In this document: positions 1-64,000 of the stretch, piece by piece | Position numbering within the stretch: the stretch's first letter is position 1 | Layout: each line of letters begins with the position of its first letter | Assembly (NCBI GenBank): GCA_041737535.1 | Contig: JBGSRO010000107.1 | Coordinates: 6,399 to 70,398, forward strand | Direction: 5' to 3' | Length of the DNA stretch: 64,000 bases | DNA from: Pirellulales bacterium | GTDB taxonomy: Bacteria > Planctomycetota > Planctomycetia > Pirellulales > Lacipirellulaceae | Notes under the pieces: generated by a model | Database searches by the model: none | Seen by the model: only the letters and a program-made list of their open reading frames with translations | Told to the model about the DNA's origin: nothing | Program-made: the position numbers and the translations under genes

Positions 1-213
1 GGCGGCTTCGCACGAAGTGACGCAATCACGAAATCTAACGACTCCGACGCGTTCGCCCGAGCCGGTGATGGCGACGGTCGAACCGCCACCCCAAGTGATG
101 CGGACCGTGAGTACCGCCGCGAGGCAATTTGCCGCGCTGCGTCGCCAACGCACGGGGCAACGTCCGCTGCAATAAACGCATTTGTATGTGTCTCTGGCTG
201 TGAGGTCACAATC

Positions 214-1479
214 ATGGTTGCCACAACGGTTTCGATTCCTCGCTGGCAAGTTTCGCTACCACTGATGCTGGTAGTGGGAAGTGCCGTTGCGTTCTTGCTT
301 GGAGTCGCGCTGCGCAATCCCGGGCTGCTCGGGGGTGGTGCCGTCGCACTCTGCGCGACTTACCGCGAATGGCAACGCTGCCTGCCAACCCATGGAGTCG
401 ATGAAACCGACCGAGGCTGCCGCCGCGATAACGCGATTGGTCATCGTGCGACGTCGGCGCCGGCCGTCTCGGCGACGTCGACAGTGACGCCGACGATGCC
501 GCGATGTCGCCCGGCGACGAACACGGGCGATCTCGTCGACCAACTGATTTCGTCAGGACGCTACGCGTTGTTATTGCATCCCGATACGGCCGCGCATCTA
601 TGCGATCGCGACCGCGAGCGCGTTGTCGACGTGATGGAGCAGGCGATGTCGATTGTACCCGAGGGGCACGTGTTGGTCGGAGTTTCGGCCGAACGCGCCA
701 CCTGGGGCGGAACCACAGCCGCAGCGACCAACGACGGTGTGCAGTCAGTCGACGGATTTTACGTTGATCGCTTTGCCGTCACGAATGCCGACTTTCAGCA
801 TTTCGTCGACGCGGGGGCTTACGAAGACTTCGAGTTGTGGCCGGACGAAGCACTTCCAGCGCTATTCGAGTTCGTCGACCAGACGGGCGAGCCGGGTCCG
901 CGGTACTGGTCGAACGGCAGGCACGACCCGTCAGAGTCGACGCTACCCGTCGTCGGTGTCAGTTGGTATGAAGCGGCCGCCTATGCTCGTTGGGTCGGCA
1001 AGCGGCTCTTGAGCGATGCCGAATGGACCAAAGCGGCCGCGTGGCCTGTGGAAACAACGCCGGGCCACATCACCCAGCGCCGCTATCCGTGGGGCGACTC
1101 ATTCGAGTCGCGAAGAGCGAATCTCTGGAACTCGGCCGCCAATCGTCCGGTGCCGGTCGAAGATTACCCGCAAGGCAGCACGCTCGGCGGCGTCTATCAA
1201 CTCATCGGCAACGTCTGGGAGTGGACCTCTGGCGAGTTCGTTGAAGCGACCGAAGCTGCTTCGCCCGGCGAGAGTTTGCGCACGCTTCACGGCGGCGCAT
1301 TCAACACCTACTTCGAGAACCAAGCCACCTGTCACTTCCGCAGTGGCGAAGCCTCGCTGGCCCGCCGTGACAACATCGGGTTTCGGCTCGCGCTTTCGCT
1401 TAACGAAATAACCGACTTCGACGACGCCACGGAGGCCAAAGTGAATGGCCCCGTCATTTCCGCAGTGGCGGGAATCTAA
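214..1479 (+). CDS. Membrane-anchored protein with C-terminal formylglycine-generating-enzyme (FGE/SUMF1, DUF323)-like domain
   Basis: N-terminal hydrophobic segment (LPLMLVVGSAVAFLLGVAL). C-terminal region has FGE-family motifs (FYVDRFAVTNADFQHFV, GVSWYEAAAYARWVGKRL, RYPWGD, HGGAFNT). First gene of a +strand three-gene cluster. Confidence 0.7.
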   Translation: MVATTVSIPRWQVSLPLMLVVGSAVAFLLGVALRNPGLLGGGAVALCATYREWQRCLPTHGVDETDRGCRRDNAIGHRATSAPAVSATSTVTPTMPRCRPATNTGDLVDQLISSGRYALLLHPDTAAHLCDRDRERVVDVMEQAMSIVPEGHVLVGVSAERATWGGTTAAATNDGVQSVDGFYVDRFAVTNADFQHFVDAGAYEDFELWPDEALPALFEFVDQTGEPGPRYWSNGRHDPSESTLPVVGVSWYEAAAYARWVGKRLLSDAEWTKAAAWPVETTPGHITQRRYPWGDSFESRRANLWNSAANRPVPVEDYPQGSTLGGVYQLIGNVWEWTSGEFVEATEAASPGESLRTLHGGAFNTYFENQATCHFRSGEASLARRDNIGFRLALSLNEITDFDDATEAKVNGPVISAVAGI

Positions 1480-1583
1480 AGGGAAACGGTTGCGCCGAGA
1501 TTTCCGCTTGTGCGGCAAGCTCGCACTGCATCGTTGCCAAAGGTTTCTCGTTTACTCTGAATCACAAGAACGAGGTTTACACT

Positions 1584-2498
1584 GTGCCGACACTCACGAG
1601 TTCGCCCATCGAAACCTACTTGCTCGCCGGCCAAGCCGCGCCGCTCGCGTGTGGAGTTTGCCAATATGAAAATCGAATTTCAGCCGAGCGGTGCCACAAA
1701 TGCGTTGCCCCGCTGTCGATTGCGAGGCAGGCGAGCAAACGAAAACAGTTTCCCAAGCGAATCGCCGTGATTGGTGCCGCCGGCATCGGCAAGACGACCT
1801 ACCTCGGCATGTTGCTCGATATGCTGATGCGGCGGACCGTTTCGCTCGAAACGACACTGCTTGGCCCGCAGTCGATTTCGTTACAACAGATGACCACTAC
1901 GGCACTTGCCGCCGGATGGTATCCGGATAAGACGCCGCGTGATCCCGAGCAGTGGCACTGGGTTCATTGCCAAGTTGGCTGTGCGCGTCGCCGCCGGAAG
2001 ATCGACGCCGTGTTCGTCGACTTCCCGGGCGAAGCATTAGCAGCGAGCATCGACCATCCCGAAGACTTCCCTGCTGTGCGAGCGATGCTTACCGACTGTG
2101 CAGGCATCATGGTGCTCGCCGACGCGTCGCGGCTCCGCGCGGGCGAGCACGACGACGACTATCTTTCGCTCAAGTTGCTATCGATGGCGTCCGACTTGCG
2201 CACCGGTAGCAAACGTTGGTTGCGTCGCCCGGCGCTACCGCCACTGGCGTTTGTGCTGACTAAGAGCGATACCTCTCCTTCGTGCATGGACGACCCACTC
2301 GGGTTTGCCGAGAACCATGCCCACTCGCTTTGGACCGACGTGCAGCGGCGCTTCCCGGTTAGCGAAGCCTTCGCCGCGACGGTCGTCGGTGCGTCGGGCC
2401 CACGGGTCGTTGCCGGGCGACGGTGCCAAGTACCACTGCGCGTCGAACCGCGCGGCGTCGTCGAGCCCTTTGGCTGGTTGCTTTCGCACTTGAATTGA
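1584..2498 (+). CDS. Small Ras-like GTPase with N-terminal zinc-ribbon
   Basis: N-terminal CxxC..CxxC (CGVCQYEN...CHKCVAPL). G1/Walker A IGAAGIGKTT, G3 DFPGE (DxxG), G4 LTKSD (N/TKxD). 105 nt downstream of the FGE-like gene, same strand. Confidence 0.65.
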   Translation: MPTLTSSPIETYLLAGQAAPLACGVCQYENRISAERCHKCVAPLSIARQASKRKQFPKRIAVIGAAGIGKTTYLGMLLDMLMRRTVSLETTLLGPQSISLQQMTTTALAAGWYPDKTPRDPEQWHWVHCQVGCARRRRKIDAVFVDFPGEALAASIDHPEDFPAVRAMLTDCAGIMVLADASRLRAGEHDDDYLSLKLLSMASDLRTGSKRWLRRPALPPLAFVLTKSDTSPSCMDDPLGFAENHAHSLWTDVQRRFPVSEAFAATVVGASGPRVVAGRRCQVPLRVEPRGVVEPFGWLLSHLN

Positions 2499-2509
2499 GC
2501 ATCGAATGA

Positions 2510-2983
2510 GTGAACCTTGGACGAAGGACTGCGGTCTCTCGACTGGCGGCGGGGGCGTCTTGGCCCGCGATCCTTTCCGTTCCTGTCCTTCATCACGGTA
2601 CTTCCATGACAACCGACCCGCGTATTCAACCGCATCGTCTCAGCACCGACTCGTCGACGCCCGCGAAAATGCGTTGCGGCTCGCAAGTTGTGCGGGCCGA
2701 TGGTCAGGCAATCGACCCGATAGCGCTGAAAGCCGTCGAGCAACTCGACGACACGATGTTTGCCGCACTGGGTGGCGATGCCTCGGCGCTCGACGCGGTC
2801 GGTGGTCGCTTGCGTGCGGTCCGCCGACGCGTCGCGGCGAGTCTGATCGCCGAAGCCCGCGACAAATACATCGAACGTGCCGAGCAGACTTGGAACGATT
2901 ACCGCCGTGGCGACGAAGCAGACGTGGTCCGCGCGTTCGCGGCGCTCGATGTGCTGCTGATGCTCGAATTGGCGAACGACTGA
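2510..2983 (+). CDS. Hypothetical helical protein (third gene of FGE-GTPase cluster)
   Basis: GTG start 12 nt after the GTPase stop. Ala/Asp-rich helical sequence. The alternative overlapping frame 2506..3045 is Arg-rich junk. Confidence 0.45.
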   Translation: MNLGRRTAVSRLAAGASWPAILSVPVLHHGTSMTTDPRIQPHRLSTDSSTPAKMRCGSQVVRADGQAIDPIALKAVEQLDDTMFAALGGDASALDAVGGRLRAVRRRVAASLIAEARDKYIERAEQTWNDYRRGDEADVVRAFAALDVLLMLELAND

Positions 2984-3105
2984 AAATTCCCGCGCATCTT
3001 GGGTGGGAGTGGATTGGTGTTGTGATCTACCGGCGGCAAACGTGATTTGCAGTCACGGCGTCGCGATACCCTCGACCGCTTCCCAACCGTATGAAGAGAG
3101 AATGA

Positions 3106-4503
<1,398 letters not shown>

Positions 4504-4658
4504 AACCGAATCGTGACTTGAGTAATTCTTTACCGCTATTTTATGTGACTCTTTATTTTGCCACCGAGCCACTGAGGTCACTGAGCAAAAAGAAAGCGTT
4601 GCAATTTGCACTTCCCTTTCTCTTTCTGAGTCCTCTGTGTCTCCGCGGTTAAACTATC

Positions 4659-4901
4659 TTAAGGAGAAGTTCGGCTCGCCAACTCGTCGCGGCGCGAGGC
4701 ATCTTGCTCACCGCGACATTCGGGAGCCGGGTTCGAGCAAAGCTGACACGCGGTCTTGCCATGCCCGTCGGTCTGGTTGTTAAGCCCGCCGCAAGTGCCC
4801 TTAAGCCGGCGGTTGCTGACCATCACGCCGATAGCCATGCCACCGATCGCGACCGCAAACGCCACGGCGGCGGCAATGTAAACGATCGAGTCATGATTCA
4901 T
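4659..4901 (-). CDS. nqrM: (Na+)-NQR maturation protein NqrM
   Basis: 80-aa protein with one N-terminal TM helix and a conserved Cys cluster (GTCGG...CQLCSNPAPEC). Sits immediately downstream of apbE at the end of the nqr operon. Confidence 0.65.
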   Translation of the reverse strand: MNHDSIVYIAAAVAFAVAIGGMAIGVMVSNRRLKGTCGGLNNQTDGHGKTACQLCSNPAPECRGEQDASRRDELASRTSP

Positions 4902-4931
4902 GGTATTGCCTCGCTCACTAATCTTCCAACC

Positions 4932-5981
4932 TCACTTTTCCGAGCCCAGCGGTCCAAATTCCTTGGTCCAAGCCGTTGTGGCGTGCTCGTGCAATTCGTC
5001 GCCAACCCGCTCCGCGAAGAGCGCCGCGACACCGCGCTGCTCGGCCCAATCATATCCCTCGATCGGCCCCAGCACCAGCAACGTCGTGGCCAACCCATCG
5101 GCCGTCATACAGTCGTTTGCGTAGACGCTGACTGTCGCCAGCGAATGTGTCACAGGTCGGCCGGTGGCTGGGTTAATTGTATGCGAATAGCGCACTCCCT
5201 CGAACTCGAAAAAGTTGCGGTAGTCGCCCGACGTGGCGAGGGCCCCGGTGGTGATCGAGAGCACATGTGAGGCTCCCCGCTCGTCATCAGCCGGTCGCTC
5301 GATACCGAGCCGCCACGCCAAACCGTCGGGTTTGGTTCCCCGCACGCGAACCTCGCCCCCGATCTCGACCATGTAATGTGTCACTCCGCTGGCGTCGAGT
5401 AATTCGGCAATGGCATCGACACCATAGCCCTTGGCGATGGCCGACAGGTTGAGCTCGACTCCCTCCTTCTCGCGACAGAGCGTGCCGGTCGTCGCATCAA
5501 GTGTGACGAGCTTGTGACCGACCACTTCGCGCGCGGCAGCGATCTCGACATCAGTCGGCGGCCGAGTGCGTTTGCCATCAGGACCAAAGCCCCAGATATC
5601 GACCAGTGGGCCAACCGTTGGGTCGAACGCTCCTCCGGAGTCTTTAGCCAGTTCGAGCGCGGCAGAAATTACGACTGCCGTCTCACGCGAAATCGACACC
5701 GGCTCGTTGGAATCGCTCGAGTTGAACCGCGAGAGCTCCGACGACTCGATATAAGTCGACATCAAGTCATTGATTTCGACCAAGCGCTCGTCGATCGCTG
5801 CCTTCAGACGCTCAGCGGCGCCAACGTCGGTAACGCCGACTTTCACCGAGTACCGCGTCCCCATCGTCGAGCCGGTAAGTTCGTAGAGCGGCTCATTAGT
5901 TTGAGCCTCTCGACTGCATCCGAAAATGGCCAACAGCGACAACAGACACAACAGAGACCGGTCGCATCGCCTGTCGAACAT
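4932..5981 (-). CDS. apbE: FAD:protein FMN transferase (ApbE family), lipoprotein
   Basis: ApbE motifs (TSGDYRNFFE, AIAKGYGVD). Start chosen at the internal Met giving a lipoprotein signal (LLSLLAIFGCS), which avoids overlap with nqrF. The track ORF extends to 6116. Confidence 0.75.
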   Translation of the reverse strand: MFDRRCDRSLLCLLSLLAIFGCSREAQTNEPLYELTGSTMGTRYSVKVGVTDVGAAERLKAAIDERLVEINDLMSTYIESSELSRFNSSDSNEPVSISRETAVVISAALELAKDSGGAFDPTVGPLVDIWGFGPDGKRTRPPTDVEIAAAREVVGHKLVTLDATTGTLCREKEGVELNLSAIAKGYGVDAIAELLDASGVTHYMVEIGGEVRVRGTKPDGLAWRLGIERPADDERGASHVLSITTGALATSGDYRNFFEFEGVRYSHTINPATGRPVTHSLATVSVYANDCMTADGLATTLLVLGPIEGYDWAEQRGVAALFAERVGDELHEHATTAWTKEFGPLGSEK

Positions 5982-6063
5982 CGCGGTTACTGGCTGACTG
6001 GTCGCCTGCGGGTCTGTCGGTATCTTCAGTGACTCAGTGTTGAAACAAATTAACTTCACGCGT

Positions 6064-7290
6064 TTAACCACCGAAGTCGTCGTAGGCGATGTTTTCCTTT
6101 TCGACGCCCAGATCATCGAGCATCTTAAACACAGCCGCGTTCATCATTGGCGGACCACAGATGTAGTACTCGATGTCTTCCGGAGCCGGGTGTGTTTTGA
6201 GATAGTTTTCGAGCAGCACTTGGTGAATGAATCCTTGGTAACCGGTCCAGTTGTCTTCGGGGAGCGGTTCCGAGAGCGCGACGTTCATCTTGAAGTTGGG
6301 GAACTCTTTTTCGATTTCCTTGAAATCATCGATATAAAACAGTTCGCGACTGCTGCGCCCTCCGTACCAGTAGCTGACTTTGCGTTTGGTCTTTTGTGCC
6401 TTGAAGAGCTCGAATATATGGCTTCGTAGTGGAGCCATACCGGCACCACCACCGATGTAAACCATTTCGGCATCGGAGTCTTTGATGAAAAACTCGCCAT
6501 AGGGGCCACTGATGGTGACCTTATCGCCCGGCTTTTGGGCGAAGATGTAGCTCGACGCCTTTCCCGGCGGCGTATTTTCGGGGGCACGAGGGGGAGGACT
6601 GGCGATACGAACGTTGAGCATGATGATGCCTTTTTCGCCTGGGTAATTAGCCATCGAATAGGCGCGAATCACCGGTTCGTCTACTTTTGACACGTAACGC
6701 CAGACGTTGTATTTATCCCAATCAGAACGAAAACGCTCTTCAATCGCAAAGTCCTTGTATTCGACAACGCTCTTGGGGATTTCGATCTGAATGTAACCCC
6801 CCGCTTTGAACGCGACTTCTTCGCCCTGGGGCAAAGCTAGTTTGAACTCTTTGATGAAGGTCGCCACGTTATGGTTTGAGATTACCTCGCATTCCCACTT
6901 CTTGGTCTCAAACGCTTCGGGGGGAACTTCGACCTTCATGTCTTGTTTCACAGCAACTTGGCACGACAGTCGGCATCCTTCGCGGGCTTCGCCTTTGCTG
7001 ATATGAGTCCGCTCGGTGGGGAGAATGTCGCCCCCTCCTTCAAGGACTTTCACTTCACATTGCGCGCAAGTACCACCACCGCCACAGGCGCTGGAAACAA
7101 AAATGCCTTCGTCAGCAAGCGCGTTCAGCAGTTTCCCACCAGCGGGGACGCTGATCGTCTTTTGATCGTTGATCAGAATGTTGACGTTGCCACTTGGCAC
7201 AAGCTGTTTGCGGGCAGCCATAATGATGGCAACCAACGCAAGCACCACGACGGTGAACATCGACACGCCGGTAACAATGACAGGATCCAT
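6064..7290 (-). CDS. nqrF: Na+-translocating NADH:quinone oxidoreductase subunit F
   Basis: N-terminal TM helix, 2Fe-2S ferredoxin Cys motif ([10 protein letters not shown]), FAD/NAD-binding oxidoreductase domain. C-terminal ...AYDDFGG. Confidence 0.9.
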
Positions 7291-7350
7291 ATCAGTCTCT
7301 TTAGCAAGCAGTGAAGAATAAATCGACTAGCTAAGCTCGACCAGACAACT

Positions 7351-7977
7351 CTACTCGGGCAAGTCGATACCACCAAACGCCATAAACGCCATCGCGATCA
7401 GCCCGACGGTCATGAACGTAATGCCCAACCCTCGCAGTCCCTCGGGTACGTCGCTGTAGCGGAGTTTTTCGCGAACCCCGGCAAGTGCCGTGATCGCGAG
7501 TGCCCAGCCGAAACCAGAACCGACACCGTAGACGCAGCTTTCCAGAAAATTATAGTCGCGCTCGACCATAAACAGCGAACCCCCCAGGATCGCGCAGTTC
7601 ACTGTGATCAGCGGCAGAAAGATACCGAGCGTGTTGTAGAGCGGCGGAAAGAAGCGGTCGAGTGTCATCTCCAATATCTGTACCATGGCGGCGATGGTGC
7701 CGATGTAGCTAATGAGCCCCAAGAACAACAGATCTTGGTTCGCCAGACTGGGACTAAGCCAAGCCAGTGCGCCTTTCTTGAGCAGGTAAGTGAAGATCAG
7801 GTTGTTAGCCGGAATGGTGATTGCCATGATCACAATCACAGCCACGCCGAGGCTCATGGCCGTCTTCACGTTCTTGGAAATGGCAATGAACGTACACATG
7901 CCCAAGAAATAGACGAGCGCCAGATTCTCAATGAATACCGAATTCAGAAAGATATTGAGATAGTGATTGAAGTCCAT
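7351..7977 (-). CDS. nqrE: NQR subunit E
   Basis: 208-aa polytopic membrane protein typical of NqrE/RnfA, positioned between nqrD and nqrF. Confidence 0.85.
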
Positions 7978-8026
7978 AATAATGCCAACAGTGAGAGGCC
8001 GTTTGTATTCGCGTAGGGCTGAGCAA

Positions 8027-8686
8027 TTACTCGTGCTCGACCTGCTCGGGGCGAAAGGTCCGCAGGATCCAGATGAAAGCGCCGATCAAGAAAAATGCGC
8101 TCGGTGCAAGGAGCAGCAAGCCATTTGGGGCGTAATACAGATTGCCAAATAGGCTGCTCGCACCATCGGTCACCTCGGGGGGAGATGTTGGAAGTACTTC
8201 GTAGCCCAACAGTTTGCCCGAGCCAAACAATTCGCGAATGAAGCCGACGACGATCAGAATTACGCTGTAGCCGAGTCCGTTGCCAATACCGTCGAGAAAC
8301 GACATCCAGGGGGGTGACTTCATTGCATAGGCTTCGGCACGCCCCATCACAATGCAGTTGGTAATGATGAGCCCAACGAACACACTCATCGTCTTGCTTA
8401 CGTCAAAGAAAAACGCCTTCAGAAATTGATCGACGACAATCACAAGTGAAGCAATGATTGTCATCTGCACGATGATGCGAATACTCGACGGGATGTAATG
8501 ACGGATCGAACTAATCGCCGCGCTCGAACAGGCGGTCACAATTGTCACGGCAGCAGCCATCACGATAGCCGTTTTGAGCTGTGTGGTTACCGCCAGTGCC
8601 GAACAGATGCCAAGCACCTGGAGCGTGATGGGGTTGTTGCTAAAAATGGGTTTTAGCAGGACGTCTGCTGCCGATTGCTTTGCCAT
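8027..8686 (-). CDS. nqrD: NQR subunit D
   Basis: 219-aa polytopic membrane protein of the NqrD/RnfE type, in operon order. Confidence 0.85.
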
Positions 8687-8721
8687 GGCGATGCCGTGGG
8701 TTATTGGTCGCGGTGAATAGT

Positions 8722-9501
8722 TTATGACTTGTCCGACTTGTCGCCGGTTTGCGCTTTGATAAAGGGTCCAAATCCATCGGGGCCCAGCCAGTAGTTGACC
8801 ATATTTTGGACGCCGTTGCTGGTGATGGTTGCGCCGCTCAAACCGTCGACTTTGTGTTCGGCGCCAGGTTCACTCACACCCCCCTTCACCAACTTCACAG
8901 CGGGCACTCCTTCGTCGTCGTAAATCTCTTTGCCTTTCCAATCATTCTTAAACTTTTGGCTCTCGACCTCACCCCCTAGCCCTGGCGTTTCGCCATGCTC
9001 GTAATACGAAATGCCGACGACGGTATCGCCGTCATTGGCGAGCGCGAGGTAACCGTAGAGCGTGCTCCACAATCCTTTGCCGGAAATCGGAATGACATAC
9101 GACTGAACCTTGCCTGCCTTCGCGATCTCGTAAATGAAGCCGACATTTTCGCGTGTCGGCAAACCAGGCTTGGGACCGTCGACGTCGATTGTCTTGTTTT
9201 CCTTCGGGTTGTTGCGAGCCTCCATCGGATCGTACTCTTTGGGGACTTCGACCACTTCAGGCGTGCCGAGTTTCACAGCAACCTGGGTGACGACTTCCGC
9301 GAAAGTTTTCTCGATGGCCTTTCGGTCCATACCGTCTTCGAGCAGGCCGGCGGCCATCAGAACGTTCTTCTGGCGGTCGAACGCCTTATTCGCTTCTTGA
9401 TAAGGCTTCAACAGCACGGCAGCGGACGAAACCACTAGCGAGCAGACCAAACACAGCACGGTGGCGACCACAAAGGTGCCTAGCATACTATCACGTGCCA
9501 T
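8722..9501 (-). CDS. nqrC: NQR subunit C (FMN-binding)
   Basis: Single N-terminal TM helix. Conserved FMN-attachment motif SGATITS near the C-terminus. Confidence 0.85.
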
Positions 9502-10765
9502 AACGAGCGGCCCTCCGTTTGACGTTGGCTTGAATCACAAAGTAATCGATGACCGGGGCAAAAACATTACCGAACAGAATCGCTAGCATGATCCCTTCGG
9601 CATAAGCCGGATTCATGACGCGGATGAGAATGGTCATGCCGCCTACCAATAGCCCATACCACCACATACCGATCTGTGTCATCGAACTGGAGACCGGATC
9701 GGTCGCCATGTAGACGGTGCCAAACGCAAAACCGCCAATCACTAAATGCCACATTGGAGGGATGCAGGCGACCGGGTTTTGCGACGTTTCGCGGAAGAAG
9801 TAGAGCAGCGAAGCGGTGACGAGCGCACCAATGACGACGCCCGACATGATCCGCCACGAGCCGATGCCGGTGGCGATCAAAATTGCCGCACCAATCAAGC
9901 AAGCGAGTGTTGAGGTTTCGCCCATCGAGCCCTGGATGAAGCCGAGGAAAGCGTCCCACCAACCGAAGCTAGAAATTCCCTCTTTGGCCTTTGACATCAC
10001 TGCCGCTGGCCCAACACCGAAATCGGCGTCAACCATCGCGCCGAGCGTGGTCGCACCGCTATAACCATCGATGGCTTTCACCGCTGTCCACACGCCGTTT
10101 CCGTCGGGGTTGCGGTCGCCAGAGAGATAGGGGGCGTAGGCGAAGTAGACGAACGCCCGCGCGGTAAGCGCTGGGTTGAGAAAGTTCTTCCCCGTGCCAC
10201 CGAAGATCTCTTTTCCGATCACGACGCCAAACGCGATACCAACGGCAACCACGGTGAGGGGAGTCGTCGCCGGGAGCGTGAGCGGATAGAGCATCCCCGT
10301 GACGAGAAAACCCTCGTTGATTTCATGACCACGGATGAGCGAGAAGATCAGCTCAAGTGTGCCACCGACAGCCATCGTGACAATATAGATTGGCAAGAAC
10401 CAGAGAGCACCATGCACAAAGCAATCGACAAGACTGGCGGGGTCGTAACCCATGCCGAGCATTTGAATCACGTTATCGCGCCACGAGTCGACCGGATCTG
10501 CCTTCTCTAGGCTGATCATCAGGTTGGCTTGATAACCTGTGTTGTAAATTGCCATCAGAATGCAAGGCAGCAGCGCGACGATGACGGTCGACATCATCCT
10601 TTTCATGTCGAGTGCGTCGTGAACGTGGGAGCCGTTCTTCGACACTTCGCCGGGCGTGTAGAGAAAGGTATCGAGCGCCTCGTACAGCGGATACATCCGC
10701 TCGAGCTTGCCCCCCTTCTTAAAATTCGGCTCGACCTTGTCGAGCAAGTTCCGCAAGAATTTCAT
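9491..10765 (-). CDS. nqrB: NQR subunit B
   Basis: 424-aa polytopic membrane protein of the NqrB/RnfD type with an SGAT-like FMN site (GYSGATTLG). Overlaps the nqrC start by 11 nt. Confidence 0.85.
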
Positions 10766-10859
10766 AGTCGCTGTTCAAAGTGAAATTAATGAACCCAAGC
10801 TCGCGGAGAGCTTGGACTGAGTCGGAGTCTATCGTCCGGCGGCGGCTAAAATCGCTGAG

Positions 10860-12218
10860 TTAACCCTCGGCTTCGATTGTTTTCAAGCTCGATCGCAACA
10901 GTGGTCCATATTCGATTTTGCCGGGGCAGACGAATGAACAAAGCCCGAGGTCTTCTTCGTCGAGCTCAAGACAGCCCAGTGATTGGGCCGTTTCGAAGTC
11001 TTGAACCGCCAGTGACTTCAGCAGGGGAGTTGGAATAATGTCGAGTGGCATCACCTGTTCGTACATGCCGATCGGGACAATCGCGCGGTGGCTTCCCTCG
11101 GTTGAAGTAGTGAAGTTCAGTGGTTTTCCTGCGAAGACGCCCGCAAACATTGGCTTCACCGAAAACTTGCCAAAACCGGGTCCGGTCCAGCCCAATAGAT
11201 CGCGTCGATAGCCTTCTTCGAGCAACACAACTTGCAAGTGATAGCGGCCCAAAAAGTCGGTCGGAGCAACCGACTTGCGGCCAGCAAAGACCGAGCCCGA
11301 AATCACTCTTGCGGGGAATTCGAGCCCCTCTTTCACCTCGTCTCCAACCAGTTCGCCAAGCGATGCGCCGATTTGCGTGCGAACAATCTTGGGACTCTTG
11401 GCCGCCGGTCCCGCGATGGAAATGACCCGCGAGTTGTCGATGTGGCCCGTGTTAAAAAGGTGCCCAATTGCGGCGACATCTTGGTAGTTGACATACCAAG
11501 AGGTGCGGTCCATCGCGACCGGTGCGAGAAAATGTATGTGCGTCCCCGGCAGTCCAGCGGGGTGAGGTCCAGCAAAAATGACTGTTTCGATTCCGTTCAC
11601 GTTTTCGCCCGGAAGTGGACCGCCCGGTGCCCGGCACAAATAGGTCTTGCCGTCGGTCAACTGCGTCAAGACTTGCAGTCCCGACACGAAGTCGGCCTCA
11701 CGCTCGGCCAGCACAATCCGAGGGTCGGCCGCCAGAGGATTGGTGTCGATTGCCGTCACCAGGATCGCGTGGGGCATGATCTCGGGATCGGCTACTTTGC
11801 TGTAGGGCCGCGAGCGAATGGCGGGCCATAACCCCGAAACAAGCAACTTTTCGCGAACTTCGTCGGCTCCAAGCTGCGACAGATTCCGGTCACCAAATGT
11901 GCCGAAGTTAATACGGTCGTCCCCAACAAGTTCGATGGTGAGCGACTCGAACTTGCGCTTCGCACCCCGAATCACGCCGGTGACACGACCGCTTGCCGGA
12001 GCCGTGTAGCGAACCCGCGGAGACTTCTTATCGGTGAAGAGCAACTGTCCCTGCTGGACCACGTCGCCTTCGCGAATTTCCATCGTCGGCTTCATGCCAA
12101 TATAGTCGTCACCCACCAATGCGACGTGAGAAATGTTCGGCCCGGCCGAAATTTGCTGAACTGGCGCACCGGCAATCGGCAGCGTAAGTCCTTTTTTGAT
12201 AGTCACTGTCCGCAGCAT
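10860..12218 (-). CDS. nqrA: NQR subunit A
   Basis: 452-aa soluble subunit, first gene of the nqrABCDEF operon. N-terminus MLRTVTIKKGLTLPIAGAP is typical of NqrA. Confidence 0.85.
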   Translation of the reverse strand: MLRTVTIKKGLTLPIAGAPVQQISAGPNISHVALVGDDYIGMKPTMEIREGDVVQQGQLLFTDKKSPRVRYTAPASGRVTGVIRGAKRKFESLTIELVGDDRINFGTFGDRNLSQLGADEVREKLLVSGLWPAIRSRPYSKVADPEIMPHAILVTAIDTNPLAADPRIVLAEREADFVSGLQVLTQLTDGKTYLCRAPGGPLPGENVNGIETVIFAGPHPAGLPGTHIHFLAPVAMDRTSWYVNYQDVAAIGHLFNTGHIDNSRVISIAGPAAKSPKIVRTQIGASLGELVGDEVKEGLEFPARVISGSVFAGRKSVAPTDFLGRYHLQVVLLEEGYRRDLLGWTGPGFGKFSVKPMFAGVFAGKPLNFTTSTEGSHRAIVPIGMYEQVMPLDIIPTPLLKSLAVQDFETAQSLGCLELDEEDLGLCSFVCPGKIEYGPLLRSSLKTIEAEG

Positions 12219-12552
12219 ATTCTCTCAGACCTTGAGCCCGTCGGCTCGCATTAGTGGTGTCCTTCACCGTCGCGAATGGTCCACTTCGCTAGCATGGCGC
12301 AGGGACACGACGACAGGGGCGTATTGACTTCGTGAATAATTTCACAAAGTCGCCGCCAGGTCAAGGTGGGTAGGGGACCAGTTACCAAAACATCTCTACT
12401 GGGGAGCGAACCGCACAACTGCTGGATTTGTCACATGACTACTGGCATAGTGAGATTTTCGCGAACGGAAACAACGCGCCCCGTTTACAACGTGGCGGGC
12501 AGCTAACATATTGACAGTTCGTTTGCGGCGATTGCCGAATACACCTTGCGCC

Positions 12553-12625
12553 GGACAGGTAGCTCAGTTGGTAGAGCACAGGACTGAAAATCCTGGTGTC
12601 GGGGGTTCGACCCCCCCCCTGTCCA
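12553..12625 (+). tRNA. tRNA-Phe (GAA)
   Basis: Cloverleaf read by eye: acceptor GGACAGG/CCTGTCC, D-arm GCTC-AGTTGGTA-GAGC, anticodon stem CAGGA/TCCTG with loop CTGAAAA (anticodon GAA), T-arm GGGGG-TTCGACC-CCCCC, discriminator A. Confidence 0.85.
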
Positions 12626-12642
12626 CTAGACATAAGTCGAAG
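12584..12642 (+). repeat. attL: island-proximal copy of the 58-59 bp direct repeat (3' part of tRNA-Phe plus ~17 bp)
   Basis: Sequence ctgaaaatcctggtgtcgggggttcgaccccccccctgtccactagacataagtcgaag recurs at 23626..23683. Confidence 0.8.
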
Positions 12643-12749
12643 CCGAACAAGCATTTAAGTTACCTTCGGGCGTTCCGAAGTGCGGCGTTTTCCAAGGGGG
12701 TTTTCCGGTACATACCGGAAAACTCTCGGCAAATTGGGAGACCTGCACA

Positions 12750-13982
12750 ATGGCACGACCGAAGAAACTCATTCCAGACTACCGTAAGCATCGGGGGAGC
12801 GGCCAAGCGGTCGTTACCATCGCTGGCCGCGATCACTACCTAGGACCGCACGGCACCCAAGTCAGCAAGAACGAGTATGATCGGCTGATTGGCGAATGGC
12901 TCCAGAACGGCAGGCAACTGCCCGGATCGCCCGAGAGTGATTCGACAATCACGGTCGCCGAAATGGTGCTCGCGTACCTGAATCACGCTGAGGCGTACTA
13001 TCGGAAGAATGGCCAGCCGACTTCCGAAGTGGTCGACGTGAAGCTGTCGATGCGGCCGTTGCTCGAATTGTACTCTCGGCACCTGGTAAGCGACTTCGGC
13101 CCCATCGCCCTCAAGGCCGTTCGTCAACGGATGGTCGAAGGTGGTCTGTCGCGGGGCGTCACCAATCAGCGGATCGGTCGAATCAAGCGAGCGTTCAAGT
13201 GGGCTGTGAGTTGCGAGTTGATCCCCGAGACCATCGCCCGCGCGCTCGAATCGGTTGACGGGCTCAAGCAGGGACGCACAGAGGCCCGCGAGACTTCGCC
13301 TATCCTGCCCGTAGATGACAAGGCTGTCGATGCCACGCTGCCTCACCTGCCCGAAGTGGTGGCCGATATGGTCCGATTGCAGCGAGCTACCGGGATGCGT
13401 CCCGGCGAAGTCTGCGCGATCCGGCCATGCGACATTGATCGCTCGGGCGACGTTTGGACCTACACGCCAGCGAGCCACAAAACCCAACACCACGGCCGAA
13501 CTCGAACCATCGCCATCGGGCCGAAGGGCCAAGCGGTGTTGCTCAAGTATCTGGCCCGCGATCCGGCGATGCATTGCTTTCGACCGGTCGACAGTGAAGC
13601 CAAGCGGCTGGCAGAATTGGAAGCGAACCGAAAGACCCCGCCGAGTTGCGGCAACCGGCGCGGCACAAACCGTAAGGCCAAACCCAAAACAGTGCCGGGG
13701 AAGTTCTATACCCACCGGAGCTACGCGAGGGCCATCTACCGCGCGTGCGATCGAGCATTCCCCGCACCGAAGGGCACAGCAGGCGATGACCTCAAGGCGT
13801 GGCAGAAGTCGCACCGCTGGGCACCGAACCGACTGAGGCACTCGGCCGCAACGGAGATTCGCCAGCGGTTCGGATTGGAAGCGGCGCAGGTGACCCTCGG
13901 CCATGCTTCGGCTCAAGTGACGCAGGTTTACGCCGAGCGAGACCTGTCGAAAGCGGTGGAAGTTGCAAGGGCGATCGGTTAG
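12750..13982 (+). CDS. int: Tyrosine-type site-specific integrase
   Basis: C-terminal catalytic-domain motifs (RLRHSAATEIRQRFG...LGHAS..VTQVYAERD, giving R...HxxR...Y). Immediately downstream of tRNA-Phe. Confidence 0.85.
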   Translation: MARPKKLIPDYRKHRGSGQAVVTIAGRDHYLGPHGTQVSKNEYDRLIGEWLQNGRQLPGSPESDSTITVAEMVLAYLNHAEAYYRKNGQPTSEVVDVKLSMRPLLELYSRHLVSDFGPIALKAVRQRMVEGGLSRGVTNQRIGRIKRAFKWAVSCELIPETIARALESVDGLKQGRTEARETSPILPVDDKAVDATLPHLPEVVADMVRLQRATGMRPGEVCAIRPCDIDRSGDVWTYTPASHKTQHHGRTRTIAIGPKGQAVLLKYLARDPAMHCFRPVDSEAKRLAELEANRKTPPSCGNRRGTNRKAKPKTVPGKFYTHRSYARAIYRACDRAFPAPKGTAGDDLKAWQKSHRWAPNRLRHSAATEIRQRFGLEAAQVTLGHASAQVTQVYAERDLSKAVEVARAIG

Positions 13983-14347
13983 TTTCGTTTGCAGTAGCCG
14001 GGCAGCAAATAAAGTTGCTCGGCTACTATTGACAGACAATAAAACGTCAGTAAGATTCGGTGCAGTCGCAAGGAAGAGCGACGCGGCGTCATTCGTGTAG
14101 GTTAGATGGGACTCGCTAAGGCGAGGCAAAACACCACGACGCAGACGCGGGATTGTTTCGAGCCTGCGGGCGGCATGATGCGTAGCGAAACAACAGCTCC
14201 AAGCCGAAGCACCCGTCGGCGAGGATCGAGTGTAGGGGAAGCCGGGGTACTTCTAAGGCCCACCGCTCCGGCTAGCGCCAGCAGCTTTCAACATCGAAAC
14301 TGCCGCTAGCTCCCCTGCATATTCTATCGGGTCTAGCGGCACCACTC

Positions 14348-14650
14348 TTGGGCCTTGCCATGACCGCCGAAATTGTACCGGGTGAAAAACTCTACCCACT
14401 GGCCGACGCAATTGAGAAAGCGACCGGCTATCGTCCCTCACCGTCGACCGTGTGGAGATGGAAGCTCCGCAAGGGCTTGCCATTCGTTTTGGTAGGAGCG
14501 ATCCCGCGCACATCGGTCGAAGCTGTCCACCGCTGGAATGAAGCGGCCACCGCCGCCGATCGTGGCGAGTCGCCGAAGGCCCGCACGAATCGCCAGCGTG
14601 AAGCGGGCATTGCGAAGGCCGAGCGTGCGCTGGCCGAAGCCGGTATCTGA
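14348..14650 (+). CDS. Small DNA-binding protein, possible excisionase/AlpA-like
   Basis: 100 aa. Putative HTH (STVWRWKLRKGLPFVLV). Lies directly after the integrase. Function inferred from position and motif only. Confidence 0.4.
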   Translation: MGLAMTAEIVPGEKLYPLADAIEKATGYRPSPSTVWRWKLRKGLPFVLVGAIPRTSVEAVHRWNEAATAADRGESPKARTNRQREAGIAKAERALAEAGI

Positions 14651-14744
14651 GAGTATCGCCGCCGAACCGGCAGGTGCGCGCGGCGCGCACCTGCCCGAGA
14701 GTAACCGCATTACCCCCGCTCCCCCAACAAACGCGACGCCCCCC

Positions 14745-15317
14745 ATGAACGATGAATTACAAGTCGTGATAAGCGAGAATCGACAGCAAGCGGCCGAGGA
14801 AGTTCTGAATCGCTTTCCGCAATGGAGCGACCGCCGTATCGCTAAGCTGTGCGGACTCTCGCCGACGACCATCAGAAAAGTTCGGCGTCGCTCGGCCGCT
14901 GCGTTGGCAGGCGCGCGCGGCGCGCGCCTGACCTCAGACGAGCCCGCAAAGCGAATCGGCGCGGATGGCAAGTCCTACCCGGCGACGACAACTAATCAAA
15001 AGAAAATGTCCGGTTTGCCCAGTTGCGCGCGAGGAAAGGACGAAAGCGAACCGAAGATAGAAGGGCATTTTAAGCCAACAAAGGAAAGCAGCGTGCAACA
15101 AGAAACAAACAAAGTGCCAAAAACGCCAGCGTTTGCGTCTGGCGAAACGTGGTTGACGATGGCGGAAGTAGTTGAGCGATGGCGAAGCTCCGCGCCGACC
15201 ATTCGCGCGATGGCCGCTCGCGGACGGATCAAAATGATTCGGCTTCTCGACAGGTCGCCGCGCATCGCGCTCTCTTCGGTGTTGGCCATCGAAAACGAAA
15301 CGATCGGCGATGACTGA
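14745..15317 (+). CDS. Island protein with two helix-turn-helix motifs (putative regulator)
   Basis: HTH-like SDRRIAKLCGLSPTTIRKVRRR and C-terminal LTMAEVVERWRSSAPTIRAMAARGRI. Start moved to the internal ATG at 14745; the track ORF begins at 14538. Confidence 0.45.
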   Translation: MNDELQVVISENRQQAAEEVLNRFPQWSDRRIAKLCGLSPTTIRKVRRRSAAALAGARGARLTSDEPAKRIGADGKSYPATTTNQKKMSGLPSCARGKDESEPKIEGHFKPTKESSVQQETNKVPKTPAFASGETWLTMAEVVERWRSSAPTIRAMAARGRIKMIRLLDRSPRIALSSVLAIENETIGDD

Positions 15318-15479
15318 GCCCGTCAAAACCATCGGCGATCTACTGCGCGAGCAGGCGCGAGAGCGTGAAGCCGAGCTGCAAACGAGCGACGGCCGCCGTG
15401 CTGAACGGACTGGCAGGACGCGCGAGGAAATCGAGCGAGACAGAATCCGAGACTCACTGAAAATCATGCGAGTGCCCCA

Positions 15480-16124
15480 GTGACGAACTGCAAAATTATC
15501 GAGCCCGACCTGAAAGAAAATCCCATCGTCTGTGGCGAAGAGGGCGACGGCATCGCGATGGGCGACCGAACGGCCGACGGGTTCGTGAGTCTGGAACTTC
15601 GGGGCTGTATCGACGAGGACTTGGCCGAGACCTTGGAGCAATGGAGCTGGCAACTCGCCAACCATGAAAAACGACGCGGCGGGATACTCTGGCTCGATTG
15701 CTGTGGTGCGGTGCTGACTCCCAAGCTGGTGCAAGCTATCAGTCACTTGATCGACGCGCACAACCGGGGCATACCGGTGTTTTGCGTTGTCGAGCGTGCG
15801 CTTGGCGGGTCGATGCTGCTCTCGACTGCGTGCTCCGAATCGTGGTCGCTTCCACTCGCGACCTTCGGTGGCTTTGTGTTCTCGCCACGCACTGGCGCGG
15901 TGGTGAATCGCAGGGAGTTCACCGGATCGGCCAATGCGTCGGTCCAATATCTGGAGCTGCTCACACCGGGAGCAAACTTGCGCAATCTCGACACCGTGTT
16001 TTCGGCCGAAGTGGCCGAAGCTCGCGGCTTGGTCGAATGCATTCGCAGCGACATTGCGACCGCCGACGATGCGATCGACTCGCTGCGAGAGTTCGTAGCT
16101 GACCACCCAAGTTTTCTTTTGTAA
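15480..16124 (+). CDS. Hypothetical protein, possible ClpP/crotonase-fold
   Basis: Segment GGILWLDCCGAVLTPKLVQAISHLIDAHN...VFCVVERALGGSMLLSTAC loosely resembles ClpP/S49-fold peptidases. Weak call. Confidence 0.3.
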   Translation: MTNCKIIEPDLKENPIVCGEEGDGIAMGDRTADGFVSLELRGCIDEDLAETLEQWSWQLANHEKRRGGILWLDCCGAVLTPKLVQAISHLIDAHNRGIPVFCVVERALGGSMLLSTACSESWSLPLATFGGFVFSPRTGAVVNRREFTGSANASVQYLELLTPGANLRNLDTVFSAEVAEARGLVECIRSDIATADDAIDSLREFVADHPSFLL

Positions 16125-16135
16125 TCGGAGTTGAG

Positions 16136-16525
16136 TTGATGATTGATTTTGATGCTGAACTGACGAACCGCAAAAACGCCATCGCCGCCGCGTGCATCGG
16201 GGCGGACGATGCGTTCATCATGGCCGCCATCGCCGCTGGGACTTCGGCCGAGGATGCGAGCCGACAATGGCAACAGAAGCTGATTGCCGAACGTGACAAA
16301 GCGACCACGGCCGCCGCCGCCAAGCAGCGCGGAACGCAGCTCACGGCTGGCGTACCCGGTGTCGACAGCGAAGAGGACTACGGCGCGATCGTCAAAGGCT
16401 TCATGGCGAAGGGCATGACTCGTTCGCAAGCCTGCCACAAGGCGGCGAAGCAGTACCCCGAAGCTCACGCGGCATTCGTTGCGAGCTGCCCCGCTCCGAC
16501 TCGCAAAAGCAAGTCACGGTCGTAG
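16136..16525 (+). CDS. Hypothetical island protein
   Basis: 129-aa Ala-rich ORF in an operon-like array. No recognisable motif. Confidence 0.3.
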   Translation: MMIDFDAELTNRKNAIAAACIGADDAFIMAAIAAGTSAEDASRQWQQKLIAERDKATTAAAAKQRGTQLTAGVPGVDSEEDYGAIVKGFMAKGMTRSQACHKAAKQYPEAHAAFVASCPAPTRKSKSRS

Positions 16526-16598
16526 TTCTTGGGTTGGGCCGGTGCGGTGGGATGGCTCCGGCCGCGCCGGTCCTTTTTTTCTTTGCGAGACTCACGCG

Positions 16599-17528
16599 AT
16601 GATGAGCGGCAAACTATTCGCGATTGCTCCCGGCCGAGCTTCCGATGCGGCACTGGCCGAGCCTGAGAATAGCTACTCAAGCTATCGAGTTGGCGGTTTG
16701 ACTGTTGTCGAAGTCGAGGGCGTGCTTGACGGCGCGATCACGAACCGCTTGCGGCGCGACGTGTTGCAAAGTGAACGAGACGAGTCGGTCACAGAGCGGA
16801 TCATTCTTTTTGATTCACCGGGCGGGTCGACCGACGGCAACGACGACTTAGCGGCCACGATCCGCGCGAGCCGAGAAGTGAAACCAATCACAGCCATCGT
16901 GCCATCGGTGGCAGCGAGTGCTGCGTACAACCTTGCCGCGAGCTGCTTGCGAATAGTTGCCAGCCCGGCCGCGAGCGTTGGTTCGATCGGCGTCTTTAGC
17001 GTGCTGGTTGACAGTAGTGAACAAGCGGCGTTGCTTGGCTTGCGAGTAATCGTCGTGCGAAGCGGCCGCTTCAAGGGCCTCGGCATTCCGGGCGTCGAGG
17101 TGACGCCCGAGCAAATTGAAAATCTACAGCGAACGGTCGACGGTCACGCGAGACTATTTCTCGCCAGCGTCGCGAAGGGCCGACGCATGGCGACCGGCAG
17201 ACTACAGGAGCTTGCCGACGGCTCGATGTACATGGCGAGTGAAGCGAAGGCCAACGGCTTAATCGACGAAGTGAAATCCGCTCACGACTATCTTGAAGAA
17301 CGAATCGAGTACCACACAGGGCAGGCGCGCGCGGCGCGCGCCTCGTGGCTGTCACAACCACGCGCGAAAGTCATAGAGGCTTATAGCGAAGCCGTGGCAA
17401 AAGAAACCGGCCGGAGTCTTCCACTCACGTCGGTCGAGCTGCGACGTTCGTTGGTCGACAGTCGTGAAGAGTATCGCGAGCTTGCAGAAGCATTCCACAA
17501 ATTGACTCGTAGCCACTCCGGAGCTTGA
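16599..17528 (+). CDS. S49-family serine peptidase (SppA / phage prohead protease-like)
   Basis: Motifs ILFDSPGGS, catalytic-Ser region VAASAAYNLAAS, C-terminal ...ASEAKANGLIDEV. Start at the internal ATG (MMSGKLF); the track ORF begins at 16479. Confidence 0.7.
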   Translation: MMSGKLFAIAPGRASDAALAEPENSYSSYRVGGLTVVEVEGVLDGAITNRLRRDVLQSERDESVTERIILFDSPGGSTDGNDDLAATIRASREVKPITAIVPSVAASAAYNLAASCLRIVASPAASVGSIGVFSVLVDSSEQAALLGLRVIVVRSGRFKGLGIPGVEVTPEQIENLQRTVDGHARLFLASVAKGRRMATGRLQELADGSMYMASEAKANGLIDEVKSAHDYLEERIEYHTGQARAARASWLSQPRAKVIEAYSEAVAKETGRSLPLTSVELRRSLVDSREEYRELAEAFHKLTRSHSGA

Positions 17529-17529
17529 A

Positions 17530-18423
17530 GTGACCACACCACTCGAAACGGCGAAAGCCAAACTGGCCAGTCGGCGAGCCGACTCACTCGGCGACATACT
17601 CGCTTTTGAAGAAATCCTACAGTCGCTCGACGGCAAATGGCGGATTTTGCCGGTCGATGAGCGAGCCATTGGCATGGCCGCTGGCGAGCTGAGTACCGAC
17701 TCTCGCGAAGATCGGCGTCGGTTGAGCGTCGCACTCAAGCGGCTCGATAGTGAGGCCGAGTTGCGTCGGCAGTACGGCACGGCCGAAGAGCGCGAAGCGA
17801 CGGTTCGCCGTTTGGAATCACAGCAGGCCGACTACGCTCGCGCAAAACAGTTTGCCGACGAATCCATCGCCGGAATCTTGCGTGCTCTCGCAGTCGAAGA
17901 GGGGAAGCTCGCGGCCATTCGCCAACGGCGGCAAGCGACGGTACAGGCACGGCAGAGCTTGCTAAGCCTTGCCCGCACGAAGCCGTGGCTCCATCGCATG
18001 AGCCAAGCCAGCTCGCTGCCGAAGCCGGAAGAGCTGGCCGCGCTGGAGCAGCAATCGCTACAGTTCAGGGACTTCTTGCGTTCCAAAGAGCAACTGCAAA
18101 AAGACCCGGCGATCCTCGCGCGAATCTACCCGGACCTCGTGACCGAGCGGGACGCACTCAAGCGGTCGTTGTTCGGCTGGGCGTTTGACCCCTACCAATC
18201 GCCGCCGTTGCGAGCTCCCGATCGACCCGCGAAGGGCTGGGTTATCGACGGCGAGCGACTCGCGATTGCGCGCCAAGCAATCACTGCTGAGTTGGTTAAG
18301 ATTGAAAGCCAGATCGCGGAGATAGGGGCCGCATGGCGTGGCGAGTTGGCCGACGGCGACCTGCTAGAACAGTGGGTAGAGCATGGGCTCCAAGGGCTGG
18401 TAGGCAACGCAGATGCGACGTGA
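17530..18423 (+). CDS. Hypothetical coiled-coil protein (island)
   Basis: 297 aa, begins 2 nt after the S49 peptidase stop. Helical and charged, with no motif I recognise. Confidence 0.4.
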   Translation: MTTPLETAKAKLASRRADSLGDILAFEEILQSLDGKWRILPVDERAIGMAAGELSTDSREDRRRLSVALKRLDSEAELRRQYGTAEEREATVRRLESQQADYARAKQFADESIAGILRALAVEEGKLAAIRQRRQATVQARQSLLSLARTKPWLHRMSQASSLPKPEELAALEQQSLQFRDFLRSKEQLQKDPAILARIYPDLVTERDALKRSLFGWAFDPYQSPPLRAPDRPAKGWVIDGERLAIARQAITAELVKIESQIAEIGAAWRGELADGDLLEQWVEHGLQGLVGNADAT

Positions 18424-18609
18424 GCAGGCAACCGCTGCGGCAGGCGCGCGCGGCGCGCGCCTGCCCGAGAGCGACGCCAGCGAGCCCTCAGCCCCCCCCT
18501 TTGGGTCCTTCCCGGGGGCCACCCGGGGTGAGGCTTTGCCCGCGATCTTGTGATATTTCCTCTCAGACGACTCCAAACTCCAAGTAAGTAAGCGGCAACT
18601 TGAGGCATC

Positions 18610-18894
18610 ATGTCAGACTTACCCAGCACCACCGCAGAGCAATTCGGAGAGCAGGTCGCCGCTCTGGATGATGCAATGCTCGCCACGCTGGAGCTGCCCG
18701 CGCTGGAGCCCGTGCGGCGGCACGTTCGCCGCTTGTTCGCGTGTCGGTACACAGGCGACTTGGGGAGTGACCTGTTGCTTAGCCAAGCTGCCGACTCGGC
18801 CGCTCGCGTCGCCTGTTGCTACGCGAGTGGCGACGCGAGCCGATGCGGTCGAGCCTTTACCTGCCCACACTGGGCGACCTGTTTGCCGTGCTAA
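18610..18894 (+). CDS. Hypothetical small protein (island)
   Basis: 94-aa ORF with good start context. No recognisable motif. Confidence 0.3.
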   Translation: MSDLPSTTAEQFGEQVAALDDAMLATLELPALEPVRRHVRRLFACRYTGDLGSDLLLSQAADSAARVACCYASGDASRCGRAFTCPHWATCLPC

Positions 18895-18911
18895 TAGACG
18901 AACGATAACCG

Positions 18912-19223
18912 ATGGGTGCTGACCTCAACTTAGTGTTCGCGGAGAAGGGCGCGGCAGGCGTGCTCCGGCAGCTCGCTTCGCTCAAGAGCGAAGCCAAGAA
19001 TGCGGGCAAAGAGATTGCCGCCCAGAACGCGGCCATCTCTAAGTCACAAAAGGAAATCGAACGCGCCTACCAGCAAACGCTCTCGCCAATCCAAAAGCTG
19101 GAGAATCAAGCCAAGTCGCTCGCCGCCGCGATCAAAGACACGAAGCTGCCAGACTTCGACCGTCGCAAGGCCGAGGCGGCGCTCGATGGTCGGAAGCATC
19201 GGAACGATTTACCCGCACGCTGA
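18912..19223 (+). CDS. Coiled-coil protein, possibly scaffold-like (island)
   Basis: 103 aa, Lys/Glu/Ala-rich heptad-like sequence (KSEAKNAGKEIAAQNAAISKSQKEIERAYQQ). Confidence 0.4.
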   Translation: MGADLNLVFAEKGAAGVLRQLASLKSEAKNAGKEIAAQNAAISKSQKEIERAYQQTLSPIQKLENQAKSLAAAIKDTKLPDFDRRKAEAALDGRKHRNDLPAR

Positions 19224-19551
19224 GTACAGCAAGCAACTCGAAACGGCTGGCATCGCGGTGACAGTTTTCACGAATTCCGACTCGCCGCGCAAGTCGCATG
19301 GCTCGCCTTACAAGGCGCTGGACGAATCGAGCCGATCGACATTGCAAGAATTCGTCGACAGCTATGGTCGACCATTCATCGAGGACGTTTCGAGGTATCG
19401 CGGAGTCGACGTTGACAAAGTCGTTTCGGACTACGGCGGCGGCGATGCACTCCGCGCGTCGGTCGCCATCAATAAGGGCGTGGTCGATCGCATCGTGCGC
19501 GACTTCGACGATACAATCAGCCGCATGATTCAAACCACCACGACGAGCTAA
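19186..19551 (+). pseudogene. Truncated S49-peptidase C-terminal fragment (paralog of 16599..17528)
   Basis: AGIAVTVFTNSDSPRKSHGSPY.../...LQEFVDSYGRPFIEDVSRYRGVDVDKV...GGGDALRASVAINKGVVDRIV parallels the C-terminal half of the upstream S49 protein. It lacks the catalytic Ser motif. Confidence 0.45.
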
Positions 19552-20213
19552 AAACCGAGGCGGCCATCGTCACACTTGCCGCTGGTATCCGCGGCTGGCG
19601 AAAAATGATCGACGGTCACAACCTTTGGTGGGCCAAGCTCAATGCCGAGCTGGAGCACATGGGCGAACGGCTCACAGAATTGCAGACACTTCGCGATCGG
19701 ATCATCGAGGAACTCGAAAGCGATCCGGCCGATTGGTGGAAAGATCAATAGCAACTGCGCGCGGCGCGCAGTTGAAAACCCGCTAGAAAACGAGGAGACG
19801 AACCAACAAAAAAATGAGCGACGCTGACATAGCCCCCTTTTGGGCAGAGAACGGAATAGAAGCGGCGATCCGGCTGAGGGGTTACACCCGTCGAAGCGAA
19901 CAACGTTGCGAAACGAGTGAAGCAATCGCGCGAGTAGGGGCACGCTGACAACTCCAGCCCCTAAGCGAACCGTACGACAGTCGTGGAGTGAATCGGGAAG
20001 TGCGACTGAATAAACAAAGTGCCCGAGCAAGTCGACGGCTGGCTCCGAAGTTTGCCATTTTCTTGCTCAACTCCATCTTCGGATGGAGTTGCTGCGCTCG
20101 GGCTTCACCAAAGTTTGCCGAAGGCAAACGAGCATTCGGTACAGCGCATAAAGAGAGCCGGTCAGGACGCTGACAAGGCTCCACCTGACCGGCTCAATAT
20201 TCAAGCTGCTTGA

Positions 20214-20552
20214 ATGATACGAACAACGCGCGAGGCTGTCCAGCATTGGGCGTTCGTCTGGTCGAGCATGATGCGAAAGGATTGCACCGCTTCGCAGATC
20301 GCCATGTTCGCCGCTGAGCGACAGCAACAGCTCAAGCCAGCAGCGAAGGAACGGCAACGCGAAGGTGGCAAGACTGCTGGGCGTGGTCGCCCAAAGCAAG
20401 ACGAAAAGGTTCCGGCAGCGTTGCCGGAACCTAAAGAGACTCGCGACCAAGCCGCCGAGCAATTTGGCATCGGTGCCCGCACGGTCAACAAGGCGGCGAA
20501 CGTCTTAGAGGGGGGCTGCGAGCGAAATACGGTCTCCGCATTTGCGCCCTAA
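20214..20552 (+). CDS. Putative HTH DNA-binding protein (island)
   Basis: C-terminal AAEQFGIGARTVNKAANVLE resembles an HTH recognition helix. Confidence 0.35.
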   Translation: MIRTTREAVQHWAFVWSSMMRKDCTASQIAMFAAERQQQLKPAAKERQREGGKTAGRGRPKQDEKVPAALPEPKETRDQAAEQFGIGARTVNKAANVLEGGCERNTVSAFAP

Positions 20553-20697
20553 CGAGCGCCGACGACCTAACCCGACTACTGAGACCCTGGAAGCGGTCCC
20601 CGTTTGAGACCAACGCGCAACCGCAACCATTGGTACTTGTACCATTAGTTGCTGGAAGCGGTCCCCATTTGAGACCGAAGCACGCAACGCGGCTGTC

Positions 20698-20961
20698 ATG
20701 CGACTTTGGTTGCAGTGCTACACCGCTGAAGAGATTGCATCGCGAGTTGGAATGCCACGCAGTTCGATCGAGTCGCTATTCCCGAGAATCCGCAATTACG
20801 AAATCTCGGGAATACCCGGTATTTTCACAGAGGATGAACCACCCGACTCGGCAACAGCAAGCGACCAAAAAAGCGGAGTTGACACCCGCGCGAATCACGG
20901 CACAATGAGCGTCGGCTGGCGAGAGCCTGAAAAACTCTCACTGGCGACACTTCTAGACTGA
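20698..20961 (+). CDS. Putative HTH protein (island)
   Basis: YTAEEIASRVGMPRSSIESL is a sigma-region-4/resolvase-like HTH. Confidence 0.35.
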   Translation: MRLWLQCYTAEEIASRVGMPRSSIESLFPRIRNYEISGIPGIFTEDEPPDSATASDQKSGVDTRANHGTMSVGWREPEKLSLATLLD

Positions 20962-21124
20962 GGAATTCTGAAAATGTATTTCCGAGCGAACAAGCCCGGT
21001 AGCGCGTGCGCACCCCCAAGCGATAACCCCGGAAGCGGGATAGCGAGGCTGCGCGGCAGGGACTCAGTCCCCTGTTTTTCAACGTCGCTATCGGGCTTGT
21101 TCGCGTTTTGGAAAGGGCTCCCCG

Positions 21125-21517
21125 ATGGTATGCCTAGCAGTCCCCGTATTCGGTGGTCGCGTTCCTATCGACCGATCGCTACCGAAGCTCCGCCAAGCAC
21201 ACGATCAATTCGATAACGACAACTTGCCCGGCTGTGCCGTGCTGTTGCGTGAAGCGATCCGCCTGCACTTGATCGCGGTTGCCGAGTTCTACAACGTCAA
21301 ACCCGACCGACCGCAACACCCGGCAAACTTGCTCGCACAGCTAGCCGAAGCGAAAGCGCTCAAGAGTGGGCCGGTTCATTGGTTCCGCGAAATCTTATTC
21401 ACCTGCCGACGTGTTCTGCGATGCGCGGACGTTTCGGCGCAAGCAATGGAGTTCTGCCTCGCGTTCGCTTACGAGAACATCGACGCCAATCACCAACACT
21501 TCGGGGAAAGGGTTTAG
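21125..21517 (+). CDS. Hypothetical protein (island)
   Basis: 130-aa ORF that ends 2 nt before the recombinase start. Confidence 0.3.
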   Translation: MVCLAVPVFGGRVPIDRSLPKLRQAHDQFDNDNLPGCAVLLREAIRLHLIAVAEFYNVKPDRPQHPANLLAQLAEAKALKSGPVHWFREILFTCRRVLRCADVSAQAMEFCLAFAYENIDANHQHFGERV

Positions 21518-21519
21518 CC

Positions 21520-22623
21520 ATGAACGAGCCTCAAAAGTTGACGGAATTTCTGATTCACAACTACGGCCCCGTGCGGAATCTCTCTGCGGGAACAATCGCT
21601 ATCTACAACCAATCGATCCGCTTGTTGGCTGAGCATATCGGGCGGGAACCCACCCTCGATGACCTTATCGAAGAGAACATTTTCGCAGTCGCCAACGGGG
21701 GGGCTAAGCCGCACTATACCGACGCGTTGCGTGCCATGAGTCGCTTCGACGGGCGGGCCTACTTCACTCAGGGCGAGACTCAGTACGATTCGGAGTTGTC
21801 TCGCTTCCATGCCGAGAAGGGGCATACTCGACGCACCCGCGAGCATTACCGGGCAGTCTTCCGGCGCTTCGGCGACTTGGAGTTGACCGACGAGAATCTA
21901 GCCGTTTATCGAGAACAGCGGCTTGCTCATGGGCTTGCCAAAGATTCCGTTCGCGGAGAGCTAGGCAGATTGATGGCCTATGCTCGATGGAAAGGATTAA
22001 ACCCGAAAACGCAACAGCCGAAGAAAGTGCGACGCGAGCCGCAAGCGTGGTCGCGCAATGAATTGCGTCGGCTGTTCAAAGAAGCTCGCACGACCGAACG
22101 CACTATCTACGGTATCCCAGGCGCGATCTATTGGCCCGCGATTCTCGGCTTGGCGTATGACACGGGCGAACGGATTACCGCAATAGCGGCTCTTGAGTGG
22201 AGCGACATCGACTTCGACCAACGCTCGGTTCGTTATCGTGCCGAGACGCGCAAGGGTAGCTGTGCGGACCACCAGGGGACGTTTAGCCGTGGCACGCGTC
22301 GCGATCTGTTGCGGCTTCGCGGGTTCGGGAAAGGCAGACCGTTTCGACTCGGCTGCGAATCGACGCGATGGAAAGCGTACACGACCCTACTGAAGGATGC
22401 GGGGCTGCCCAGCGACCGACGGTCGAAGTTTCATCGCCTTCGCCGAACACACGCGACTTGGTTGCATTGGTCGGGCGGCGACGCGACAGCATCGCTAGGG
22501 CATTCGAGTAGCGATATCACCCGCGATGCGTATCTCGACAAGCGGTACACCCGCAAGGGGCGATTGCCGAGCATTTCAGTTGGCATCGTCGCAACTGTGT
22601 TGGCATGGTTCGGCTGGCGATAG
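21520..22623 (+). CDS. Tyrosine recombinase (phage-integrase family)
   Basis: C-terminal HRLRRTHATWL...LGHSSSDITRDAYLDKRY gives the R/H-x-x-R...Y catalytic motifs. Start at ATG 21520 (MNEPQKL) with an upstream GGAAAGGG. Confidence 0.7.
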   Translation: MNEPQKLTEFLIHNYGPVRNLSAGTIAIYNQSIRLLAEHIGREPTLDDLIEENIFAVANGGAKPHYTDALRAMSRFDGRAYFTQGETQYDSELSRFHAEKGHTRRTREHYRAVFRRFGDLELTDENLAVYREQRLAHGLAKDSVRGELGRLMAYARWKGLNPKTQQPKKVRREPQAWSRNELRRLFKEARTTERTIYGIPGAIYWPAILGLAYDTGERITAIAALEWSDIDFDQRSVRYRAETRKGSCADHQGTFSRGTRRDLLRLRGFGKGRPFRLGCESTRWKAYTTLLKDAGLPSDRRSKFHRLRRTHATWLHWSGGDATASLGHSSSDITRDAYLDKRYTRKGRLPSISVGIVATVLAWFGWR

Positions 22624-22671
22624 CAATTCTCCCCGCACCGTCCGCACTTAACCCCAACTGGAAACGAATTC

Positions 22672-23391
22672 ATGTACTTCGAAAAACTCTCCGACTACCA
22701 TTGCCAGAAAAACCACGGCACACGAACGCGCTCGCACTATCGCGCCATCATCGAACGATTCGGCAACCAGGCTATCGCGCCGGAATCAATTGCCGAGTAT
22801 CGTGACAAGCGACTCTCCGAAGGTCGCACCGCTGACACTGTTCGCGCGGAAATCTCAAAGCTCTGTGCGTTCGCACGATGGCTCGGCGTCGATCCTGAAT
22901 TGACTCTCCCGCGCAAGGTGCATCGCCCGCCGACAGAATGGAGTTGCCAAGAATTGCATCGGCTGTTCGCCGCCGCTCGCAGCACAAGCCGAATCATCTA
23001 CGGCGTTCCCGGTTCGATTTATTGGCCGGCCCTACTTGGTGTCGCTTGTGATGCAGGTGAACGCATCAGAACCATTGTCGGCATCGAATGGGGCGACATC
23101 GACTTCGTTCGCCGTTCGGTCATGTATCGAGCCGAGTTATGCGAGGGGGATGCCGCTGATAACTGTTGCTGCACCCTCAGTCGTCGCACAGTCAAAGATT
23201 TACTACTATTGCGAGCCAGCGGCGTTGAGAGACCATTCCGGCTGGGCTGCGAATCGACGCGATGGAAAGCCTATAAAACGCTGCTGGAAGACGCCGGATT
23301 GCCCAGCGATCGCCGCAGTAAGCTCCACAGATTATGCCGAGCGAATATGTCATTGGTTCACAGAGCAGGCGTTTGGCTTGGCTGGCGTTAA
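22672..23391 (+). pseudogene. Degenerate tandem paralog of the 21520..22623 recombinase
   Basis: Colinear with the upstream recombinase (…RPFRLGCESTRWKAY.TLL.DAGLPSDRRSK.HRL…). It lacks the N-terminal domain and replaces the catalytic Tyr-containing tail with …CRANMSLVHRAGVWLGWR. Confidence 0.5.
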
Positions 23392-23625
23392 CTTTCCCGC
23401 GCCCGTCGTCAGCAATGGCGACGGGTTTTTTCGTGCGCGGAAATTGTAGCCGTGGCTAAATTCGCCCCCGAGTTATCCGGTACAGTACCGTTTTACGATT
23501 CACGCAATACCGAAAACCTCGGGAAATAGTGCAATCGCGTGAAATAGCTTGCAATGGCACTCGGCAGGCGTTAGACTCTACAAAACAAGGGGAAAACGCC
23601 GAACAAATGCTTGTTCTAGGTTCGC

Positions 23626-23683
23626 CTGAAAATCCTGGTGTCGGGGGTTCGACCCCCCCCTGTCCACTAGACATAAGTCGAAG
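23626..23683 (+). repeat. attR: distal copy of the tRNA-Phe 3'-end direct repeat
   Basis: Identical 58 bp to 12584..12641. Followed by an extra tcgaag unit. Confidence 0.8.
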
Positions 23684-24014
23684 TCGAAGCCGATTGGTGA
23701 GTTGCGAATGCACATCGGCGATCGGGAGATCGCCGCAATCGTGGCCGTCGACGATGCGACCATCCAGCCCACCAGCAAGAGCTAAACCGAGGTTGTGGCT
23801 GACCTGTTTCGGCTCCGGCACCTTTTTCGGCTCCGGCAATTCGTGCAATGGAAGCCAGAAGAGGCTCGTCCTCAACAGCAGGTCACTTCGCCAGAGGTCA
23901 ATTGGCCATTTGGCGGGCTAGACCTTTATGACAGGTGGCTCAATCTTCAGGGAGCAGTCCAGTTTAAGGAAAAGCCGAAGAGAGGGGCCGCTTTTTGAGC
24001 GGCAACACCCTGAG

Positions 24015-24096
24015 CGGAGGACAAGGGACTCGAACCCTCAACCCCTTGCGGGGCAACTGATTTCGAATCAGTCTGCTAGCCATTCGCTTATCCTCC
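24015..24096 (-). tRNA. tRNA-Ser-like (predicted anticodon CGA), type II
   Basis: On the minus strand: acceptor GGAGGAT/GTCCTCC, anticodon stem ACTGA/TCAGT with loop TTCGAAA, long variable arm (GCCCCGCAAGGGG), T-arm GAGGG-TTCGAGT-CCCTT. I could not fold the D-arm cleanly by eye. Confidence 0.55.
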
Positions 24097-24195
24097 GAAT
24101 AGACAGCTAGTTTAGTGCGTCGACCGAATAGGGACAAGCCGTTCTTGACGTTGGTTCGACCCAACCTGTCCCAACCTTCGACAGCCTTTCGAGAA

Positions 24196-25671
24196 CTATC
24201 GAGCCGCTACGAATTTCAGCTTGGCGACCGCACGGCTTGCGACGTGATGTCGCATGAAGAGATTCCAGACCAAACCGCTCCGCGCGTTTTCGATCGCCAT
24301 CAGCATCGCCCCTTGATCGATCGCCACATAGTGTTCCGGGGCACTGCGTGGCGTGAGCGAGAAACTGTCGACGAATCCGTAGCCACCTTCGTTGGGATCG
24401 CGCCATACAAGTAGACTACCGTCGGAGTCTTGCAGATTTCGGAATTCACGGAGCGCGGCGAGGCTCAGTTCGGGTGTGAGGGGCAAGGCGGTTGCGGCGG
24501 CGTAGGGGGCGACGATGCCGTCGTACCAAACTTCGCGATGGTTAAGGTTGGGGCCAACTTCGGGCACGAGGTACCGGTCGCCAAATAGACATGCCGAAAG
24601 TCCCCAGCGGTTTTCGCCTAGTGTGGGGAACTCGCTCGCCCGCTCGCGACAGCGCTCGGCATGGGTGACGATCGCCACTTGTGAATTGCGCCACCAATCG
24701 ACAGGTGTGTTGGCGGGCCTACTGTCGGACTCTGCGGTCGAGACGAACTGATTGGGGCGGTCGCTGCCGTAACGGCGGTAATCGATGAAGCAGTGGCTAA
24801 ACAGATAGGTGAAGAGCGAGCCGTTCCACGAAACGGCAAACGGTTCGCCCCCCGCATGACTCTCGAACTGCCGCGCAAGCTGATAATATTTGGCCGGATC
24901 GACGGCGTATTCGTCTACCGGTGAACCGGTCGCCAAGAAATAAAGCAAACGCTCTTCGTCACTGGCGACGGACCAGTACCAGGGAAACGGTCGCCCATCG
25001 GCTTCGATGCCGCGTATGGTGGTGGCTTGCCAACCGAGAGACAGCAATTGGTCGGGGCCACCTTGGTAACTCTTCCAATGAGTCTGCCCGATGAGTCGGT
25101 CGCTTAGCTCGGCGACTTCGCCACCAAAGTACTCACCTGCTACCATTGCGCCACACACGAGCAGTGCATGATCGATCGTGCTGGCCATCACTTCGTAACG
25201 CTGTTTCGTATCGCGAAATGTGGGCCCCCCCCCTGTGTCGAGTTCGACGTAGTGCAAAAAGACACCCGACTTGCGGTTGTTGGTTGCCGAGAGCAGGGCA
25301 TTGAGCACCTGAAGTGCGCGTTGCTCGGCGGCGGGACGGTCGACCCAGCCATGTTCGACACCTATCGGAAGCGACGCCAACTGAAAACCAACACCGGCGA
25401 CACTACAAATGCGATCGCTCGTGCTATCGCGAACCAGCGGTGCGGGACTACCGACTTCCTGCCAGAAGTAGAGCCAGCAGCCGCGCTCGATTTCTTCGAG
25501 CAGTTCGCGGTCTGCGGCACCAAGCGTCGCATCAAATGAATCTAAAGGCGAAGCGGTTGGTCTCGCTTCGAGCGACACCTCGCTCGCGAGCTCATCGCCC
25601 CCCGCGCGACCAACGACGAGCAGAACGACAGCTACTGTCAGGCAAATCAACCGTCGGCCATCGGCAAGCAT
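24196..25671 (-). CDS. Secreted glycoside hydrolase, possibly beta-1,2-glucanase-like (DUF3131/GH144-type)
   Basis: Signal-like N-terminus after the internal Met (MLADGRRLICLTVAVVLLVVG). Family assignment is tentative and based on position next to opgGH and general sequence character. Confidence 0.4.
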   Translation of the reverse strand: MLADGRRLICLTVAVVLLVVGRAGGDELASEVSLEARPTASPLDSFDATLGAADRELLEEIERGCWLYFWQEVGSPAPLVRDSTSDRICSVAGVGFQLASLPIGVEHGWVDRPAAEQRALQVLNALLSATNNRKSGVFLHYVELDTGGGPTFRDTKQRYEVMASTIDHALLVCGAMVAGEYFGGEVAELSDRLIGQTHWKSYQGGPDQLLSLGWQATTIRGIEADGRPFPWYWSVASDEERLLYFLATGSPVDEYAVDPAKYYQLARQFESHAGGEPFAVSWNGSLFTYLFSHCFIDYRRYGSDRPNQFVSTAESDSRPANTPVDWWRNSQVAIVTHAERCRERASEFPTLGENRWGLSACLFGDRYLVPEVGPNLNHREVWYDGIVAPYAAATALPLTPELSLAALREFRNLQDSDGSLLVWRDPNEGGYGFVDSFSLTPRSAPEHYVAIDQGAMLMAIENARSGLVWNLFMRHHVASRAVAKLKFVAAR

Positions 25672-27815
25672 GATGTCTCGCGGTCTGCTGAGGTGGCAAT
25701 CGTATGAAGTCTCTGCAGTATAGCCGGGTCGCTCATAATGTGCTGCTGCAATTCGGTTGCTAGCGGTCGGTCGGCGGCTTGCTCGATCCATTCGATGGCC
25801 TGTGCCGATAAGTGGGGTTCGAGATGTGAGCTGGCACTCGTCGATTTAAGAATGGCGATATGATTCCCGACCCGCGTGCCATCGCGGAGAAAGTCGATAA
25901 ACTCGGTTGGCTTACTGAGCTCTGCGAGGCGTGTGCATTCGTCGGTGAAGGCAACGACAATCGCGGGTGGCGCTAACTCTTCGGGCGTACCCAAGAGCCC
26001 GAGTCGTTTGATGAGCCGTCCCAACCGGGCGCTGCTGACAATCACCGAGAACGCTGCCGATAGGATTAAGCCTGCCACGATTGGCGCGAGCCAAACGAGC
26101 AGCCAAGGCGAAACGTACCAGGCCCAACCGGTAGCGAGCACTCCCACTGCAACAAGCCACCGGTTGTCGCGCGCGGCATCACGCCAGCCGACACTCTGGG
26201 TCGTGCGTTGCTGCGAGTTCCATTCGACACGCCGGCCGAGCAAGGTGTTGATGACGAAGACGGAGTGAAAGGCCATGAAGATCGGCGCGGCCAGCACCGA
26301 CATCGCAAACTCCAAAATCAGACTACCGACGAGACGTCGGTATCCCCCGAATCCGCGCACTACCGAACGACGCCAACCAACGGCGACAAGCGCAAGAAGT
26401 CGCGGCAGCAGCAATAGCACCGCGACAGCCGCTAGTACGCCCATTCCCGATGTGGTGGCGACGCTCGCATTGCCAGTCAGCGCGATAGCCGAGGCGGTGA
26501 GTACGACAAATGCCGCCCAGATAGGGGAACACGTGTAGGCAAGAATACCGGTAACAAAGTGAAAGCGATTCATCGCTCGTATCGATTGGGCAAACACGAT
26601 TCGCGTGTGCTGAAGATTGCCTTGGCACCAGCGCTGATCGCGTTGTAAGAATTCGGGGAGGGTCGCGGGCATCTGTTCGTACGAGCCCCCCAAGTCCCAC
26701 GCCAATTGCACGCGGTAACCGGCTCGACGCATCAGCGCGGCTTCGACGAAGTCGTGACTGAGAATCTCGCCGCCAAGTGGCCGTTCTCCCGGCAATTTTG
26801 GCAAGCCACAATGGTCGATAAATGCGGCCGTGCGGATGATCGCGTTGTGCCCCCAGTAGTTGCCTCCATCGCCGCTGAAATGGGCAAAACCGCGTGAGAG
26901 CAAAGGGCCACAGAGCCGACAAATGAAGTGTTGGCCGCGCGAAAAGAGCGAGTCTTGACCGAGCGGTAGCGGTGCCGTCTGCAGAATGCCAAGCTCTGGG
27001 TCGACCTCCATACGCACGACCATTTCAACGAGAGTGGCACCCTCCATCAGGCTGTCGGCATCAAGCGTTACCATGTACTTGTAGTGGTCGCCCCAGCGCT
27101 GGCAAAAGTCGGCGATGTTGCCCGCCTTGCGGCCACGGTTTTCGCTGCGATGACGGTAATAGACTCGCGGAAATGGGTCGCGATCCGTTGCTGATCGAAG
27201 CTGATTTTCTGACTGGTACCAAGCCAACTCCTCGGCGAGCCATTTGTCGGGAGACGTCGAATCACTGAGCACGAAGAAGTCGAACTGTTGGCCGCAACCG
27301 GTGGCATGCAGCGACTTTCGCATCGCGTGCAGGCCGGCGAAGACAAGTGTGACATCTTCGTTATAGACGGGGAGCAAAATGGCCGTCCTGATGCCGTGGA
27401 TGCCCGTACCCTCGCGGTTCTTTAGCGCCGGATGTTTGGGTGCCCGATGATTGGTCGGCAATGCCCGAAGGTCGGCACCTAGCATTAACGCGAAACCAGT
27501 CGCTGCGACGCCGCTCCAAAATGTCAACCAAGTGGTGAGCAGAAAAAACAACATCGTCGCGACGACGCCGCTTGCGCTCCCATCGGCCATGCCAGGTAGC
27601 GCGGCGCGAAATTGCAGCGTGAGCAAGGTCCCGATGGAAATGGAAAGCAAGACGAGAATTAGGCGAACGACGTTCCGCATGGCTGGCTTCCTCGATAATG
27701 TATTCACGCTCGCGGAGCGCGTAACCGGCATAAGGGAAGGAACAGCGACGCGAGCGTAATCCAACGTCTGACGACGTTGCCGACACTCACTCTCACTCTC
27801 AGCCAATGAGAGCAA
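25647..27815 (-). CDS. opgH: Glucans biosynthesis glucosyltransferase H (GT2)
   Basis: Motifs LLPVYNEDVTLVFAGL, FFVLSDSTSPDKW, NRGRKAGNIADFCQRWG, TLDADSLM. Multiple TM helices at both ends. Confidence 0.8.
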   Translation of the reverse strand: MLSLAESESECRQRRQTLDYARVAVPSLMPVTRSASVNTLSRKPAMRNVVRLILVLLSISIGTLLTLQFRAALPGMADGSASGVVATMLFFLLTTWLTFWSGVAATGFALMLGADLRALPTNHRAPKHPALKNREGTGIHGIRTAILLPVYNEDVTLVFAGLHAMRKSLHATGCGQQFDFFVLSDSTSPDKWLAEELAWYQSENQLRSATDRDPFPRVYYRHRSENRGRKAGNIADFCQRWGDHYKYMVTLDADSLMEGATLVEMVVRMEVDPELGILQTAPLPLGQDSLFSRGQHFICRLCGPLLSRGFAHFSGDGGNYWGHNAIIRTAAFIDHCGLPKLPGERPLGGEILSHDFVEAALMRRAGYRVQLAWDLGGSYEQMPATLPEFLQRDQRWCQGNLQHTRIVFAQSIRAMNRFHFVTGILAYTCSPIWAAFVVLTASAIALTGNASVATTSGMGVLAAVAVLLLLPRLLALVAVGWRRSVVRGFGGYRRLVGSLILEFAMSVLAAPIFMAFHSVFVINTLLGRRVEWNSQQRTTQSVGWRDAARDNRWLVAVGVLATGWAWYVSPWLLVWLAPIVAGLILSAAFSVIVSSARLGRLIKRLGLLGTPEELAPPAIVVAFTDECTRLAELSKPTEFIDFLRDGTRVGNHIAILKSTSASSHLEPHLSAQAIEWIEQAADRPLATELQQHIMSDPAILQRLHTIATSADRETSCLPMADG

Positions 27816-28016
27816 CCTTTAACTGCAAGCAGCGCATGTAGAGACTCAAGCCCGCCGAGCGGACGGTGGCGCGCCACGCTCGAGGAACGACTCTGACACT
27901 GACCAAAGCTATCGGCTGCTCCGGCATTGCACGGCGAGATTCAGCCGGTACACACTCAGGAAAGGATGAATCATCGAGCAAAGAGCGGTTCGATTCAGGT
28001 TGATTGTGGAAAGTTG

Positions 28017-29651
28017 TCATTGATCGATTGCCTCGCGATTGCGAGAGTTGCTTTCACTTTCGATGTAGTTGGTTGTTGGCGAATCAACGAGCAAACCCGA
28101 TGCCGAAAGCGCGTGCCATTGGAGGCTAGTCGTCTCGCTCACCAGGCGTTTGCCCTGTTTAAGGCCGATTCGGACCTCGGCATGCTGTTCGCGGGGTTGA
28201 CTCGGCGGCAGATAGGTCGCGGTGACGACCAACCGGCCATCGTCCATTGGTCGCAATTCGACCGATTTGCATTCACCGCAGCTACACTCGATATCAGCCG
28301 AATATTCATCGGGCAGCAAACTGGCATCGAAACGATCAGCGGCAAACACGACTCTTACCGCTCCGTCGACGTCGAGCCGCGACTCGATGACGTCGGCAAC
28401 GTAGTGCTCAGCCGGAGGTTCGGTACCGAATGTCAGCTCGTATTTCACCACGAAACCTTCGTCGATCGAAGTCTGATCTTGATCGACGACGAAATAAGCG
28501 CCGATGTTGTCGATTCCCTCGTGAGCAGCCGGTAGTTCGAGCAGTTCAATCCAACCCGGCCCCCAATCGGACTCGACCCCGGTGCTTACCCAGACGTTGG
28601 GGCGAAGATGATACTTGGCCTCGTCGTCGCGATACCGGTTGGGGTCGCGCTCGCGTTGAAGAAGTCCGAATCCCTTAAGCTGTTCGACCCGCCACCGCTC
28701 GGTTTGCGGGGTTTCGGGGCGCTTGAGTTTTCGCCATATCCACTCGTCATTGCCGTGGTGTATCAAAAGACCGTCGGAGTCGTGAACTTCGGGACGGTGG
28801 TCTGTTTTCGGCTGACTCTCAGCGTCCCACATCCACATGCTCGTGATCGGAGCAAGCGCGAGCTTTTGAATCCCGTGGCGTTGCCAGAGATGGGCTTCGA
28901 CACAAACCGACGTGCTAGTCCCCGGAGCGATCCGAAATTCGTAAGCGCCGGCGATGCCGGGACTTTCGAGGATTGCCCAGACCCTTTGACGGCAGTCTTT
29001 GCAGTTGCCCGGTTGCTCGACCCACAAGTGAGTGAAACGGGGGAACTCTTCTGGCTTGGGGAGCCCAATGTCGATGGCGAGCCCTCGTGCCGAAGCACCA
29101 TACCATTGGCCCGTGCCGACGCCACGAAAGTAACTCGCACCGAGAAAGGTTAGGTACTCGGTCTTGTGTTCGTTACCCGGCAAAAGCGATAGCAGTCGCA
29201 GTCCGGCGAACGCTCCACCGGGGGCATTTTCGAGTTGCTTTGTCTCGCCACGGAATTGCAACCAATGCGTACCGTACTCGATTTTTTTCGGTTCACCCTG
29301 TTCGACCGCGTAGATATCGACGCCATACTCGAACAGGAATCCGGCCGAAAAAAACTCGACCCACGTCGAAAGGTTTTGGTCTCGCCACAGCGCCGTATCA
29401 TTGCGGGGGGCAATCTTGCGATGCGAGTCGTAGTCGAGTTTAAGGAACTCGTCACCAACCTTGGTCGGGGGTTGGTGGGGGCTGTCGGCCAAATCTTTGG
29501 CCATATTTTGGACGTCGACAAAGCCAAACTCGGCCATCGCAACACGAGCGACGACTGTCATCAGACAGGCCAGGATTGTCAAACGAAAAAGGGACATGAT
29601 GCTGTGCAGAAAACCGGAAGAAAGCATGAGAACGCGGTCGTTTCTTCCCAC
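28017..29651 (-). CDS. opgG: Periplasmic glucan biosynthesis protein OpgG/MdoG
   Basis: Signal peptide (LTILACLMTVVARVAMA). MdoG-family length and motifs. Immediately upstream of opgH, same strand. Confidence 0.75.
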   Translation of the reverse strand: MGRNDRVLMLSSGFLHSIMSLFRLTILACLMTVVARVAMAEFGFVDVQNMAKDLADSPHQPPTKVGDEFLKLDYDSHRKIAPRNDTALWRDQNLSTWVEFFSAGFLFEYGVDIYAVEQGEPKKIEYGTHWLQFRGETKQLENAPGGAFAGLRLLSLLPGNEHKTEYLTFLGASYFRGVGTGQWYGASARGLAIDIGLPKPEEFPRFTHLWVEQPGNCKDCRQRVWAILESPGIAGAYEFRIAPGTSTSVCVEAHLWQRHGIQKLALAPITSMWMWDAESQPKTDHRPEVHDSDGLLIHHGNDEWIWRKLKRPETPQTERWRVEQLKGFGLLQRERDPNRYRDDEAKYHLRPNVWVSTGVESDWGPGWIELLELPAAHEGIDNIGAYFVVDQDQTSIDEGFVVKYELTFGTEPPAEHYVADVIESRLDVDGAVRVVFAADRFDASLLPDEYSADIECSCGECKSVELRPMDDGRLVVTATYLPPSQPREQHAEVRIGLKQGKRLVSETTSLQWHALSASGLLVDSPTTNYIESESNSRNREAIDQ

Positions 29652-30037
29652 CGAACGACTAATCGCCGCAAACTGCGTGCCAATGCATTTGACTTCAAGA
29701 GAAATTCATGTCGAATTGCCGAGTTTTCGGGTCGGGCCGATCCGATGGCCCCCAACTCGGTTCGTTGGCCTGTTAACGGGTACCCCGTAGCCGCACGAAC
29801 CACCAACTCGAACATACGCGAGCCAGCGAGTCGCTTGAGTTTTACGCAGTCACTGCTAGTTCGCCGGGCGTTAAAGTCGCTCAGCTAGCGGTAAATTGCG
29901 ATGCTCGTCAGCCCGTTTTCTGAGCACCCAGCTATGCGTCACGGCAACCATGGTCTCGCGAGCCGGTGGCGTCGGTCGTACTCTCTGTGCACAGCTTTGA
30001 GCACTCCTAAAAAAACTCGCTGACTCACTTCAATGCG

Positions 30038-31087
30038 TTATCGGTTGAACTCGATCGGCGAGCTCTTGGCACCAGACGCTGACACCACTTGATGAATCAG
30101 CCGTAGTTTGTTGGCGACCGGAATTGGCACGACCTGGGGCACCAAGTCGATGAGCCCCATCGCACGATTGACTTCGTTCAAGGCGACCGCTGCCGACTCG
30201 AAGGTGTGTAAAGCCACATCAAAATTGCCGTCGAAGTTGTTGGGCACATCGCCCGCGAGCATCTCCATCTCCGATAGAGCCGTTAGCACCGCCATCATGT
30301 CGAGATAAAAAGCGGTCGTTTCGGCAAAATCTTCCCACGGATGAACGCTCGCATAGGGACTGATAAAATTCGCCTCCCAACCCTGCATCGGACCATCGTT
30401 GTAATTCGACTTGAGCGCCGCTTGATAGTCGACGGTAGTCGGATCACCAAACACTCGCTTGCATTCTGCGCGTAATTCAACGTTATCGATCCGCAGGTCG
30501 AGATAGTGGCCGAATTCGTGCCGCAAGTGGCCGATGACCGTTCGCTGTGGTTCGCCGAGGCGCAGTCGCTCGACTTCGCGATGGACCGAGTCGGCCTCCT
30601 TCGCGTTGATCGTGATGACGCCATCGGCGTGGCCGGTCAGTATTTTTTGTTCGGGCATGTCGGCCGCGAATCGAAACCGCAGCGGCGGCTCGCCTTCGCA
30701 CCACTCGGCATCGAGCCCGACCGCGTCGAGCTCATCGAGCAACCGCCACTTCGCCGCCTCGAGTATTCGCCACTGAGCGAGCGCCGCCGAGTCCGACGGA
30801 TCGGGTGTGAGTGTCGTCGTCAAGCAACGCTGGCAAAGCATGTCGGGTGGCGACTCGGACCCAATGAAACTTGTGCAGACATCATACTGAGCGCGGTTCT
30901 TACACTCGCGAAGCTCGGTCTCGCAGTGACTGCAGCAGCTATTCGTCTCGCCAACGAGCGCCGTTGTCGCACCGCACACATGACATCGCCCCACACAACG
31001 ACCGCAGACGGTACAAGTCGTGTTGTTGCGAAACAGTCGCTGTCCGCATTCGCATTTTGTAGTAGCCATTGGTAGGTCGTTGTTCAC
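30038..31087 (-). CDS. Putative zinc metallopeptidase with N-terminal zinc-ribbons
   Basis: Multiple CxxC pairs at the N-terminus (CECGQ…CTVCGRC…CHVCG…CCSHCE). HExxH motif (HLRHEFGHYLD). Confidence 0.55.
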   Translation of the reverse strand: MNNDLPMATTKCECGQRLFRNNTTCTVCGRCVGRCHVCGATTALVGETNSCCSHCETELRECKNRAQYDVCTSFIGSESPPDMLCQRCLTTTLTPDPSDSAALAQWRILEAAKWRLLDELDAVGLDAEWCEGEPPLRFRFAADMPEQKILTGHADGVITINAKEADSVHREVERLRLGEPQRTVIGHLRHEFGHYLDLRIDNVELRAECKRVFGDPTTVDYQAALKSNYNDGPMQGWEANFISPYASVHPWEDFAETTAFYLDMMAVLTALSEMEMLAGDVPNNFDGNFDVALHTFESAAVALNEVNRAMGLIDLVPQVVPIPVANKLRLIHQVVSASGAKSSPIEFNR

Positions 31088-31239
31088 TTGTCATAAAATG
31101 CGTTTAGCAGTCAATTTGGCCCGCACGTTCACCGAGGATATAGTAGCAACTAGCGGACCACGAGTGGGTCGACTAACAGAAAACCGCCGGCCACGGTTCA
31201 ACATCCCCTTCGTTAGCTCAAAAAACTGAAAGACTTCTA

Positions 31240-32106
31240 ATGACACAACTATCGAGACACTTGCCGCTAGTCGTCGCGTTAATCCTTCCGTTGATGACGA
31301 GGGCCGAGGACGCGGCGACAATGACGGCGACTTCAGAGACGATGACGTATAAGCAAGTCGACCAGCATGAGCTGAAACTCTCGATTGAAAAGCCGGTCGA
31401 TTGGAAGCCATCAGACAAGCGTCCGGCGATCGTTTTCTTTTTCGGCGGTGGTTGGGTCGGCGGAGCGGCCGAACAATTTCTCGAACAGAGCCGCCATTTC
31501 GCGTCGCGCGGCATGGTCGGCATTCGCGTAACTTATCGAACAATACCCAAGGGGGACAAAGGTCCACCAATCCTTCCTTGTCGCGACGCAAAATCGGCGA
31601 TGCGATTTGTTCGTTCGCACGCGGCCGAACTGGGCATCGACCCTGACCGCATCGCGGCCGCCGGTGGCTCGGCGGGAGGGCACCTCGCGGCCTACGTATC
31701 CATGGTCGATGGCACGGACAGCGAGATCGACGATCCGGCCGACGACACGAGCGTTTCGCCGCGTGGGAATGCGATGGTGCTATTCAATCCGGTTCTTGAT
31801 AATGGCCCGAAGGGTGGTTGGGGACACAGCCGCGTCGGCGACCGCTACCAAGAATTCTCGCCCGCTCACAATATTTCGGCCGACGATCCGCCGGCGATCG
31901 TTTTTCTAGGCAGCTCAGACCATTTGATTGGTGTTTCGGTCGTCGAGCGCTTCGAGACCAACATGAGGCAAGCGGGCGTGCGGTGTGAAACGCACATTTA
32001 CGACGGCGCAGGACATGGGTTTTTCAACAACGAGCCTTATCGCACCAAAACGCTCCGCGAGGCAGACGACTTTCTTGTCTCGCTTGGCTGGCTCAAGCCC
32101 GAATAG
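31240..32106 (+). CDS. Secreted alpha/beta-hydrolase (esterase/lipase, HSL-like)
   Basis: Signal peptide. Oxyanion-hole FFGGGW. Nucleophile elbow GGSAGGH. C-terminal DGAGHGF (His of the catalytic triad). Confidence 0.75.
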   Translation: MTQLSRHLPLVVALILPLMTRAEDAATMTATSETMTYKQVDQHELKLSIEKPVDWKPSDKRPAIVFFFGGGWVGGAAEQFLEQSRHFASRGMVGIRVTYRTIPKGDKGPPILPCRDAKSAMRFVRSHAAELGIDPDRIAAAGGSAGGHLAAYVSMVDGTDSEIDDPADDTSVSPRGNAMVLFNPVLDNGPKGGWGHSRVGDRYQEFSPAHNISADDPPAIVFLGSSDHLIGVSVVERFETNMRQAGVRCETHIYDGAGHGFFNNEPYRTKTLREADDFLVSLGWLKPE

Positions 32107-32941
32107 TGATTGCTTCGCGATTGGCGAGTGGCTCAACCAGTCGCTCTGAACGTCCGTAGAGGTAGACAAACAATACCGACCCGGCCGACAAAATGTGCCA
32201 CAGTGCGTGTCCCTGCCATAGCGAACTGGGAAAGCAAAGCGGCCCACCGGTGCGGCTTGGCAGCCACGCGGCGTAAGCGGCCAGAAAGAAGGCAACCGCC
32301 CAGCCAAGATAACTGAGCGTCGTCGTGTAGTGGCGCCGATTACAGTAGCGAGTGACCAACTCCAGCGCAATCGCCAACACGACCAGTAGGCCAAACAAAT
32401 CAGAGTTGCCAAAGCCGGTCATCTTTAGCGGCACAAAGACCCTAACCGCCAGTAGCGTCGCGATGGGAATGAAGAAAGCGAGGAATATGAGCGGATCGCG
32501 ACGCCCGACCAGCCTCATTCCCGAGTACCCCAACGCCCACGTCGCCCAGACGAACATCGAATAGATATCGACATTGCCTCCCCAAGCGGTAGTCGACGCA
32601 TGCATTGCCCCGCTCCCCATTCCAATGAGCGTTCCGGTCACTGCGTAAGTCGTCGTGAAGAACCGGCTCGTGACGACAGGGTTCGCGAAACTCGGCAACT
32701 TGGGTTTTGCCAAATCGCGCCCCGCATGAATCGCTATCGCAATCGCCACAGCGACAAACCCGAGATTGCTCCAGGTGTTTGCCGGCTGTTTGACTGGTCC
32801 GGTGCGGAGCGTCTCACAAAAGTTGAGCGCCGATACGCCTGTCTGCCCAGGCCAGCCAGTCAGCGCCAAATAACAGAGCAGAGCAAAGAGCACAATTGAG
32901 ACAAGCGAGGTCACAACAATTGGAAACGGATCGAATTTCAT
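32093..32941 (-). CDS. Polytopic membrane protein (ceramidase/hemolysin-III-like?)
   Basis: Seven or more hydrophobic segments with conserved His residues (HAGRD, HALWHILSAG). Confidence 0.35.
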   Translation of the reverse strand: MKFDPFPIVVTSLVSIVLFALLCYLALTGWPGQTGVSALNFCETLRTGPVKQPANTWSNLGFVAVAIAIAIHAGRDLAKPKLPSFANPVVTSRFFTTTYAVTGTLIGMGSGAMHASTTAWGGNVDIYSMFVWATWALGYSGMRLVGRRDPLIFLAFFIPIATLLAVRVFVPLKMTGFGNSDLFGLLVVLAIALELVTRYCNRRHYTTTLSYLGWAVAFFLAAYAAWLPSRTGGPLCFPSSLWQGHALWHILSAGSVLFVYLYGRSERLVEPLANREAITIRA

Positions 32942-33028
32942 CGAAGCCCATTCTTGTTTCGGCGACGAGAAACATCGCTCGTCGGCTATTGGCGGATACG
33001 CTCATCATTTGCTTACTGACTTCATCGT

Positions 33029-34420
33029 TTATCGCTTCTCGTTCATCGTTTCCTTCTTTCCCGCATACTGATTCGTCGACAGCTTCGCACGAATTTTCTC
33101 TTTCAAGTTTTCGATAACCGATTGCTTGTCGGTGTGATCGAGAATTCGTTTGACAACGTGTTTTGCGCCTTGATCGCCCCAGCTTGCTCCATTCTCAAAG
33201 TAATACCGGGCCGCTTGGCCGACGATGTAAGAACCATAGCCGGCGGCAACGCCTTGGGGTAGGGCCGTTAAAACGGTACTCGCTCCCAGCGTCAAGCCTT
33301 TGATAAGGCTCGACGTCCAGCTCACGGCCAGTTCGCCCGCGATCACCCACCCGGCCGCTTTCAAGATCGACGTGACCAGTTTCACCGCGCCAGTCTTGGT
33401 AATCTCGATACCGTACATGCGCCCCATCATAATGACCATCGTCGCATCGATCGCCGAGCCACCGACGACATCGAATGCCGGATGGGGGTTGAGCGCTACC
33501 GCCACTGCCTTCAACCCGGCATACGTCCAAATCAGTTGTGTCGCTTTTTCGCTACGAAGCTGCACTCGAAGTGCCGCCATTCGATCGCTGCGGTCGGCGG
33601 CGAACATTGACGCATTGAGCGCCACCAACTCTTTGCCATCGCGCTCGAGCACTTCGACAATGCGCTCGCGGAGTTCGTCGATCTGCACGGGAGGCTTGCG
33701 CCACTCGCTGCGCGTGCTGCCATCGGCGCTTTCGATGATGTATTCGACCCGCCGCGGGTCGGCCTTGGTCGTCACTATATTTGCCGGATCGACGAGCCCG
33801 GCGAGCCGTTTTTCGCGAAACAGCGTGAGCAGCGAATCGAGTTCGTCGGGCGTGTAGAGGTCGGCTTTATTGAGTACCAGAATCAGCGGTTTGTAACTCG
33901 CAGCGAGTTCCACCAGTGCCGAGTATTCGGTTTCGTTCAGGTCGCTGTCGGTGACAAAGAGCACAAGGTCGGCCCGGCCGGCCACGTCGCGAGCCATCGC
34001 CGTGCGACTTGCGCCATCAACTTCGTTGAGCCCTGGCGTATCGAGCAGCACGATGCTCGAGTTCTCGAAGCCGGGCACACAGTAGCCAACCCCTTCCCAA
34101 GTCACATGCCAGACGTCTTTCGTCCAACCGCCACGAATGTCGACCGCAGTGGCGGCTCGCCCGACCAGTGCATTGATGAGCGCACTTTTGCCGGTGCTAA
34201 TTTCGCCAAAGATAGCGATCTCGACCCGCTGGTCGCGAAGCTTGGCGGCCATCTCACGCAAACCACGAATGTCGGCCGCGAGTGCCTCGCGCTCGCTATC
34301 TGTGCAGCCCTTGATACGCTCGAGTGCCGCCTCGACCGACCGCAGCGCAGCGCTGAGCTCGTCATCTTGAGGTTCCGCTTTGGAGATGGTCTCTGGCATG
34401 TCTGATATTGTCGCCGCCAT
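33029..34420 (-). CDS. GTP-binding protein (MMR_HSR1-type GTPase with C-terminal DUF697-like membrane domain)
   Basis: G1 GEISTGKSALINALVG. G3 DTPGL. G4 NKAD. C-terminal hydrophobic domain. Confidence 0.65.
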   Translation of the reverse strand: MAATISDMPETISKAEPQDDELSAALRSVEAALERIKGCTDSEREALAADIRGLREMAAKLRDQRVEIAIFGEISTGKSALINALVGRAATAVDIRGGWTKDVWHVTWEGVGYCVPGFENSSIVLLDTPGLNEVDGASRTAMARDVAGRADLVLFVTDSDLNETEYSALVELAASYKPLILVLNKADLYTPDELDSLLTLFREKRLAGLVDPANIVTTKADPRRVEYIIESADGSTRSEWRKPPVQIDELRERIVEVLERDGKELVALNASMFAADRSDRMAALRVQLRSEKATQLIWTYAGLKAVAVALNPHPAFDVVGGSAIDATMVIMMGRMYGIEITKTGAVKLVTSILKAAGWVIAGELAVSWTSSLIKGLTLGASTVLTALPQGVAAGYGSYIVGQAARYYFENGASWGDQGAKHVVKRILDHTDKQSVIENLKEKIRAKLSTNQYAGKKETMNEKR

Positions 34421-34459
34421 CGCGAAGAGGGTGGATCGGAGTTCAATGAGCCGCCATCG

Positions 34460-36022
34460 TCAAATGGGGGGTGGGTCGATATCGATTTCTTGCCTCCCGG
34501 TCGTAATCAGCTTTCGCAGCTCATCGACCCTGGTCAGGTCTTTCCACTGGCGGCGGGCCAGCTCGGCGATGCCTCCCGCCGTCGGCTTCATTTCGTTCTT
34601 GAAGTATTCCTTAAACACTCGGCCAATCCAGCGAGTCACAAGCGCCTGAACCAAGCCTTGTAGCAACTTCGCCGCCAGATAGCCCACGCCTGGAACCGTT
34701 ACAATGAGCCCCCCGATACCGGCCGTCACTGCCGGCGCGGCAACGCTCGCTCCGAGCATCGCGACCAAACTCTTCGCCATCTGTGAAAGGATTTCGATAA
34801 TCGCGTCGGCGTCAATTCTCTGCTTGTAAACGTCGGCAATGTCGAGCACCATCTTCACCGTGATCGCCGTGCCGCCGGCCATGTCGAGAAACGGAATTGG
34901 GTTAGCCGCCGTTGCTCCGGCGGCGGCCCACATGTATCGGTTGATGAGCCGTTCGGCTTCGTCGTCGAGCGCGAGCTGCACGCGCCCCTTCGCTTCGTCG
35001 ATGAGCCCCCGGCTCTGCATCAATAGGTTCATCAGCAGTAGCGACGCTCGTTCTCGAGTGACGATTTCGACCAACCGGTTCGCGAGTGGCGTAATGTCGG
35101 GGGGTTCTTTAATGGTCATTGCCTGCTCGCTTCCATCGGCCGAAACGCGCATCGCCACTCGCTCGACCGAGCGCGAACGAACCGCCAGCAGATCTTGGGA
35201 GAAGACTGGCGGACAGACTTGCTCGCGGAGTTGCCCCAACAGACCATCCAGTTGTGTCGGATCGTACCAATCGGCTTTGTTAAGGCAAACGAGCACTCGC
35301 TTTTGCATGTTGCCGAGCCGATCGAGTAAGTCGTGTTCGTAATCCTTCAGCGGTCCGTCGACGACCAACAGCACGAGGTCGGCCGTCTCGGCTGCCGCCA
35401 GCGCTTCGCGACCATGAATTTCGCCGGCCACTTCGGCAAGGCCGGGCGTGTCGGTCAATACTATCCGGTCACGACCCGGCCAATCGATTTGGCTGCGCGT
35501 AATGGTCGTCCCCCCGACGACCCCCGAGCAAAACACCTCGCGACCGGCGAGCGCATTGAGCAGCGAGCTTTTGCCGCTGCTAATGGTGCCAAATGAGATG
35601 ATTTCGATCGTCTGCGACTCGCGTTTTTCTTCAAGGTCGGTCACGGCATCGTGAATCTGTCGCTTGAGCGCGTCGCTGAGCCGTCCGCTCGCGAACATTC
35701 GTCCTGCGGAGAGATTCTCGTCGAGTTCCGATTGTTTGTCCTTCGCCGAAAGCTTCGTCGGGTCGGTCGCGCGCCGGGTTTCAGTTTTCTGCTTGCTGAG
35801 CGTGTTGCCATAGACCTTCGCCAGCAGCCATACGACGAGCGAAAGCAGCAGCAAAGCTCCGATTACGACGATCGCCAAGTAAAGATAACCGACCACGGCG
35901 TTCATCGCGGCGGCAGCCGCGTATTGCTCAATGACTTTTGGCGGCACCGTAACGAGCAAATAGCCAATGACCCCAAGCGTACAAACGAGTACGAGTCCAA
36001 AGGCAGTTTTTTGTCGGGGCAT
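34460..36022 (-). CDS. Membrane-anchored GTP-binding protein (paralog of 33029..34420)
   Basis: N-terminal TM helices. G1 GTISSGKSSLLNALAG. G3 DTPGL. G4 NKAD. DUF697-like C-terminus. Confidence 0.65.
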   Translation of the reverse strand: MPRQKTAFGLVLVCTLGVIGYLLVTVPPKVIEQYAAAAAMNAVVGYLYLAIVVIGALLLLSLVVWLLAKVYGNTLSKQKTETRRATDPTKLSAKDKQSELDENLSAGRMFASGRLSDALKRQIHDAVTDLEEKRESQTIEIISFGTISSGKSSLLNALAGREVFCSGVVGGTTITRSQIDWPGRDRIVLTDTPGLAEVAGEIHGREALAAAETADLVLLVVDGPLKDYEHDLLDRLGNMQKRVLVCLNKADWYDPTQLDGLLGQLREQVCPPVFSQDLLAVRSRSVERVAMRVSADGSEQAMTIKEPPDITPLANRLVEIVTRERASLLLMNLLMQSRGLIDEAKGRVQLALDDEAERLINRYMWAAAGATAANPIPFLDMAGGTAITVKMVLDIADVYKQRIDADAIIEILSQMAKSLVAMLGASVAAPAVTAGIGGLIVTVPGVGYLAAKLLQGLVQALVTRWIGRVFKEYFKNEMKPTAGGIAELARRQWKDLTRVDELRKLITTGRQEIDIDPPPI

Positions 36023-36295
36023 GGACAGGTGCGAGCTGCGATTGGCGGACGAGTAAGCGACGGGCGACGACCCATCAGTATAGTCGCAGTTTTCACGCCA
36101 CGGTGAGTGGACCCGCCCGCCGATGTCTCACTGCTTGCCGATGTCTTAGCGCAGCAAGTCGCAGCGACAGCCGAGACGTTAGTTTTGACCAGCGTGTGCA
36201 CGCAGCAACCGGCCGGCGACAATTCCCGCCTATGCGGGAATGACCGACACCACCAAGTTATTTTTAATTCATTCCTTAAGCGACCGTGCGAGCCG

Positions 36296-36907
36296 CTAAC
36301 CGCGCGGCAAAAAAGGCACGACGAGCAGTGTCAGCACAGCCACGACGGCCGCGATTGTGCCGCAAATTCTTGCGGCCGTGTCATTCTGGGCAGCCAATCG
36401 TGCTTGGTATTCGAGGCCCGGGATGAGGTAGAGGGTTTTACCGCTGGCGTTCGCGCGTTCGATCGCGGCCTCATCGCGGGCGTCAACGATGGCAACCTCG
36501 CGCACGCCGAGCTCGTCAATTTGCCGTAATTCGCCGTTGAACTCTCGCTGCCAAAACAAGAACGCCAGCCCGGGAGGTGCCTTTTCGATCATCGACTTTC
36601 GATCGGCAACAATCTTGTCTCCCCAATCTTCCCAGGTCGGTACGCGTGGCGTAGTCGACCATGCCCACAGGGCGACGAGCCCGAGCACCACTGAGACGAC
36701 TCCTCCAACACAGGCCCACTGCTTCCTAATCCCCCACGTCGTGCGTTGCGGCGCGGCTGCTGCGATGACCACTGCCAGCTCACGCAATTTGCGCAACGTC
36801 GGCACCGGCAACAACTTACCGCAAGTGCACTGCACCTCGCCCCCGGCCTGCTGGGGGCTCACAATGTGGTGCTCGCCGCAGGTACAATCGAGCCGGTAAG
36901 CGGGCAT
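36296..36907 (-). CDS. Zinc-ribbon membrane protein, hypothetical
   Basis: N-terminal CTCGEHH…CTCGK zinc-ribbon, internal TM helix, C-terminal TM helix. Confidence 0.4.
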   Translation of the reverse strand: MPAYRLDCTCGEHHIVSPQQAGGEVQCTCGKLLPVPTLRKLRELAVVIAAAAPQRTTWGIRKQWACVGGVVSVVLGLVALWAWSTTPRVPTWEDWGDKIVADRKSMIEKAPPGLAFLFWQREFNGELRQIDELGVREVAIVDARDEAAIERANASGKTLYLIPGLEYQARLAAQNDTAARICGTIAAVVAVLTLLVVPFLPRG

Positions 36908-37974
36908 GGCGACGCGAGCGTAAGGGCGGTGAGAAAGTCAGTTGTGCCGATTGCGTCGTTGCGCGGGTCACCAGGAGCGGCACCGTCGGTTGGCGGATCC
37001 TGGCAAGAGCGGTCGGACGATAGCTCCGCAGACTAACACTTTTTAACGGTTTTGCCTATGGACCGGCGCGTACCAGTGTTTACAATGATAGAGGTTCTCA
37101 CGCAAAGAACAGCTGCGGACGACGCCTAGGCCTCGTGACACAGCTTGGTTTTTGTTGAGTGAACGTTCGCGTTGACAACGTTGGTTTGGCGGGGCCATTC
37201 TTCCCACCTTAGGCCCGCCCCAACTTCAACCGCAACGGTGAGAGCTATCGGCATCTGCAGGAAGCGGGCCGATTGCCGCCGCGCGCAATCGAACCGCGAT
37301 TTGCGATTCCATTGTCCTGTCGGTTGGGATACAGCAGCGAAAGACCCCGTTGAAAAGACCCCGTTGACAGGATCCGCTTGACAATAGTTGGGCGTAAACA
37401 TTTCACCAAAACCCGAGCTCGTCATCGGCTTTTGGCGTTGTTGACACCGCATAATGAGATTTGTCGATCGGTGGTGAGGTAGGGCTGCTTAGAAAGATTG
37501 TCAGCGAGGTGAGTGGATAGCGAGGTGAGAGGATAGCAAGACAATCGGTTATGAGTGATGTCGCCAAGAGAATGAGAATCGTGGTCGGTGTCGTTGTGCG
37601 GCCAAACAAGCCATTCGACGAGCATCGACAACGCTCCCGCTAAAGTCTCGCTTACTGTAATCCCTTACTAAATAACAGTTAACCGCTGTTGCACAGAAAG
37701 TCGGTGTTAGAATTGGTTGCTCTGTCTTCGACTTTCGATCGCCGACGTACACGTCTCCATCAATCAGCGGGCCATGCACATTGCTTGCGTCAGATGCGCC
37801 CCGATGGCGAGTGGTTGGGTCAGTTTTCGCCGATCCTCCGCGACCAGTTTTTGGTGACACTTGATTGGCTTGTTTTTTCCCGAGCGGTGGCCGCGAGGAT
37901 AGTGGCTGTGCCGGTCTATTGCCGCTGTTCGGTTAAATAATAACATTTTTGCGTAGTGCCTTTTTGCCAGGAGT

Positions 37975-39543
37975 TTGAACTTGTACGACGCACTTTTAGA
38001 TCACGACCTCGACGACGACGTCACCAGTGGCGACGACGTGAGCTTGTTTCAAGGACGCTTGGAAAAAGATGACGACGACGATGGCCGAATCTCGGCGGTC
38101 GAGCCGATCGAGGATTCGTCGGAGGAGGACGACGACGATAGCGATGGTCCGCTCGATGGGGGCGAAAACGAATCGTGGTCCGATGACCCAGTGCGGATGT
38201 ACCTGACGCAGATGGGCGAAATCCCGCTGTTGACCCGCCGCGAAGAAATCACCCTCGCTCGTCGCATCGAGATCACTCGTGCCGCTTTCCGACGTAAACT
38301 GCTTTGCTGTGACTACGTGATTCGCAAAGCGGTCAAAATCCTGAGCCGCGTTCATCGTGGCGAGCTTCCCTTCGACCGCACGGTGCAGGTGTCGGTGACT
38401 GATCGGCTCGAAAAAGAGCAAATCCTTGGCCGGTTGCCTCACAATCTCAAGACGCTTGAGGTGTTGCTCGAGCAAAACGTCGACGACTTCCGCATCGCTA
38501 GTAGCAAGTCCTATAAGCCGGCCCAACGTAAAGCGGCTTGGCAACGGCTCGCCCGCCGTCGTTGTCGGGCGGTCCGCTTGGTCGAAGAACTCGGCCTGCG
38601 AACCGGACGTCTTGAGACCGAAATCGAAACGCTCTCGAAGTTCAGCCAACGGGTCGACCAGCTCAAGGCCCAACTCGACGAGATGCGATCGAACCGTCGC
38701 CCGATGTCGGAGCGTAAGCCACTTCTGATCGAATATCGCAACATCCTCAAGACATTGCAAGAAACGCCTACCAGTCTGCGGACGCGCGTGCGTCAACTTC
38801 GCGAAATCTATAACAAATACCAAAAGGCGAAGCGGGGACTTAGCGAAGGCAACTTGCGTTTGGTCGTTTCGATCGCCAAGAAGTATCGCAACCGTGGGCT
38901 GTCGTTCCTCGACTTGATTCAAGAAGGCAACGCCGGCCTGATGCGGGCGGTCGACAAGTTCGAGTACCGTCGCGGGTTCAAATTCTGCACCTATGCGACT
39001 TGGTGGATTCGCCAGGCGATCACCCGCGCTGTGGCTGACCAGAGCCGCACGATTCGCATTCCCGTTCACATGGTCGAAACCATGAGCCGGGTCCGCAACG
39101 TTTCGCGGACGTTGCTTCAGCGACTGGGCCGCGAACCATCGATCGAAGAAACGGCCCGCGCCGCCGAGTGTACGATAGAAGAAGCCCGCCGGGTGCTCGC
39201 GATGAGCCGCTATCCGATTAGCCTCGACCGGCCGGTCGGCAATAGCGAGGACAGCCACTTCGGCGACCTGCTCCCCGACGGCGGTGCCGAGAGCCCCGCG
39301 ATCGGCGCCACGCAAGAAATGTTGCGAGGCCAAATTTCGAAAGTTCTCAAGACACTTAGCTATCGCGAACGTGAGATCATTAAGCTCCGCTATGGCTTGG
39401 GCGATGGTTACAGCTATACGCTCGAAGAAGTGGGGCACATCTTCAAAGTGACCCGCGAGCGGATTCGCCAAATTGAGGCCAAAGCCGTCCGCAAACTTCA
39501 GCAACCAAGCCGCAGTGCCGAACTGTTGGGCTTCTTGGATTAA
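37975..39543 (+). CDS. rpoD: RNA polymerase primary sigma factor
   Basis: TTG start. Acidic N-terminus. Regions 1.2 to 4 including [40 protein letters not shown] and the region-4 HTH. Confidence 0.9.
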
Positions 39544-40337
39544 AGAGGCCACCTCAACACTGTTCGTCGCGCGACGTGCGGCTCGGCCGTTATGGTAGTT
39601 TGCGTGAAATGCATTGCTCGCTGTGGTCGGGCTATGCGCTTGCCATTTGTTAAGCAGACTAATACCACAGCGCTAGGTTCAGTCGCGAGTCTTGCCGTTT
39701 GATTGCCAGAAGAAATACAAAAAGCCACAAGAATACCGAGCAGAATGTCGCTTCTGATCAGTGCAAGATTTCTTGAAAAGCGCTCCGTTGTCCGTCGGCG
39801 TCAAGCAGTGACTCTTATGCGTTTTTCGTGGCTTTCTAGGTGCAGGGTGTTCGACCCAATGGGGCAACCTTGCGCTGTCGTACTAACTCGCCGCTGATGA
39901 TTTCATCGACGGCCGCGTCGTCGTTATGGTCGTTCTCGTTCACCGGGTCCTTGGCGCTGTTGTCGCGTAGCCGGCCAACGTCGCTACTGCCTGCGGTGCC
40001 GATGTTGTTGAACAACGCAAACTTGGCGTAGCCGTGGTCGGCGACATACAGCCGGTCCGACTCGAAGGTGGACTCCAGCACGGCCCGCTCGTCGTACTCT
40101 CCCCCGCCAGCGGGCGTCACATCGATGAGCGTGGGCACACGCTTGAATGTTTCAAAGTAAGCATCGACGGAGCCATCCGCCGTCGATAGCTGATGTCGGC
40201 CGCTGATGTCGGCCGTAAGTTAATGCGCGGCAATCAGCTGCGACAAATGGTAATTCGTGACTGGGATGCGTGACTGGGATGCGTGACCCCCGGTCGCTGG
40301 ATGATGATAAGACTCGGGTTCGTTCCTACCCAAGATC

Positions 40338-41060
40338 TCACCAAGGCGATCGCGTAAACAACGACAACTTTGAACCGCGCCAATCGGCTTCGGTGTACCA
40401 CCGAATTTCGTGAAACTCGGTCGCATTACACGTTAACCACTCATCCACCTGCCTGATTACTGCGAGTAGACCCACAGGCACATGTGATGGCAGCTGAATA
40501 AGCCACGTCGAGTCGCCCGGATTCTCGCGAGCGATTTGCACCGGATGGAAATAATGCTCAAACCACGCGAATTCGAAAGAGGCGGCATTCTTCGAACCAT
40601 TGATGTCTTTGAACTTAACCGGTGCGTAGCAGTGAGTTGCGAGATGGCGACGCAGGCTCTCACTCATGTTAGCTGCCGAATCGAACGTCGCCTCGAATGT
40701 CACGTAGTTGCGCCATAGTGGAGCAGCGTCGGCGGGCGGATTGCGGTCACACTGTTTACGTAGGCCTAGCTCGGCGAGAGTGCGCAGCACACTACCATCA
40801 TCGCCGCGATAACGAATGCAGTCCGACTCCGAGAAAAGGATTGCTGAGATTGCCTGTTTCAACTCCTGCGAACAAGTCGGCTGGCGTTTCACAAAGCAGT
40901 GGTTTCCGGAATCGTACGCAAAGAGTTCGGGAGCTTCCTCCATCGGCACGTCGCACGACATACAGCAACCAGCCCGGACGTAGAACGGGCCTTCGACGTT
41001 ACGAGGGTGTTGCATCGTTGGTTCAGGCATAAAATTTTGCATCGTCATGGCCGCAAACAA
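40338..41060 (-). CDS. Hypothetical protein with N-terminal ferredoxin-like Cys motif
   Basis: PFYVRAGCCMSCDVPMEEAPELF resembles single-cluster ferredoxin-like domains. The remainder is unassigned. Confidence 0.35.
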   Translation of the reverse strand: MFAAMTMQNFMPEPTMQHPRNVEGPFYVRAGCCMSCDVPMEEAPELFAYDSGNHCFVKRQPTCSQELKQAISAILFSESDCIRYRGDDGSVLRTLAELGLRKQCDRNPPADAAPLWRNYVTFEATFDSAANMSESLRRHLATHCYAPVKFKDINGSKNAASFEFAWFEHYFHPVQIARENPGDSTWLIQLPSHVPVGLLAVIRQVDEWLTCNATEFHEIRWYTEADWRGSKLSLFTRSPW

Positions 41061-41277
41061 TCACAGCCAACGGGTGGCGCTACTTGTAACGATTAGTGTC
41101 CCGAGGACCCACCACAGTTGCAACATCGCGTGCCACGATCCCAGCGAAACCCCCCAAGATTTCAGAATTCTCCGCGAATAGCTGCCAACGGACCCCTGCA
41201 CTACAGTAAGTAATAGTAGTGTGGGCTTCGGCTCAGAACCGTCAATCGACTACAAATCCACCCCAGAGAGGTTCACC

Positions 41278-42885
41278 ATGTTTTCCGGACTCGCTATGCT
41301 CGTCGGCGTCGGCCTTGCGATTGCGCTGCTTGTGCTTTCGGCTCAGTTAAATGGTTTGTTGCGAATTGCCGCGGCCACCGGTGCGGCTGTGGTGCTGTTC
41401 GCTGGTTTTACGCTGGCCAGCTTTGTCTACGTCGACGAAGATTCCGTCGGCCTTGTCACCAAAGAATGGGCCTTTGCGACCTTGCCCTCTGGCAAAATCA
41501 TCGCAACCGAGGGCGAAATGGGGCCACAGGCCAACATTCTCGGCCCCGGCTGGCACCCTTGGTATTGGCCAATGGTCTATAGCATTGACCTAGTGCCCCT
41601 CACCAACATCGAAAAGGGGAACCAGGGCATCATCACGGCTCGCGATGGGCTACCGCTTCCCGACGGGTCGGCTTACGCTCCCGAATGGACTGACGAACAA
41701 AAAAAGCAGATGACCGATGCCAAGTTTTTCTTGACCGAAGGGGGGGGCTATCGCGGACCGCAGGCGAGTGTTTTGGAGCCGGGTAGCTACCGCATCAACA
41801 CCAAACTGTTCGAAGTCAAGCAAGTCGAATTCGTCGACGTCGCAAAAGCGTCGGTCGGTGTCGTCAAGAGCAACGTTGGTGAACCAGCCGGTCCGCCCGC
41901 AGAGGGAGAGAGAGCGACTCGTTCGACACGGCTAGTGCTCGACGACCAACGGGGCATCCGCCGCGACCCGCTCACACCGGGACAGTATTACCGCAATACC
42001 GACGCCTATGAGATCACCAACATTTCGACAGCCAAACAAGTGACTCGTTACACCGACGCGACGTCGCGTCAGTCGGGCGAACACGAAGAGAGCCAAATCA
42101 TCGTCCGCACCAGCGACGGTTTCACGTTTCCGGTCGATGTCCGTGTTGAATACGAAATCGAACCGGCCAACGCGCCGCTGTTGGTGGCGACCGTTGGCGA
42201 CGATCAAGAAGGTCTGCGGAAGGTGATGAATTCGCAGGTGCGGGCCATCTTCCGCAACAATGCCGAGACGGTGAAGGCACTCGACTACGTGAAACAGCGC
42301 TCGCAACAGGAATCGCAATCGCTCAACATGTTGCAGGACGAGATGAGCCTGATTGGGGTGACCGTCACCGGAGTGCGAATCGGCGACGTGGGCGACGAAG
42401 AGACGCTCGGCACGCTGCTCAAGACGCAAACCGACCGTGAGTTGGCGCTGCAGGAACAAGAGACGTTCAAAGAACAGCAACGAGCGGCCGAACAGAAGAA
42501 AGAACTGACGCGCACCGAGCAAGAAGCAGAAGAAGAAAAGCGATTGGCCACTGCCAAATATGGTGTGCAAATTGGCGAACAAGACAAGCTGAAACAAATC
42601 ATCGAAGCCGAGGCCGAGGCCGAAGCGGTGAAAATCAAAGCCGAAGCCCAGGCGAACGCCTATCAGTTGATCGCCGAGCAAATCGGCAAAGGCAACGCCG
42701 CCCTGGTCGAAGTCTTAAAAGTCGTCGGCGAAAGTGGCATCGAAATCACCCCTCGGGTGATGGTCGTCAACGGCGCGAATGGCACCCCAAGCGGCGGCCA
42801 GATGGTTGGCGGCGACGCCCAAACCACGGCGCTGATTGGCACAATGCTTGACTCGATGATCTCAAAAGAGGAGCCGGCGAAGTAG
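41278..42885 (+). CDS. Flotillin-like SPFH/band-7 protein
   Basis: N-terminal TM region, SPFH-like core, long EA-rich coiled-coil (EAEAEAEAVKIKAEAQA). Start at the internal ATG (MFSGLAM). Confidence 0.7.
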   Translation: MFSGLAMLVGVGLAIALLVLSAQLNGLLRIAAATGAAVVLFAGFTLASFVYVDEDSVGLVTKEWAFATLPSGKIIATEGEMGPQANILGPGWHPWYWPMVYSIDLVPLTNIEKGNQGIITARDGLPLPDGSAYAPEWTDEQKKQMTDAKFFLTEGGGYRGPQASVLEPGSYRINTKLFEVKQVEFVDVAKASVGVVKSNVGEPAGPPAEGERATRSTRLVLDDQRGIRRDPLTPGQYYRNTDAYEITNISTAKQVTRYTDATSRQSGEHEESQIIVRTSDGFTFPVDVRVEYEIEPANAPLLVATVGDDQEGLRKVMNSQVRAIFRNNAETVKALDYVKQRSQQESQSLNMLQDEMSLIGVTVTGVRIGDVGDEETLGTLLKTQTDRELALQEQETFKEQQRAAEQKKELTRTEQEAEEEKRLATAKYGVQIGEQDKLKQIIEAEAEAEAVKIKAEAQANAYQLIAEQIGKGNAALVEVLKVVGESGIEITPRVMVVNGANGTPSGGQMVGGDAQTTALIGTMLDSMISKEEPAK

Positions 42886-43199
42886 GGCCGTCGATGCGAA
42901 AAACGGGCGATTCACCCCGTTCGTGAGCGCGATAATCGGGTGCCATGCCCGCAGAGGTGATCGGTCGATAGGAACATGCCAGCACGCGGCGCCAGCAAGT
43001 GATTTCAAGGCTCACTCGCTGGCGTGTCGTGCTTGTGTACTGGTATGTTTTCATCATCTGCTTGCCTCAGGGGCCCATGCAGCGCGACTTGGCTGACAGA
43101 ATGGACTAGCACCACTCCTGCCAATTGTGCTAATTGTCGGGGGAAAGCCATCGGTAGAATAGTGTGGCTTTGAACTGACATTACAGGAAATTCGTTGCC

Positions 43200-45074
43200 A
43201 TGATTCGCTCGCTGTTCGTTCTCGCCGTCTCCATTCTCACGTCTCCAGCAACTCTCGCAGCCGGGCCATCGGTCAAAGACGCCCTCGCTTTCGAGCCGAT
43301 TCAGGCCAACGTCGACTACGAACGGCCGACCGCTGCCGACGCCGAAAAAGCGACGATTAAAGCCGAGAAAGAGGGCAAAGCGACCGCCTGGGTCGTTCGC
43401 AATGGAAGCAATCAATTGCTCCGCCGCTTTGCCGACACCAATGCCGACAACATGGTCGACCAATGGAGCTATTTCAAAGATGGCCGCGAAGTCTATCGCG
43501 ACATCGATGGCAACTTCAACGGCAAAGCCGACCAGTATCGTTGGTTCCACATGTCTGGCACGCGTTGGGGAATCGACGCCAACGAAGATGGCGACATTGA
43601 GTCGTGGAAAGTGATCTCGCCCCACGAGGTTGCCGAGCTAGCAGTGACGGCACTTGCCCAACGCGACGCTCGTTTGTTTTCGACACTCATCGCCACCGAA
43701 CGCGAAATTACCGCGGCAGGCATGGGCGACACCGCAGCGACCGAAATGACCAAAAGCACGAAAGCAGCCATCAGTGGGTTTGCCAAAATGGCGAGCGACC
43801 AAAAGTCGGTGAGCAGTGGGTCGAAGTTTCTCAATTTCGGCGCGTCGCGCCCCGGATTGGTTCCGGCCGGCACCGACGGGTCGACTCGCGACGTCATCTA
43901 CTACGACAACGTCACGGCTCTCGTCGAAACTGGCGGCAAGCCCGAGCAGGTTTTCTTGGGCCAATTGATCGCCATCGACAACACCTGGAAACTCGTCACC
44001 CTGCCCCAATTGGGAGACGATGCCGCGCCGACAGGGCCTTATTCGTTTGCCGCGCAAGTGATACCTGGCGGAAACGCAGGCGGAGCGGCGCCGAGTGACG
44101 AAATGCAAACGTTGATGGACGAATTGTATAAGCTCGAAGGCCAAGCCGAGTCAGCTGGTCCCGACGCCATCGGCAAGCTGACTCAGCGGCGAACCGAGAT
44201 TCTTTTGCGGCTCGCACAAATCAGTCCACGCGACCAACAAAACGAGTGGTACGGTCAGCTTGCCGACATGCTGAGCGCGGCAGTGACGACCCATGGATAC
44301 AGCGATGGAATCCAATCGCTCGATCGCCTCATCGACCAACTCCGGCGGCAAAAAGCCGACGACGACACGATCGCCCATGTCCAGTTCCGCCGGATTTGGG
44401 CCGAATATGGTTTGGCCCAGCGCGACCCCAAAGCCGACGTGGCGAAGAATCAAGCAAGCTGGCTCGAGTCGCTCGAGAAGTTCGCCAGCGATCATCCCGA
44501 ATCTCCCGATGCGAGTGAGGCGATGTTGCAGCTCGGCATGGGTAATGAATTCGCGGGTGAAACCGAAGTGGCGACCAAGTGGTATCGCAAGCTGGCGACC
44601 GACTTTCCCGATTCCTTGGCCGGCCCGAAAGCGGCCGGCGCGATTCGTCGACTCGATTCGATTGGCAAGGCAATTCCGCTCGCAGGCAAATCGCTTGACG
44701 GCAGCCCGCTCGACTTGCGAAGCTACCGCGGCAAAGTCGTCGTCGTGCAGTACTGGGCCACATGGTGCGGCCCCTGCAAAGATGACATGAAGAAGCTCGC
44801 CGAACTCTACGCCAAGTATAATCGCAATGGCTTCGAAGTGATCGGCGTCAATCTCGACTCGTCGAACGATTTAGCCAAGGCGTACGTCACGCAGCAACGC
44901 ATTCCGTGGAAGATACTTGCCGATGGCGATGGTCTCGACGGACGACTCGCCAACGAAATGGGAGTCAACACGCTACCACTCATGCTGCTCGTCGACGGCG
45001 AGGGGAAAGTGGTGAGCCGTAGTCTCTACATCACCGAAGTCGAAGACGAGCTCAAACGACTACTGACCAAGTAG
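43200..45074 (+). CDS. Secreted thiol:disulfide oxidoreductase (TlpA/ResA-like thioredoxin domain) with large N-terminal helical domain
   Basis: Signal peptide. C-terminal VVVVQYWATWCGPCKDDMKKLAEL (CxxC thioredoxin fold). Confidence 0.7.
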   Translation: MIRSLFVLAVSILTSPATLAAGPSVKDALAFEPIQANVDYERPTAADAEKATIKAEKEGKATAWVVRNGSNQLLRRFADTNADNMVDQWSYFKDGREVYRDIDGNFNGKADQYRWFHMSGTRWGIDANEDGDIESWKVISPHEVAELAVTALAQRDARLFSTLIATEREITAAGMGDTAATEMTKSTKAAISGFAKMASDQKSVSSGSKFLNFGASRPGLVPAGTDGSTRDVIYYDNVTALVETGGKPEQVFLGQLIAIDNTWKLVTLPQLGDDAAPTGPYSFAAQVIPGGNAGGAAPSDEMQTLMDELYKLEGQAESAGPDAIGKLTQRRTEILLRLAQISPRDQQNEWYGQLADMLSAAVTTHGYSDGIQSLDRLIDQLRRQKADDDTIAHVQFRRIWAEYGLAQRDPKADVAKNQASWLESLEKFASDHPESPDASEAMLQLGMGNEFAGETEVATKWYRKLATDFPDSLAGPKAAGAIRRLDSIGKAIPLAGKSLDGSPLDLRSYRGKVVVVQYWATWCGPCKDDMKKLAELYAKYNRNGFEVIGVNLDSSNDLAKAYVTQQRIPWKILADGDGLDGRLANEMGVNTLPLMLLVDGEGKVVSRSLYITEVEDELKRLLTK

Positions 45075-46317
45075 TCAACAAGCTTAGTAGAACTCGCCAA
45101 AGTCTTTGGCTTCTCGTTAGGCAATTCGCTTATTTCGGCGTCCGCCGATGCCCGGGCCGGGGTTGTGCTGTGCGCTCTTGCGACGAGCACGTTTGCGAAG
45201 CGCCTTATACGACTTGCGGCTGTAGTCGTTCCGACGGTGTTCGTCTTGGTCGCCCGAGTTGTGGCCGAAGTCGATGTCGGCGTTGATGAGGTAGCTGGCA
45301 ACCGGGCTTGTGTATTCCATGAGTGCGATCCCTTGCGATGATTTGAACAGTAGCAAACCTAGAGCTGTTGATGATGCGATTAGCGATAGCCGGTGAAGGC
45401 CTTCGCGCGACGGTGAGACAGCAAGATGTGTGCCGAAGCGAGATTCGCAGATCGACGATTTCGACCGCGAGCCGCTCGCGATGAAAAAACGCCGGTAATC
45501 TGTGATCGATTCCCGTCTTCTCAATCAATACTCTGGCATTTCGTCGGGCGGTCGGCCATTGAACAATGGTCTGCAATGCACCTGCCTGGTGTATCGCTCA
45601 TCAAATGCCGTAAGTTGTTGCCTGCCAACGATTTGTAAATCGGCCACGAACATCTGGCCACTTGGCGGACGCTAAATCACAACAGTCAAAGCACCGCAAC
45701 TAGTGACGCCACAAGAGTTTACGCATGGTCCACAAAAGCGAGGAGACGGTTTCACAATAATTGTGAAACACCCCTCTTGCAGTGGGTGGCGGAACACGGC
45801 GCGCAGCTCCGCCACAAGTCGGTCGACTCGCAGGAAGTCGTAACCGGTCCAGGGCACAACCCGACCTATGCCTCGGTTGGCAGTTCGTGAGCAGCAGGCG
45901 CGACTCGTCGCAGCGTCGTGCTCGATCGTGTTTCGCCGTTCGGTACCGATAAGGTTGCCAACGGTCAACACACTCGCGCGCGCCAGCGACAACCGCTGTT
46001 CGAATTTTCTGGCTGAGACGAAATCAGCCACTGTTTCGGTTTCGTCGTAGCGAAACGTAGCCACGCAAGTTGCGCGTTCATTCGCCAGCTGAGGGGCAAT
46101 TAACGTGCCCCGCCAACTACGAAGTGAAGGATTTCACCATTCGGCAGCTCCTCAGCACCGCCCTTACGACGCATTGCCCGCCCGCAGTGAGTTTGCTACC
46201 ATGCGGGACTTGCGAGTGGTCAAAGTAGGTGGGTCATCGTGCGCCCATGGGCTGCTAGCAGAGTCTCTAACCCCTGAGGCGAGTCGGCGTTTGCCCGATT
46301 CGCCGAATGTGAGTCAA

Positions 46318-48120
46318 ATGGTAAACCGTAATCTCATTCGTGAATTTGAAGTAACCGACGAGGATTGGAACGCAGCGATTGGTCTTGAAGAACCAGACGA
46401 GTCGTTGTGGCTAGAAACCGAAGACGTATCGATCAACCAGATTGTCGAGGGCAAGATTCTCCGCCTCGACAACGAGTTCGCCATCGTCGATGTCGGCTAC
46501 AAAAGCGAGGGCATGGTCGCTCGCGACGAATGGGAAGAAGGCGAAAAGCCCCCCGAAATTGGCGACACCATACGCGTGCTCGTCGAAGATGTTGAAGATG
46601 TTGCCGGTCGCCACGACGAGCGCGGCATGATCGTACTGAGCAAGCGGAAAGCTGAGAAGATCGAGAAGTGGATCTCGGTCATGGAGAACGTCCACGAGGG
46701 AGACGTGGTCAAAGGCAAAGTCACTCGCAAGATCAAGGGTGGTTTGCTAGTGGATATTGGCGTCAACGTCTTTTTGCCGGCGAGCCAAGTCGATATCCGG
46801 CGTCCCCACGACATTGGCGAGTACATCGATCAAGAGATCGAGTGCATGGTGCTCAAGATCGACGACGAACGCCGCAATATCGTGGTGAGCCGTCGCAGCC
46901 TTATCGAACAAGAACGGGCCACCAAGAAAACGTCGCTACTCAAGGAACTCGAGACGGGCCAAATTCGCAAGGGGGTTGTCAAGAACCTCGCCGACTTTGG
47001 TGCCTTCGTCGACCTGGGTGGCATCGACGGACTGTTGCACATCACCGACATGAGTTGGGGTCGAATCAACCATCCATCCGAGATGGTGAAAATTGACGAC
47101 GAAGTCGAAGTGATGGTGCTTCACATCGATTACGAGAAAGAAAAAATCGCGCTCGGCATGAAGCAGAAGCACGCCAGCCCTTGGGACAATGTCGCCACCA
47201 AATATCCGGTCGGCGCAAAGGTCACTGGCGAAGTCGTGAACGTCATGACCTATGGTGCCTTCGTCAAACTCGAAGATGGCATCGAAGGACTGGTACACAT
47301 CAGCGAAATGTCGTGGACCAAGCGAATCAACCACCCCACCGAACTCGTCAACATCAGTGATGAAGTCGAAGTTGTGGTGCTCAACATCAATGAAGATAAG
47401 CAAGAGATTTCGCTCGGCATGAAGCAGACCCAAGACAACCCTTGGGATGCGGCCATCTCGAAGTACCCCGCCGGCACCGTGGTCAAAGGCAAAGTTCGCA
47501 ACCTCACCAACTATGGAGCCTTCATCGAAATCGAAGAAGGAATCGATGGGCTGTTGCACGTCAGTGATATGAGCTGGACCCGCAAAGTGGGGCACCCGAG
47601 TGAAGTCGTTGAAAAAGGACAAGAGCTGCAGTGCAAGATTTTGTCGGTCGACGAAGATCGCCGGCGAATCGCCCTGGGGCTTAAGCAACTCGACGACGAC
47701 CCGTGGGCGACCGACATCCCAAGTCGCTATGAGCCAGGCCAATTGGTCACCGGAAAGGTTACCAAGATCACCAACTTTGGTGTCTTTGTGGGACTCGAAG
47801 AGGGACTCGAAGGACTGCTGCATATTTCGGAACTGGCCGACCACAAGGTCGAGAACCCGGCCGAAATGGTGAACGTCGGCGACGACATGGAAGTCAAGAT
47901 TCTTCGCGTCGACATCGACGACCGCAAAATCGGCCTCTCACGTAAGCGAGTCGAATGGGGCGAAGACGACGGCATCGAGCCCGATGGCACAACGACCGAC
48001 TCGCCGGCGTCGAGCGTTCCTGCGGCCGAACTCAAAGGTGGCATCGGCGACGGCGGAGGCCCGCTCTTCAAAGCGGCTACGACCGAAACGGAATCGGCAA
48101 CTGCCGAAGTGCCCGAATAG
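46318..48120 (+). CDS. rpsA: 30S ribosomal protein S1
   Basis: Six repeated S1 domains (e.g. GDVVKGKVTRKIKGGLLVDIG, GKVRNLTNYGAFIEI). Start at the internal ATG (MVNRNLI); the track ORF starts at 46105. Confidence 0.85.
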   Translation: MVNRNLIREFEVTDEDWNAAIGLEEPDESLWLETEDVSINQIVEGKILRLDNEFAIVDVGYKSEGMVARDEWEEGEKPPEIGDTIRVLVEDVEDVAGRHDERGMIVLSKRKAEKIEKWISVMENVHEGDVVKGKVTRKIKGGLLVDIGVNVFLPASQVDIRRPHDIGEYIDQEIECMVLKIDDERRNIVVSRRSLIEQERATKKTSLLKELETGQIRKGVVKNLADFGAFVDLGGIDGLLHITDMSWGRINHPSEMVKIDDEVEVMVLHIDYEKEKIALGMKQKHASPWDNVATKYPVGAKVTGEVVNVMTYGAFVKLEDGIEGLVHISEMSWTKRINHPTELVNISDEVEVVVLNINEDKQEISLGMKQTQDNPWDAAISKYPAGTVVKGKVRNLTNYGAFIEIEEGIDGLLHVSDMSWTRKVGHPSEVVEKGQELQCKILSVDEDRRRIALGLKQLDDDPWATDIPSRYEPGQLVTGKVTKITNFGVFVGLEEGLEGLLHISELADHKVENPAEMVNVGDDMEVKILRVDIDDRKIGLSRKRVEWGEDDGIEPDGTTTDSPASSVPAAELKGGIGDGGGPLFKAATTETESATAEVPE

Positions 48121-48455
48121 CCGCAATAGTCAGCCTAAAGGCGACAACCCAACGACCCCGCATAGGTAGACCTTTGCGGGGTCGTGCTGTTGGGTTGCGG
48201 CGATTGCAAGCCGAAAAAGGGTAATTGCAAGACAAAAAATTGTTTGGGTCAGCAGTTCTTGTTTCGTACTTTGCGATTTGCATGATCCCCCCACCCGCTA
48301 CACCCGGCGCACTTTGCCTTTGTGGGGTAATTTTCCAGCGGACCGGTGTGGGGGGTCGATACCTCTTGCTAGCACACACTCCGCCGCGACCCGGCTTGTC
48401 GACTCGTGAGTCGAGCCTCGCCCCGCGCCTGCGTCCCGCCCCCGGCTCTCCGCTC

Positions 48456-49334
48456 ATGTCCAGCTCCACCAAGAAACGAAAAGTCTCCTCGGCCGTTCAG
48501 TCGCCGCTCGAGACCTATTTGCGTGAGATCAACGAAACCTCGCTGCTAAATGCACGCGAAGAAAAAGAGTTGGCCGTAGCCATCGGCAACGGCGACACGG
48601 CTGCTCGCGATCGGATGGTCCGCGCAAACCTACGGCTTGTCGTCAACATCGCCCGTGGCTACGCCGGCAAGGGACTGGGGCTTCAAGACCTAATCGAAGA
48701 AGGCAACCTCGGACTATTGCGGGCGGTCGAAGGCTTCGACCCGGCGATGGGAACCCGCTTCAGCACTTACGCCAGCTACTGGATCAAGCAGTCGATCAAG
48801 CGAGCACTCATCAACACGGGCAAGACGATTCGCATCCCGGCCTATATGGTCGAACTGCTCAGCAAGTGGCGCCGTGCGAGTGCCCGGCTGACCGAAGAGC
48901 TCGACCGAACGCCGACCCCCGAAGAAATCGCCCGGGTGTTGGGTCTGCCCAAGAAGAAGCTGCCGATCATCAAGAAGGCGATCAAGATTTACAACGCCAC
49001 GCCACAAACCGACCAAGCCGACGCCGGTTGGACGCTGGGCGAGATGGTGATGGACGAAAAGCAGCTCAGCCCCGACGAAACGCTGCTCGAGTCCGACAGC
49101 CTTCGGCACGTGCTGGCAATGCTCGAAACGATGGACCAGCGCGAAGCGACTGTGCTAAAGCTCAGGTTCGGTCTCGATGGCGACGACCCGCGAACGCTCA
49201 AGGAGATTGGCGAGCAGCTCGGCCTCACTCGCGAGCGCGTCCGCCAGATCGAAACCGAAGCGCTCGGCAAAATGGCTACCAGCCTCGAAGACACACCGAA
49301 TCACATGAGTTTCGTCGAGCGGCTTAAAAAGTAG
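48456..49334 (+). CDS. RNA polymerase sigma-70 family factor (group 2-like)
   Basis: Region 2 (DLIEEGNLGLLRAVEGFDP…FSTYASYWIKQSI), region 3, region 4 HTH (TLKEIGEQLGLTRERVRQIE). Short N-terminus. Start at the internal ATG 48456. Confidence 0.75.
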   Translation: MSSSTKKRKVSSAVQSPLETYLREINETSLLNAREEKELAVAIGNGDTAARDRMVRANLRLVVNIARGYAGKGLGLQDLIEEGNLGLLRAVEGFDPAMGTRFSTYASYWIKQSIKRALINTGKTIRIPAYMVELLSKWRRASARLTEELDRTPTPEEIARVLGLPKKKLPIIKKAIKIYNATPQTDQADAGWTLGEMVMDEKQLSPDETLLESDSLRHVLAMLETMDQREATVLKLRFGLDGDDPRTLKEIGEQLGLTRERVRQIETEALGKMATSLEDTPNHMSFVERLKK

Positions 49335-49482
49335 CTCGGGGGAGAGGTCAGCCAGACTCGTTCGCTTCGCGAACGCGATCGGCAGCGAAGTTGTCTTTCT
49401 TGCAGATAGCTGAGCGCTGACAGTTGACCGCTACGAGACTATGCTTGATGTCGAAACTGGCACTTAGACATCGGGACGTTGT

Positions 49483-50202
49483 ATGCTTCGCTCTGAAAAT
49501 CGCTCCGACGCCCAGTTGCGTCCGTTCAAACTCACGCCCCACTTCGCCACGAACGCCGCTGGCAGTGTGCTCGTCGAGGCGGGGCAGACGATGGTGCTTT
49601 GTACCGCCAGCGTTTCGCGCGATGTTCCCCCTTGGATGGTCGGCAAGGGGAAAGGCTGGGTCACAGCCGAATACAGCATGTTGCCCGGCAGCACGAGCCC
49701 GCGAAAACCGCGCGAGCGGCAGAAGGTCGACGGACGCACGACCGAAATCCAGCGACTCATCGGCCGGAGTCTCCGCGCCGTGGTCGACCTCGACCGGCTT
49801 GGCGAGCGTTCGGTGACCGTCGACTGCGATGTGCTTAGGGCCGATGGCGGAACGCGAACCGCAAGCATCACTGGTGGCTTTGTGGCACTCGCGCTCGCGC
49901 TCGCGGCCAGTGAGTGCCAGGACGAAGCCGGCAACTTACCGCTCACCGATAGTGTCGCTGCCGTGAGTGTAGGGGTAGTCGATGGCCGGGTGCTGGTCGA
50001 TCTCGATTACGCCGAGGACTTCGCCGCTGCGGTCGACATGAATGTCGTCATGACCGGCGCGGGCCGATATGTCGAGGTCCAAGGGACCGGCGAAGAAGCG
50101 ACCTTTAGCCACGACGAACTAATCGCACTCACAAAAGCGGCCAGCGGGGCAATTGGCCAACTGGCGGCAAATCAGAGTGAAATCTTGGCGAATTTTCGCT
50201 AG
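49483..50202 (+). CDS. rph: Ribonuclease PH
   Basis: RNase PH motifs (GSVLVEAGQTMVLCTAS…, DCDVLRADGGTRTASITGGFVAL). Confidence 0.85.
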   Translation: MLRSENRSDAQLRPFKLTPHFATNAAGSVLVEAGQTMVLCTASVSRDVPPWMVGKGKGWVTAEYSMLPGSTSPRKPRERQKVDGRTTEIQRLIGRSLRAVVDLDRLGERSVTVDCDVLRADGGTRTASITGGFVALALALAASECQDEAGNLPLTDSVAAVSVGVVDGRVLVDLDYAEDFAAAVDMNVVMTGAGRYVEVQGTGEEATFSHDELIALTKAASGAIGQLAANQSEILANFR

Positions 50203-50233
50203 CTCAATTGTTCGCTTGCTCAAGTGATTGACG

Positions 50234-53200
50234 TTAGAACTGAGCGGCACCACCGCCTGCACCACCGCCTGCACCGCCGCCTGCGCCACCACCTGCACCA
50301 CCGTCTCCATTTCCGTCGCCATTTCCGTTATCCTGCTGGGTGCCGGCACCGGCGAACGTAAAGGTGGTCACGTCGCCAATGGTCGAGAACTGTGATCCTT
50401 GCAAATTCGTGAAGCGAACGTACCGGCGGTCGGCTGAAATCACGGCCGTGATGCTAAATTGAGTGCCGTCGGGCAAGACTTGGATGACTGGTTGAAACCC
50501 AACGGCACCGCGAGCACCCGCTGCAAGCAAGCGATTGCGGCGATTTTGCTCGGCGGCACCGGGTCGCACCGGAATGGCTCCGACATCGGCCATCGAACCG
50601 AGTTGCTGGTTGAGCACGGCCCGGCCAATTTTTTCTTGACGCCCGGCAGCGGCCGACACCTGAGCAGCCGCGAGCGGCACGTCGCGTCGACCGCCGGTGA
50701 GTTCAAAGTTCACGATGGCGCCATCTTTACCTAGTTCGACTTGCTGACGCTGGTGTGTTGCTGTGGGGCTGTTGTAATTCGTGTAGACATCGACGGTAAC
50801 TTTGTTGGCGGTCACTTTGCCCCACACGGGCTGAATCTTGGCGCGATAAGACCCGTCGAATCCGACCGGACAGACATAGGTTTCGGTAAACAGACCCGTA
50901 TCACCACCGCCAGCGACGCTGAAGCTGTCGCCCAGGCTTACACCACCGGCAATCGTGCGCGGTTCATGTGTCGAACAAACCGTGCCGATCGGTTCTTCGA
51001 CGATTAGGTCGAGATCGGCATCGCCGGTCCAGGTGATTCGCACGACGCAGTCGCGCTTGAGCGCGGCGGCAAGTTTTGACTGATAGTTGTCGAGCGCGGC
51101 TTGGTCGCCTTCGCTCGCGAGTCGGTCGACGGTCGTTTGTGCGAGGCGAAGCGCTGTGTCGCGGATAAAGTCTTGGTTCTCGGGCCAAGCCTGTCCGATG
51201 ACACCGATAGTCGACCACTTGAGCGTATCGACATCTTCGGTCCGCTCACCGCAGCGCAGGCCAAGCAAGTAGGCTTCGGCCCGCTGTGGATCGATTTTGA
51301 CGACTTGGTGATAGAGCTTGCCGGCACGCTCGTCGAGATCGAGCTTTTGCAGGTACTGGGCGATAAACATCAGCTCGTCGGCCGAGGTGCTGAAATCGAC
51401 GGCCGACATAACGGCACGTTCGATCTGTGGCTTGGGCATTCCTTCGAGCTGCATTGCGATGCCGAGCGATTCGTACATCCAAGACTGAGGCTGACCGTGC
51501 CTCAGCGCCGATTGGATGAGAGCGACGACGTGATCGTAACGCCCCGCCTTCATAAGGTCGCGCACCTGTCCGCGAACGCTCGCCAAGTCGCGACGGCCAG
51601 CCGCGAAGTGCGTGTCCCAGAAAACTTCGGGTGCGATGTTTTCGTCGATTTTCACCGCCGCCGACAATTCCTTTGCCGAGCGACGCTCGACACGCGGAGC
51701 GGGCTCAGCGGCCGGTTGCTGGATTTGTCCCTGCGCGCCGTTTTCGACAGCTTTGTCGGTCGCCACAACAGTGACTTCGGTCGTATCGTCGGGCACGCTA
51801 AACGCACCGCCACCACCGAAACCACCCTGGCCACCACCGCCACCACCGAAGCCACCGCCACCACCGCCAAAACCACCACCGCCGCCTTGCTGGCCAGCAA
51901 TGCCGCCTTGTCCACCAAAGCCACCCTGTCCGCCACCCGTATCGGGAATCGGCAATACCAAGTCGGCCACGGGATAGACTTTAACCGTGAGTCGCGTGGC
52001 CGCTTCATCGACGCTGGTGATCAGCAGCACTTCGTCGTCGATGACGTAAGTCAGGTCGAGGTCTTTGAGCATCAGCTTGAGTGCCGATCGCAACGTGACG
52101 TTTCGCAAGTTGACGGTAATCGGTTCGTCGGGAGCGATACCGAGCTCGTCGAGGGCACGGCGGTCGAGTTGAATTTCGATATCGTACTCGTCGCGCAAGA
52201 ACGATACGACTTCTTCGAGGGGCGTTTCGAGGAACTCGAGTCCCAAGTTATTGAGCGGCGACGACAGTGCTTGACTGATCGCTTGCTCGGCACCACCCTG
52301 TCCTTTGAGGTCGACCGCAGCATACTTTTTGCGACGGTTCGTAAGGTCTTCCCAGACGTCGGCGTCGGGATAGACGATCGGCGGTTCGTCGGGGAAGGGA
52401 ATCGCCGACAGTTCGACTTGATGCCATGTCTCCCACGACGAGCGATGGCGAAGCGCGCGGGTCGCCTCTTGTAAGAAAATGGCTCGTTCGAGGCCCGACC
52501 AAACGGTCGCAACCCGCGCGATCACGCTGTGGGGTTTGATCTCTTCGACGATCTGCGCCACCTCTTCGGCTTCTTGAAAACGTTGTTCGTCCATCAGCGC
52601 GTTGAACCGCGACATCAACTGATCGACGCTTTCTTCTTCGCGCATTAAGCGGGCATAGATCAGCTTTTGTTCGCGAACCGCTGCCGCTCGCTCTTCGATC
52701 TCGCGATCGAGGTCGGCCTTAATGGCCTCGACGCGGGCCACTTCTTGCAGCGTGGCTGTCAGGCGATTGACGAGCTGTGCGCGGACCTCGGCGATCAACT
52801 CGGGAGCTAGCCGCACATTCTCGAGAGTGAGCTTCAGGTCTTGGCGAGCCGTTTCGGGGTCGGCACGCATGCCATTGCGAGCTTGATCGATGGCAACGCT
52901 GACTTCTTTTTCGAGCATCTCGGCGAAGAGCCGGTTGTTGCGTTCGATTTCGCCAATGTAGGTACCGTCGGAAACTTCGCCCGGCGTGGGGACACCCTCG
53001 ACCATGTCGCCGCGCAAAGTGAGCGTGTCGCCCGCTTCGGGTGCGACAAGTGTGGTTTGAACGAACATTGCTTTGATGCGGCCGTGACTGTTCGTTCGCA
53101 CAGCGTTCTCCTCGGCCTTCACGCGCGGCTTAATGCCTTTGGTCGTGAGCCGATGGACGGTCGCGGCGCGCATGTTGTTCGGGTCGCTTTCGAGGATATT

Positions 53201-54439
53201 TGCCGCGATGTCGCGGGCACCGTCAATGTCGCCCGTGGCGACGGCACGCTCGGCCACGTCGGCGAGATGCTCGCTGCGGGAAACCAGCATTCGGGCGGTT
53301 TCTTCGAGCCCCGCCGTGCCGAGGGTCGGCAACATAACGCCACCATCTTGCGAAGCAAGACTAACAAGTTCGTTCAAGAAGGCGTTAGCGTCGTTCGGCT
53401 CGGGAAGCGCGATCGCAAAAGTGTGGGCCGTGCCGTTGAGTTCGCACGAGACCGAAACCGCAGCGGGAAGCTCGCCCACAATGCGTGCGACGACCACCGT
53501 GTCGCGGTCGGTCCGCAGCGGAGGCATCGTGTTTGGATAGACTTCGGTAACGCTCTCAGGCAGCGAAGCATGGCCGGTCCAAAGCACATCGGCGCGAAGC
53601 CAATCGGCGAGCCGATCGCCAATCGCACGGCCGCGCCGCTGGTTCTCGGCGAGTGCACGGTTGAAGTCGATCTTGTCTCCGACTTCTTCATCGTCGTTCT
53701 GCCAGACCACACCTTCATCGACGTAGAGATTGCCACCAGTTTGATTTGCGAGTGCCGCAAGGTATTGCGAATCGCGGCTTGGTCCGATCGCATAGCTCGT
53801 CAGCGAAATTTTCTCGGCAACATACGATTCGACGAGTTCGCGAGTCGCATCGGCCGGCAACAAATTGGCGGCGCTCATGCCGTCGCCGACGTACAGCACC
53901 ACACGGTCGCGTGCGGCTTGGCCATCACTCGAGTCAGCGAATAGCCGGGCCGCTTGCCGCAGCACAAGCTCTAAGTCTGTCGCCCCCAGCGGCGCTTCGC
54001 GGCGCAGGGCAGTAATCGCTTGTTTGAGGTCGTCGCTGCCCGGGTCGGCAAAGCCATGTGTGTATTCGCGAAGTTCGAGGTCGCCACCGGCGAGACGAAC
54101 GCGATCGCCTGGCACAAGTCGAGCGAGTGTTTGTTCGACGGCCGCCATCGCCGTATCGCGGTAGAGTCCGGCTTGGCTCGCCGAAGTGTCGACGACGACA
54201 ACAATGTCGCGAGGTCCCCCCTTGGCCCGCACGTCGGCGGTCAGGCTAACCGAGACGATGGCTGTGCCATCGCCGCATTTGTAAAGCCGAACCTCGCTCG
54301 CTTCGTCAGCCGCATGAGCGACGAGCGTCGAACTGATAAGGAGGGCCAAGGCCGATCGGATGGCGTGTTTCATAATGGGACCGAGACGAGCGAACAGCAT
54401 AGGGGTACTCCGTGGATGTACCAGCGAATGGGGCCACAT
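50234..54439 (-). CDS. Giant secreted multidomain protein (VWA domain, helical repeats, Gly-rich tracts)
   Basis: Signal peptide. MIDAS motif VVVVDTSASQAG (DxSxS). Gly-rich low-complexity blocks (GGQGGFGGQGG…, C-terminal GNGDGNGDGGAGGGAGGG). 1401 aa. Confidence 0.6.
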   Translation of the reverse strand: MWPHSLVHPRSTPMLFARLGPIMKHAIRSALALLISSTLVAHAADEASEVRLYKCGDGTAIVSVSLTADVRAKGGPRDIVVVVDTSASQAGLYRDTAMAAVEQTLARLVPGDRVRLAGGDLELREYTHGFADPGSDDLKQAITALRREAPLGATDLELVLRQAARLFADSSDGQAARDRVVLYVGDGMSAANLLPADATRELVESYVAEKISLTSYAIGPSRDSQYLAALANQTGGNLYVDEGVVWQNDDEEVGDKIDFNRALAENQRRGRAIGDRLADWLRADVLWTGHASLPESVTEVYPNTMPPLRTDRDTVVVARIVGELPAAVSVSCELNGTAHTFAIALPEPNDANAFLNELVSLASQDGGVMLPTLGTAGLEETARMLVSRSEHLADVAERAVATGDIDGARDIAANILESDPNNMRAATVHRLTTKGIKPRVKAEENAVRTNSHGRIKAMFVQTTLVAPEAGDTLTLRGDMVEGVPTPGEVSDGTYIGEIERNNRLFAEMLEKEVSVAIDQARNGMRADPETARQDLKLTLENVRLAPELIAEVRAQLVNRLTATLQEVARVEAIKADLDREIEERAAAVREQKLIYARLMREEESVDQLMSRFNALMDEQRFQEAEEVAQIVEEIKPHSVIARVATVWSGLERAIFLQEATRALRHRSSWETWHQVELSAIPFPDEPPIVYPDADVWEDLTNRRKKYAAVDLKGQGGAEQAISQALSSPLNNLGLEFLETPLEEVVSFLRDEYDIEIQLDRRALDELGIAPDEPITVNLRNVTLRSALKLMLKDLDLTYVIDDEVLLITSVDEAATRLTVKVYPVADLVLPIPDTGGGQGGFGGQGGIAGQQGGGGGFGGGGGGFGGGGGGQGGFGGGGAFSVPDDTTEVTVVATDKAVENGAQGQIQQPAAEPAPRVERRSAKELSAAVKIDENIAPEVFWDTHFAAGRRDLASVRGQVRDLMKAGRYDHVVALIQSALRHGQPQSWMYESLGIAMQLEGMPKPQIERAVMSAVDFSTSADELMFIAQYLQKLDLDERAGKLYHQVVKIDPQRAEAYLLGLRCGERTEDVDTLKWSTIGVIGQAWPENQDFIRDTALRLAQTTVDRLASEGDQAALDNYQSKLAAALKRDCVVRITWTGDADLDLIVEEPIGTVCSTHEPRTIAGGVSLGDSFSVAGGGDTGLFTETYVCPVGFDGSYRAKIQPVWGKVTANKVTVDVYTNYNSPTATHQRQQVELGKDGAIVNFELTGGRRDVPLAAAQVSAAAGRQEKIGRAVLNQQLGSMADVGAIPVRPGAAEQNRRNRLLAAGARGAVGFQPVIQVLPDGTQFSITAVISADRRYVRFTNLQGSQFSTIGDVTTFTFAGAGTQQDNGNGDGNGDGGAGGGAGGGAGGGAGGGAAQF

Positions 54440-54761
54440 GACCGCTGCGTTAAGATCGCGGCGGCCTGGTGCCGAGGATTTTTTGCCTATTTCTTACCTG
54501 GGTGCTCTCATGTTGAGGACACCCACCATGTTTAGTTTATTCGCCCCCGACCGCGAACGCTACAAGTTTCCCGCCAAATTGCGAGTCCGATTGTGCCGTC
54601 TTGGGGGGATTTTTGGTGTCATTGGCGCACCTAGAAGAGTTTCGTTCGCCCTAGGTTAAAGTATTGCTCATAACCGGTTCGAGTGTCGAATCACGTTTCG
54701 GATGAGACGGATGGCCTTTTTTGTGCCGCGCAGGGCGGTTAAAAAAGAGGGTTGAAGAACT

Positions 54762-55226
54762 GTGACTCACCTCCCAATCGCCGAATCACCAACTATGCCG
54801 TGCCGTGGGGTCCGTGGGGCCACAACCGTCGAAACGAACGACCGCGAGCAGATTCTGCGGGCGACCCGCGAACTGCTGGCACTGATGATCCGCCGCAACG
54901 ACATCGCCAAAGAAGAAGTGGCGAGCGCGATTTTCACCGTCACTCGCGACCTCGACGCCGAATTCCCGGCACTCGCCGCCCGCCAAATCGGTTGGCTCGA
55001 AGTGCCGCTGTTGTGTGGTTACGAAGTGAGCGTCGCCGGTTCGCTGCCGCGGTGCATTCGGATTTTAATGCATTGGAACACCGACAAGACACAGTGCGAA
55101 GTTCACCATATTTATGTCCGCGATGCCGTGCGGCTGCGTCCGGATCTGTCAGACATTCCGCAAGTCGACTTGGCCGAGTTAGAAGCGTGGATTCAAGAGC
55201 AGATGAGGCAGCCGGAACCTCGGTAG
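54762..55226 (+). CDS. aroH: Chorismate mutase, AroH class
   Basis: Strong similarity to monofunctional AroH (GVRGATTVE…, [11 protein letters not shown]…, [14 protein letters not shown]). The true start may be MPCRGVRG at ~54795. Confidence 0.7.
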
Positions 55227-55350
55227 GAGCCGCCGATTAACCGACCGTTGGATGGGCGATGGGAGTCGCGATGACAAGAAAGGCTGTTTTGCGTTTCGCA
55301 GTGGTGGTGCGACGACATCAAGAACCGTTTGATCGACTGATCGCTGCCCA

Positions 55351-56010
55351 GTGCCTGCGGTACGATTCGACGCTCGTGTCGGTCGACAAACAGTTCGACG
55401 GCGATGGCGTGCGTCGAGTCTGGTAGTTGATCGGGGCGGAGCCAACGCAAAGGTAGTTCAATCGTTGACCCCCATTGGCCACAGTTTGACGGGAGCTTCC
55501 CTCGCGATTTTCGCGATCCCGCGCGGGGCCTCGTGGCGGGTCGCGGTCCCGGTAGTCGCCGCCTGTGTCGCGGCGGCGAGCATTCCCGACTTCTCGCTCC
55601 CCGGTTGGGGGCACGACGACATTCTTCGTAGCCACAGCCTGTGGGTCGCGCTGGTCGGTGGAACTTCGCTGGCGATTGTGCTGAGTGTCGCGCGACGGGG
55701 CGTACTCAAATCGATTCCCAAGTGGTTGCCTCTGGGCCTCGCGCTCTGTTGGCTCAGTCACATTCTGCTTGACGCGATGTACGCCGGTACGCCCGGCCTC
55801 ATCATCGGCTGGCCCTTCGACAAGCGTCGGCTCGCGCTACCGGTTTGGTGGCTCCACACGGCCCACAAACATGGCGACTTGCTGAGCCCGCACAACGTGC
55901 GGGTGTTCTTGCTGGAGCTCGCCACGTTCGGGCCGGTGTTCGCGACGGCGGTTGGCGTGCGATGGTGGTTCGGCCGAGGACGCGCGAAGCCGGTTGGGGG
56001 AAATGGCTGA
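55351..56010 (+). CDS. Membrane-bound metal-dependent hydrolase (DUF457/YdjM-like)
   Basis: His-containing TM segments (IGHSLTGASLAIFAI…, SHSLWVAL…, SHILLDAM). Start uncertain. Confidence 0.45.
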   Translation: MPAVRFDARVGRQTVRRRWRASSLVVDRGGANAKVVQSLTPIGHSLTGASLAIFAIPRGASWRVAVPVVAACVAAASIPDFSLPGWGHDDILRSHSLWVALVGGTSLAIVLSVARRGVLKSIPKWLPLGLALCWLSHILLDAMYAGTPGLIIGWPFDKRRLALPVWWLHTAHKHGDLLSPHNVRVFLLELATFGPVFATAVGVRWWFGRGRAKPVGGNG

Positions 56011-56290
56011 ATCAGTGCCGAACTCCTGCCCTTGGTAAACCGCTGCGAGCAGACAAGCAACCGACCAGCGACGCGATCGGCGGCGAAAGCCGTCGCTGGC
56101 CGCAATGGGCTTCGTGACAGTTTTCGCGTCGGTCGCCACCGTCCAGGAAGGCTGCCTAGGAAGGCCGCGAAGCTCCCGCGCTGACTAACCAGCCCGTTCA
56201 CAATTTGGCCAGAAGGGGGGGCGAACGCAAACAGCCGGTCGAGTCAAACCCGACCGGCTGCGATAGCTTTCTAGTCTTTACCAACCGGAA

Positions 56291-56986
56291 CTAACCGAGG
56301 TGACGACGCATGGCGACAATACCGGCCAAGCAAGCACCCAGGGCGAGGTAAGCCGTGGCGGGCTCGGGGACAACGCCGCCACTAACTGTGACGGTGTCGA
56401 CACGGTTGGTGCCAGTGGAAGCGACCGTACCCGGAGGAGTGGCATCGGCCGTCGTGGTATTGATGAGGCGAAAATCAACTGCCGACGCTCCGTTGAGAGC
56501 GGTGATCGACGAAAGATCGAAGGAAAAATTGTAACCGCTAATTTCAGTCGTTGAATTCCAATTACCGACGCCAGGTGCGGTGGTGGAGTTAGGCAGGACG
56601 ATGTAGGGCGCTACATCGATGAAACCACCGCCGTCCACCTGGTACGCCAACTTGAAATCAAGAGGTCCTGTGCCACTGCTCGTTTGTGCGAAGGTCAAAA
56701 CGATGTCTTCAAACCCGATTGTCGAGGTCGAAAACTGGTAATAATCGCCGACAGCCCAATTGTTTGAGCTGAATGACTCTGAGGTACCATTACCAGCTGG
56801 GTTCGAATACGTCGCGGTGCTCGCATGAACGCCCGATGCGCTACCCACACCAACTTCCGCCGCGTGCGGACCAGCGGTGGCTGGAACCGATCCTTCAAAG
56901 GTCCACTGCGTGATAATTCCCGCATCTGCATTCGCGAACAGCATAGCTGACGCAAAGCAAGCAACAACAAAACTTCGAATCTTCAT
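56291..56986 (-). CDS. PEP-CTERM sorting-domain secreted protein
   Basis: Signal peptide (MKIRSFVVACFASAMLFANADA). C-terminal VPEPATAYLALGACLAGIVAMRRH (PEP motif, TM helix, basic tail). Confidence 0.7.
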   Translation of the reverse strand: MKIRSFVVACFASAMLFANADAGIITQWTFEGSVPATAGPHAAEVGVGSASGVHASTATYSNPAGNGTSESFSSNNWAVGDYYQFSTSTIGFEDIVLTFAQTSSGTGPLDFKLAYQVDGGGFIDVAPYIVLPNSTTAPGVGNWNSTTEISGYNFSFDLSSITALNGASAVDFRLINTTTADATPPGTVASTGTNRVDTVTVSGGVVPEPATAYLALGACLAGIVAMRRHLG

Positions 56987-57381
56987 TAGAACAATTCTCC
57001 CTTTCAGACGGTTCAGGCGACCGCCGCTTAACCAAAGTAGTGAAACGTGATTCGTGTCTCCCACCTCACGGGGCGGGAAGTGTCACTCCGGTACGACCGA
57101 AGTCCACGCCCGACAGCTTACACAGAGATGATCACCACGCTAGTCTTTTTCTCAAAAATTAACCCAATTATCACAATGCCCCAAACAAGTCGCGGTTAGC
57201 CGAATCGATCGTGCGATGGGAGATCGGGGTCCCGGCCCCTTCGTATCGACGCCGATCGTCGGGCGAGAACGGGCCGGGGGCTCGTTCTACGGTTGCTGGG
57301 CGCGCCACTCGCCTCCGGCAGCTTGGCGATTATGATGGAGAGCCTCCGACAATTTCCCGCTCCCCATTCGCGACAACCAGC

Positions 57382-58707
57382 ATGAAAATCGCCGTTATAG
57401 GCACCGGATACGTGGGGCTCGTCACCGGCACTTGTTTTGCAGATTCGGGCAACGACGTCACTTGCATCGACATTAACGAGAAAAAGGTCGAAGCCCTTAA
57501 CCGGGGCGAGATTCCGATCTACGAACCGGGGCTGGCCGAACTGGTCGAACACAACGTCGAGGCGGGGCGGTTGACATTCACGACCGATACGCCCGCCGGC
57601 GTGAAACCGGCCGATGTGATTTACCTCGCCGTGGGCACACCTCAGTCCGAAAGCGGCGCGGCCGATCTCTCGGCCATGTGGGGGGTCGTCAAGGCGATCG
57701 CGCCGCATTTGCGTGAAGACGCCGTTGTGGTGACCAAGAGCACGGTGCCGGTTGGGACCAACGCCACCATCTATGGAATGCTCAAGGAACTGACAGGCCG
57801 CGACTGTGACGTGGCGAGCAATCCCGAGTTTCTTAAAGAAGGGGCGGCGATCGAGGACTTCATGAAGCCCGATCGGGTGGTGGTTGGCGTTCGTCGGCCC
57901 GAAGTGGCCGACATATTGCAAAGGCTCTACAAGCCATTTCTCCGGACTGAAAAACCGTTCTTAGTGATGAGCCCCGAGAGTGCCGAGATGACGAAATACG
58001 TCGCCAACGCGCTGTTGGCGACGAAAATTAGCTTTATTAACGAAATGTCGAACCTTTGTGAACGGATGGGGGGAGACATCAACGACGTCCGTCGCGGCAT
58101 CGGTCACGACAGCCGGATTGGCTTCGCGTTTCTGTTTCCCGGCGTTGGCTACGGCGGCAGTTGCTTTCCCAAGGATGTCCGTGCGCTGGCGGCCATGACC
58201 CGCGACATGGGGCTCGAGCCAAGGATGCTCGAAGCGGTCGACGCCGTGAACGAAGAGCAGAAAACGGTGCAAGCGAAGAAGTTGTCAGCGCATTTCGGCG
58301 ACAAGCTCAAAGGCAAGAAAATTGCGGTCTGGGGCCTCGCCTTCAAACCCCGCACCGACGACATCCGCGAAGCCCCGGCATTGGTGCTGATCGACTGGCT
58401 TTTGGCGCAAGGAGCCGAAGTTCGCGTTCATGACCCCGAGGCGATGGAAAACGTGAAAGCCGAAATGGGTGACAAGGTCAGCTATTGTGCGCGCCGCATG
58501 AACGCACTCGACGGAGCCGACGCACTTTGCATTATGACCGAGTGGAAGGACTATCATTCGCCCGACTTCGCCGAGATGAAAAAGCGAATGGCGTCGCCGG
58601 TGATTTTCGACGGGCGGAACCTTTACGACACCCAGCAACTTGCGAAACTCGGTTTCATCTATCACAGCATCGGGCGTCAGACGGTGTCGGGCGAGCCGTC
58701 GACGTAA
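57382..58707 (+). CDS. ugd: UDP-glucose 6-dehydrogenase
   Basis: N-terminal Rossmann [16 protein letters not shown] and catalytic Cys region GGSCFPKD. Start at the internal ATG 57382. Confidence 0.85.
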
Positions 58708-59146
58708 GTCGCCGGTGTTTCGCCAGCAGCGCCGACTCTGCGGGCACCGGTGGCTGGCGCCAACCGGCTCGCTACGGGAGTGGCGTAGGCTCGCGAGAGA
58801 GACCCCTCGCAGAGAAGGGGCTGCAGCACTAAACTGGCGGTCCTTAATCAGTTAAGGAATGAATCAAGAATAACCTGGTAGGTTTGCGAAATTGGCATCG
58901 ATCACAGTGCGAACGTCATTCTCGCCTGCTAGGTTGTGAAAAAATGGGACTGGCTCCGCACAGAGTTGGGCGAGAGCCACGAGTCGGGCACAAGTGCGGT
59001 GCCTGTCCCACTTTTTCGCAACCTAGCGCGTTGCAGAGTGAATAAATGGGACAGCGACTGTCTTAAACGTCAACGGCATTCACGATGGAATTCCAAGTTG
59101 TTTTTGATCCATTCCTAAGCCTGCCCGCTCGAAAGGAGCCCCTCCG

Positions 59147-60184
59147 ATGCCTTTGGTTCCCATGCGTTTGTTGCTCGATCATGCCGCCGAGAATCACTAC
59201 GGTTTGGCCGCGTTCAACGTGAACAACATGGAGCAAATTCAATCGATCATGGAGGCGGCTGAAGAGACCGAATCTCCGGTCATCGTACAGGCCTCGCGCG
59301 GAGCGCGCAGCTATTCGCAGGATGCCTACCTGCGCCATCTGATGCTGGCAGCGGCGGAGCTCTATCCGAATATCCCGATCGTGATGCACCAAGACCACGG
59401 CAACAGCCCCGAAACGTGCCAAAGCGCAATCGAGAATGGGTTCACTAGCGTGATGATGGATGGCTCGCTCAAGGCCGATGGCAAAACGCCGGGCGACTTC
59501 GATTACAACGTCAAAGTCACGAAAGAAGTCGTCGCCTCGGCCCATAAACAGGGTGTTTCGGTTGAGGGTGAACTCGGCTGTCTCGGTTCACTCGAAACGG
59601 GGGGGGGCGAACAAGAAGATGGCCACGGAGCGACCGAAGCGCTCTCGCACGATCAACTTTTGACCGATCCCGACGAAGCGGAGCAATTCGTTGCCGCGAC
59701 AGGGGTCGACGCCCTGGCGGTCGCCATTGGCACGAGCCACGGGGCCTATAAATTCACCAAGAAACCGACCGGCGATGTGCTGGCGATGGACCGCATCGAA
59801 GAAATCCATCGCCGATTGCCCAACTGTCACCTCGTCATGCACGGTTCGAGCAGCGTGCCGCAGGAACTGCAAGACATGATCACGAAGTATGGCGGCATAA
59901 TGCCACAGACTTATGGGGTGCCAGTCGAGGAGATCCAGAAAGGAATCAAGCACGGCGTTCGTAAAATCAATGTCGATACCGACAACCGGATGGCAATCAC
60001 CGGTGCGATTCGCAAGGTGTTTGCCGAGTCGCCCGAGAAGTTCGACCCGCGCGACTACTTGAAACCTGCCCGGGCGGCAATGAAAGACGTTTGCGTCGCC
60101 CGCATGACCGCCTTTGGCCAAGCCGGCAACGCTGGGAAGATCAAGTGCGTTTCGATCGCCGAGTTTGCGAGCTTCTATCGATAG
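59147..60184 (+). CDS. fbaA: Fructose-bisphosphate aldolase, class II
   Basis: Class II FBA signature ([11 protein letters not shown]…, MHQDHG, LHGSS). Confidence 0.85.
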
Positions 60185-60491
60185 CGTCGGTCACCCACAT
60201 CGCAAACCGGCGGCCGTTTGAGTCGCAATCGATCGGTTGTCGATTGCCACCGCTGGCTTGGCAGCAGTGCGGAGCGGATGCCAAGTGCCCACTGCCGGAC
60301 AAGCCGGACAGTGGAACCCGACTCGCCAATTTATTTTTGAACGGCAATGAGCCTCACATAATTTTTGTCGACAAGATTCGTTTGCCGCGCCTCGCGACGA
60401 GTGATACGATACGTAAGTTCGCGTGCCACGACCCCGATGTATCGGGGCGTGAGGTAAGCTCGCGGAGTGAGCTGTCGAGTAAGCACTGACC

Positions 60492-61547
60492 ATGGCTGTT
60501 CCCAATCGCTTTAGTTGGAGTTTGTGTCTCGCTCGGTGGCGGCGTTTTGAGCTGCGTATCCACATTTCGCTCGTGCTGCTCGCATTGATCGCGATTGCAT
60601 ATAGCTTCGAGACCGAAACGCCGTTCGGCCTGCTCCTGCTTGGCGCGCTGTTGCTGAGTCTTATCGTTCACGAAGCGGCCCACGCGTGGGTGGCGATTCG
60701 CCTTGGGGGCGAGGTCCGTCGCGTGGTACTAGGACCGCAAGGGGGCCTCGAATCGCCCCACGTTCCCGACGAGCCCGAACCGCAGATTTGCACTGCCATG
60801 GCTGGCCCGGTGGCCCACCTTTCGTTGACGGTGATTGGCACCGCCGTTCTTGCCGCGATGGGTGACAAGAGCGAACTACTGAGGCTGTTTAACCCGGCCA
60901 ACTTGCAAGATGCCGGTGCGCTCGATACCGATCACTTCGTCACGTTTATGCGCTCGCTGGTGTGGGTCAACTGGTTGCTGTTCTTGCTCAACTGGATTCC
61001 CGCTTACCCGTTCGATGGTGCCCCCACGCTACGTGCGCTGCTTTGGCCCGTGGTTGGTCGCCGCACGGCTGTGGTGATCACGAGTCGGGTTGCCCTGGCC
61101 GTGGCGGCGCTGCTCGTCGTTGGTGGTGTCGCCACGCGACTGCTCGCTGGCGACACACCGTTTCCAGCGTGGACGACACTGGTGATGCTCGGGCTGTTTG
61201 TGGCCGTGAGTTCGCAGCGAGATTTACTGCTCTCGCGATGGCTGTCGCAGGAACACGACGAATTCGCCCTGCCCCATGGCATCGATGACACCATTGATGA
61301 GTCGTGGCTTGCCGAAGATTCTGAAAGCATGGTATTGGTCGAACAACATCACGATCAACTCCGCGAGCGTTATGAGCGGCAGCGCAAGGCTCAGGAAGCC
61401 TACGAAGACGCCCGGGTCGACGACATTCTTGCCCGCATTCACAACGGGGGGATCGATCATCTTTCGCCCGAAGATCAGGCCTTCTTGCAGCGCGCCAGCC
61501 AGCGGTATCGCAGCCGTCGCAGCGAGGCGGTGGACAAACCGAATTAA
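60492..61547 (+). CDS. Site-2 protease family (M50) membrane metalloprotease
   Basis: HExxH within a TM helix (IVHEAAHAWVAI). Multiple TM helices. Second motif region NLLPAYPFDG-like (NWIPAYPFDGA). Confidence 0.65.
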   Translation: MAVPNRFSWSLCLARWRRFELRIHISLVLLALIAIAYSFETETPFGLLLLGALLLSLIVHEAAHAWVAIRLGGEVRRVVLGPQGGLESPHVPDEPEPQICTAMAGPVAHLSLTVIGTAVLAAMGDKSELLRLFNPANLQDAGALDTDHFVTFMRSLVWVNWLLFLLNWIPAYPFDGAPTLRALLWPVVGRRTAVVITSRVALAVAALLVVGGVATRLLAGDTPFPAWTTLVMLGLFVAVSSQRDLLLSRWLSQEHDEFALPHGIDDTIDESWLAEDSESMVLVEQHHDQLRERYERQRKAQEAYEDARVDDILARIHNGGIDHLSPEDQAFLQRASQRYRSRRSEAVDKPN

Positions 61548-61770
61548 CGGCGTCAAATTTGCCGTCACCGGTCGCCGTTAAATGCTACTATTTGAGTAGG
61601 TTTTGCCTTGTGACGCATTGCGATCGCTGCCGCGCGAGTCGCCCCTTGGCGAATTTGGTTCGCTACAGTCGTTATAGTCGTCATCGGCGGCTACCCTTTC
61701 GTCAAATTTCCGTCGGATTCCCGCTAGCGAGACGCTGGACATCTGCGCCGACGGTCGCTGCGCCGTACTT

Positions 61771-63555
61771 TTGCTGGCCATATCGACCCCGTGTCCGCTA
61801 GCACCCCTTCGCTTAACTGTGCTCACCACCACGCTCAACCATCACGCTCGGAGCCATGTTGCCCGCGAAGATTTCGTGCCGGGTCGGCATGAGGATGCGG
61901 GTTTGACGCGGCGGTTTGAGATCGCTTTTCGGCAGTCGTTTGCACTGTTCGACGTTGCGACGGGCGAACTACGCCACCGTCCTGCCGATTGGTTGAACGT
62001 CGATCTCGCCTCGCGACTCGGCTTGCTTGAGGAAGTTCATCGCCGTGGTCGGCCCGAAATCATCGAAGACTACGCGCCGATCGTGCTGCTCGCAGTGCCG
62101 CTACCGATTGATGAAAAGAAGCCCGCGTCGCACATCGCGATCACCGCGCTGCTGTCGCAACCAGCCGTCGGCATCGACAACATCGCTCCGGCCGCTCACA
62201 TCGTTGGCGTCGACGCTGAGAGCGCGCTGCGATGGTCGCAAGGGCGAATGGTGTGGCCCCCTCATGCGGCGCTTGAACTTGCCAGGTCGTTGGAACAAAA
62301 CATCTCGGGCGCGCGGATCGAAGCAACCCTCCGTCGCCAGCTCTCTAACGTCTCGAAGCACTTGCTGCAATCGCTCGAAGAGCTCAGCCTGCTACATCGC
62401 TTGACCGAACAGCTCACCCTCTCGCGTGAAGGGAGCGATTTGATCGCGATGGCGCTCGAATGGCTCAGCCGCGTCGTGCCGGCCCAATCGCTTGCCGTGC
62501 ACTTTTGCGACGAAGCCGCGCTTGGTCAAGAATTGGGCGAAGACGTGGTCGACCGCACGATCGTGTGGGGCGACTCGCCGATTGCCACGGGCGAATATGC
62601 GCGACTCATCGAGCGGCTTGGCCCCGATGTCGATCGCGAGTGTCTGCTGCTGGATGGCCGCGCCTTGCGTTCGCCGACGTGGTTTTACTCGGAAGTGACG
62701 CAACTTATTTGCGTACCGATTCGGACCGCCACAAAGCAACTCGGCTGGTTGCTCGCTCTGGGGCATCGCCCTGGGAGCCGCTATGATGAAACCGACTTTG
62801 GTGTGATCGAATCGAGCCTGCTATCGAGCGTTGCTGCGATACTCAGCGTCCACTTCGGCAACCTTCGGCTGTTCTACGAACAGAGCGAGTTCTTTGCCAG
62901 TGTCGTCAAGGCACTCAGCTCGACGATTGACGCCAAGGATCCCTACACACGCGGACACAGCGAACGGGTCGCCCGCGTTGCGGTTTGTCTCGCCAAACAT
63001 TTGGGGTGCAGCGAAGAGGAACTCAACACGCTCTACTTCGGCGGCTTGATGCACGACATCGGCAAGATTGGCATCGACGACGCTGTGCTCCGCAAACCCG
63101 AGCAACTGACGCCCGACGAGTTCGAACAAATCAAACAGCATCCGCAACTCGGCTACGACATTCTCGAAGGAGTCAAGCAACTCGAACACCTGCTCCCTGT
63201 CGTGTTGCACCACCACGAAAACTGGAACGGACAAGGCTATCCGAGTGGACTCGCCGGAGAGACGTGTCCGAAACTGGCCCGCATCGCGGCCGTGGCCGAT
63301 GCGTTCGACGCGATGTCAAGCGACCGTCCTTACCGCAAGGGAATGGCCGACGATACGATGCACAAAATTTTCCGCGATGGTGCCGGAGTGCAATGGGATC
63401 CGCAGGTGATCGAAGCGTTCTTTGCCGCCCGCGATGAAATTCGCGAGATCGTTGCCAAAACCAACGCGGAAATCAAACCGCTAGTCGTTTCTTGCAATCG
63501 GGCACCGCTACAATCGCAGCCGATTGAAATCGCCGAGCGTCCGAACGTCAGCTAG
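61771..63555 (+). CDS. HD-GYP domain cyclic-di-GMP phosphodiesterase with N-terminal sensory (GAF-like) region
   Basis: HD-GYP motifs (YTRGHSERVA, LMHDIGKIGI, HHHENWNGQGYP, DAFDAMSSDRPY). Start codon uncertain. Confidence 0.75.
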   Translation: MLAISTPCPLAPLRLTVLTTTLNHHARSHVAREDFVPGRHEDAGLTRRFEIAFRQSFALFDVATGELRHRPADWLNVDLASRLGLLEEVHRRGRPEIIEDYAPIVLLAVPLPIDEKKPASHIAITALLSQPAVGIDNIAPAAHIVGVDAESALRWSQGRMVWPPHAALELARSLEQNISGARIEATLRRQLSNVSKHLLQSLEELSLLHRLTEQLTLSREGSDLIAMALEWLSRVVPAQSLAVHFCDEAALGQELGEDVVDRTIVWGDSPIATGEYARLIERLGPDVDRECLLLDGRALRSPTWFYSEVTQLICVPIRTATKQLGWLLALGHRPGSRYDETDFGVIESSLLSSVAAILSVHFGNLRLFYEQSEFFASVVKALSSTIDAKDPYTRGHSERVARVAVCLAKHLGCSEEELNTLYFGGLMHDIGKIGIDDAVLRKPEQLTPDEFEQIKQHPQLGYDILEGVKQLEHLLPVVLHHHENWNGQGYPSGLAGETCPKLARIAAVADAFDAMSSDRPYRKGMADDTMHKIFRDGAGVQWDPQVIEAFFAARDEIREIVAKTNAEIKPLVVSCNRAPLQSQPIEIAERPNVS

Positions 63556-63880
63556 CTTCCGTGGCTTCCGCAAAGGTCGTGATTCCCGCACCGGCGGGAA
63601 TCAGATGCTTAGACAGATCTCTTGTTTGGCTTGGACGCCCGTGATGTGATTTGGCCGAAGGCCTTTTTCACCGTAGCCTTGGGCATCGCCCAAGGTAGGC
63701 TGGGCGTGCCAAAAGACTTTGGCTGAAAGCCAGAATGAATCGATCGACCTCTGCGGTTGAACGTGGCCTTCGGCCAACAATAAATTGTGTATAAGTGACA
63801 GGTGGGGAATCTCGACGAGTCGATTAGCCCTTGTATCGTTCGCGCAGACAAGAAAAACTCTAAGAACCTATCCCAGAACC

Positions 63881-64000
63881 TCAAGAATTCCACCACAGGA
63901 TGTGAGCGAAGACGAGATGCAACAAGGCTTCGTAGTTTTTGGCCTTCTTTTCCCACCGCACCAGAATGCGGCGGTAGCGATTGAGCCACGAAGCGATACG
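63881..64000 (-). mobile_element. IS5-family (IS427/IS1031-group) transposase gene, 3' end; gene continues beyond the window
   Basis: Minus-strand translation …RIASWLNRYRRILVRWEKKAKNYEALLHLVFAHILWWNS* matches the conserved C-terminus of IS5-group DDE transposases. Confidence 0.6.

Follow-up and report, generated by a model that had tools for sequence, protein, structure and literature searches.

Kaur, Burroughs, Iyer, and Aravind (eLife 2020; PMC7159879) defined the DO-GTPase family on purely computational grounds and interpreted the systems built around it as conflict systems. According to that paper, a Walker B glutamate is the hallmark of the family, N-terminal zinc ribbons occur in 60% of its members (two of them in the GAP1-N2 systems), and paired paralogous GTPase genes, from which the name “double-GTPase” originates, occur in 38% of the systems. 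FGE-like (“FGS”) domain versions are mentioned there for planctomycetes, and the text-form part of the supplementary data holds no planctomycete entries (PMC7159879). This comparative-genomics study is the only source on DO-GTPase/GAP1 systems; our literature search returned no experimental work on them, and all functional statements on the family are computational.

Here, we describe a locus at the start of a 64,000-nucleotide stretch of DNA from a Pirellulales bacterium (the window). Judged by its protein domains, it belongs to the GAP1-N2-type DO-GTPase (“DO-GTPase/GAP1”) systems, in a reduced and chromosomally fixed form. This assignment is based on GTPase matches to both DO-GTPase2 and DO-GTPase1 above the Pfam cut-off, the Walker B acidic residue, the zinc ribbon, the GAP1-N2 proteins encoded 3' of orthologous GTPases, and the FGS versions noted in planctomycetes by Kaur et al. 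(PMC7159879). An earlier note on this DNA had considered the locus unassignable to any characterized pathway; a known class is in fact available, in the form of a computational description (PMC7159879). The locus is thus a known kind of system in a new variant and does not reveal a new kind.

Composition of the unit

The unit comprises at least four genes, and its 5' part is cut by the window edge, leaving its last three and a quarter genes in view. All are encoded on the plus strand, in the order O0 (coiled-coil protein), FGS protein, zinc-ribbon DO-GTPase, and GAP1-C helical bundle (Table 1). The two larger open reading frames of the earlier note, ORF1 and ORF2, are both present and are separated by a gap of 104 nt. 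The FGS, GTPase, and GAP1-C genes are under purifying selection, with dN/dS values of 0.03 to 0.08. A promoter and terminator scan of positions 1 to 3300 yielded nothing exceeding the shuffled expectation, and an Rfam search of the whole window returned one tRNA and no other match.

Table 1. Features of the unit, with positions counted from the first nucleotide of the window
Feature	Position	Strand	Basis
O0 3' end, last 57 codons and stop (gene cut by window start)	2..175	+	frame-2 translation
FGE-like (“FGS”) protein, 421 aa, predicted membrane-tethered and non-catalytic	214..1479	+	Pfam FGE-sulfatase, E 1e-41
N-terminal hydrophobic hairpin anchor (residues ~11-50), then basic stretch	244..363	+	hydropathy scan
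FGE-sulfatase fold domain, residues 143-393	640..1392	+	PF03781, profile positions 3-254 of 255
Conserved loop HGGAFNTYFENQATCHFRSGE in place of FGE active-site CxxxxC	1288..1350	+	alignment to human FGE
Zinc-ribbon DO-GTPase, 304 aa	1584..2498	+	Pfam DO-GTPase2, E 3e-14
Single CxxC...CxxC zinc ribbon (C23, C26, C37, C40)	1650..1703	+	invariant in A1; 76/77 orthologues
P-loop GAAGIGKT (64-71), Walker B/G3 DFPGE (146-150), G4 TKSD (226-229)	1773..2270	+	conservation counts
C-terminal motif PLRVEP (284-289)	2433..2450	+	P, R, E, P 77/77; L 76/77
Non-coding spacer, 170 nt, between GTPase and GAP1-C genes	2499..2668	.	no third-position substitution bias
Stand-alone GAP1 C-terminal domain, 104 aa, four-helix bundle	2669..2983	+	AF2, profile searches

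A single zinc-ribbon GTPase of the DO-GTPase family

Within the DO-GTPase family (Pfam PF19993/PF19975), the GTPase matches DO-GTPase2 with 53.7 bits and DO-GTPase1 with 29.2 bits (cut-off for both, 27). Among the matches listed for 172 homologues, DO-GTPase2 is always present, and a single homologue lacks DO-GTPase1. The G-domain proposed in the earlier note is real, and fold searches (Foldseek) with an AlphaFold model (pTM 0.72) return TRAFAC GTPases only, with YcjX as the top match and with Rag, Rab27, MglA, Sar1, and GBP1 among the others (TM 0.3 to 0.45, 9 to 14% identity). The accompanying label “Ras-like” is imprecise, since the score with the NCBIfam small_GTP model (TIGR00231) is 12.1 bits (cut-off 42.5); Pfam Ras, Roc, and Arf models do not match.

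The GTPase motifs and the zinc ribbon quoted in the earlier note hold up across 77 orthologues, in which GxxxxGK[TS], D..G[E/D], and [TSA]KxD are conserved. Within DFPGE, D and G are present in 77/77 sequences and the last position is E or D in 72/77; this residue, E150, directly follows the DxxG glycine and occupies the position of the Walker B glutamate. All motifs for catalysis are intact in the GTPase. As for the C-terminal PLRVEP motif, a role as an arginine finger is a guess. The GTPase gene has a dN/dS of 0.030. No second GTPase paralogue is found in the 64 kb of the window, and all loci carry a single GTPase gene; paired GTPase genes are not obligatory for the DO-GTPase family.

An FGE-like domain that has lost its catalytic cysteines

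The fusion of an FGE domain to a membrane anchor, also described in the earlier note, is confirmed by the Pfam match and by the N-terminal hydrophobic region. Residues 11 to 36 form a hydrophobic segment (KD19 >= 1.6); next come a second segment, rich in glycine, and an Arg-rich, basic stretch. Among 62 FGS orthologues with a well-defined start, the anchor is present in 48, and the other 14 have neither a hydrophobic segment nor a signal peptide. Because of the hairpin with its basic flank, and because of the orthologues that lack both anchor and signal peptide, we infer an N-in/C-in topology in which the FGS domain would be cytoplasmic.

The closest solved relatives of the FGS domain are the EgtB/OvsA C-terminal domain, SUMF2, and FGE. 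In the alignment to human FGE, Cys336 and Cys341 are matched by T365 and E368, and across 74 FGS orthologues these positions hold T (72/74) and E/D (67/74) and never Cys, which settles the earlier note's question of whether the catalytic Cys pair and copper ligands are retained. The DinB/3-His iron domain of EgtB is absent from the FGS protein, the N-terminus of which consists of the membrane hairpin and a linker, and NCBIfam scores, to which the FGE-like part only contributes, are 101.6 bits for EgtB (cut-off 360), 75 for SenA (420), and 60 for OvoA (400). We reject a canonical FGE or EgtB enzyme because of this active site and domain content, and the oxidative role considered in the earlier note becomes unlikely. 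Since both catalytic cysteines and the EgtB iron domain are missing, the FGS domain is best read as a non-catalytic binding module. In agreement with the earlier note, which saw no sulfatase nearby, a regex test for the sulfatase signature CxPxR found none in window ORFs of at least 300 aa, and a sulfatase neighbor was seen in 1/82 loci, where the gene is located downstream (L051).

Across loci, the FGS domain is conserved to the same degree as the GTPase (mean identity, 51% versus 48%; r 0.92), and its gene has a dN/dS of 0.079. No hypervariable C-terminal region is present, and the loop in place of the active site is nearly invariant in the 74 orthologues.

The third protein is a stand-alone C-terminal domain of planctomycete GAP1

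The small helical protein of the earlier note was given there as 157 aa, starting 12 nt after the GTPase stop. This ORF3, from GTG 2510 (11 nt after the stop), is over-extended according to a codon-position test. Compared with a 93%-identical relative, mismatches per codon position are 15/14/52 in 2669-2983 and 17/18/18 in 2510-2668, and spacer substitutions relative to locus L001 are likewise even (9/10/9 and 8/8/9). From this pattern it follows that the gene encodes 104 aa from ATG 2669, 170 nt past the GTPase stop. Elsewhere, ORF3 is called with 125 aa in the source record of an identical protein (P0121) and with 104 aa in the closest relative. The spacer sits where other clades encode GAP1-N2/M.

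Of the earlier description, “helical” stands, as the AF2 model (pLDDT 88.3) has four helices; the protein is however not an orphan. Pfam models do not match the region at E <= 1, a fold search of the bundle against the PDB gives nothing below E = 1, and a word-based search for homologues of ORF3 on its own recovers three proteins, so that a profile search was needed for more. The bundle can be aligned to the last ~100 residues of proteins of 450 to 580 aa that match Pfam GAP1-N2 with 53 to 59 bits (cut-off 24) and GAP1-M weakly. Its profile identifies 498 cluster representatives, in all of which the domain is C-terminal and the long ones of which are GAP1-N2 proteins. Against a database clustered at 90% identity it retrieves 522 proteins, and the best 120 of these 522 are all short stand-alone forms. 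By sequence, we therefore regard the ORF3 bundle as a homologue of the last domain of the full-length GAP1 (GAP1-N2, GAP1-M, and C) of other Pirellulales, and by position it corresponds to the third globular domain of planctomycete GAP1. The dN/dS of its gene is 0.077.

GAP1-N and GAP1-M domains are found nowhere in the 64-kb window. In other Pirellulales, a full GAP1-N2/M/C protein follows the GTPase, and among orthologous loci, including those of Pirellulaceae and Thermoguttaceae that encode the full form, 16 have N+M+C and 15 have N+M. In the tree, the C-only form defines a monophyletic group with 35 members, one of which is the window, and with about 50 to 93% GTPase identity; the N2 and M domains appear to have been lost by this whole clade. 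In some lineages GAP1 is lost altogether.

A fast-evolving coiled-coil gene upstream

The three-gene operon of the earlier note is incomplete at its 5' end. Frame 2 at the start of the window ends in PPPQVMRTVSTAARQFAALRRQRTGQRPLQ followed by the stop codon, and this translation matches the C-terminus of the 123-aa gene that separates carA from the FGE gene in L001; the unit therefore has at least four genes. The protein, O0, is small and of the coiled-coil type, and its C-terminal tail is basic. In 66/76 related loci, the FGE gene is closely preceded by the end of an ORF that carries the motif DPVxxSVxAQFxxLR/Q..RRR, and the window's version is divergent (7.7 bits against an HMM of this motif), being part of a sub-lineage in which O0 is both shortened and divergent. 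Across loci, its length ranges from about 120 to 520 aa, and it evolves fast (dN/dS 0.53). In the module family as a whole, O0 length and GAP1 domain content are the only components of variation, and the speed and length variation of O0, together with the gain and loss of GAP1 domains, are reminiscent of an arms race.

The unit is chromosomally fixed and co-diverges with carA

The co-occurrence of the FGS protein, the GTPase, and the small helical protein in other genomes, listed as a check in the earlier note, was observed. The FGS gene lies directly 5' of the GTPase gene wherever a related locus includes upstream DNA (80 scan loci). A 4-nt overlap (ATGA) between the two is frequent, and in many lineages translation of the GTPase gene is coupled to that of the FGS gene. 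One apparent FGS-GTPase fusion (L068, 687 aa) is a single frame shift away from the usual ATGA overlap and comes from an MFD-series MAG; we do not count it, since other MFD records (L062 and L017) show obvious frameshifts.

The genes carA and asnS delimit the unit. Across families, many loci have one or both of these genes next to the module, and the window's lineage shows an inversion in place. Divergence of the module follows that of carA, with a moderate Mantel r of 0.48 and a Spearman coefficient of 0.65, and 0/2000 permutations reached the observed value. Searches with the GTPase (tblastn) gave no match in plasmid and phage collections, which hold few planctomycete elements. FNIII domains are absent from the flanking genes scanned (window and full-GAP1 loci), and no effector-type domain (toxin, nuclease, TIR, pore, or peptidase) is seen in the unit or in the flanking genes scanned. 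The anti-phage defense models of PADLOC-DB v2 have no match for the FGS protein or GAP1-C, and match the GTPase with P-loop noise only (E >= 0.014). Well-known cultured genera such as Rhodopirellula and Blastopirellula are not among the matches of our scan, which used only two clade-specific peptide patterns; their absence could reflect a patchy distribution among cultured Pirellulales.

A proposed GTP-gated membrane switch

Taken together, the earlier suggestion of a GTPase-centered sensor-plus-switch system in signaling or conflict, as opposed to sulfatase maturation, gains support from the conserved triad, the G-domain, and the absent Cys pair. We propose that the unit is a four-gene, vertically inherited, GTP-gated membrane switch of Pirellulales with a conserved endogenous role, a reading to which we give a probability of roughly one in two. 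The FGS protein would be held on the cytoplasmic membrane face by its N-terminal hydrophobic hairpin, and its conserved non-catalytic pocket may bind a putative conserved ligand or partner, for which the conserved C-terminal tail of O0 is a candidate. Nucleotide switching would fall to the zinc-ribbon GTPase, which is probably homodimeric and has E150 in the position of Ras Gln61. We envisage the four-helix bundle as an adaptor that could couple the GTPase to its partners, and the coiled-coil O0 as a possible scaffold or oligomerizing output. The putative endogenous task could be, for example, membrane/envelope or cell-state surveillance.

The foremost alternative follows what Kaur et al. propose for every DO-GTPase system, a role in conflict with invaders (immunity), and we regard it as possible, though tentatively so. 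According to this alternative, the membrane-proximal FGS domain binds and neutralizes a component of a phage or other invader on entry, the GTPase sets the threshold for activation, and GAP1-C and the coiled-coil protein build a containment structure. Membership of the DO-GTPase/GAP1-N2 class speaks for it, as does the part of planctomycete “effector” that the FGS domain plays in the account of Kaur et al. (PMC7159879), along with the membrane proximity of the FGS protein, the pace and length variation of O0, the labile GAP1 architecture, and the possibly patchy spread. The FGS protein is however conserved like the GTPase, down to its putative binding loop, and the low dN/dS values of the core genes, the lack of a match on plasmids or phages, and the empty PADLOC result are likewise at odds with immunity. 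We favor an endogenous role over diversifying anti-invader immunity because the FGS protein is constant, the chromosomal site is fixed, the module co-diverges with carA, and no toxin-type effector accompanies it.

It is also conceivable, but rather unlikely, that the system is not immune at all and constitutes a lineage-conserved GTPase machine of the cytoplasmic membrane, built from a coiled-coil scaffold, the tethered FGS protein, the zinc-ribbon GTPase, and a helical adaptor, that arose by exaptation of a conflict system to a task in cell biology. If true, that task could be, for example, polarity, budding division, or envelope organization. To our knowledge, the division and polarity machinery of Pirellulales is largely unknown.

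Still less probable is a decaying remnant, in which the loss of GAP1-N2/M has inactivated a complete DO-GTPase/GAP1 system and the other genes persist transiently. The missing domains are indeed the defining ones, O0 is shortened and divergent in the window's sub-lineage, and GAP1 disappears altogether in some lineages. Decay is nevertheless hard to reconcile with strong purifying selection on FGS, GTPase, and GAP1-C, with the intact motifs for catalysis, with a C-only architecture that is stable and monophyletic over its 35 members, and with the short stand-alone forms that fill the best 120 of the 522 profile matches. Least probable, and largely refuted, is an enzymatic function of the FGE-like protein, either in sulfatase maturation, as an FGE, or as a sulfoxide synthase of the EgtB/OvoA type, with the GTPase as an accessory or metallochaperone-like factor: the protein's good Pfam match, the kinship with EgtB and OvsA, and the one sulfatase neighbor are outweighed by the replaced Cu-binding Cys pair, the missing iron domain, and the low enzyme-family scores.

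The invariant core in Pirellulales consists of the coiled-coil protein, the FGS protein, and the GTPase (window and 80 scan loci), and GAP1, the supposed defining component, is dispensable in parts, occurring as N-M-C, N-M, C, or not at all. The unit resembles a vertically inherited chromosomal gene set rather than a mobile defense island, which raises the question of an endogenous role for at least one branch of the “conflict systems.” Its minimal four-protein version is suited to biochemistry.

Comparison with known systems

Variable proteins of diversity-generating retroelements (DGRs; Mtd and TvpA) and cyanobacterial vWA-FGS effectors share the fold of the FGS domain and its presumed use for non-enzymatic binding in conflict systems. 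In contrast to the DGR variable proteins, the FGS protein has a conserved loop in place of hypervariability, and no reverse transcriptase was seen among the neighbors scanned. The FGS domain also resembles SUMF2/pFGE and the EgtB/OvsA C-terminal domain in combining an FGE/C-type-lectin-like fold with the absence of the FGE Cys pair, putatively for binding; it differs from them in its inferred cytoplasmic location, its membrane tether, the absence of DinB, and its own nearly invariant loop, GGAF(D/N)TYFENQATC. With the small-GTPase polarity or stress switches MglA/MglB and YcjX, the unit has in common a TRAFAC G-domain, a dedicated partner encoded alongside it, and probably a function as a switch, yet the fold similarity is distant and the zinc ribbon, the C-terminal PLRxEP region, and the partners differ, so that this comparison is one of analogy and not of membership.

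The closest comparison remains with the GAP1-N2-type DO-GTPase systems, as far as the accessible text describes them (PMC7159879). Shared with these are the N-terminal zinc ribbon, the Walker B acidic residue, the FGS partner, membrane association, and a GAP1-derived gene directly 3'. The window's clade differs in having at this locus only the C-terminal bundle of GAP1, and the unit has one GTPase with one zinc ribbon, where two of each are described. A length-variable coiled-coil protein, which does not figure in that description, is part of the window unit and takes the accessory position, which there is held by a rapidly evolving FNIII-repeat protein. Finally, the described systems have a mobile neighborhood, with components that vary between close relatives and the FGS domain as a variable effector, whereas the unit described here occupies a fixed chromosomal site and has the FGS protein as its constant core partner.

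Gene content and extent of the unit

The three reading frames of the earlier note were found where it had placed them on the forward strand (see table), in DNA of unremarkable base composition for the window (GC 0.61 in 1-4000). Their number, however, proved too low. Both L001, the 93%-identical relative, and Aeoliella mucimassa (L002) have carA followed by a small ORF, the FGE-like gene, the GTPase, and a second small ORF, and frame 2 at the beginning of the window encodes the C terminus of the first of these small ORFs, here termed O0. The window start therefore cuts a unit of four genes: O0, FGS (ORF1), the GTPase (ORF2), and ORF3. At 66 of 76 related loci, the FGE-like gene is closely preceded by the end of an ORF with the C-terminal motif of O0 (consensus DPVLGSVVAQFEKLRQQRARRR). 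O0 is a coiled-coil protein of ~120 to 520 aa, in some cases with internal tandem repeats, and is short and divergent in the window and L001. Near-perfect repeats of ~45-50 aa (...DEQLKEMLEA.Q.ER.ELRG.QESLREELGRLA...) in the O0 genes of L044 (3068-4621) and L054 (1583-3160) indicate rapid length evolution through repeat expansion.

ORF3 is shorter than first called. Substitutions between the window and L001 at the three codon positions number 15/14/52 in 2669-2983, versus 9/10/9 in 2510-2605 and 8/8/9 in 2606-2668. As the third-position excess is confined to 2669-2983, ORF3 begins at the ATG, and the preceding part, once taken as coding, belongs to a noncoding spacer. The annotation of L001 likewise calls a 104-aa counterpart from the same start. 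Comparison with L001 gives dN/dS values of 0.030 (GTPase), 0.079 (FGS), 0.077 (ORF3), and 0.53 (O0 tail).

Features of the window, with positions counted from its start
Feature	Position	Strand	Size or detail
O0, C terminus	2-175		frame 2
ORF1 (FGS)	214-1479	+	421 aa
ORF2 (zinc-ribbon GTPase)	1584-2498	+	304 aa
PLRxEP motif of ORF2	2433-2450		residues 284-289
Spacer	2499-2668		170 nt
ORF3 as first called	2510-2983	+	157 aa from GTG
ORF3 as revised	2669-2983	+	104 aa from ATG
asnS, ApbE-family gene, Nqr operon	downstream of the three ORFs	-	opposite strand
tRNA-Phe	12553-12626		Rfam
tRNA-Ser(cga)	24014-24096	-	ARAGORN
Two adjacent large ORFs	33029-36022	-	463 + 520 aa
ORF with vWA domain	50234-54439	-	1401 aa

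The GTPase and its class

ORF2 exceeds the Pfam gathering score of 27 with DO-GTPase2 (53.7 bits) as well as with DO-GTPase1 (29.2 bits), and matches NCBIfam small_GTP below threshold. A structure search with its AlphaFold model (pLDDT 70.8, pTM 0.72) retrieved only TRAFAC GTPases (YcjX, Lokiarchaeal Rag, Rab27, MglA, Sar1, GBP1, and septin) at low TM-scores of 0.3-0.45, and the G-domain noted earlier is thus real but divergent. Its 172 detectable homologs are essentially all Pirellulales proteins of ~300-320 aa with the same two Pfam domains. Across 77 orthologs the four ribbon Cys, the P-loop, D..G(E/D), [TSA]KxD, and a C-terminal PLRxEP are conserved. This last motif is invariant, surpassing parts of the G-domain, and its arginine may serve as an arginine finger or bind a partner.

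DO-GTPase (“double-GTPase”) systems were defined by Kaur, Burroughs, Iyer, and Aravind (eLife 2020, PMC7159879) by TRAFAC GTPases with a Walker-B glutamate and, often, N-terminal zinc ribbons. In their account, the GTPase-associated protein GAP1, with N1 or N2, M, and C domains, is encoded downstream, N1-type systems include a GASH protein and N2-type systems an FNIII-repeat protein, and variable effectors also occur (PMC7159879). The same authors also note planctomycete versions with FGS domains. The unit is securely a member of this family and falls within that branch of the GAP1-N2 systems. The earlier note correctly flagged a GTPase-centered module, but its view that no characterized pathway could be assigned needs amending, as the DO-GTPase/GAP1 class is known computationally. 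Beyond Kaur et al., our literature search found these systems only cited in passing and no experimental study, and PADLOC returned no match for the unit's proteins.

The FGE-like protein

ORF1 shows a full-length Pfam FGE-sulfatase match (residues 143-393, E 1e-41) and partial, far subthreshold matches to NCBIfam EgtB, SenA, and OvoA. The nearest solved relatives of the domain are the EgtB and OvsA C-terminal domains, followed by SUMF2 and true FGEs. The catalytic Cys pair and copper ligands, whose retention had been left open, are not kept: in alignment with human FGE, T365 and E368 take the places of Cu-binding Cys336 and Cys341, and 74 orthologs carry T in 72 cases and E/D in 67 at these positions, within the nearly invariant loop RGGAF(D/N)TYFENQATC(H/Q)F. 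This replacement, together with the absence of a DinB/3-His domain in the Pfam and NCBIfam searches, marks the domain of ORF1 as a noncatalytic binding domain (FGS) rather than an FGE or a sulfoxide synthase.

Across loci, FGS averages 51% identity to its window counterpart and the GTPase 48% (r 0.92). FGS is a constant, co-evolving partner that, unlike DGR-type modules, displays no hypervariability. At its N terminus, two hydrophobic segments form a hairpin, and an Arg-rich stretch comes next; 14 of 62 orthologs with a well-defined start have neither hydrophobic segment nor signal peptide. Under the positive-inside rule, these features and the coupling to a cytoplasmic GTPase suggest that the FGS domain lies in the cytoplasm.

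In line with the earlier note, window ORFs of at least 300 aa contain no sulfatase signature. At one locus only (L051:9181-10677), a sulfatase (Pfam Sulfatase and SGSH_C) lies ~500 nt downstream of GAP1, probably by chance, since Pirellulales genomes are sulfatase-rich.

GAP1 architecture

ORF3 has no Pfam match, and its predicted four-helix bundle (pLDDT 88.3) has no significant neighbor in the PDB. More distant loci have, next to the GTPase on its downstream side, a gene for a 450-580-aa protein. It matches Pfam GAP1-N2 N-terminally (53-59 bits, cutoff 24) and then weakly GAP1-M, and its final ~100 residues can be aligned to ORF3, sharing invariant E, D, G, R, and Y. A profile of ORF3, searched exhaustively with HMMER, yielded 498 cluster representatives, with the domain always C-terminal, in short (~95-200 aa) and long (~430-670 aa) proteins; long ones tested are GAP1-N2 proteins. 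One match, P0244 (438 aa), begins with an FAD/NAD-binding region (NAD_binding_8/amine-oxidase), continues with GAP1-M and ends in the bundle, and appears to carry a flavoprotein Rossmann domain in place of GAP1-N2, or to be a chimeric gene call. At L005:7330-8865, in an MFD-series MAG, the bundle ends a 511-aa ORF whose N-terminal ~430 aa are unrelated (faint DUF4185-like match), possibly a frameshift fusion.

Classified with local HMMs in 82 loci, the downstream gene is C only in 39, N+M+C in 16, and N+M only in 15, and is absent from 12, some at contig ends. Neither GAP1-N/M nor a paralog of any component occurs in the whole 64-kb window. On the GTPase tree, the C-only state forms one large monophyletic clade including the window. 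The other main clade is mostly N-M-C but also contains an N-M subclade, which is derived, and a single C-only case of independent origin. GAP1 is thus evolutionarily labile around a constant O0-FGS-GTPase core. The window's spacer between GTPase and GAP1-C occupies the place of GAP1-N2/M coding sequence in other clades and includes patches conserved with L001 (e.g., GTGAACCTTGG, TTCCGTTCCTGTC, and CACTTCCATGA); it could contain an internal promoter or a regulatory element, or be a deletion scar.

Distribution and inheritance

A neighborhood scan using one genome per species returned 80 loci, 79 labeled Planctomycetota (Lacipirellulaceae, Pirellulaceae, Thermoguttaceae, and two Isosphaeraceae); L046, labeled Candidatus Nealsonbacteria, may be mis-binned. 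Wherever a locus includes upstream DNA, the FGE-like gene immediately precedes the GTPase gene, often overlapping it by 4 nt. Across families the module is flanked by carA (47 loci) and asnS (32 loci), in the order asnS>module>carA< or, in the window's lineage, carA>module>asnS<. Relative to these flanks, the module is reversed in L001/L002 versus L012, L015, L059, L068, and others, as if all four genes had been inverted together in place. Between pairs of loci, the identity of the GTPase is correlated with that of adjacent carA (Mantel r 0.48, Spearman 0.65; 0/2000 permutations as high). Plasmid and phage collections contained no homolog, which argues weakly against mobility because planctomycete replicons are rare there. 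The other genes scanned around the module have housekeeping functions unrelated to it, and FNIII, toxin, and nuclease domains are absent from them.

An apparent 687-aa FGS-GTPase fusion (L068:4828-6891) is one frame shift from the usual overlapping ATGA junction and comes from an MFD-series MAG; as other MFD records show obvious frameshifts, it may be an indel error instead of a real fusion. Two module copies on different contigs of MAG JBIOWO01 (L016 and L036) are either a genuine duplication or the product of a bin that mixes strains or is contaminated.

Other features of the window

The second ORF of the 33029-36022 pair combines an MMR_HSR1/dynamin-like GTPase domain with DUF697, marking the two as a pair of membrane-associated GTPases with no relation to the DO-GTPase module. 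The 1401-aa ORF has an N-terminal vWA (VWA_3) as its sole recognizable domain. Rfam at gathering threshold reports tRNA-Phe only, and not the ARAGORN-called tRNA-Ser(cga). AT skew is markedly positive (0.16-0.19) in 14000-20000 and 42000-48000 compared with the rest.

Proposed role and relation to known systems

The whole may form a GTP-gated, membrane-proximal switch complex of four parts, in which FGS, tethered at the cytoplasmic membrane face, would be the ligand- or partner-binding subunit, the zinc-ribbon GTPase the switch, the four-helix bundle an adaptor, and O0 a scaffold or output. GTPase E150 sits at the Ras Gln61 position (DxxGQ motif). We favor an endogenous surveillance or organizational role, at a probability of roughly one half, because FGS is constant, purifying selection is strong, the locus is fixed, and no killing effector is present. 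These same four points speak against a role in conflict, as proposed by Kaur et al. for the class, which the fast evolution of O0 and the lability of GAP1 keep plausible and which we consider the less likely of the two here. GAP1-C was suggested by the same authors to couple effectors (PMC7159879).

What is new here is the variant; its class is already known, from computational work alone. Compared with GAP1-N2 DO-GTPase systems, the window presents a reduced form that retains only the C-terminal domain of GAP1, lacks the FNIII protein, and comprises one GTPase and a coiled-coil partner.

Follow-up and report, generated by a model that had tools for sequence, protein, structure and literature searches.

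A tRNA-Phe island of about 11 kb, probably an integrative element of a Planctomycetota family

Introduction

Genomic islands and cryptic prophages that integrate into tRNA genes, such as the P4-type elements of Proteobacteria, carry an integrase gene beside an intact tRNA gene and a repeat that represents the 3' part of the tRNA from the anticodon loop onward. Their cargo is variable, and serial use of a tRNA site leaves relics. Phage satellites of the PICI, P4-like and PLE types are also site-specifically integrated and ~11 kb in size. They exhibit an AlpA-like regulator beside int and a head-maturation protease, and have no tail or lysis genes. Capsid-forming PICIs (cfPICIs) have a major capsid protein, portal, adaptors and a small terminase, and PICI and P4 a primase-replicase together with known capsid-size factors.

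The locus described here is part of a 64-kb window, i.e. the whole stretch of DNA that was analysed, and shares these general features of islands and satellites. In contrast to the known tRNA-integrating islands it combines an integrase of a Planctomycetota-specific clade, matched by the generic PF00589 model in its C-terminal ~50 residues only, with a conserved leader carrying two covarying palindromes in front of the integrase and a DUF1580 protein as HTH partner. Neither the cfPICI proteins listed above nor the primase-replicase and capsid-size factors of PICI and P4 are detectable in the island. We consider it probable that the locus is a ~11.0-kb site-specific integrative element (~12.63-23.69 kb including the att repeats) of a Planctomycetota family, non-autonomous and decayed in part, best described as a genomic island or a remnant derived from a phage.

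Results

The target tRNA and its repeat

An intact tRNA-Phe(GAA) gene, the integration target, is located at 12553..12626 on the plus strand (ARAGORN; Rfam RF00005, 73.8 bits) and is followed by a tyrosine integrase gene (12750..13982, +; PF00589), just as an earlier note on this DNA had read it. The direct repeat of 58 bp described there is real but slightly longer. Its attL copy (12584..12648, +) comprises 65 nt with 9 C in a C-run, whereas its attR copy (23626..23689, +) has 64 nt, 8 C in the run and one C/T mismatch. The repeat covers the tRNA from position 32, which lies in its anticodon loop, to the 3' end plus ~22 nt of flank, with the attL junction inside the tRNA gene; weaker similarity continues up to 12661 and 23703, respectively. 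The match has a blastn E of 3e-23 in a within-window comparison and no third copy occurs in the 64-kb window. A near-identical repeat of 64 nt cannot be due to chance. T-arm and acceptor stem can both be formed by the left copy with its 9 C only, whereas the attR copy (8 C) does not allow the two to form together. Hence the functional tRNA is the one at attL.

A family of integrases beside tRNA genes

The integrase is intact (410 aa; phrog_1 E 5e-28). The motifs R217, SHKTQHH, NRLRH and LGH..VY(394)AERD are all conserved in the family and all present. Its 23 relatives come from Planctomycetota genomes, most of them with 40-54% identity. Directly upstream of the integrase 19 of the 23 have a tRNA or tRNA-like sequence (ARAGORN tRNA just upstream in 17, Rfam tRNA-like match in 2 more), and the tRNAs beside related integrases could be assigned to 11 different amino-acid specificities. 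The element family is widespread in Planctomycetota and the integrase clade specific to them. L008 is a second tRNA-Phe element (a mini-island), whose repeat also begins at tRNA position 32. Together with L026 it represents decayed relics of the integrase family at tRNA-Phe in other genomes. The cargo of the relatives includes PrimPol/AAA_25, DnaB, D5_N, restriction-modification and ParB genes; a primase/helicase module is usual in other family members and absent from the tRNA-Phe island.

A conserved leader of ~125 nt (12626..12750, +), corresponding to the P' arm, was defined by an alignment of 14-18 family members and the covariance model R1. It contains the motif TAAGTC..GCCGAA, the hairpin/palindrome P2 (12664-12680) followed by GCGGCG, the palindrome P3 (GTTTTCCGGTA-CA-TACCGGAAAAC, 12700-12723) and the RBS GGGAG (12736-12740). 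R1 scores 81.8 bits at the island leader and matches the leader in 21 of the 23 related loci. The two palindromes covary strongly (paired cells 91% vs 62% in shuffles), and an Rfam search returned no counterpart of the leader. Copies of the P3 site, GTTATCCGGTA-CAG-TACCGTTTTAC and ATACCGAAAACC, are found on the right (P) arm at 23472..23518, that is 108-154 bp left of the core and ~140 bp inside the right end of the island; for CCGGTACANTACCG the expectation is 0.02 occurrences per window. Analogous half-sites are located ~140-165 bp before the attR of L008.

Taken together, what defines the family is a tyrosine integrase immediately 3' of a tRNA gene, from which it is separated by the leader with P2 and P3; a DUF1580 (AlpA/Xis-like) HTH gene is usually found 3' of the integrase (8/23 related loci). 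The earlier reading of the repeat as an attL/attR signature is supported by the integrase motifs, by the tRNA adjacency in 19 of 23 relatives, by the L008 repeat and by relatives free of the island.

An uninterrupted left operon

Seven genes form an uninterrupted, tightly packed operon with a coding-type GC pattern (14.3-18.4 kb). The first encodes a DUF1580 protein with an AlpA/excisionase-like HTH (14348..14650, +; PF07618 E 3e-11). Like the AlpA/Xis excisionases (HTH_17, MerR-like) it is small, contains an HTH and is encoded just past int; it shows a weak match to phrog_66 ('excisionase and transcriptional regulator'). The next gene adds a second HTH_17 domain. Unlike them it constitutes a separate Pfam family and is a putative excisionase by likeness and position. 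Fold-type similarity and gene position make it a candidate recombination directionality factor or regulator. The next gene encodes a double-HTH protein (14745..15317, +), with domain matches to HTH_23 and an excisionase-type HTH_17 and an uncertain start at 14538, 14625 or 14745. It is followed by a 57-aa ORF (15310..15483, +; no family match), a 214-aa orphan (15480..16124, +), a 129-aa ORF (16136..16525, +; no family match), an S49 protease and a 297-aa orphan (17530..18423, +), the latter starting one base past the protease stop codon. Both orphans have a coding-like codon-position GC pattern.

The protease (309 aa; 16599..17528, +) is of the phage head-maturation type within the ClpP clan (PF01343 E 2e-30; phrog_53 E 2e-44). 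It aligns to SppA structures and the positions of the Ser/Lys catalytic dyad are kept. Lambda gpC and phiKO2 Gp5 are S49 prohead proteases of similar size (309 vs 306 aa); with Gp5 the island protein shares 30% identity as well as the Ser in AASAAY (AxSAAY) and the downstream Lys. In phiKO2, however, the protease is flanked by portal and major capsid genes, whereas its neighbours here are orphans, and the island gene differs from both phage genes by a GC-rich palindrome in frame past the protease domain.

The 214-aa protein has a self-hit only among 5.8 billion protein clusters. Its AF2 model (pLDDT 42.6, low confidence) consists of an alpha/beta N-terminal and a helical C-terminal part, with a best Foldseek E of 0.0095 (STAS, ClpP, crotonase folds). 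The 297-aa protein likewise finds only itself in 5.8 billion clusters and 1.84 billion representatives; its low-confidence model (pLDDT 52.7) consists of helices only and has no match among viral folds. The earlier note had asked for both to be compared with capsid and portal folds. Neither is a capsid or portal: two orphans with low-confidence models, one all-helical and one small alpha/beta, led us to reject this assignment. Against a reading as a decayed element, the left operon is intact and tightly coupled, and its arrangement of orphans on either side of a conserved protease resembles a functional module more than it does decay.

The GC-rich palindrome of 27 nt is present in several copies. 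Copy 1 (GGCAGGTGCGCGCGGCGCGCACCTGCC, 14668..14694, fold energy -25.8 kcal/mol) is located 18 nt past the DUF1580 stop codon, copy 2 (14905-14931) in frame between the two domains of the double-HTH gene and copy 3 (17319-17345) in frame in the protease gene, just past the protease domain. Copy 4 (18438..18464; -32.7 kcal/mol, z -3.3) follows the stop codon of the 297-aa gene by 15 nt and likely marks the operon end. Copy 5 (19751-19774), the arms of which are altered in a compensatory way, abuts the stop codon of a 48-aa ORF (19605-19751, +).

A decayed right half

Past the left operon, 18610..19223 (+) holds a pair of small ORFs without a family match, one of 94 aa and one of 103 aa that is coiled-coil. 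In the right 5 kb a second and divergent S49 protease gene is left as a 3' remnant (19186..19551, +), which covers Pfam positions 36-149 only, is without the Ser nucleophile and has 26% identity to the intact island copy; it is a pseudogene fragment. The stretch at 20214..21517 (+) is gene-poor: its ORFs of 112, 87 and 130 aa match no family, and it has direct repeats of 30 nt at 20587 and 20652, a palindrome at 20777-20814 and an inverted repeat (20986 / 21086). A second tyrosine recombinase follows (~367 aa, XerC/D-like; 21520..22623, +; PF00589 E 7e-13; phrog_1). It is divergent from the island integrase and has relatives in L017 and L019. Its 239-aa paralog (22672..23391, +; tblastx 51-68% identity to 21766-22476) is truncated, without the C-terminal LGH..Y region and without a PF00589 match, and is a pseudogene.

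The cargo is a mosaic of a compact intact left operon and a decayed right half. The earlier list of excisionase-like HTH protein, HTH regulators, S49 protease and recombinase pair proved correct. Likewise, searches of Pfam, PHROGs and NCBIfam revealed no capsid, portal, terminase or tail gene in the island, in agreement with the absence of recognisable capsid, terminase and tail genes stated before. Nor does the island contain replication, defence, conjugation or packaging genes, and PADLOC gave no match on it. The element is unable to spread by itself.

Site occupancy, composition and flank

Three relatives keep nqrA beside tRNA-Phe with no island there. All three are only distantly related, with 62-75% identity in NqrA, and synteny is missing at the far flank; neither a precise empty site nor an excised circle was seen. 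The island boundaries therefore rest on the repeat alone. A compositional deviation, which the earlier note had proposed to measure, exists but is slight (GC 59.3% in the island vs 57.8%; tetranucleotide distance about +2 SD).

To the right of attR, 23690..23890 (+) consists of leader-like sequence and then an integrase-like fragment (23723-23836) of 38 codons with a stop codon inside. The similarity is indicated by the leader alignment and by tblastn (E 2e-5, 601-nt search space); the family HMM scores weakly (0.5 bits, i-E 0.084), yet this is its second-best match in the window. Despite these weak scores, the DNA at this side looks like a ~200-bp relic of an earlier family member rather than plain host flank. 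Probably the same tRNA-Phe site was used previously by another member of the family.

Discussion

We propose a recombination between a circular form of the element, carrying attP, and the tRNA-Phe gene, starting at the anticodon loop of the latter. Its attP would consist of a ~65-nt core copying the tRNA 3' part, with P3-type sites on both arms. By bringing a replacement 3' part the element would leave the tRNA intact at attL, and the attR copy, being redundant, could then decay, in keeping with its loss of one C. Excision would be directed by the DUF1580 protein, by the excisionase-type HTH_17 domain in the double-HTH protein, or by the two together. The island may still be capable of excision, given its intact integrase, the presence of both arms and two almost identical att copies.

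A rather unlikely alternative is that the locus is a fully dead deletion product of at least one prophage at tRNA-Phe, with excision lost and genes without function. The second S49 gene cut to a 3' fragment, the truncated recombinase paralog, the gene-poor 18.5-21.4 kb, the relic adjoining attR and the decayed L008 and L026 at tRNA-Phe elsewhere would all fit. Against it stand an integrase with the full set of catalytic motifs conserved in the family, att copies only one indel and one mismatch apart, P3-type sites on both arms and the seven left genes, which are uninterrupted and tightly packed with coding-type GC.

We regard a role as phage satellite or anti-phage island as improbable. In that case the intact operon, with its proteins of 57, 214 and 129 aa, the S49 prohead protease and the helical protein of 297 aa, would target capsid assembly of a helper or invading phage. 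For example, procapsids might be redirected or sabotaged by the protease and a scaffold-like helical protein, with excision left to Int and DUF1580. Size (~11 kb), tRNA integration and an AlpA-like gene beside int are consistent with this, as are the primase/helicase modules of other family members, which satellites have as well. Moreover the head protease, catalytically competent as judged by its residues, lies outside the canonical portal-protease-capsid order, and the gene one base past its stop codon encodes an all-helical orphan. On the other hand, the island has neither genes for replication, small terminase, capsid or portal nor any known to remodel capsids, PADLOC gave no match, its right half is visibly decayed and no helper phage is known. 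The 'scaffold' is conjecture, being a helical protein without homolog and with a low-confidence model.

That no mobile element exists, the repeat being a partial tRNA duplication or assembly artefact with ordinary chromosome in between, would suit an island GC near that of the flanks but is already contradicted by the tRNA adjacency in 19/23 family loci with 11 amino-acid specificities, by relatives without an island beside tRNA-Phe and by an independent Logan assembly (run SRR28170464) with identical sequence tiling the island from 12613 to 23588.

Of the earlier assumption of a degraded prophage or satellite-like island, the integrative element stands, and either of the two labels may fit. 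As a probable integrative element of the Planctomycetota family, the tRNA-Phe island is a well-defined but ordinary sort of genomic island, in a known kind of element.

Boundaries of the island and its host context

ARAGORN places a tRNA-Phe(gaa) gene on the + strand at 12553-12626, in agreement with Rfam (73.8 bits). The next gene encodes a tyrosine integrase of 410 aa (12750-13982; PF00589; phrog_1, E 5e-28), so that this part of the earlier note is confirmed. The direct repeat, described there as 58 bp long, turned out to be slightly longer. According to repeat search, pairwise alignment and blastn, 23626-23689 is a copy of 12584-12648 lacking one C in a C-run and carrying one C/T mismatch. 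Beginning at tRNA position 32, within the anticodon loop, the repeat extends ~22 nt beyond the tRNA, whereby the similarity between the two copies tapers off gradually without a sharp edge. Since only the left copy with its nine C can form both T-arm and acceptor stem, the left junction holds the functional tRNA, and the copy on the right is redundant. A third att copy was not found in the 64-kb window. With the tRNA intact at one junction, its 3' part directly repeated at the other and a tyrosine recombinase with its catalytic residues in between, the two copies were rightly read as attL and attR of a site-specific integrative element. Excision would be expected to join the ends to an attP of the form ...GAACAAATGCTTGTTCTAGGTTCGC-core-CGAACAAGCATTTAAGTTACC..., where core denotes the repeated segment, and to leave an attB of the form tRNA-Phe-core-GCCGATTGGTGAGTTGCG....

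The T-stem of this tRNA-Phe (within 12600-12620) is G5:C5 (GGGGG/CCCCC). All five tRNA-Phe genes used for comparison (L025, L026 and L028, loci with a related nqrA; L008 and L023, loci with a related integrase) have stems of the GCCGG/CCGGC type. In its 5' half the gene does not differ from that of the closest relative. The T-arm belongs to the repeated segment and may thus stem from the element. A tRNA-like stretch at 18354-18383 shares 73% identity with the 5' half of the tRNA and was judged a chance match after alignment.

The left neighbours of the island are nqrB and nqrA, both encoded on the minus strand; on its right side lie a tRNA-Ser, a glucoamylase-family gene and a GT2 glycosyltransferase. 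NqrA is a subunit of the respiratory Na+-NQR complex. Its closest relative is encoded on an ENA contig (75% identity), followed by Aeoliella mucimassa (62%), Pirellulimonas nuda (60%) and Pseudobythopirellula maris (58%), genera which we take to belong to the Pirellulales. Judged by these NqrA relatives, the host is a Pirellulales-type planctomycete.

In L025, L026 and L028 (NqrA 75, 64 and 62% identical) the tRNA-Phe adjoins nqrA divergently, and no island genes or proteins were found within 10 kb on the tRNA side in any of the three. The comparison with empty sites proposed earlier thus supports insertion: the island is absent from the homologous site in these distant relatives, and the same 11 kb is not common to all of them. 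Because the far flank is not syntenic, they do not provide a base-precise empty site.

The expected deviation in composition is present, if weak. GC content is 59.3% in the island vs 57.8% in the rest of the window, and the tetranucleotide distance is ~2 SD above the host windows, yet inside their range. This weak signal would suit an element that has adapted to planctomycete hosts. The strongest tetranucleotide deviation among host windows is found at 6001-9000, left of the nqr genes, where GC falls to 51-53% (window mean ~58%).

Two Logan contigs from run SRR28170464 cover the island with identical sequence, which argues against misassembly. One of them breaks at ~18.79 kb. A junction of two elements was considered there and discarded: the second contig overlaps and continues through, hence the break is uninformative.

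A Planctomycetota family of tRNA-targeting integrases

A scan of GTDB species genomes revealed 23 relatives of the integrase, all from Planctomycetota. Best-segment identity to the island integrase is 40-54% in 22 of them and 65% in the remaining one (L024), where the gene is fragmented. R217, K244, R363, H364, H385 and Y394 are conserved across 19 family members, an Asn at the first His position being the norm in the family. Every family-conserved catalytic motif (RPGE, SHKTQHH, NxLRH and LGH..Y) is retained in the island.

In 17 loci, a tRNA gene called by ARAGORN closely precedes the integrase on the same strand. Rfam adds tRNA-like sequences in two more, and one other locus is cut by a contig end. 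The tRNAs are specific for Ala, Pro, Gly, Phe, Ile, Lys, Asp, Val, Asn and Thr; including a tRNA-Ser directly upstream of the tRNA-Lys in L013, the total is 11 amino-acid specificities. We define the Planctomycetota tRNA-integrase element family from these 23 loci (L002-L024). The island shares its hallmarks, namely an integrase of the clade, the upstream tRNA and a leader with the order P2-GCGGCC-P3 (see below). A literature search on planctomycete genomic islands or tRNA integrases returned nothing specific.

A DUF1580 gene is found downstream of int in the island (14348-14650) and in 8/23 relatives. The remaining cargo differs between members and comprises PrimPol/AAA_25, DnaB or D5_N helicase-primases, restriction-modification genes and ParB. 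Replication modules (PrimPol/AAA_25, DnaB or D5_N helicase-primase) are common across the family (L004, L006, L007, L010, L011, L017, L020 and L023) without being universal. Integrase, leader and DUF1580 form a shared backbone, while the cargo of the island is unique and lacks a replication module. A second member at tRNA-Phe is L008 from an uncultured Planctomycetaceae MAG, a mini-island of 3.5 kb (383-3976). Its perfect 44-nt repeat begins at tRNA position 32 like that of the island, and its integrase matches over residues 1-360 only.

Conserved palindromes in the leader and a P3-type site at the right end

The ~125 nt leader between tRNA and integrase (12626-12750) has the same architecture whichever tRNA is targeted. 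It consists of a TAAGTC..GCCGAA motif, a variable hairpin, the palindrome P2 (consensus CTGCCGA-CGG-TCGGCAG) followed by GCGGCC, and the palindrome P3 (consensus CAAAACGGT-ACAT-ACCGTTTTG) shortly before the integrase RBS. Both helices reappear in the RNAalifold prediction. With 14 sequences as training set, a covariance model matches 21/23 loci, seven of them outside that set, and scores 81.8 bits in the window. Standard pairs occupy 91% of the cells vs 62% in column shuffles, and 30-48% if partners are slid by 1-3 columns. Compensatory double changes occur at 15 of the 16 pairs. None of the Rfam families matches the leader region. This covariation fits an RNA or DNA hairpin as well as a dimer-binding site in co-evolution with its protein.

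A palindrome of the P3 type, CCGGTACAGTACCG, together with an extra half-site is located 108-154 bp inward of the right island end (23472-23518). By chance 0.02 such patterns are expected per window. Moreover, L008 shows analogous half-sites (~3765-3795) at equal distance from its own attR. Based on these findings we read P3 as a putative arm-type protein-binding site on both attP arms. The presence of such sites on both arms in turn marks the right end of the island as a genuine element end.

In L018, L020 and L021, the three most divergent members examined, the P2 loop carries an insertion of ~60 nt; CTACCAC motifs are repeated within the insertion of L018 and L020.

Probable traces of an earlier occupant of tRNA-Phe

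The sequence to the right of attR (23690-23890) aligns to the family leader, e.g. AAGCCGAT..GAGTTGCG as in L017. Within it, 23723-23836 contains 38 codons resembling integrase residues 180-217, interrupted by an internal stop codon. For this fragment tblastn gives E 2e-5 in a search space of 601 nt. The family HMM assigns only 0.5 bits, yet this is the second-best match in the six-frame translated window. From these alignments, an earlier family member probably occupied the tRNA-Phe and the present island entered the regenerated tRNA. Such an earlier occupation would explain why the repeat reaches ~22 nt past the tRNA into a motif conserved in the family. A weak leader-like scar (17.4 bits, E 0.022) without integrase adjoins the tRNA-Phe (9347-9420) of L026, whose NqrA is 64% identical to that of the host. 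Located at 9255-9347 on the minus strand, the scar points to repeated use of the tRNA-Phe site in the clade.

A compact gene cluster in the left half of the island

Between 14.3 and 18.5 kb seven genes on the + strand are closely packed, with starts and stops overlapping or few bases apart. Independent Logan gene calls concur, and the GC pattern over codon positions is of the coding type. The first gene encodes the DUF1580 HTH protein (14348-14650; PF07618, E 3e-11) with a weak match to the excisionase family phrog_66. It is followed by a double-HTH protein with HTH_23 and HTH_17 domains (14745-15317, start uncertain), a 57-aa ORF without family match (15310-15483), a 214-aa orphan (15480-16124), a 129-aa ORF without family match (16136-16525), an S49 protease of 309 aa (16599-17528) and a 297-aa orphan (17530-18423).

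The S49 protease matches PF01343 (E 2e-30) and phrog_53, 'head maturation protease' (E 2e-44). It can be aligned to SppA structures and to Gp5 of phage phiKO2, the Ser of AASAAY being conserved. The Lys of SGRFKG aligns to a Lys in phiKO2 Gp5 and is, on our reading, the predicted general base. SppA chains show Ala at this position, presumably because a K199A mutant of the Bacillus enzyme was crystallised. In phiKO2 the protease gene follows that of the portal and precedes that of the major capsid protein, whereas the neighbours of the island protease are neither portal nor capsid. Relatives of the protease were found four times in viral contigs, all distant (32-36% identity), and once, likewise distant, in metagenome contigs.

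Both orphans match only themselves, the 297-aa protein among 5.8 billion clusters and 1.84 billion representatives and the 214-aa protein among 5.8 billion clusters, so no alignment could be built for either. Single-sequence AF2 models are of low confidence: all-helical for the 297-aa protein (pLDDT 52.7), a small alpha/beta domain plus helices for the 214-aa protein (pLDDT 42.6). Foldseek returned no match below E 0.009 with either model. The capsid or portal folds with which a comparison had been suggested were therefore not recovered, as far as self-matching sequences and low-confidence models allow. A search of PDB sequences gave no match. For the 214-aa protein, viral contigs gave none either. 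Its likeness to STAS, ClpP and crotonase folds is too weak and was set aside as evidence, and BLASTP shows no real similarity to the S49 protease.

A perfect, GC-rich palindrome of 27 nt, GGCAGGCGCGCGCGGCGCGCGCCTGCC, occurs with its variants in five copies in the island (14668-14694, 14905-14931, 17319-17345, 18438-18464 and 19751-19774, the latter from a repeat search). All matches to the palindrome core in the 64-kb window fall inside the island (seven strand-matches at four sites, 0.49 expected). Two copies show compensatory changes in the arms, and the hairpins are predicted to fold with -17 to -33 kcal/mol. Three of the five copies directly follow a stop codon (DUF1580 gene, 297-aa gene and a 48-aa ORF) and resemble terminators or attenuators that lack a U-tract. 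The other two are in-frame parts of the double-HTH and S49 protease genes and coincide with domain boundaries. The palindrome is absent from 31 other loci fetched and from viral contigs.

Decay in the right half of the island

The right half (18.5-23.6 kb) contains small ORFs without family matches and the 3' fragment of a second S49 gene, of which only Pfam positions 36-149 are left; the nucleophile is missing, and identity to the intact copy is only 26%. A XerC/D-like recombinase of ~367 aa is followed by a truncated paralog of 239 aa without the C-terminal catalytic region. The non-coding stretch upstream of this second recombinase (20587-21104) has direct and inverted repeats and might act as a recombination site or be origin-like. 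Its direct repeats, a pair of 30-nt copies, lie 65 nt apart; a 38-nt palindrome occupies 20777-20814, and a 19-nt inverted repeat has its arms at 20986 and 21086.

Classification of the element

Pfam, PHROGs and NCBIfam detect no major capsid, portal, large terminase or tail gene among the island ORFs, as had been noticed from the sequence before. Replication, conjugation and packaging genes are absent as well. The island is a non-autonomous, partly decayed member of the Planctomycetota tRNA-integrating family with phage-derived, orphan-rich cargo. A stray head protease, orphans and pseudogene fragments are the usual look of decaying phage-derived islands. Judging from its att sites and integrase, it may still excise. 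Of the initial suggestion of a degraded prophage or satellite-like island, the phage-derived and partly decayed character of the cargo stands; by its gene content the island is neither a functional tailed prophage (Caudoviricetes) nor a satellite of a known kind.

Like known phage satellites (P4-like, PICI, cfPICI, PLE), the island combines an integrase with an AlpA-like regulator. Unlike them, it has no primase-replicase. It also lacks terS, cpm, sid, psu and the full capsid module of cfPICI, possessing the head-maturation protease only. The intact operon might instead represent a new module for capsid interference or capsid piracy, of satellite or defence type, built around the phage-type protease; we regard this as very improbable. 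A satellite-like island without capsid gene would then turn the protease and the orphans, the 297-aa protein as helical scaffold mimic and the 214-aa protein as alpha/beta partner, on procapsids of a planctomycete phage, and the 27-nt GC hairpins, specific to the island, would tune how strongly the operon genes are expressed relative to one another. Assignment to an integrative conjugative or mobilizable element, a known defence island or a catalogued phage or plasmid fails, with no relaxase, coupling protein or type IV secretion among the scanned ORFs (Pfam, NCBIfam), no known anti-phage system in PADLOC (only a sub-threshold 17-bit match for an HTH protein) and no near-identical DNA to the whole island in phage and plasmid collections (megablast).

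Implications for Planctomycetota

To our knowledge, mobile elements of Planctomycetota are barely described. The finding helps annotation without being surprising. The island is a cleanly bounded example, and its 23 relatives outline a phylum-wide family of tRNA-targeting integrative elements. The attP of this family is recognisable by a core copying the 3' part of a tRNA and by putative arm sites, the P3-type palindromes on both sides. DUF1580, a Pfam family of unknown function, gains a candidate role as excisionase or regulator partner of these integrases. Moreover, integrase and att sites could become integration tools for planctomycete genetics.

Follow-up and report, generated by a model that had tools for sequence, protein, structure and literature searches.

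Five GC-rich dyads lie in an 11-kb island that is inserted at a tRNA-Phe gene in the 64-kb window (the whole stretch of DNA analysed here). We propose, with our confidence about evenly divided, that they are candidate binding sites of the parS, bisS or OB kind for the island's own ParB-family HTH protein, amplified to five copies. The 13-mer GCGCGCGGCGCGC is found exactly five times, starting at 14676, 14913, 17327, 18446 and 19757 and always with the central G on the + strand, and no other exact occurrence is present in the 64 kb. With up to one mismatch it gives 13 matches on both strands, against 2.26 +/- 1.88 in shuffles (0/100 shuffles reach 13), and the 23-mer CAGGCGCGCGCGGCGCGCGCCTG with up to three mismatches gives eight (four sites on two strands) where 0.01 is expected. 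The remaining 53 kb of the window, beyond the island, has no copy of this type, and no stray half-site was found outside the five sites. Nine of the window's 12 perfect palindromes with arms of at least 9 bp fall in the island (binomial 1.9e-5).

Table 1 Positions in the window of the palindromes and of the island features around them
Feature	Position	Strand	Evidence or description
tRNA-Phe (GAA), integration target	12553..12626	+	ARAGORN; Rfam tRNA 73.8 bits
Left att-like direct repeat, island boundary	12584..12647	+	97-100% identical to 23626-23688
Tyrosine integrase, 410 aa	12750..13982	+	PF00589 1.3e-10; phrog_1 4.9e-28
DUF1580 / excisionase-like small protein	14360..14650	+	PF07618 2.9e-11; phrog_66 0.0088
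Palindrome copy 1	14669..14695	.	GGCAGGTGCGCGC G GCGCGCACCTGCC; 13-bp arms
ParB-family HTH protein, 190 aa, without ParB N-terminal domain	14745..15317	+	Homology, profile searches
Palindrome copy 2	14908..14930	.	CAGGCGCGCGC G GCGCGCGCCTG; 11-bp arms
S49 peptidase / head-maturation-protease homologue	16599..17528	+	PF01343 1.3e-30; phrog_53 4e-44; homologue alignment
Palindrome copy 3	17322..17344	.	Perfect over 17323-17343; 10-bp arms
Palindrome copy 4	18439..18465	.	GGCAGGCGCGCGC G GCGCGCGCCTGCC; 13-bp arms
Palindrome copy 5	19752..19774	.	CAACTGCGCGC G GCGCGCAGTTG; 11-bp arms
Further palindrome	20068..20091	.	CAACTCCATC TTCG GATGGAGTTG; family-type outer arm, 4-nt centre
Further palindrome	20407..20432	.	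AGGTTCCGGCA GCGT TGCCGGAACCT; in frame (KVPAALPEP) in ORF 20214-20552
Right att-like direct repeat, island boundary	23626..23688	+	Repeat search

The initial annotation had reported near-identical GC-rich dyads at five island sites, and these prove to be five exact copies of GCGCGCGGCGCGC within perfect dyads of 21-27 bp. Its boundaries for copies 1 and 4 (14669-14695 and 18439-18465) stand, whereas the start at 14907 moves to 14908, and 17319-17345 and 19751-19773 become 17323-17343 and 19752-19774. A 15-bp core is common to all five dyads, any change that sets one copy apart from another is mirrored in both arms, and no copy has an unmirrored change within its inner 10 bp. The compensatory change described for copy 1 is indeed present in both arms (C>T/G>A). 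Copy 5 adds three mirrored changes (CAACTG...CAGTTG), its outer arm being the other variant of the family, AACTG, and the 23-mer of copy 3 has one outer mismatch. Copies 1 and 4 have in common a 34-nt unit, CGGCAGGYGCGCGCGGCGCGCRCCTGCCCGAGAG, which is 94% identical between them and includes non-palindromic flanks. A genome-wide search for the motif had also been proposed. When 185,579 species genomes, the JGI metagenomes and IMG/VR were scanned, only single, chance-level matches came back, and no genome among these species representatives, a collection that does not hold the source genome, has more than one copy. The dyads are real and, within the window, restricted to the island, and they are probably not a genome-wide REP element.

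The genes around the five copies form a one-directional array, and every copy is on its sense strand. Three follow a stop codon within about 20 bp, as the initial annotation had observed: copy 1 is 18 nt past that of the DUF1580 gene, copy 4 is 15 nt past that of a 297-aa ORF, with the next ORF 144 nt further on, and copy 5 starts 0 nt after the TAG of a 48-aa ORF. The other two were correctly placed in frame inside the HTH and S49 genes, and they are read in different frames. Copy 2 encodes aa 55-62 of the HTH protein, AGARGARL (LAGARGARL), and copy 3 encodes QARAARAS (GQARAARAS) in the linker after the S49 domain, a linker that is not conserved in the homologue alignment. The two further palindromes in Table 1 are uncertain members of the family. 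The second lies just before a stretch that looks like an HTH by eye, without a family match, and it also matches a terminator pattern on the - strand.

The left att-like repeat begins with the 3' part of tRNA-Phe. The island carries three tyrosine recombinase genes and has internal duplications, namely three S49-like segments and two truncated integrase paralogues. No replication or terminase gene was recognisable in it with Pfam, PHROG or NCBIfam, and no RAYT was seen among its ORFs. Rfam 15, run over 12000-24500 at E <= 1, left the palindromes unmatched; its significant matches were two tRNAs only, and two weak ones overlapped tRNA-Phe and its att repeat.

The proposed binder of the dyads is the HTH protein encoded at 14745-15317. 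Two sites are physically linked to its gene, with copy 2 inside and copy 1 49 nt upstream of its start. The protein has an N-terminal HTH ('WSDRRIAKLCGLSPTTIRKVR'), a helix extension encoded by the palindrome, a 'RIGADGKSYP' hairpin and a C-terminal HTH_17 domain. Its HTH_23 and HTH_17 matches are both under the Pfam cut-offs, and neither Pfam nor NCBIfam gives a significant ParB match for it. The AlphaFold model has a pLDDT of 83-97 over aa 1-62, and Foldseek returned generic HTH folds only, all at E > 1. The protein matches the ORF of a metagenome locus, L051, with a BLASTP E of 8e-10, and its HTH is homologous, by profile search, to that of three proteins bearing ParB_N (P0127, P0128 and P0132; PF02195). 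One of these full-length family members, P0127, aligns through the HTH to the parB_part and Noc models, below their cut-offs, and the gene family matches phrog_1033 (3.5e-13 to 1.8e-16). Together, these comparisons indicate that the HTH gene family is ParB-like. The island protein itself lacks the ParB_N (CTPase) domain, which speaks against it as the binder.

The match that we take as decisive for reading the palindromes is L051. Its homologous ParB-like HTH ORF contains a palindrome, CAGGTGCGCGCGGCGCGCACCTG, whose position and reading frame are those of copy 2, and the 23-bp core of copy 1 is identical to this in-gene palindrome. Among closer homologues fetched by protein similarity, 12 of 16 have a palindrome of 17-33 bp in the post-HTH linker (11 perfect and one with a G.T), and an in-gene palindrome is present in 4 of 7 independent viral loci. 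It starts 1-5 codons past the recognition helix in most members and 5-6 codons past it in the window. The sequences differ between members and keep one register, A(GG/AC)TG-N11-CA(CC/GT)T. When palindromes were predicted from the linker peptides of eight proteins, the DNA matched seven exactly and one with a single G.T. Codon shuffles attain the observed arm length in at most 2 of 300 trials for eight of the nine perfect cases tested. At the peptide level, 64 of 94 family representatives (50% identity) have a linker able to encode a palindrome of this design, where 20% would be expected (8e-24), with a sharp peak at +22/+23 residues from the anchor motif. The reading frame varies among members, being xCA GGY for L051 and the window but CAG GTG elsewhere, and thus it is the DNA that is conserved, not the peptide. 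Because homologues have the palindrome at the same place, the position of copy 2 is ancestral in the gene family, and the idea, implicit in the initial annotation, that the in-frame copies are insertions fails for this copy.

The five-copy state is unique to this island among the elements examined; the others have the in-gene palindrome without a second copy within +/-10 kb. The family pattern does not predict this state, a point against the binder reading. Several different palindromes lie side by side in L009 (six, within 230 bp), L067 (four) and L080 (three), and one binder per element does not account for them.

The symmetry of the dyads extends to their centre. When 18 dyads are aligned on their centres, only 2 of the 180 cells at pairs 4-13 (counting from the outer end) are unpaired, with one G.T, and 61 cells are changed on both sides. 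A covariation test on these dyads scored 0.698, compared with 0.197 for shuffles (0/500) and 0.07-0.18 when the partners were slid; it is partly circular because these dyads were picked for being palindromes. In 18/18 dyads the two bases beside the single central base are complementary, and the centre is at most 1 nt in about 14 of 16 independent palindromes (hand count), against 25% expected under hairpin-stem selection alone (2.6e-7). Since a 1-nt loop cannot form, symmetry to the centre fits a dyad read on duplex DNA and points to a symmetric double-stranded DNA site. The annotation had left a choice between structure and a dimeric binder. The latter, or an operator, is favoured by this symmetry, by the family-conserved in-gene position and by the same register of the homologue palindromes, whereas structure of the REP or terminator kind is unsupported.

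Recognition-helix identity tracks half-site identity in a weak co-variation (Mantel r 0.30, p 0.036); for the rest of the HTH there is no such relation (Mantel r 0.09, p 0.27). The window and L051 have an inner half-site in common despite unlike recognition helices (SPTTIRKVR and SGHFVKKIR), an observation that runs against the binder reading. Another point against it is that the arms could stay perfect with no binder at all, through templated correction of quasi-palindromes.

It is unlikely that the dyads are structural hairpins of RNA or single-stranded DNA, whose 10-13-bp GC stems, once transcribed on the sense strand of the co-directional operon, would guard the mRNA before them against 3' exonucleases, make RNA polymerase pause or terminate, or act as punctuation in the transcript. 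The sense-strand orientation and the three positions just past stop codons are in line with such a role, as are the stable predicted RNA hairpins (local MFE between -17 and -37 kcal/mol) and the family member L075, where pairing is kept only via G.T (G.U in RNA). However, the folds have only modest z-scores (-0.5 to -3.3), hardly any G.T pairs occur (1 in about 180 cells), and the pair beside the 1-nt centre, to which the palindromy reaches, is unusable by a hairpin. An intrinsic terminator is a GC-rich hairpin whose loop of 3-8 nt and stem are followed by a T-run. The five copies lack a T-tract, the sequence downstream being CCCGAGAG, ACCTCAGA, CGTGGCTG or AAAACCCG, and the terminator scan detects none of them, though canonical hairpin-plus-T terminators occur in the same island (16558 and 23401 on the + strand, 20432 on the - strand). 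REPs and Rickettsia palindromic elements (RPE) are similarly short GC-rich palindromes that are found past stop codons and sometimes in frame in ORFs, and one end of a REP carries a tetranucleotide tag, GTAG or CGTC (PMC3733652). This tag is absent from the flanks of the five copies on either strand, and the island palindromes further differ from REP/RAYT and RPE in the low copy number seen in the window and the scanned genomes, the ancestral position of copy 2 and the symmetry through the centre. The missing tag and T-tract, the Rfam result and the lack of any species representative with more than one copy argue against the REP/terminator reading of the initial annotation, which would also leave the conserved position beside the recognition helix unexplained.

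We consider it improbable that the palindromes have no trans-acting partner. A palindrome born in the linker would then have been copied by short-patch recombination or template switching and kept perfect by arm-to-arm templated repair, or the palindromes would be joints where HTH modules duplicate or exchange. The common flanks of copies 1 and 4 fit copying, and when read in the frame of copy 2 they resemble the family linker (...GARGA(H/R)LPES...EPS..., compare GARGAHLESEPSP in L051), suggesting copied gene fragments. P0124 consists of tandem HTH modules with a palindrome bounding each, and the other duplications and the recombinase genes of the island accord with the same idea. Templated repair accounts for perfection but not for the register, the outer motif and the position in genes less than 50% identical. 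The C-terminal tail of the S49 protein past copy 3 aligns weakly with homologue tails, so that a rearrangement joint is not indicated there, and because copies 2 and 3 differ in frame, recombination between them would give no in-frame fusions. To our knowledge, typical tyrosine-recombinase cores need no symmetry through the spacer, and nothing in this analysis points to the recombination site that had also been suggested.

Replication-origin or DNA-packaging sites inside the gene of their own reader protein, like the lambda ori iterons in gene O or the pac sites in small-terminase genes, are very improbable: the type-specific dyads in the linker-coding part of the putative binder's gene, the six clustered palindromes of L009 and the relatives L067 and L069, which look like small integrative satellites with primase/helicase and small terminase, would suit them, but five sites over 5 kb do not resemble one, neither a replication nor a terminase gene is recognisable in the island, a single site is the usual state among relatives, and we know of no ParB-family protein that acts as an initiator or terminase.

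Several known systems resemble the proposed ParB-like protein and its sites. In lambda, the ori iterons lie in frame in the linker-coding part of gene O, right after the DNA-binding domain, and sites and domain are type-specific among relatives; however, they are four tandem 19-bp iterons for replication initiation, and the protein fold is unrelated to the island HTH protein. In ParB (Spo0J)/parS and Noc/NBS, a dimeric HTH reads a perfect palindrome and the sites are often in genes; one B. subtilis parS sits within spo0J itself. The 16-bp even dyad of parS is conserved across bacteria, whereas the island family has 21-23-bp odd dyads that vary between close relatives, and the island has no ParA gene. 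Plasmid RK2 has 12 OB sites, mostly at promoters. Its ParB-family HTH global regulator KorB similarly uses many copies of one odd perfect dyad over a mobile element (core TTTAGCGGCTAAA), but OB is 13 bp long against 21-27 bp in the island, and KorB is a CTP-dependent sliding clamp that acts with KorA (PMC11790492).

BisD, the ParB-like clamp of the integrative element ICEclc of Pseudomonas, loads at bisS GAGCTATCCCCnGGGGATAGCTC, an 11-1-11 perfect dyad of 23 bp with two copies, both in genes (inrR and ssb), and serves gene regulation rather than partition (PMC12409273). The parallel is one of arrangement: a ParB-like protein of an integrated element with an 11-n-11 dyad in more than one copy, some in genes. 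BisD has a CTP-binding ParB domain and an activator domain and spreads over 50 kb, unlike the island protein, which lacks the former, and bisS is outside the bisD gene, whereas copy 2 is inside the HTH gene. The outer 8 bp of the palindrome of one family member, L089 (GAGCTATC), equal those of bisS. StrR, a regulator with a ParB-like domain, binds the inverted repeats GTTCGActG(N)11CagTcGAAc (PMC8306873), whose inner tetranucleotides ACTG...CAGT stand 11 bp apart as in the family register (copy 5, ACTG-N11-CAGT), and some homologues of the L051 protein are named 'streptomycin biosynthesis regulator' at NCBI. The N11 of its site is not reported as palindromic, and its HTH lies about 80 residues past the ParB-like domain (aa 197-230; PMC10886168), unlike the HTH position in the island family. 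The StrR parallel is a mere resemblance.

We then propose a model for the ParB-like HTH protein and the five dyads. A dimer of the island protein, and possibly also related full-length ParB-like phage proteins with the same site, would bind each dyad. Each half-site comprises an outer block that is conserved in the family, A(GG/AC)(T/C)G, located 6-10 bp away from the centre of the dyad, and an inner 5-bp block that differs among elements and would set specificity. One ancestral site would have lain in frame in the linker past the recognition helix and been duplicated four more times in the island. Copy 1, upstream of the regulator's own gene, would likely serve autoregulation, and the other extra copies lie in the S49 gene (copy 3) and in two gaps between genes of the co-directional array (copies 4 and 5). 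One protein could therefore occupy five points over about 5 kb. It is tempting to speculate that, once bound, it acts as a repressor of transcription, as a block to elongation, or as the nucleus of a larger complex on the island operon.

The five GC-rich dyads of the tRNA-Phe island (copies 1 to 5 from left to right; 15-mer motif YGCGCGCSGCGCGCR) are real and non-random. The exact 13-mer GCGCGCGGCGCGC occurs five times in the 64-kb window, at 14676, 14913, 17327, 18446 and 19757, and each occurrence forms the middle of a perfect odd palindrome with its central G on the plus strand. With up to one mismatch on both strands, the 13-mer has 13 matches, against 2.26 ± 1.88 in dinucleotide-preserving shuffles, none of which reached 13; with up to three mismatches, the 23-mer has eight matches in the window against 0.01 expected. 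The five near-identical dyads described in the initial annotation are thus borne out, with exact positions that were off by a few bases at most. Its compensatory arm changes are also confirmed: the three outer-arm variants, CAGGCG (in three copies), CAGGTG and CAACTG, differ by four substitutions, and each of these has its counterpart in the other arm. A non-palindromic tail is common to copies 1 and 4, giving a 34-nt unit with 94% identity. Of the 19 GCGCGC (BssHII) sites inside the island, 16 fall within the five palindromes, and another 19 lie outside the island; avoidance or enrichment of this site as an explanation led nowhere further.

All five copies lie within the 11-kb island, which also holds nine of the window's 12 perfect palindromes whose arms reach 9 bp or more (1.9e-5). 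Rightwards on the plus strand, the island encodes a tyrosine integrase, a DUF1580/excisionase-like protein, a two-HTH protein (14745-15317), small unknown ORFs, an S49 head-maturation-protease homologue, a 297-aa ORF that looks coiled-coil by eye and has no family match, and two decayed integrase paralogues. No portal, capsid or terminase genes were found in it, and with its internal duplications the island resembles a decayed prophage or satellite. The island was also assembled independently (L011, a Logan SRR28170464 contig); this contig spans 12613-18791, starts exactly inside attL, and differs from the window at one base, C/A at 18435, four bases upstream of copy 4. No homologous island for a classical covariation test was found in the databases searched, and the S49 and HTH island proteins are near-orphans, the former with 37-39% identity at best and the latter with one remote match. 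The S49 linker around copy 3 is not conserved among homologues and gives no support either way to an in-frame insertion into S49.

Features of the island, and palindromes and peptides of related genes
Feature	Position	Details
tRNA-Phe gene	12553-12626	island boundary
Direct repeats bounding the island	12584-12647 and 23626-23688	63-64 nt
Palindrome, copy 1	14669-14695	13-bp arms
Palindrome, copy 2	14908-14930	11-bp arms
Palindrome, copy 3	17323-17343	10-bp arms
Palindrome, copy 4	18439-18465	13-bp arms
Palindrome, copy 5	19752-19774	11-bp arms
S49-like ORF	15480-16124	possible third segment; by eye, no family match
S49 head-maturation-protease homologue	16599-17528	full gene
S49 fragment	19204-19551	Pfam
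Decayed paralogous integrase genes	21379-22623 and 22672-23391	73%-identical DNA stretches in common
Peptide context, L051		...WSDRRIAEKLSVSGHFVKKIR...SGARGAHLESEP..KRTGKDGK
Peptide context, window		...WSDRRIAKLCGLSPTTIRKVRR..AGARGARLTSDEPAKRIGADGK
DNA-confirmed palindrome		AGGTGGCAAC G GTTGCCACCT
DNA-confirmed palindrome		AACTGTCAAC G GTTGACAGTT
DNA-confirmed palindrome		CAGGTGGTATC G GATACCACCTG
DNA-confirmed palindrome		GAGGTGCAAAC C GTTTGCACCTC
DNA-confirmed palindrome		AGTGTGTTC G GAACACACT
DNA-confirmed palindrome		AGGTGAGGAA T TTCCTCACCT
DNA-confirmed palindromes, P0124		four different, one after each of four HTH modules

Further repeats were observed in the window. A perfect palindrome with 11-bp arms at 12700-12723, GTTTTCCGGTA CA TACCGGAAAAC, lies between attL and the integrase start; its fold z-score of -6.1 is the strongest among all hairpins tested, and the palindrome is possibly an operator of the integrase or the terminator of tRNA-Phe. 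Two more island palindromes, at 20407-20432 and 20068-20091, have family-type outer arms (AGGTT..., CAACT...) and 4-nt centres. The former lies in frame (KVPAALPEP) in ORF 20214-20552, just before a stretch that looks like an HTH by eye and has no family match (...TRDQAAEQFGIGARTVNKA), and also matches the terminator pattern on the minus strand; the latter has a TTCG loop. Outside the island, the stretches 46978-47885 and 50246-51943 hold ~260-nt tandem coding repeats (47062-47580 and related copies), like repeated domains of one gene, and a run of GCCACCACC-type 9-12-nt repeats, both unconnected with the dyads.

The genome-wide motif search proposed in the initial annotation was run with the query CAGGYGCGCGCGGCGCGCRCCTG on public collections that do not include the source genome, and no REP-like multi-copy genome was found. 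The query matched ten loci among 185,579 genomes (one per species), each as a single copy and in unrelated taxa; it had no match in IMG/VR and 24 single-copy matches in JGI metagenomes, mostly on contigs of 62-72% GC and inside unrelated ORFs. These numbers are about those expected by chance for a GC-only 23-mer. A genome-wide REP is therefore rejected as far as the collections allow, with only single copies per genome, nearly all in unrelated high-GC contigs. The REP- or terminator-like reading as a whole is disfavoured, as no T-run follows copies 1 to 5 in a terminator scan of the island that detects canonical hairpin-plus-T sites at 16558 (+), 23401 (+) and 20432 (-), the GTAG/CGTC tags that define known REP super-families (PMC3733652) are absent at the five copies, and Rfam gave no match.

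Two database matches are non-random. L051, a 9-kb phage-like metagenome contig, carries CAGGTGCGCGCGGCGCGCACCTG inside an ORF homologous to the island HTH gene (BLASTP 8e-10), in the homologous place and the same reading frame as copy 2. The flanking protein is ~31% identical to that of the window (42% over the trimmed HTH region), and the 23-bp site differs from copy 2 by only one mirrored pair; copy 1 is identical to this in-gene site of the full-length ParB-like L051 protein. L009, a Planctomycetota MAG contig (JAADGV010000022.1), holds six perfect 22-24-bp palindromes in tandem within 230 bp (609-837). Their outer arms, (T)CAGGTG or (T)CAACTG, are the variants of window copies 1 and 5, and their inner parts all differ. 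One of the six is a chimera of the two arm types. The array follows a small HTH-looking ORF, and a tRNA-like 3' fragment lies ~450 bp beyond the array.

A profile built on the island HTH protein and the L051 ORF retrieved a family of ParB-like HTH proteins with 21,664 clusters (50% identity) at E ≤ 1e-3 and 9,989 at E ≤ 1e-10. Members often have a ParB N-terminal domain, followed by an HTH of the form NADKRRAVE..L...WSDRRIAE..GVS..FV..VR, a short linker and EP.KRIGADGK.YP. The linker peptides, such as QVATVATS, QVVSDTTC, QLSTVDS, EVQTVCTS and ELRTIRSS, resemble translations of palindromes, and palindromes were predicted from them before the coding DNA was fetched. Seven of the predicted palindromes proved perfect in the DNA, and one (in L075) had a single G.T. 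For eight of the nine perfect cases tested, no more than 2 of 300 codon-shuffled versions of the gene reached arms as long as those observed. The closer homologue P0128 has no in-gene palindrome, and the family profile also led to seven independent IMG/VR loci, four with a palindrome and three without. Since no in-gene palindrome was found in more distant ParB-like genes (cyanobacterial plasmids, phages MW202898 and MT835519), the feature marks a subfamily. No description of an in-frame palindrome behind a ParB-like recognition helix was found in the literature searched, whose coverage was incomplete.

Some members have tandem HTH modules. In P0124 (L067:5948-6538), a different in-frame palindrome comes after each of the modules, making four within 460 bp; P0137, P0147 and P0218 are also tandem HTH-module arrays, and proteins with 4-5 matched stretches appear in the representative search. 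In phage MW202898.1 (L076:13821-14496), three similar inverted repeats of the type CACTTCGC-N5-GCGAAGTG lie just downstream of the ParB-like gene and may be a conventional parS cluster.

We also surveyed the linker at the level of the peptide. The anchor motif W..R.IA is present in 94 of the top 150 representatives, and in 64 of these the linker holds a peptide that could come from a palindrome with a 1-nt centre and arms of 10 bp or more, against 20% expected from the background rate elsewhere in the same proteins (8e-24). Encodable peptides peak sharply at +22/+23 residues from the anchor (45 of 99 anchors), and a second, smaller peak lies over the conserved RRAVE motif, so encodability does not prove a real palindrome and the survey result remains a peptide-level prediction. 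All predictions checkable against DNA held.

When 18 dyads are aligned on their centres, they fall into one common register: an invariant A at -10, GG, AC or AG at -9/-8, T at -7 (C in three window copies) and G at -6, followed by five variable bases and a single central base. The register can be summarized as (A)GGTG or (A)ACTG, N11, CACC(T) or CAGT(T). Because members use different reading frames (xCA GGY GCG in the window and L051, CAG GTG elsewhere), it is the DNA and not the peptide that is conserved. At pairs 4-13 from the outer end, only 2 of 180 cells are unpaired, one of them a G.T, and both sides have changed in 61 cells. The dyads reach a covariation score of 0.698, compared with 0.197 for shuffles (0/500) and 0.07-0.18 with slid partners, figures that overstate independence because the dyads were preselected as palindromes; this preselection does not affect the register they share, the conservation of the outer block or the fixed gene position. 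Across ten gene/site pairs, half-site identity correlates weakly with that of the recognition helix (Mantel r 0.30, p 0.036), compared with r 0.09 (p 0.27) for the rest of the HTH; linkage of DNA-adjacent features could alone produce the correlation.

One possible explanation for the symmetry is that the dyads act as RNA or ssDNA hairpins instead of duplex sites. This is disfavoured, as the base pair flanking the centre, from which a hairpin gains nothing, is complementary in all 18 odd dyads with a single central base, and there are hardly any G.T pairs. In about 14 of 16 independent palindromes the centre is no longer than one base, against one in four expected under stem-only selection with a minimal 3-nt loop (2.6e-7). 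Pairing beside a 1-nt loop is useless to a hairpin but useful to a two-fold symmetric protein on duplex DNA; symmetry that reaches the pair next to a 1-nt centre is thus our main argument for a dimeric binder. Alternatively, templated repair of quasi-palindromes would keep the arms perfect. Full symmetry is also expected from such repair, but the register and the gene position are left unexplained.

Together, the symmetry through the centre, the common register and the fixed position in ParB-like genes make sites of a dimeric binder, or an operator of an island regulator, the best-supported of the readings offered in the initial annotation, with roughly an even chance of being correct. The follow-up also gave a broader, family-level regularity that is possibly new.

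Comparable systems include a parS site inside spo0J and the lambda ori iterons inside gene O. The closest described system is BisD/bisS of the integrated element ICEclc, in which the ParB-like clamp BisD loads at GAGCTATCCCCnGGGGATAGCTC and bisS is an 11-n-11 dyad with two copies, both within genes (PMC12409273). The 11-n-11 design and the in-gene copies are shared with the island dyads. KorB/OB of RK2, an odd dyad (TTTAGCGGCTAAA) in many copies for global regulation (PMC11790492), is comparable in being odd and multi-copy. Judged by sequence, the dyads would class with known parS/bisS/OB-type sites, as a variant. StrR sites, GTTCGActG(N)11CagTcGAAc (PMC8306873), share the ACTG-N11-CAGT spacing of the family register; since the StrR HTH is placed elsewhere in the protein (PMC10886168), this link is a lead only.

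Two IMG/VR contigs were noted in these comparisons. L089 has an in-gene palindrome at 8679-8711, GGAGCTATCTGTAAC AAA GTTACAGATAGCTCC, with 15-bp arms; in its outer 8 bp, GAGCTATC, it is identical to the bisS site of BisD, which was defined by experiment. The array pattern CACCTGA-N-TCARSTG-N10-11-CASYTGA gave 30 IMG/VR matches, about chance, with one real array, in L016 (12220-12630; IMG genome 650377940). This is a hairpin array with ATCAGGTG.../ATCAACGG... stems, interspersed with TACC(T/C)GTAAC motifs, and a MobV-type relaxase-like ORF comes immediately downstream of it. The array looks like an oriT and probably has no connection with the window dyads, given this neighbour, the lower GC of the element and the 3-6-nt loops.

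The proposed binder is the island HTH protein. Its family matches phrog_1033 "ParB-like partition protein" (L051 3.5e-13, P0127 1.8e-16), full-length members carry PF02195, and P0127 aligns through the HTH to the parB_part and Noc models, below their cut-offs. The island protein itself is a short form that lacks the ParB N-terminal domain. In its AlphaFold model, residues 1-62 have pLDDT 83-97, with a recognition helix (40-62) that continues through the palindrome-encoded residues 55-62 and is followed by a beta-hairpin at RIGADGKSYP. Foldseek of the N-terminal HTH model against the PDB returned generic HTH matches, all with E > 1, and a profile search of PDB sequences gave no match.

If the island protein behaves like ParB-family regulators, each dyad would be bound by one of its dimers. 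Binding at copy 1, 49 nt upstream of the binder's own start codon, would lead to autoregulation, and copy 2, inside the binder gene, may be a roadblock. Along the S49 module follow copies 3-5, of which two are in gaps between genes and one is in a linker between domains. This five-fold repeat of one site has no parallel among the other elements examined: these have either one in-gene site or a group of adjacent palindromes that differ in sequence. Such arrays of different palindromes, seen in L009, L067 and L080, are not accounted for by one binder per element.

It is tempting to speculate, though we regard it as rather doubtful, that ParB-like HTH genes of phages, satellites and islands (~10,000 clusters at 50% identity, E ≤ 1e-10) hold a "self-embedded specificity cassette", that is, their own 21-23-bp dyad target right after the recognition helix, in the fixed register A(GG/AC)TG-N11-CA(CC/GT)T. 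Site and helix would diversify together, so that recombination could never part binder from site, and the site would have been amplified to five in the island. Because copy 1 equals the in-gene site of the full-length L051 protein, the island may recruit or titrate a helper phage's clamp.

If so, the cognate sites of thousands of uncharacterised ParB-like mobile-element proteins would be readable from their own coding sequence, and specificity, cross-talk and incompatibility between elements would be testable with an oligonucleotide and a purified domain. The system would be a CTPase-less, multi-site addition to the ParB-family regulators (KorB, BisD, VirB, Noc) and the second case, after lambda O/ori, of binder and site on one DNA stretch. 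For the island, the dyads would provide a regulatory map of five candidate sites along the int-proximal operon and a possible link to a phage with the same site.
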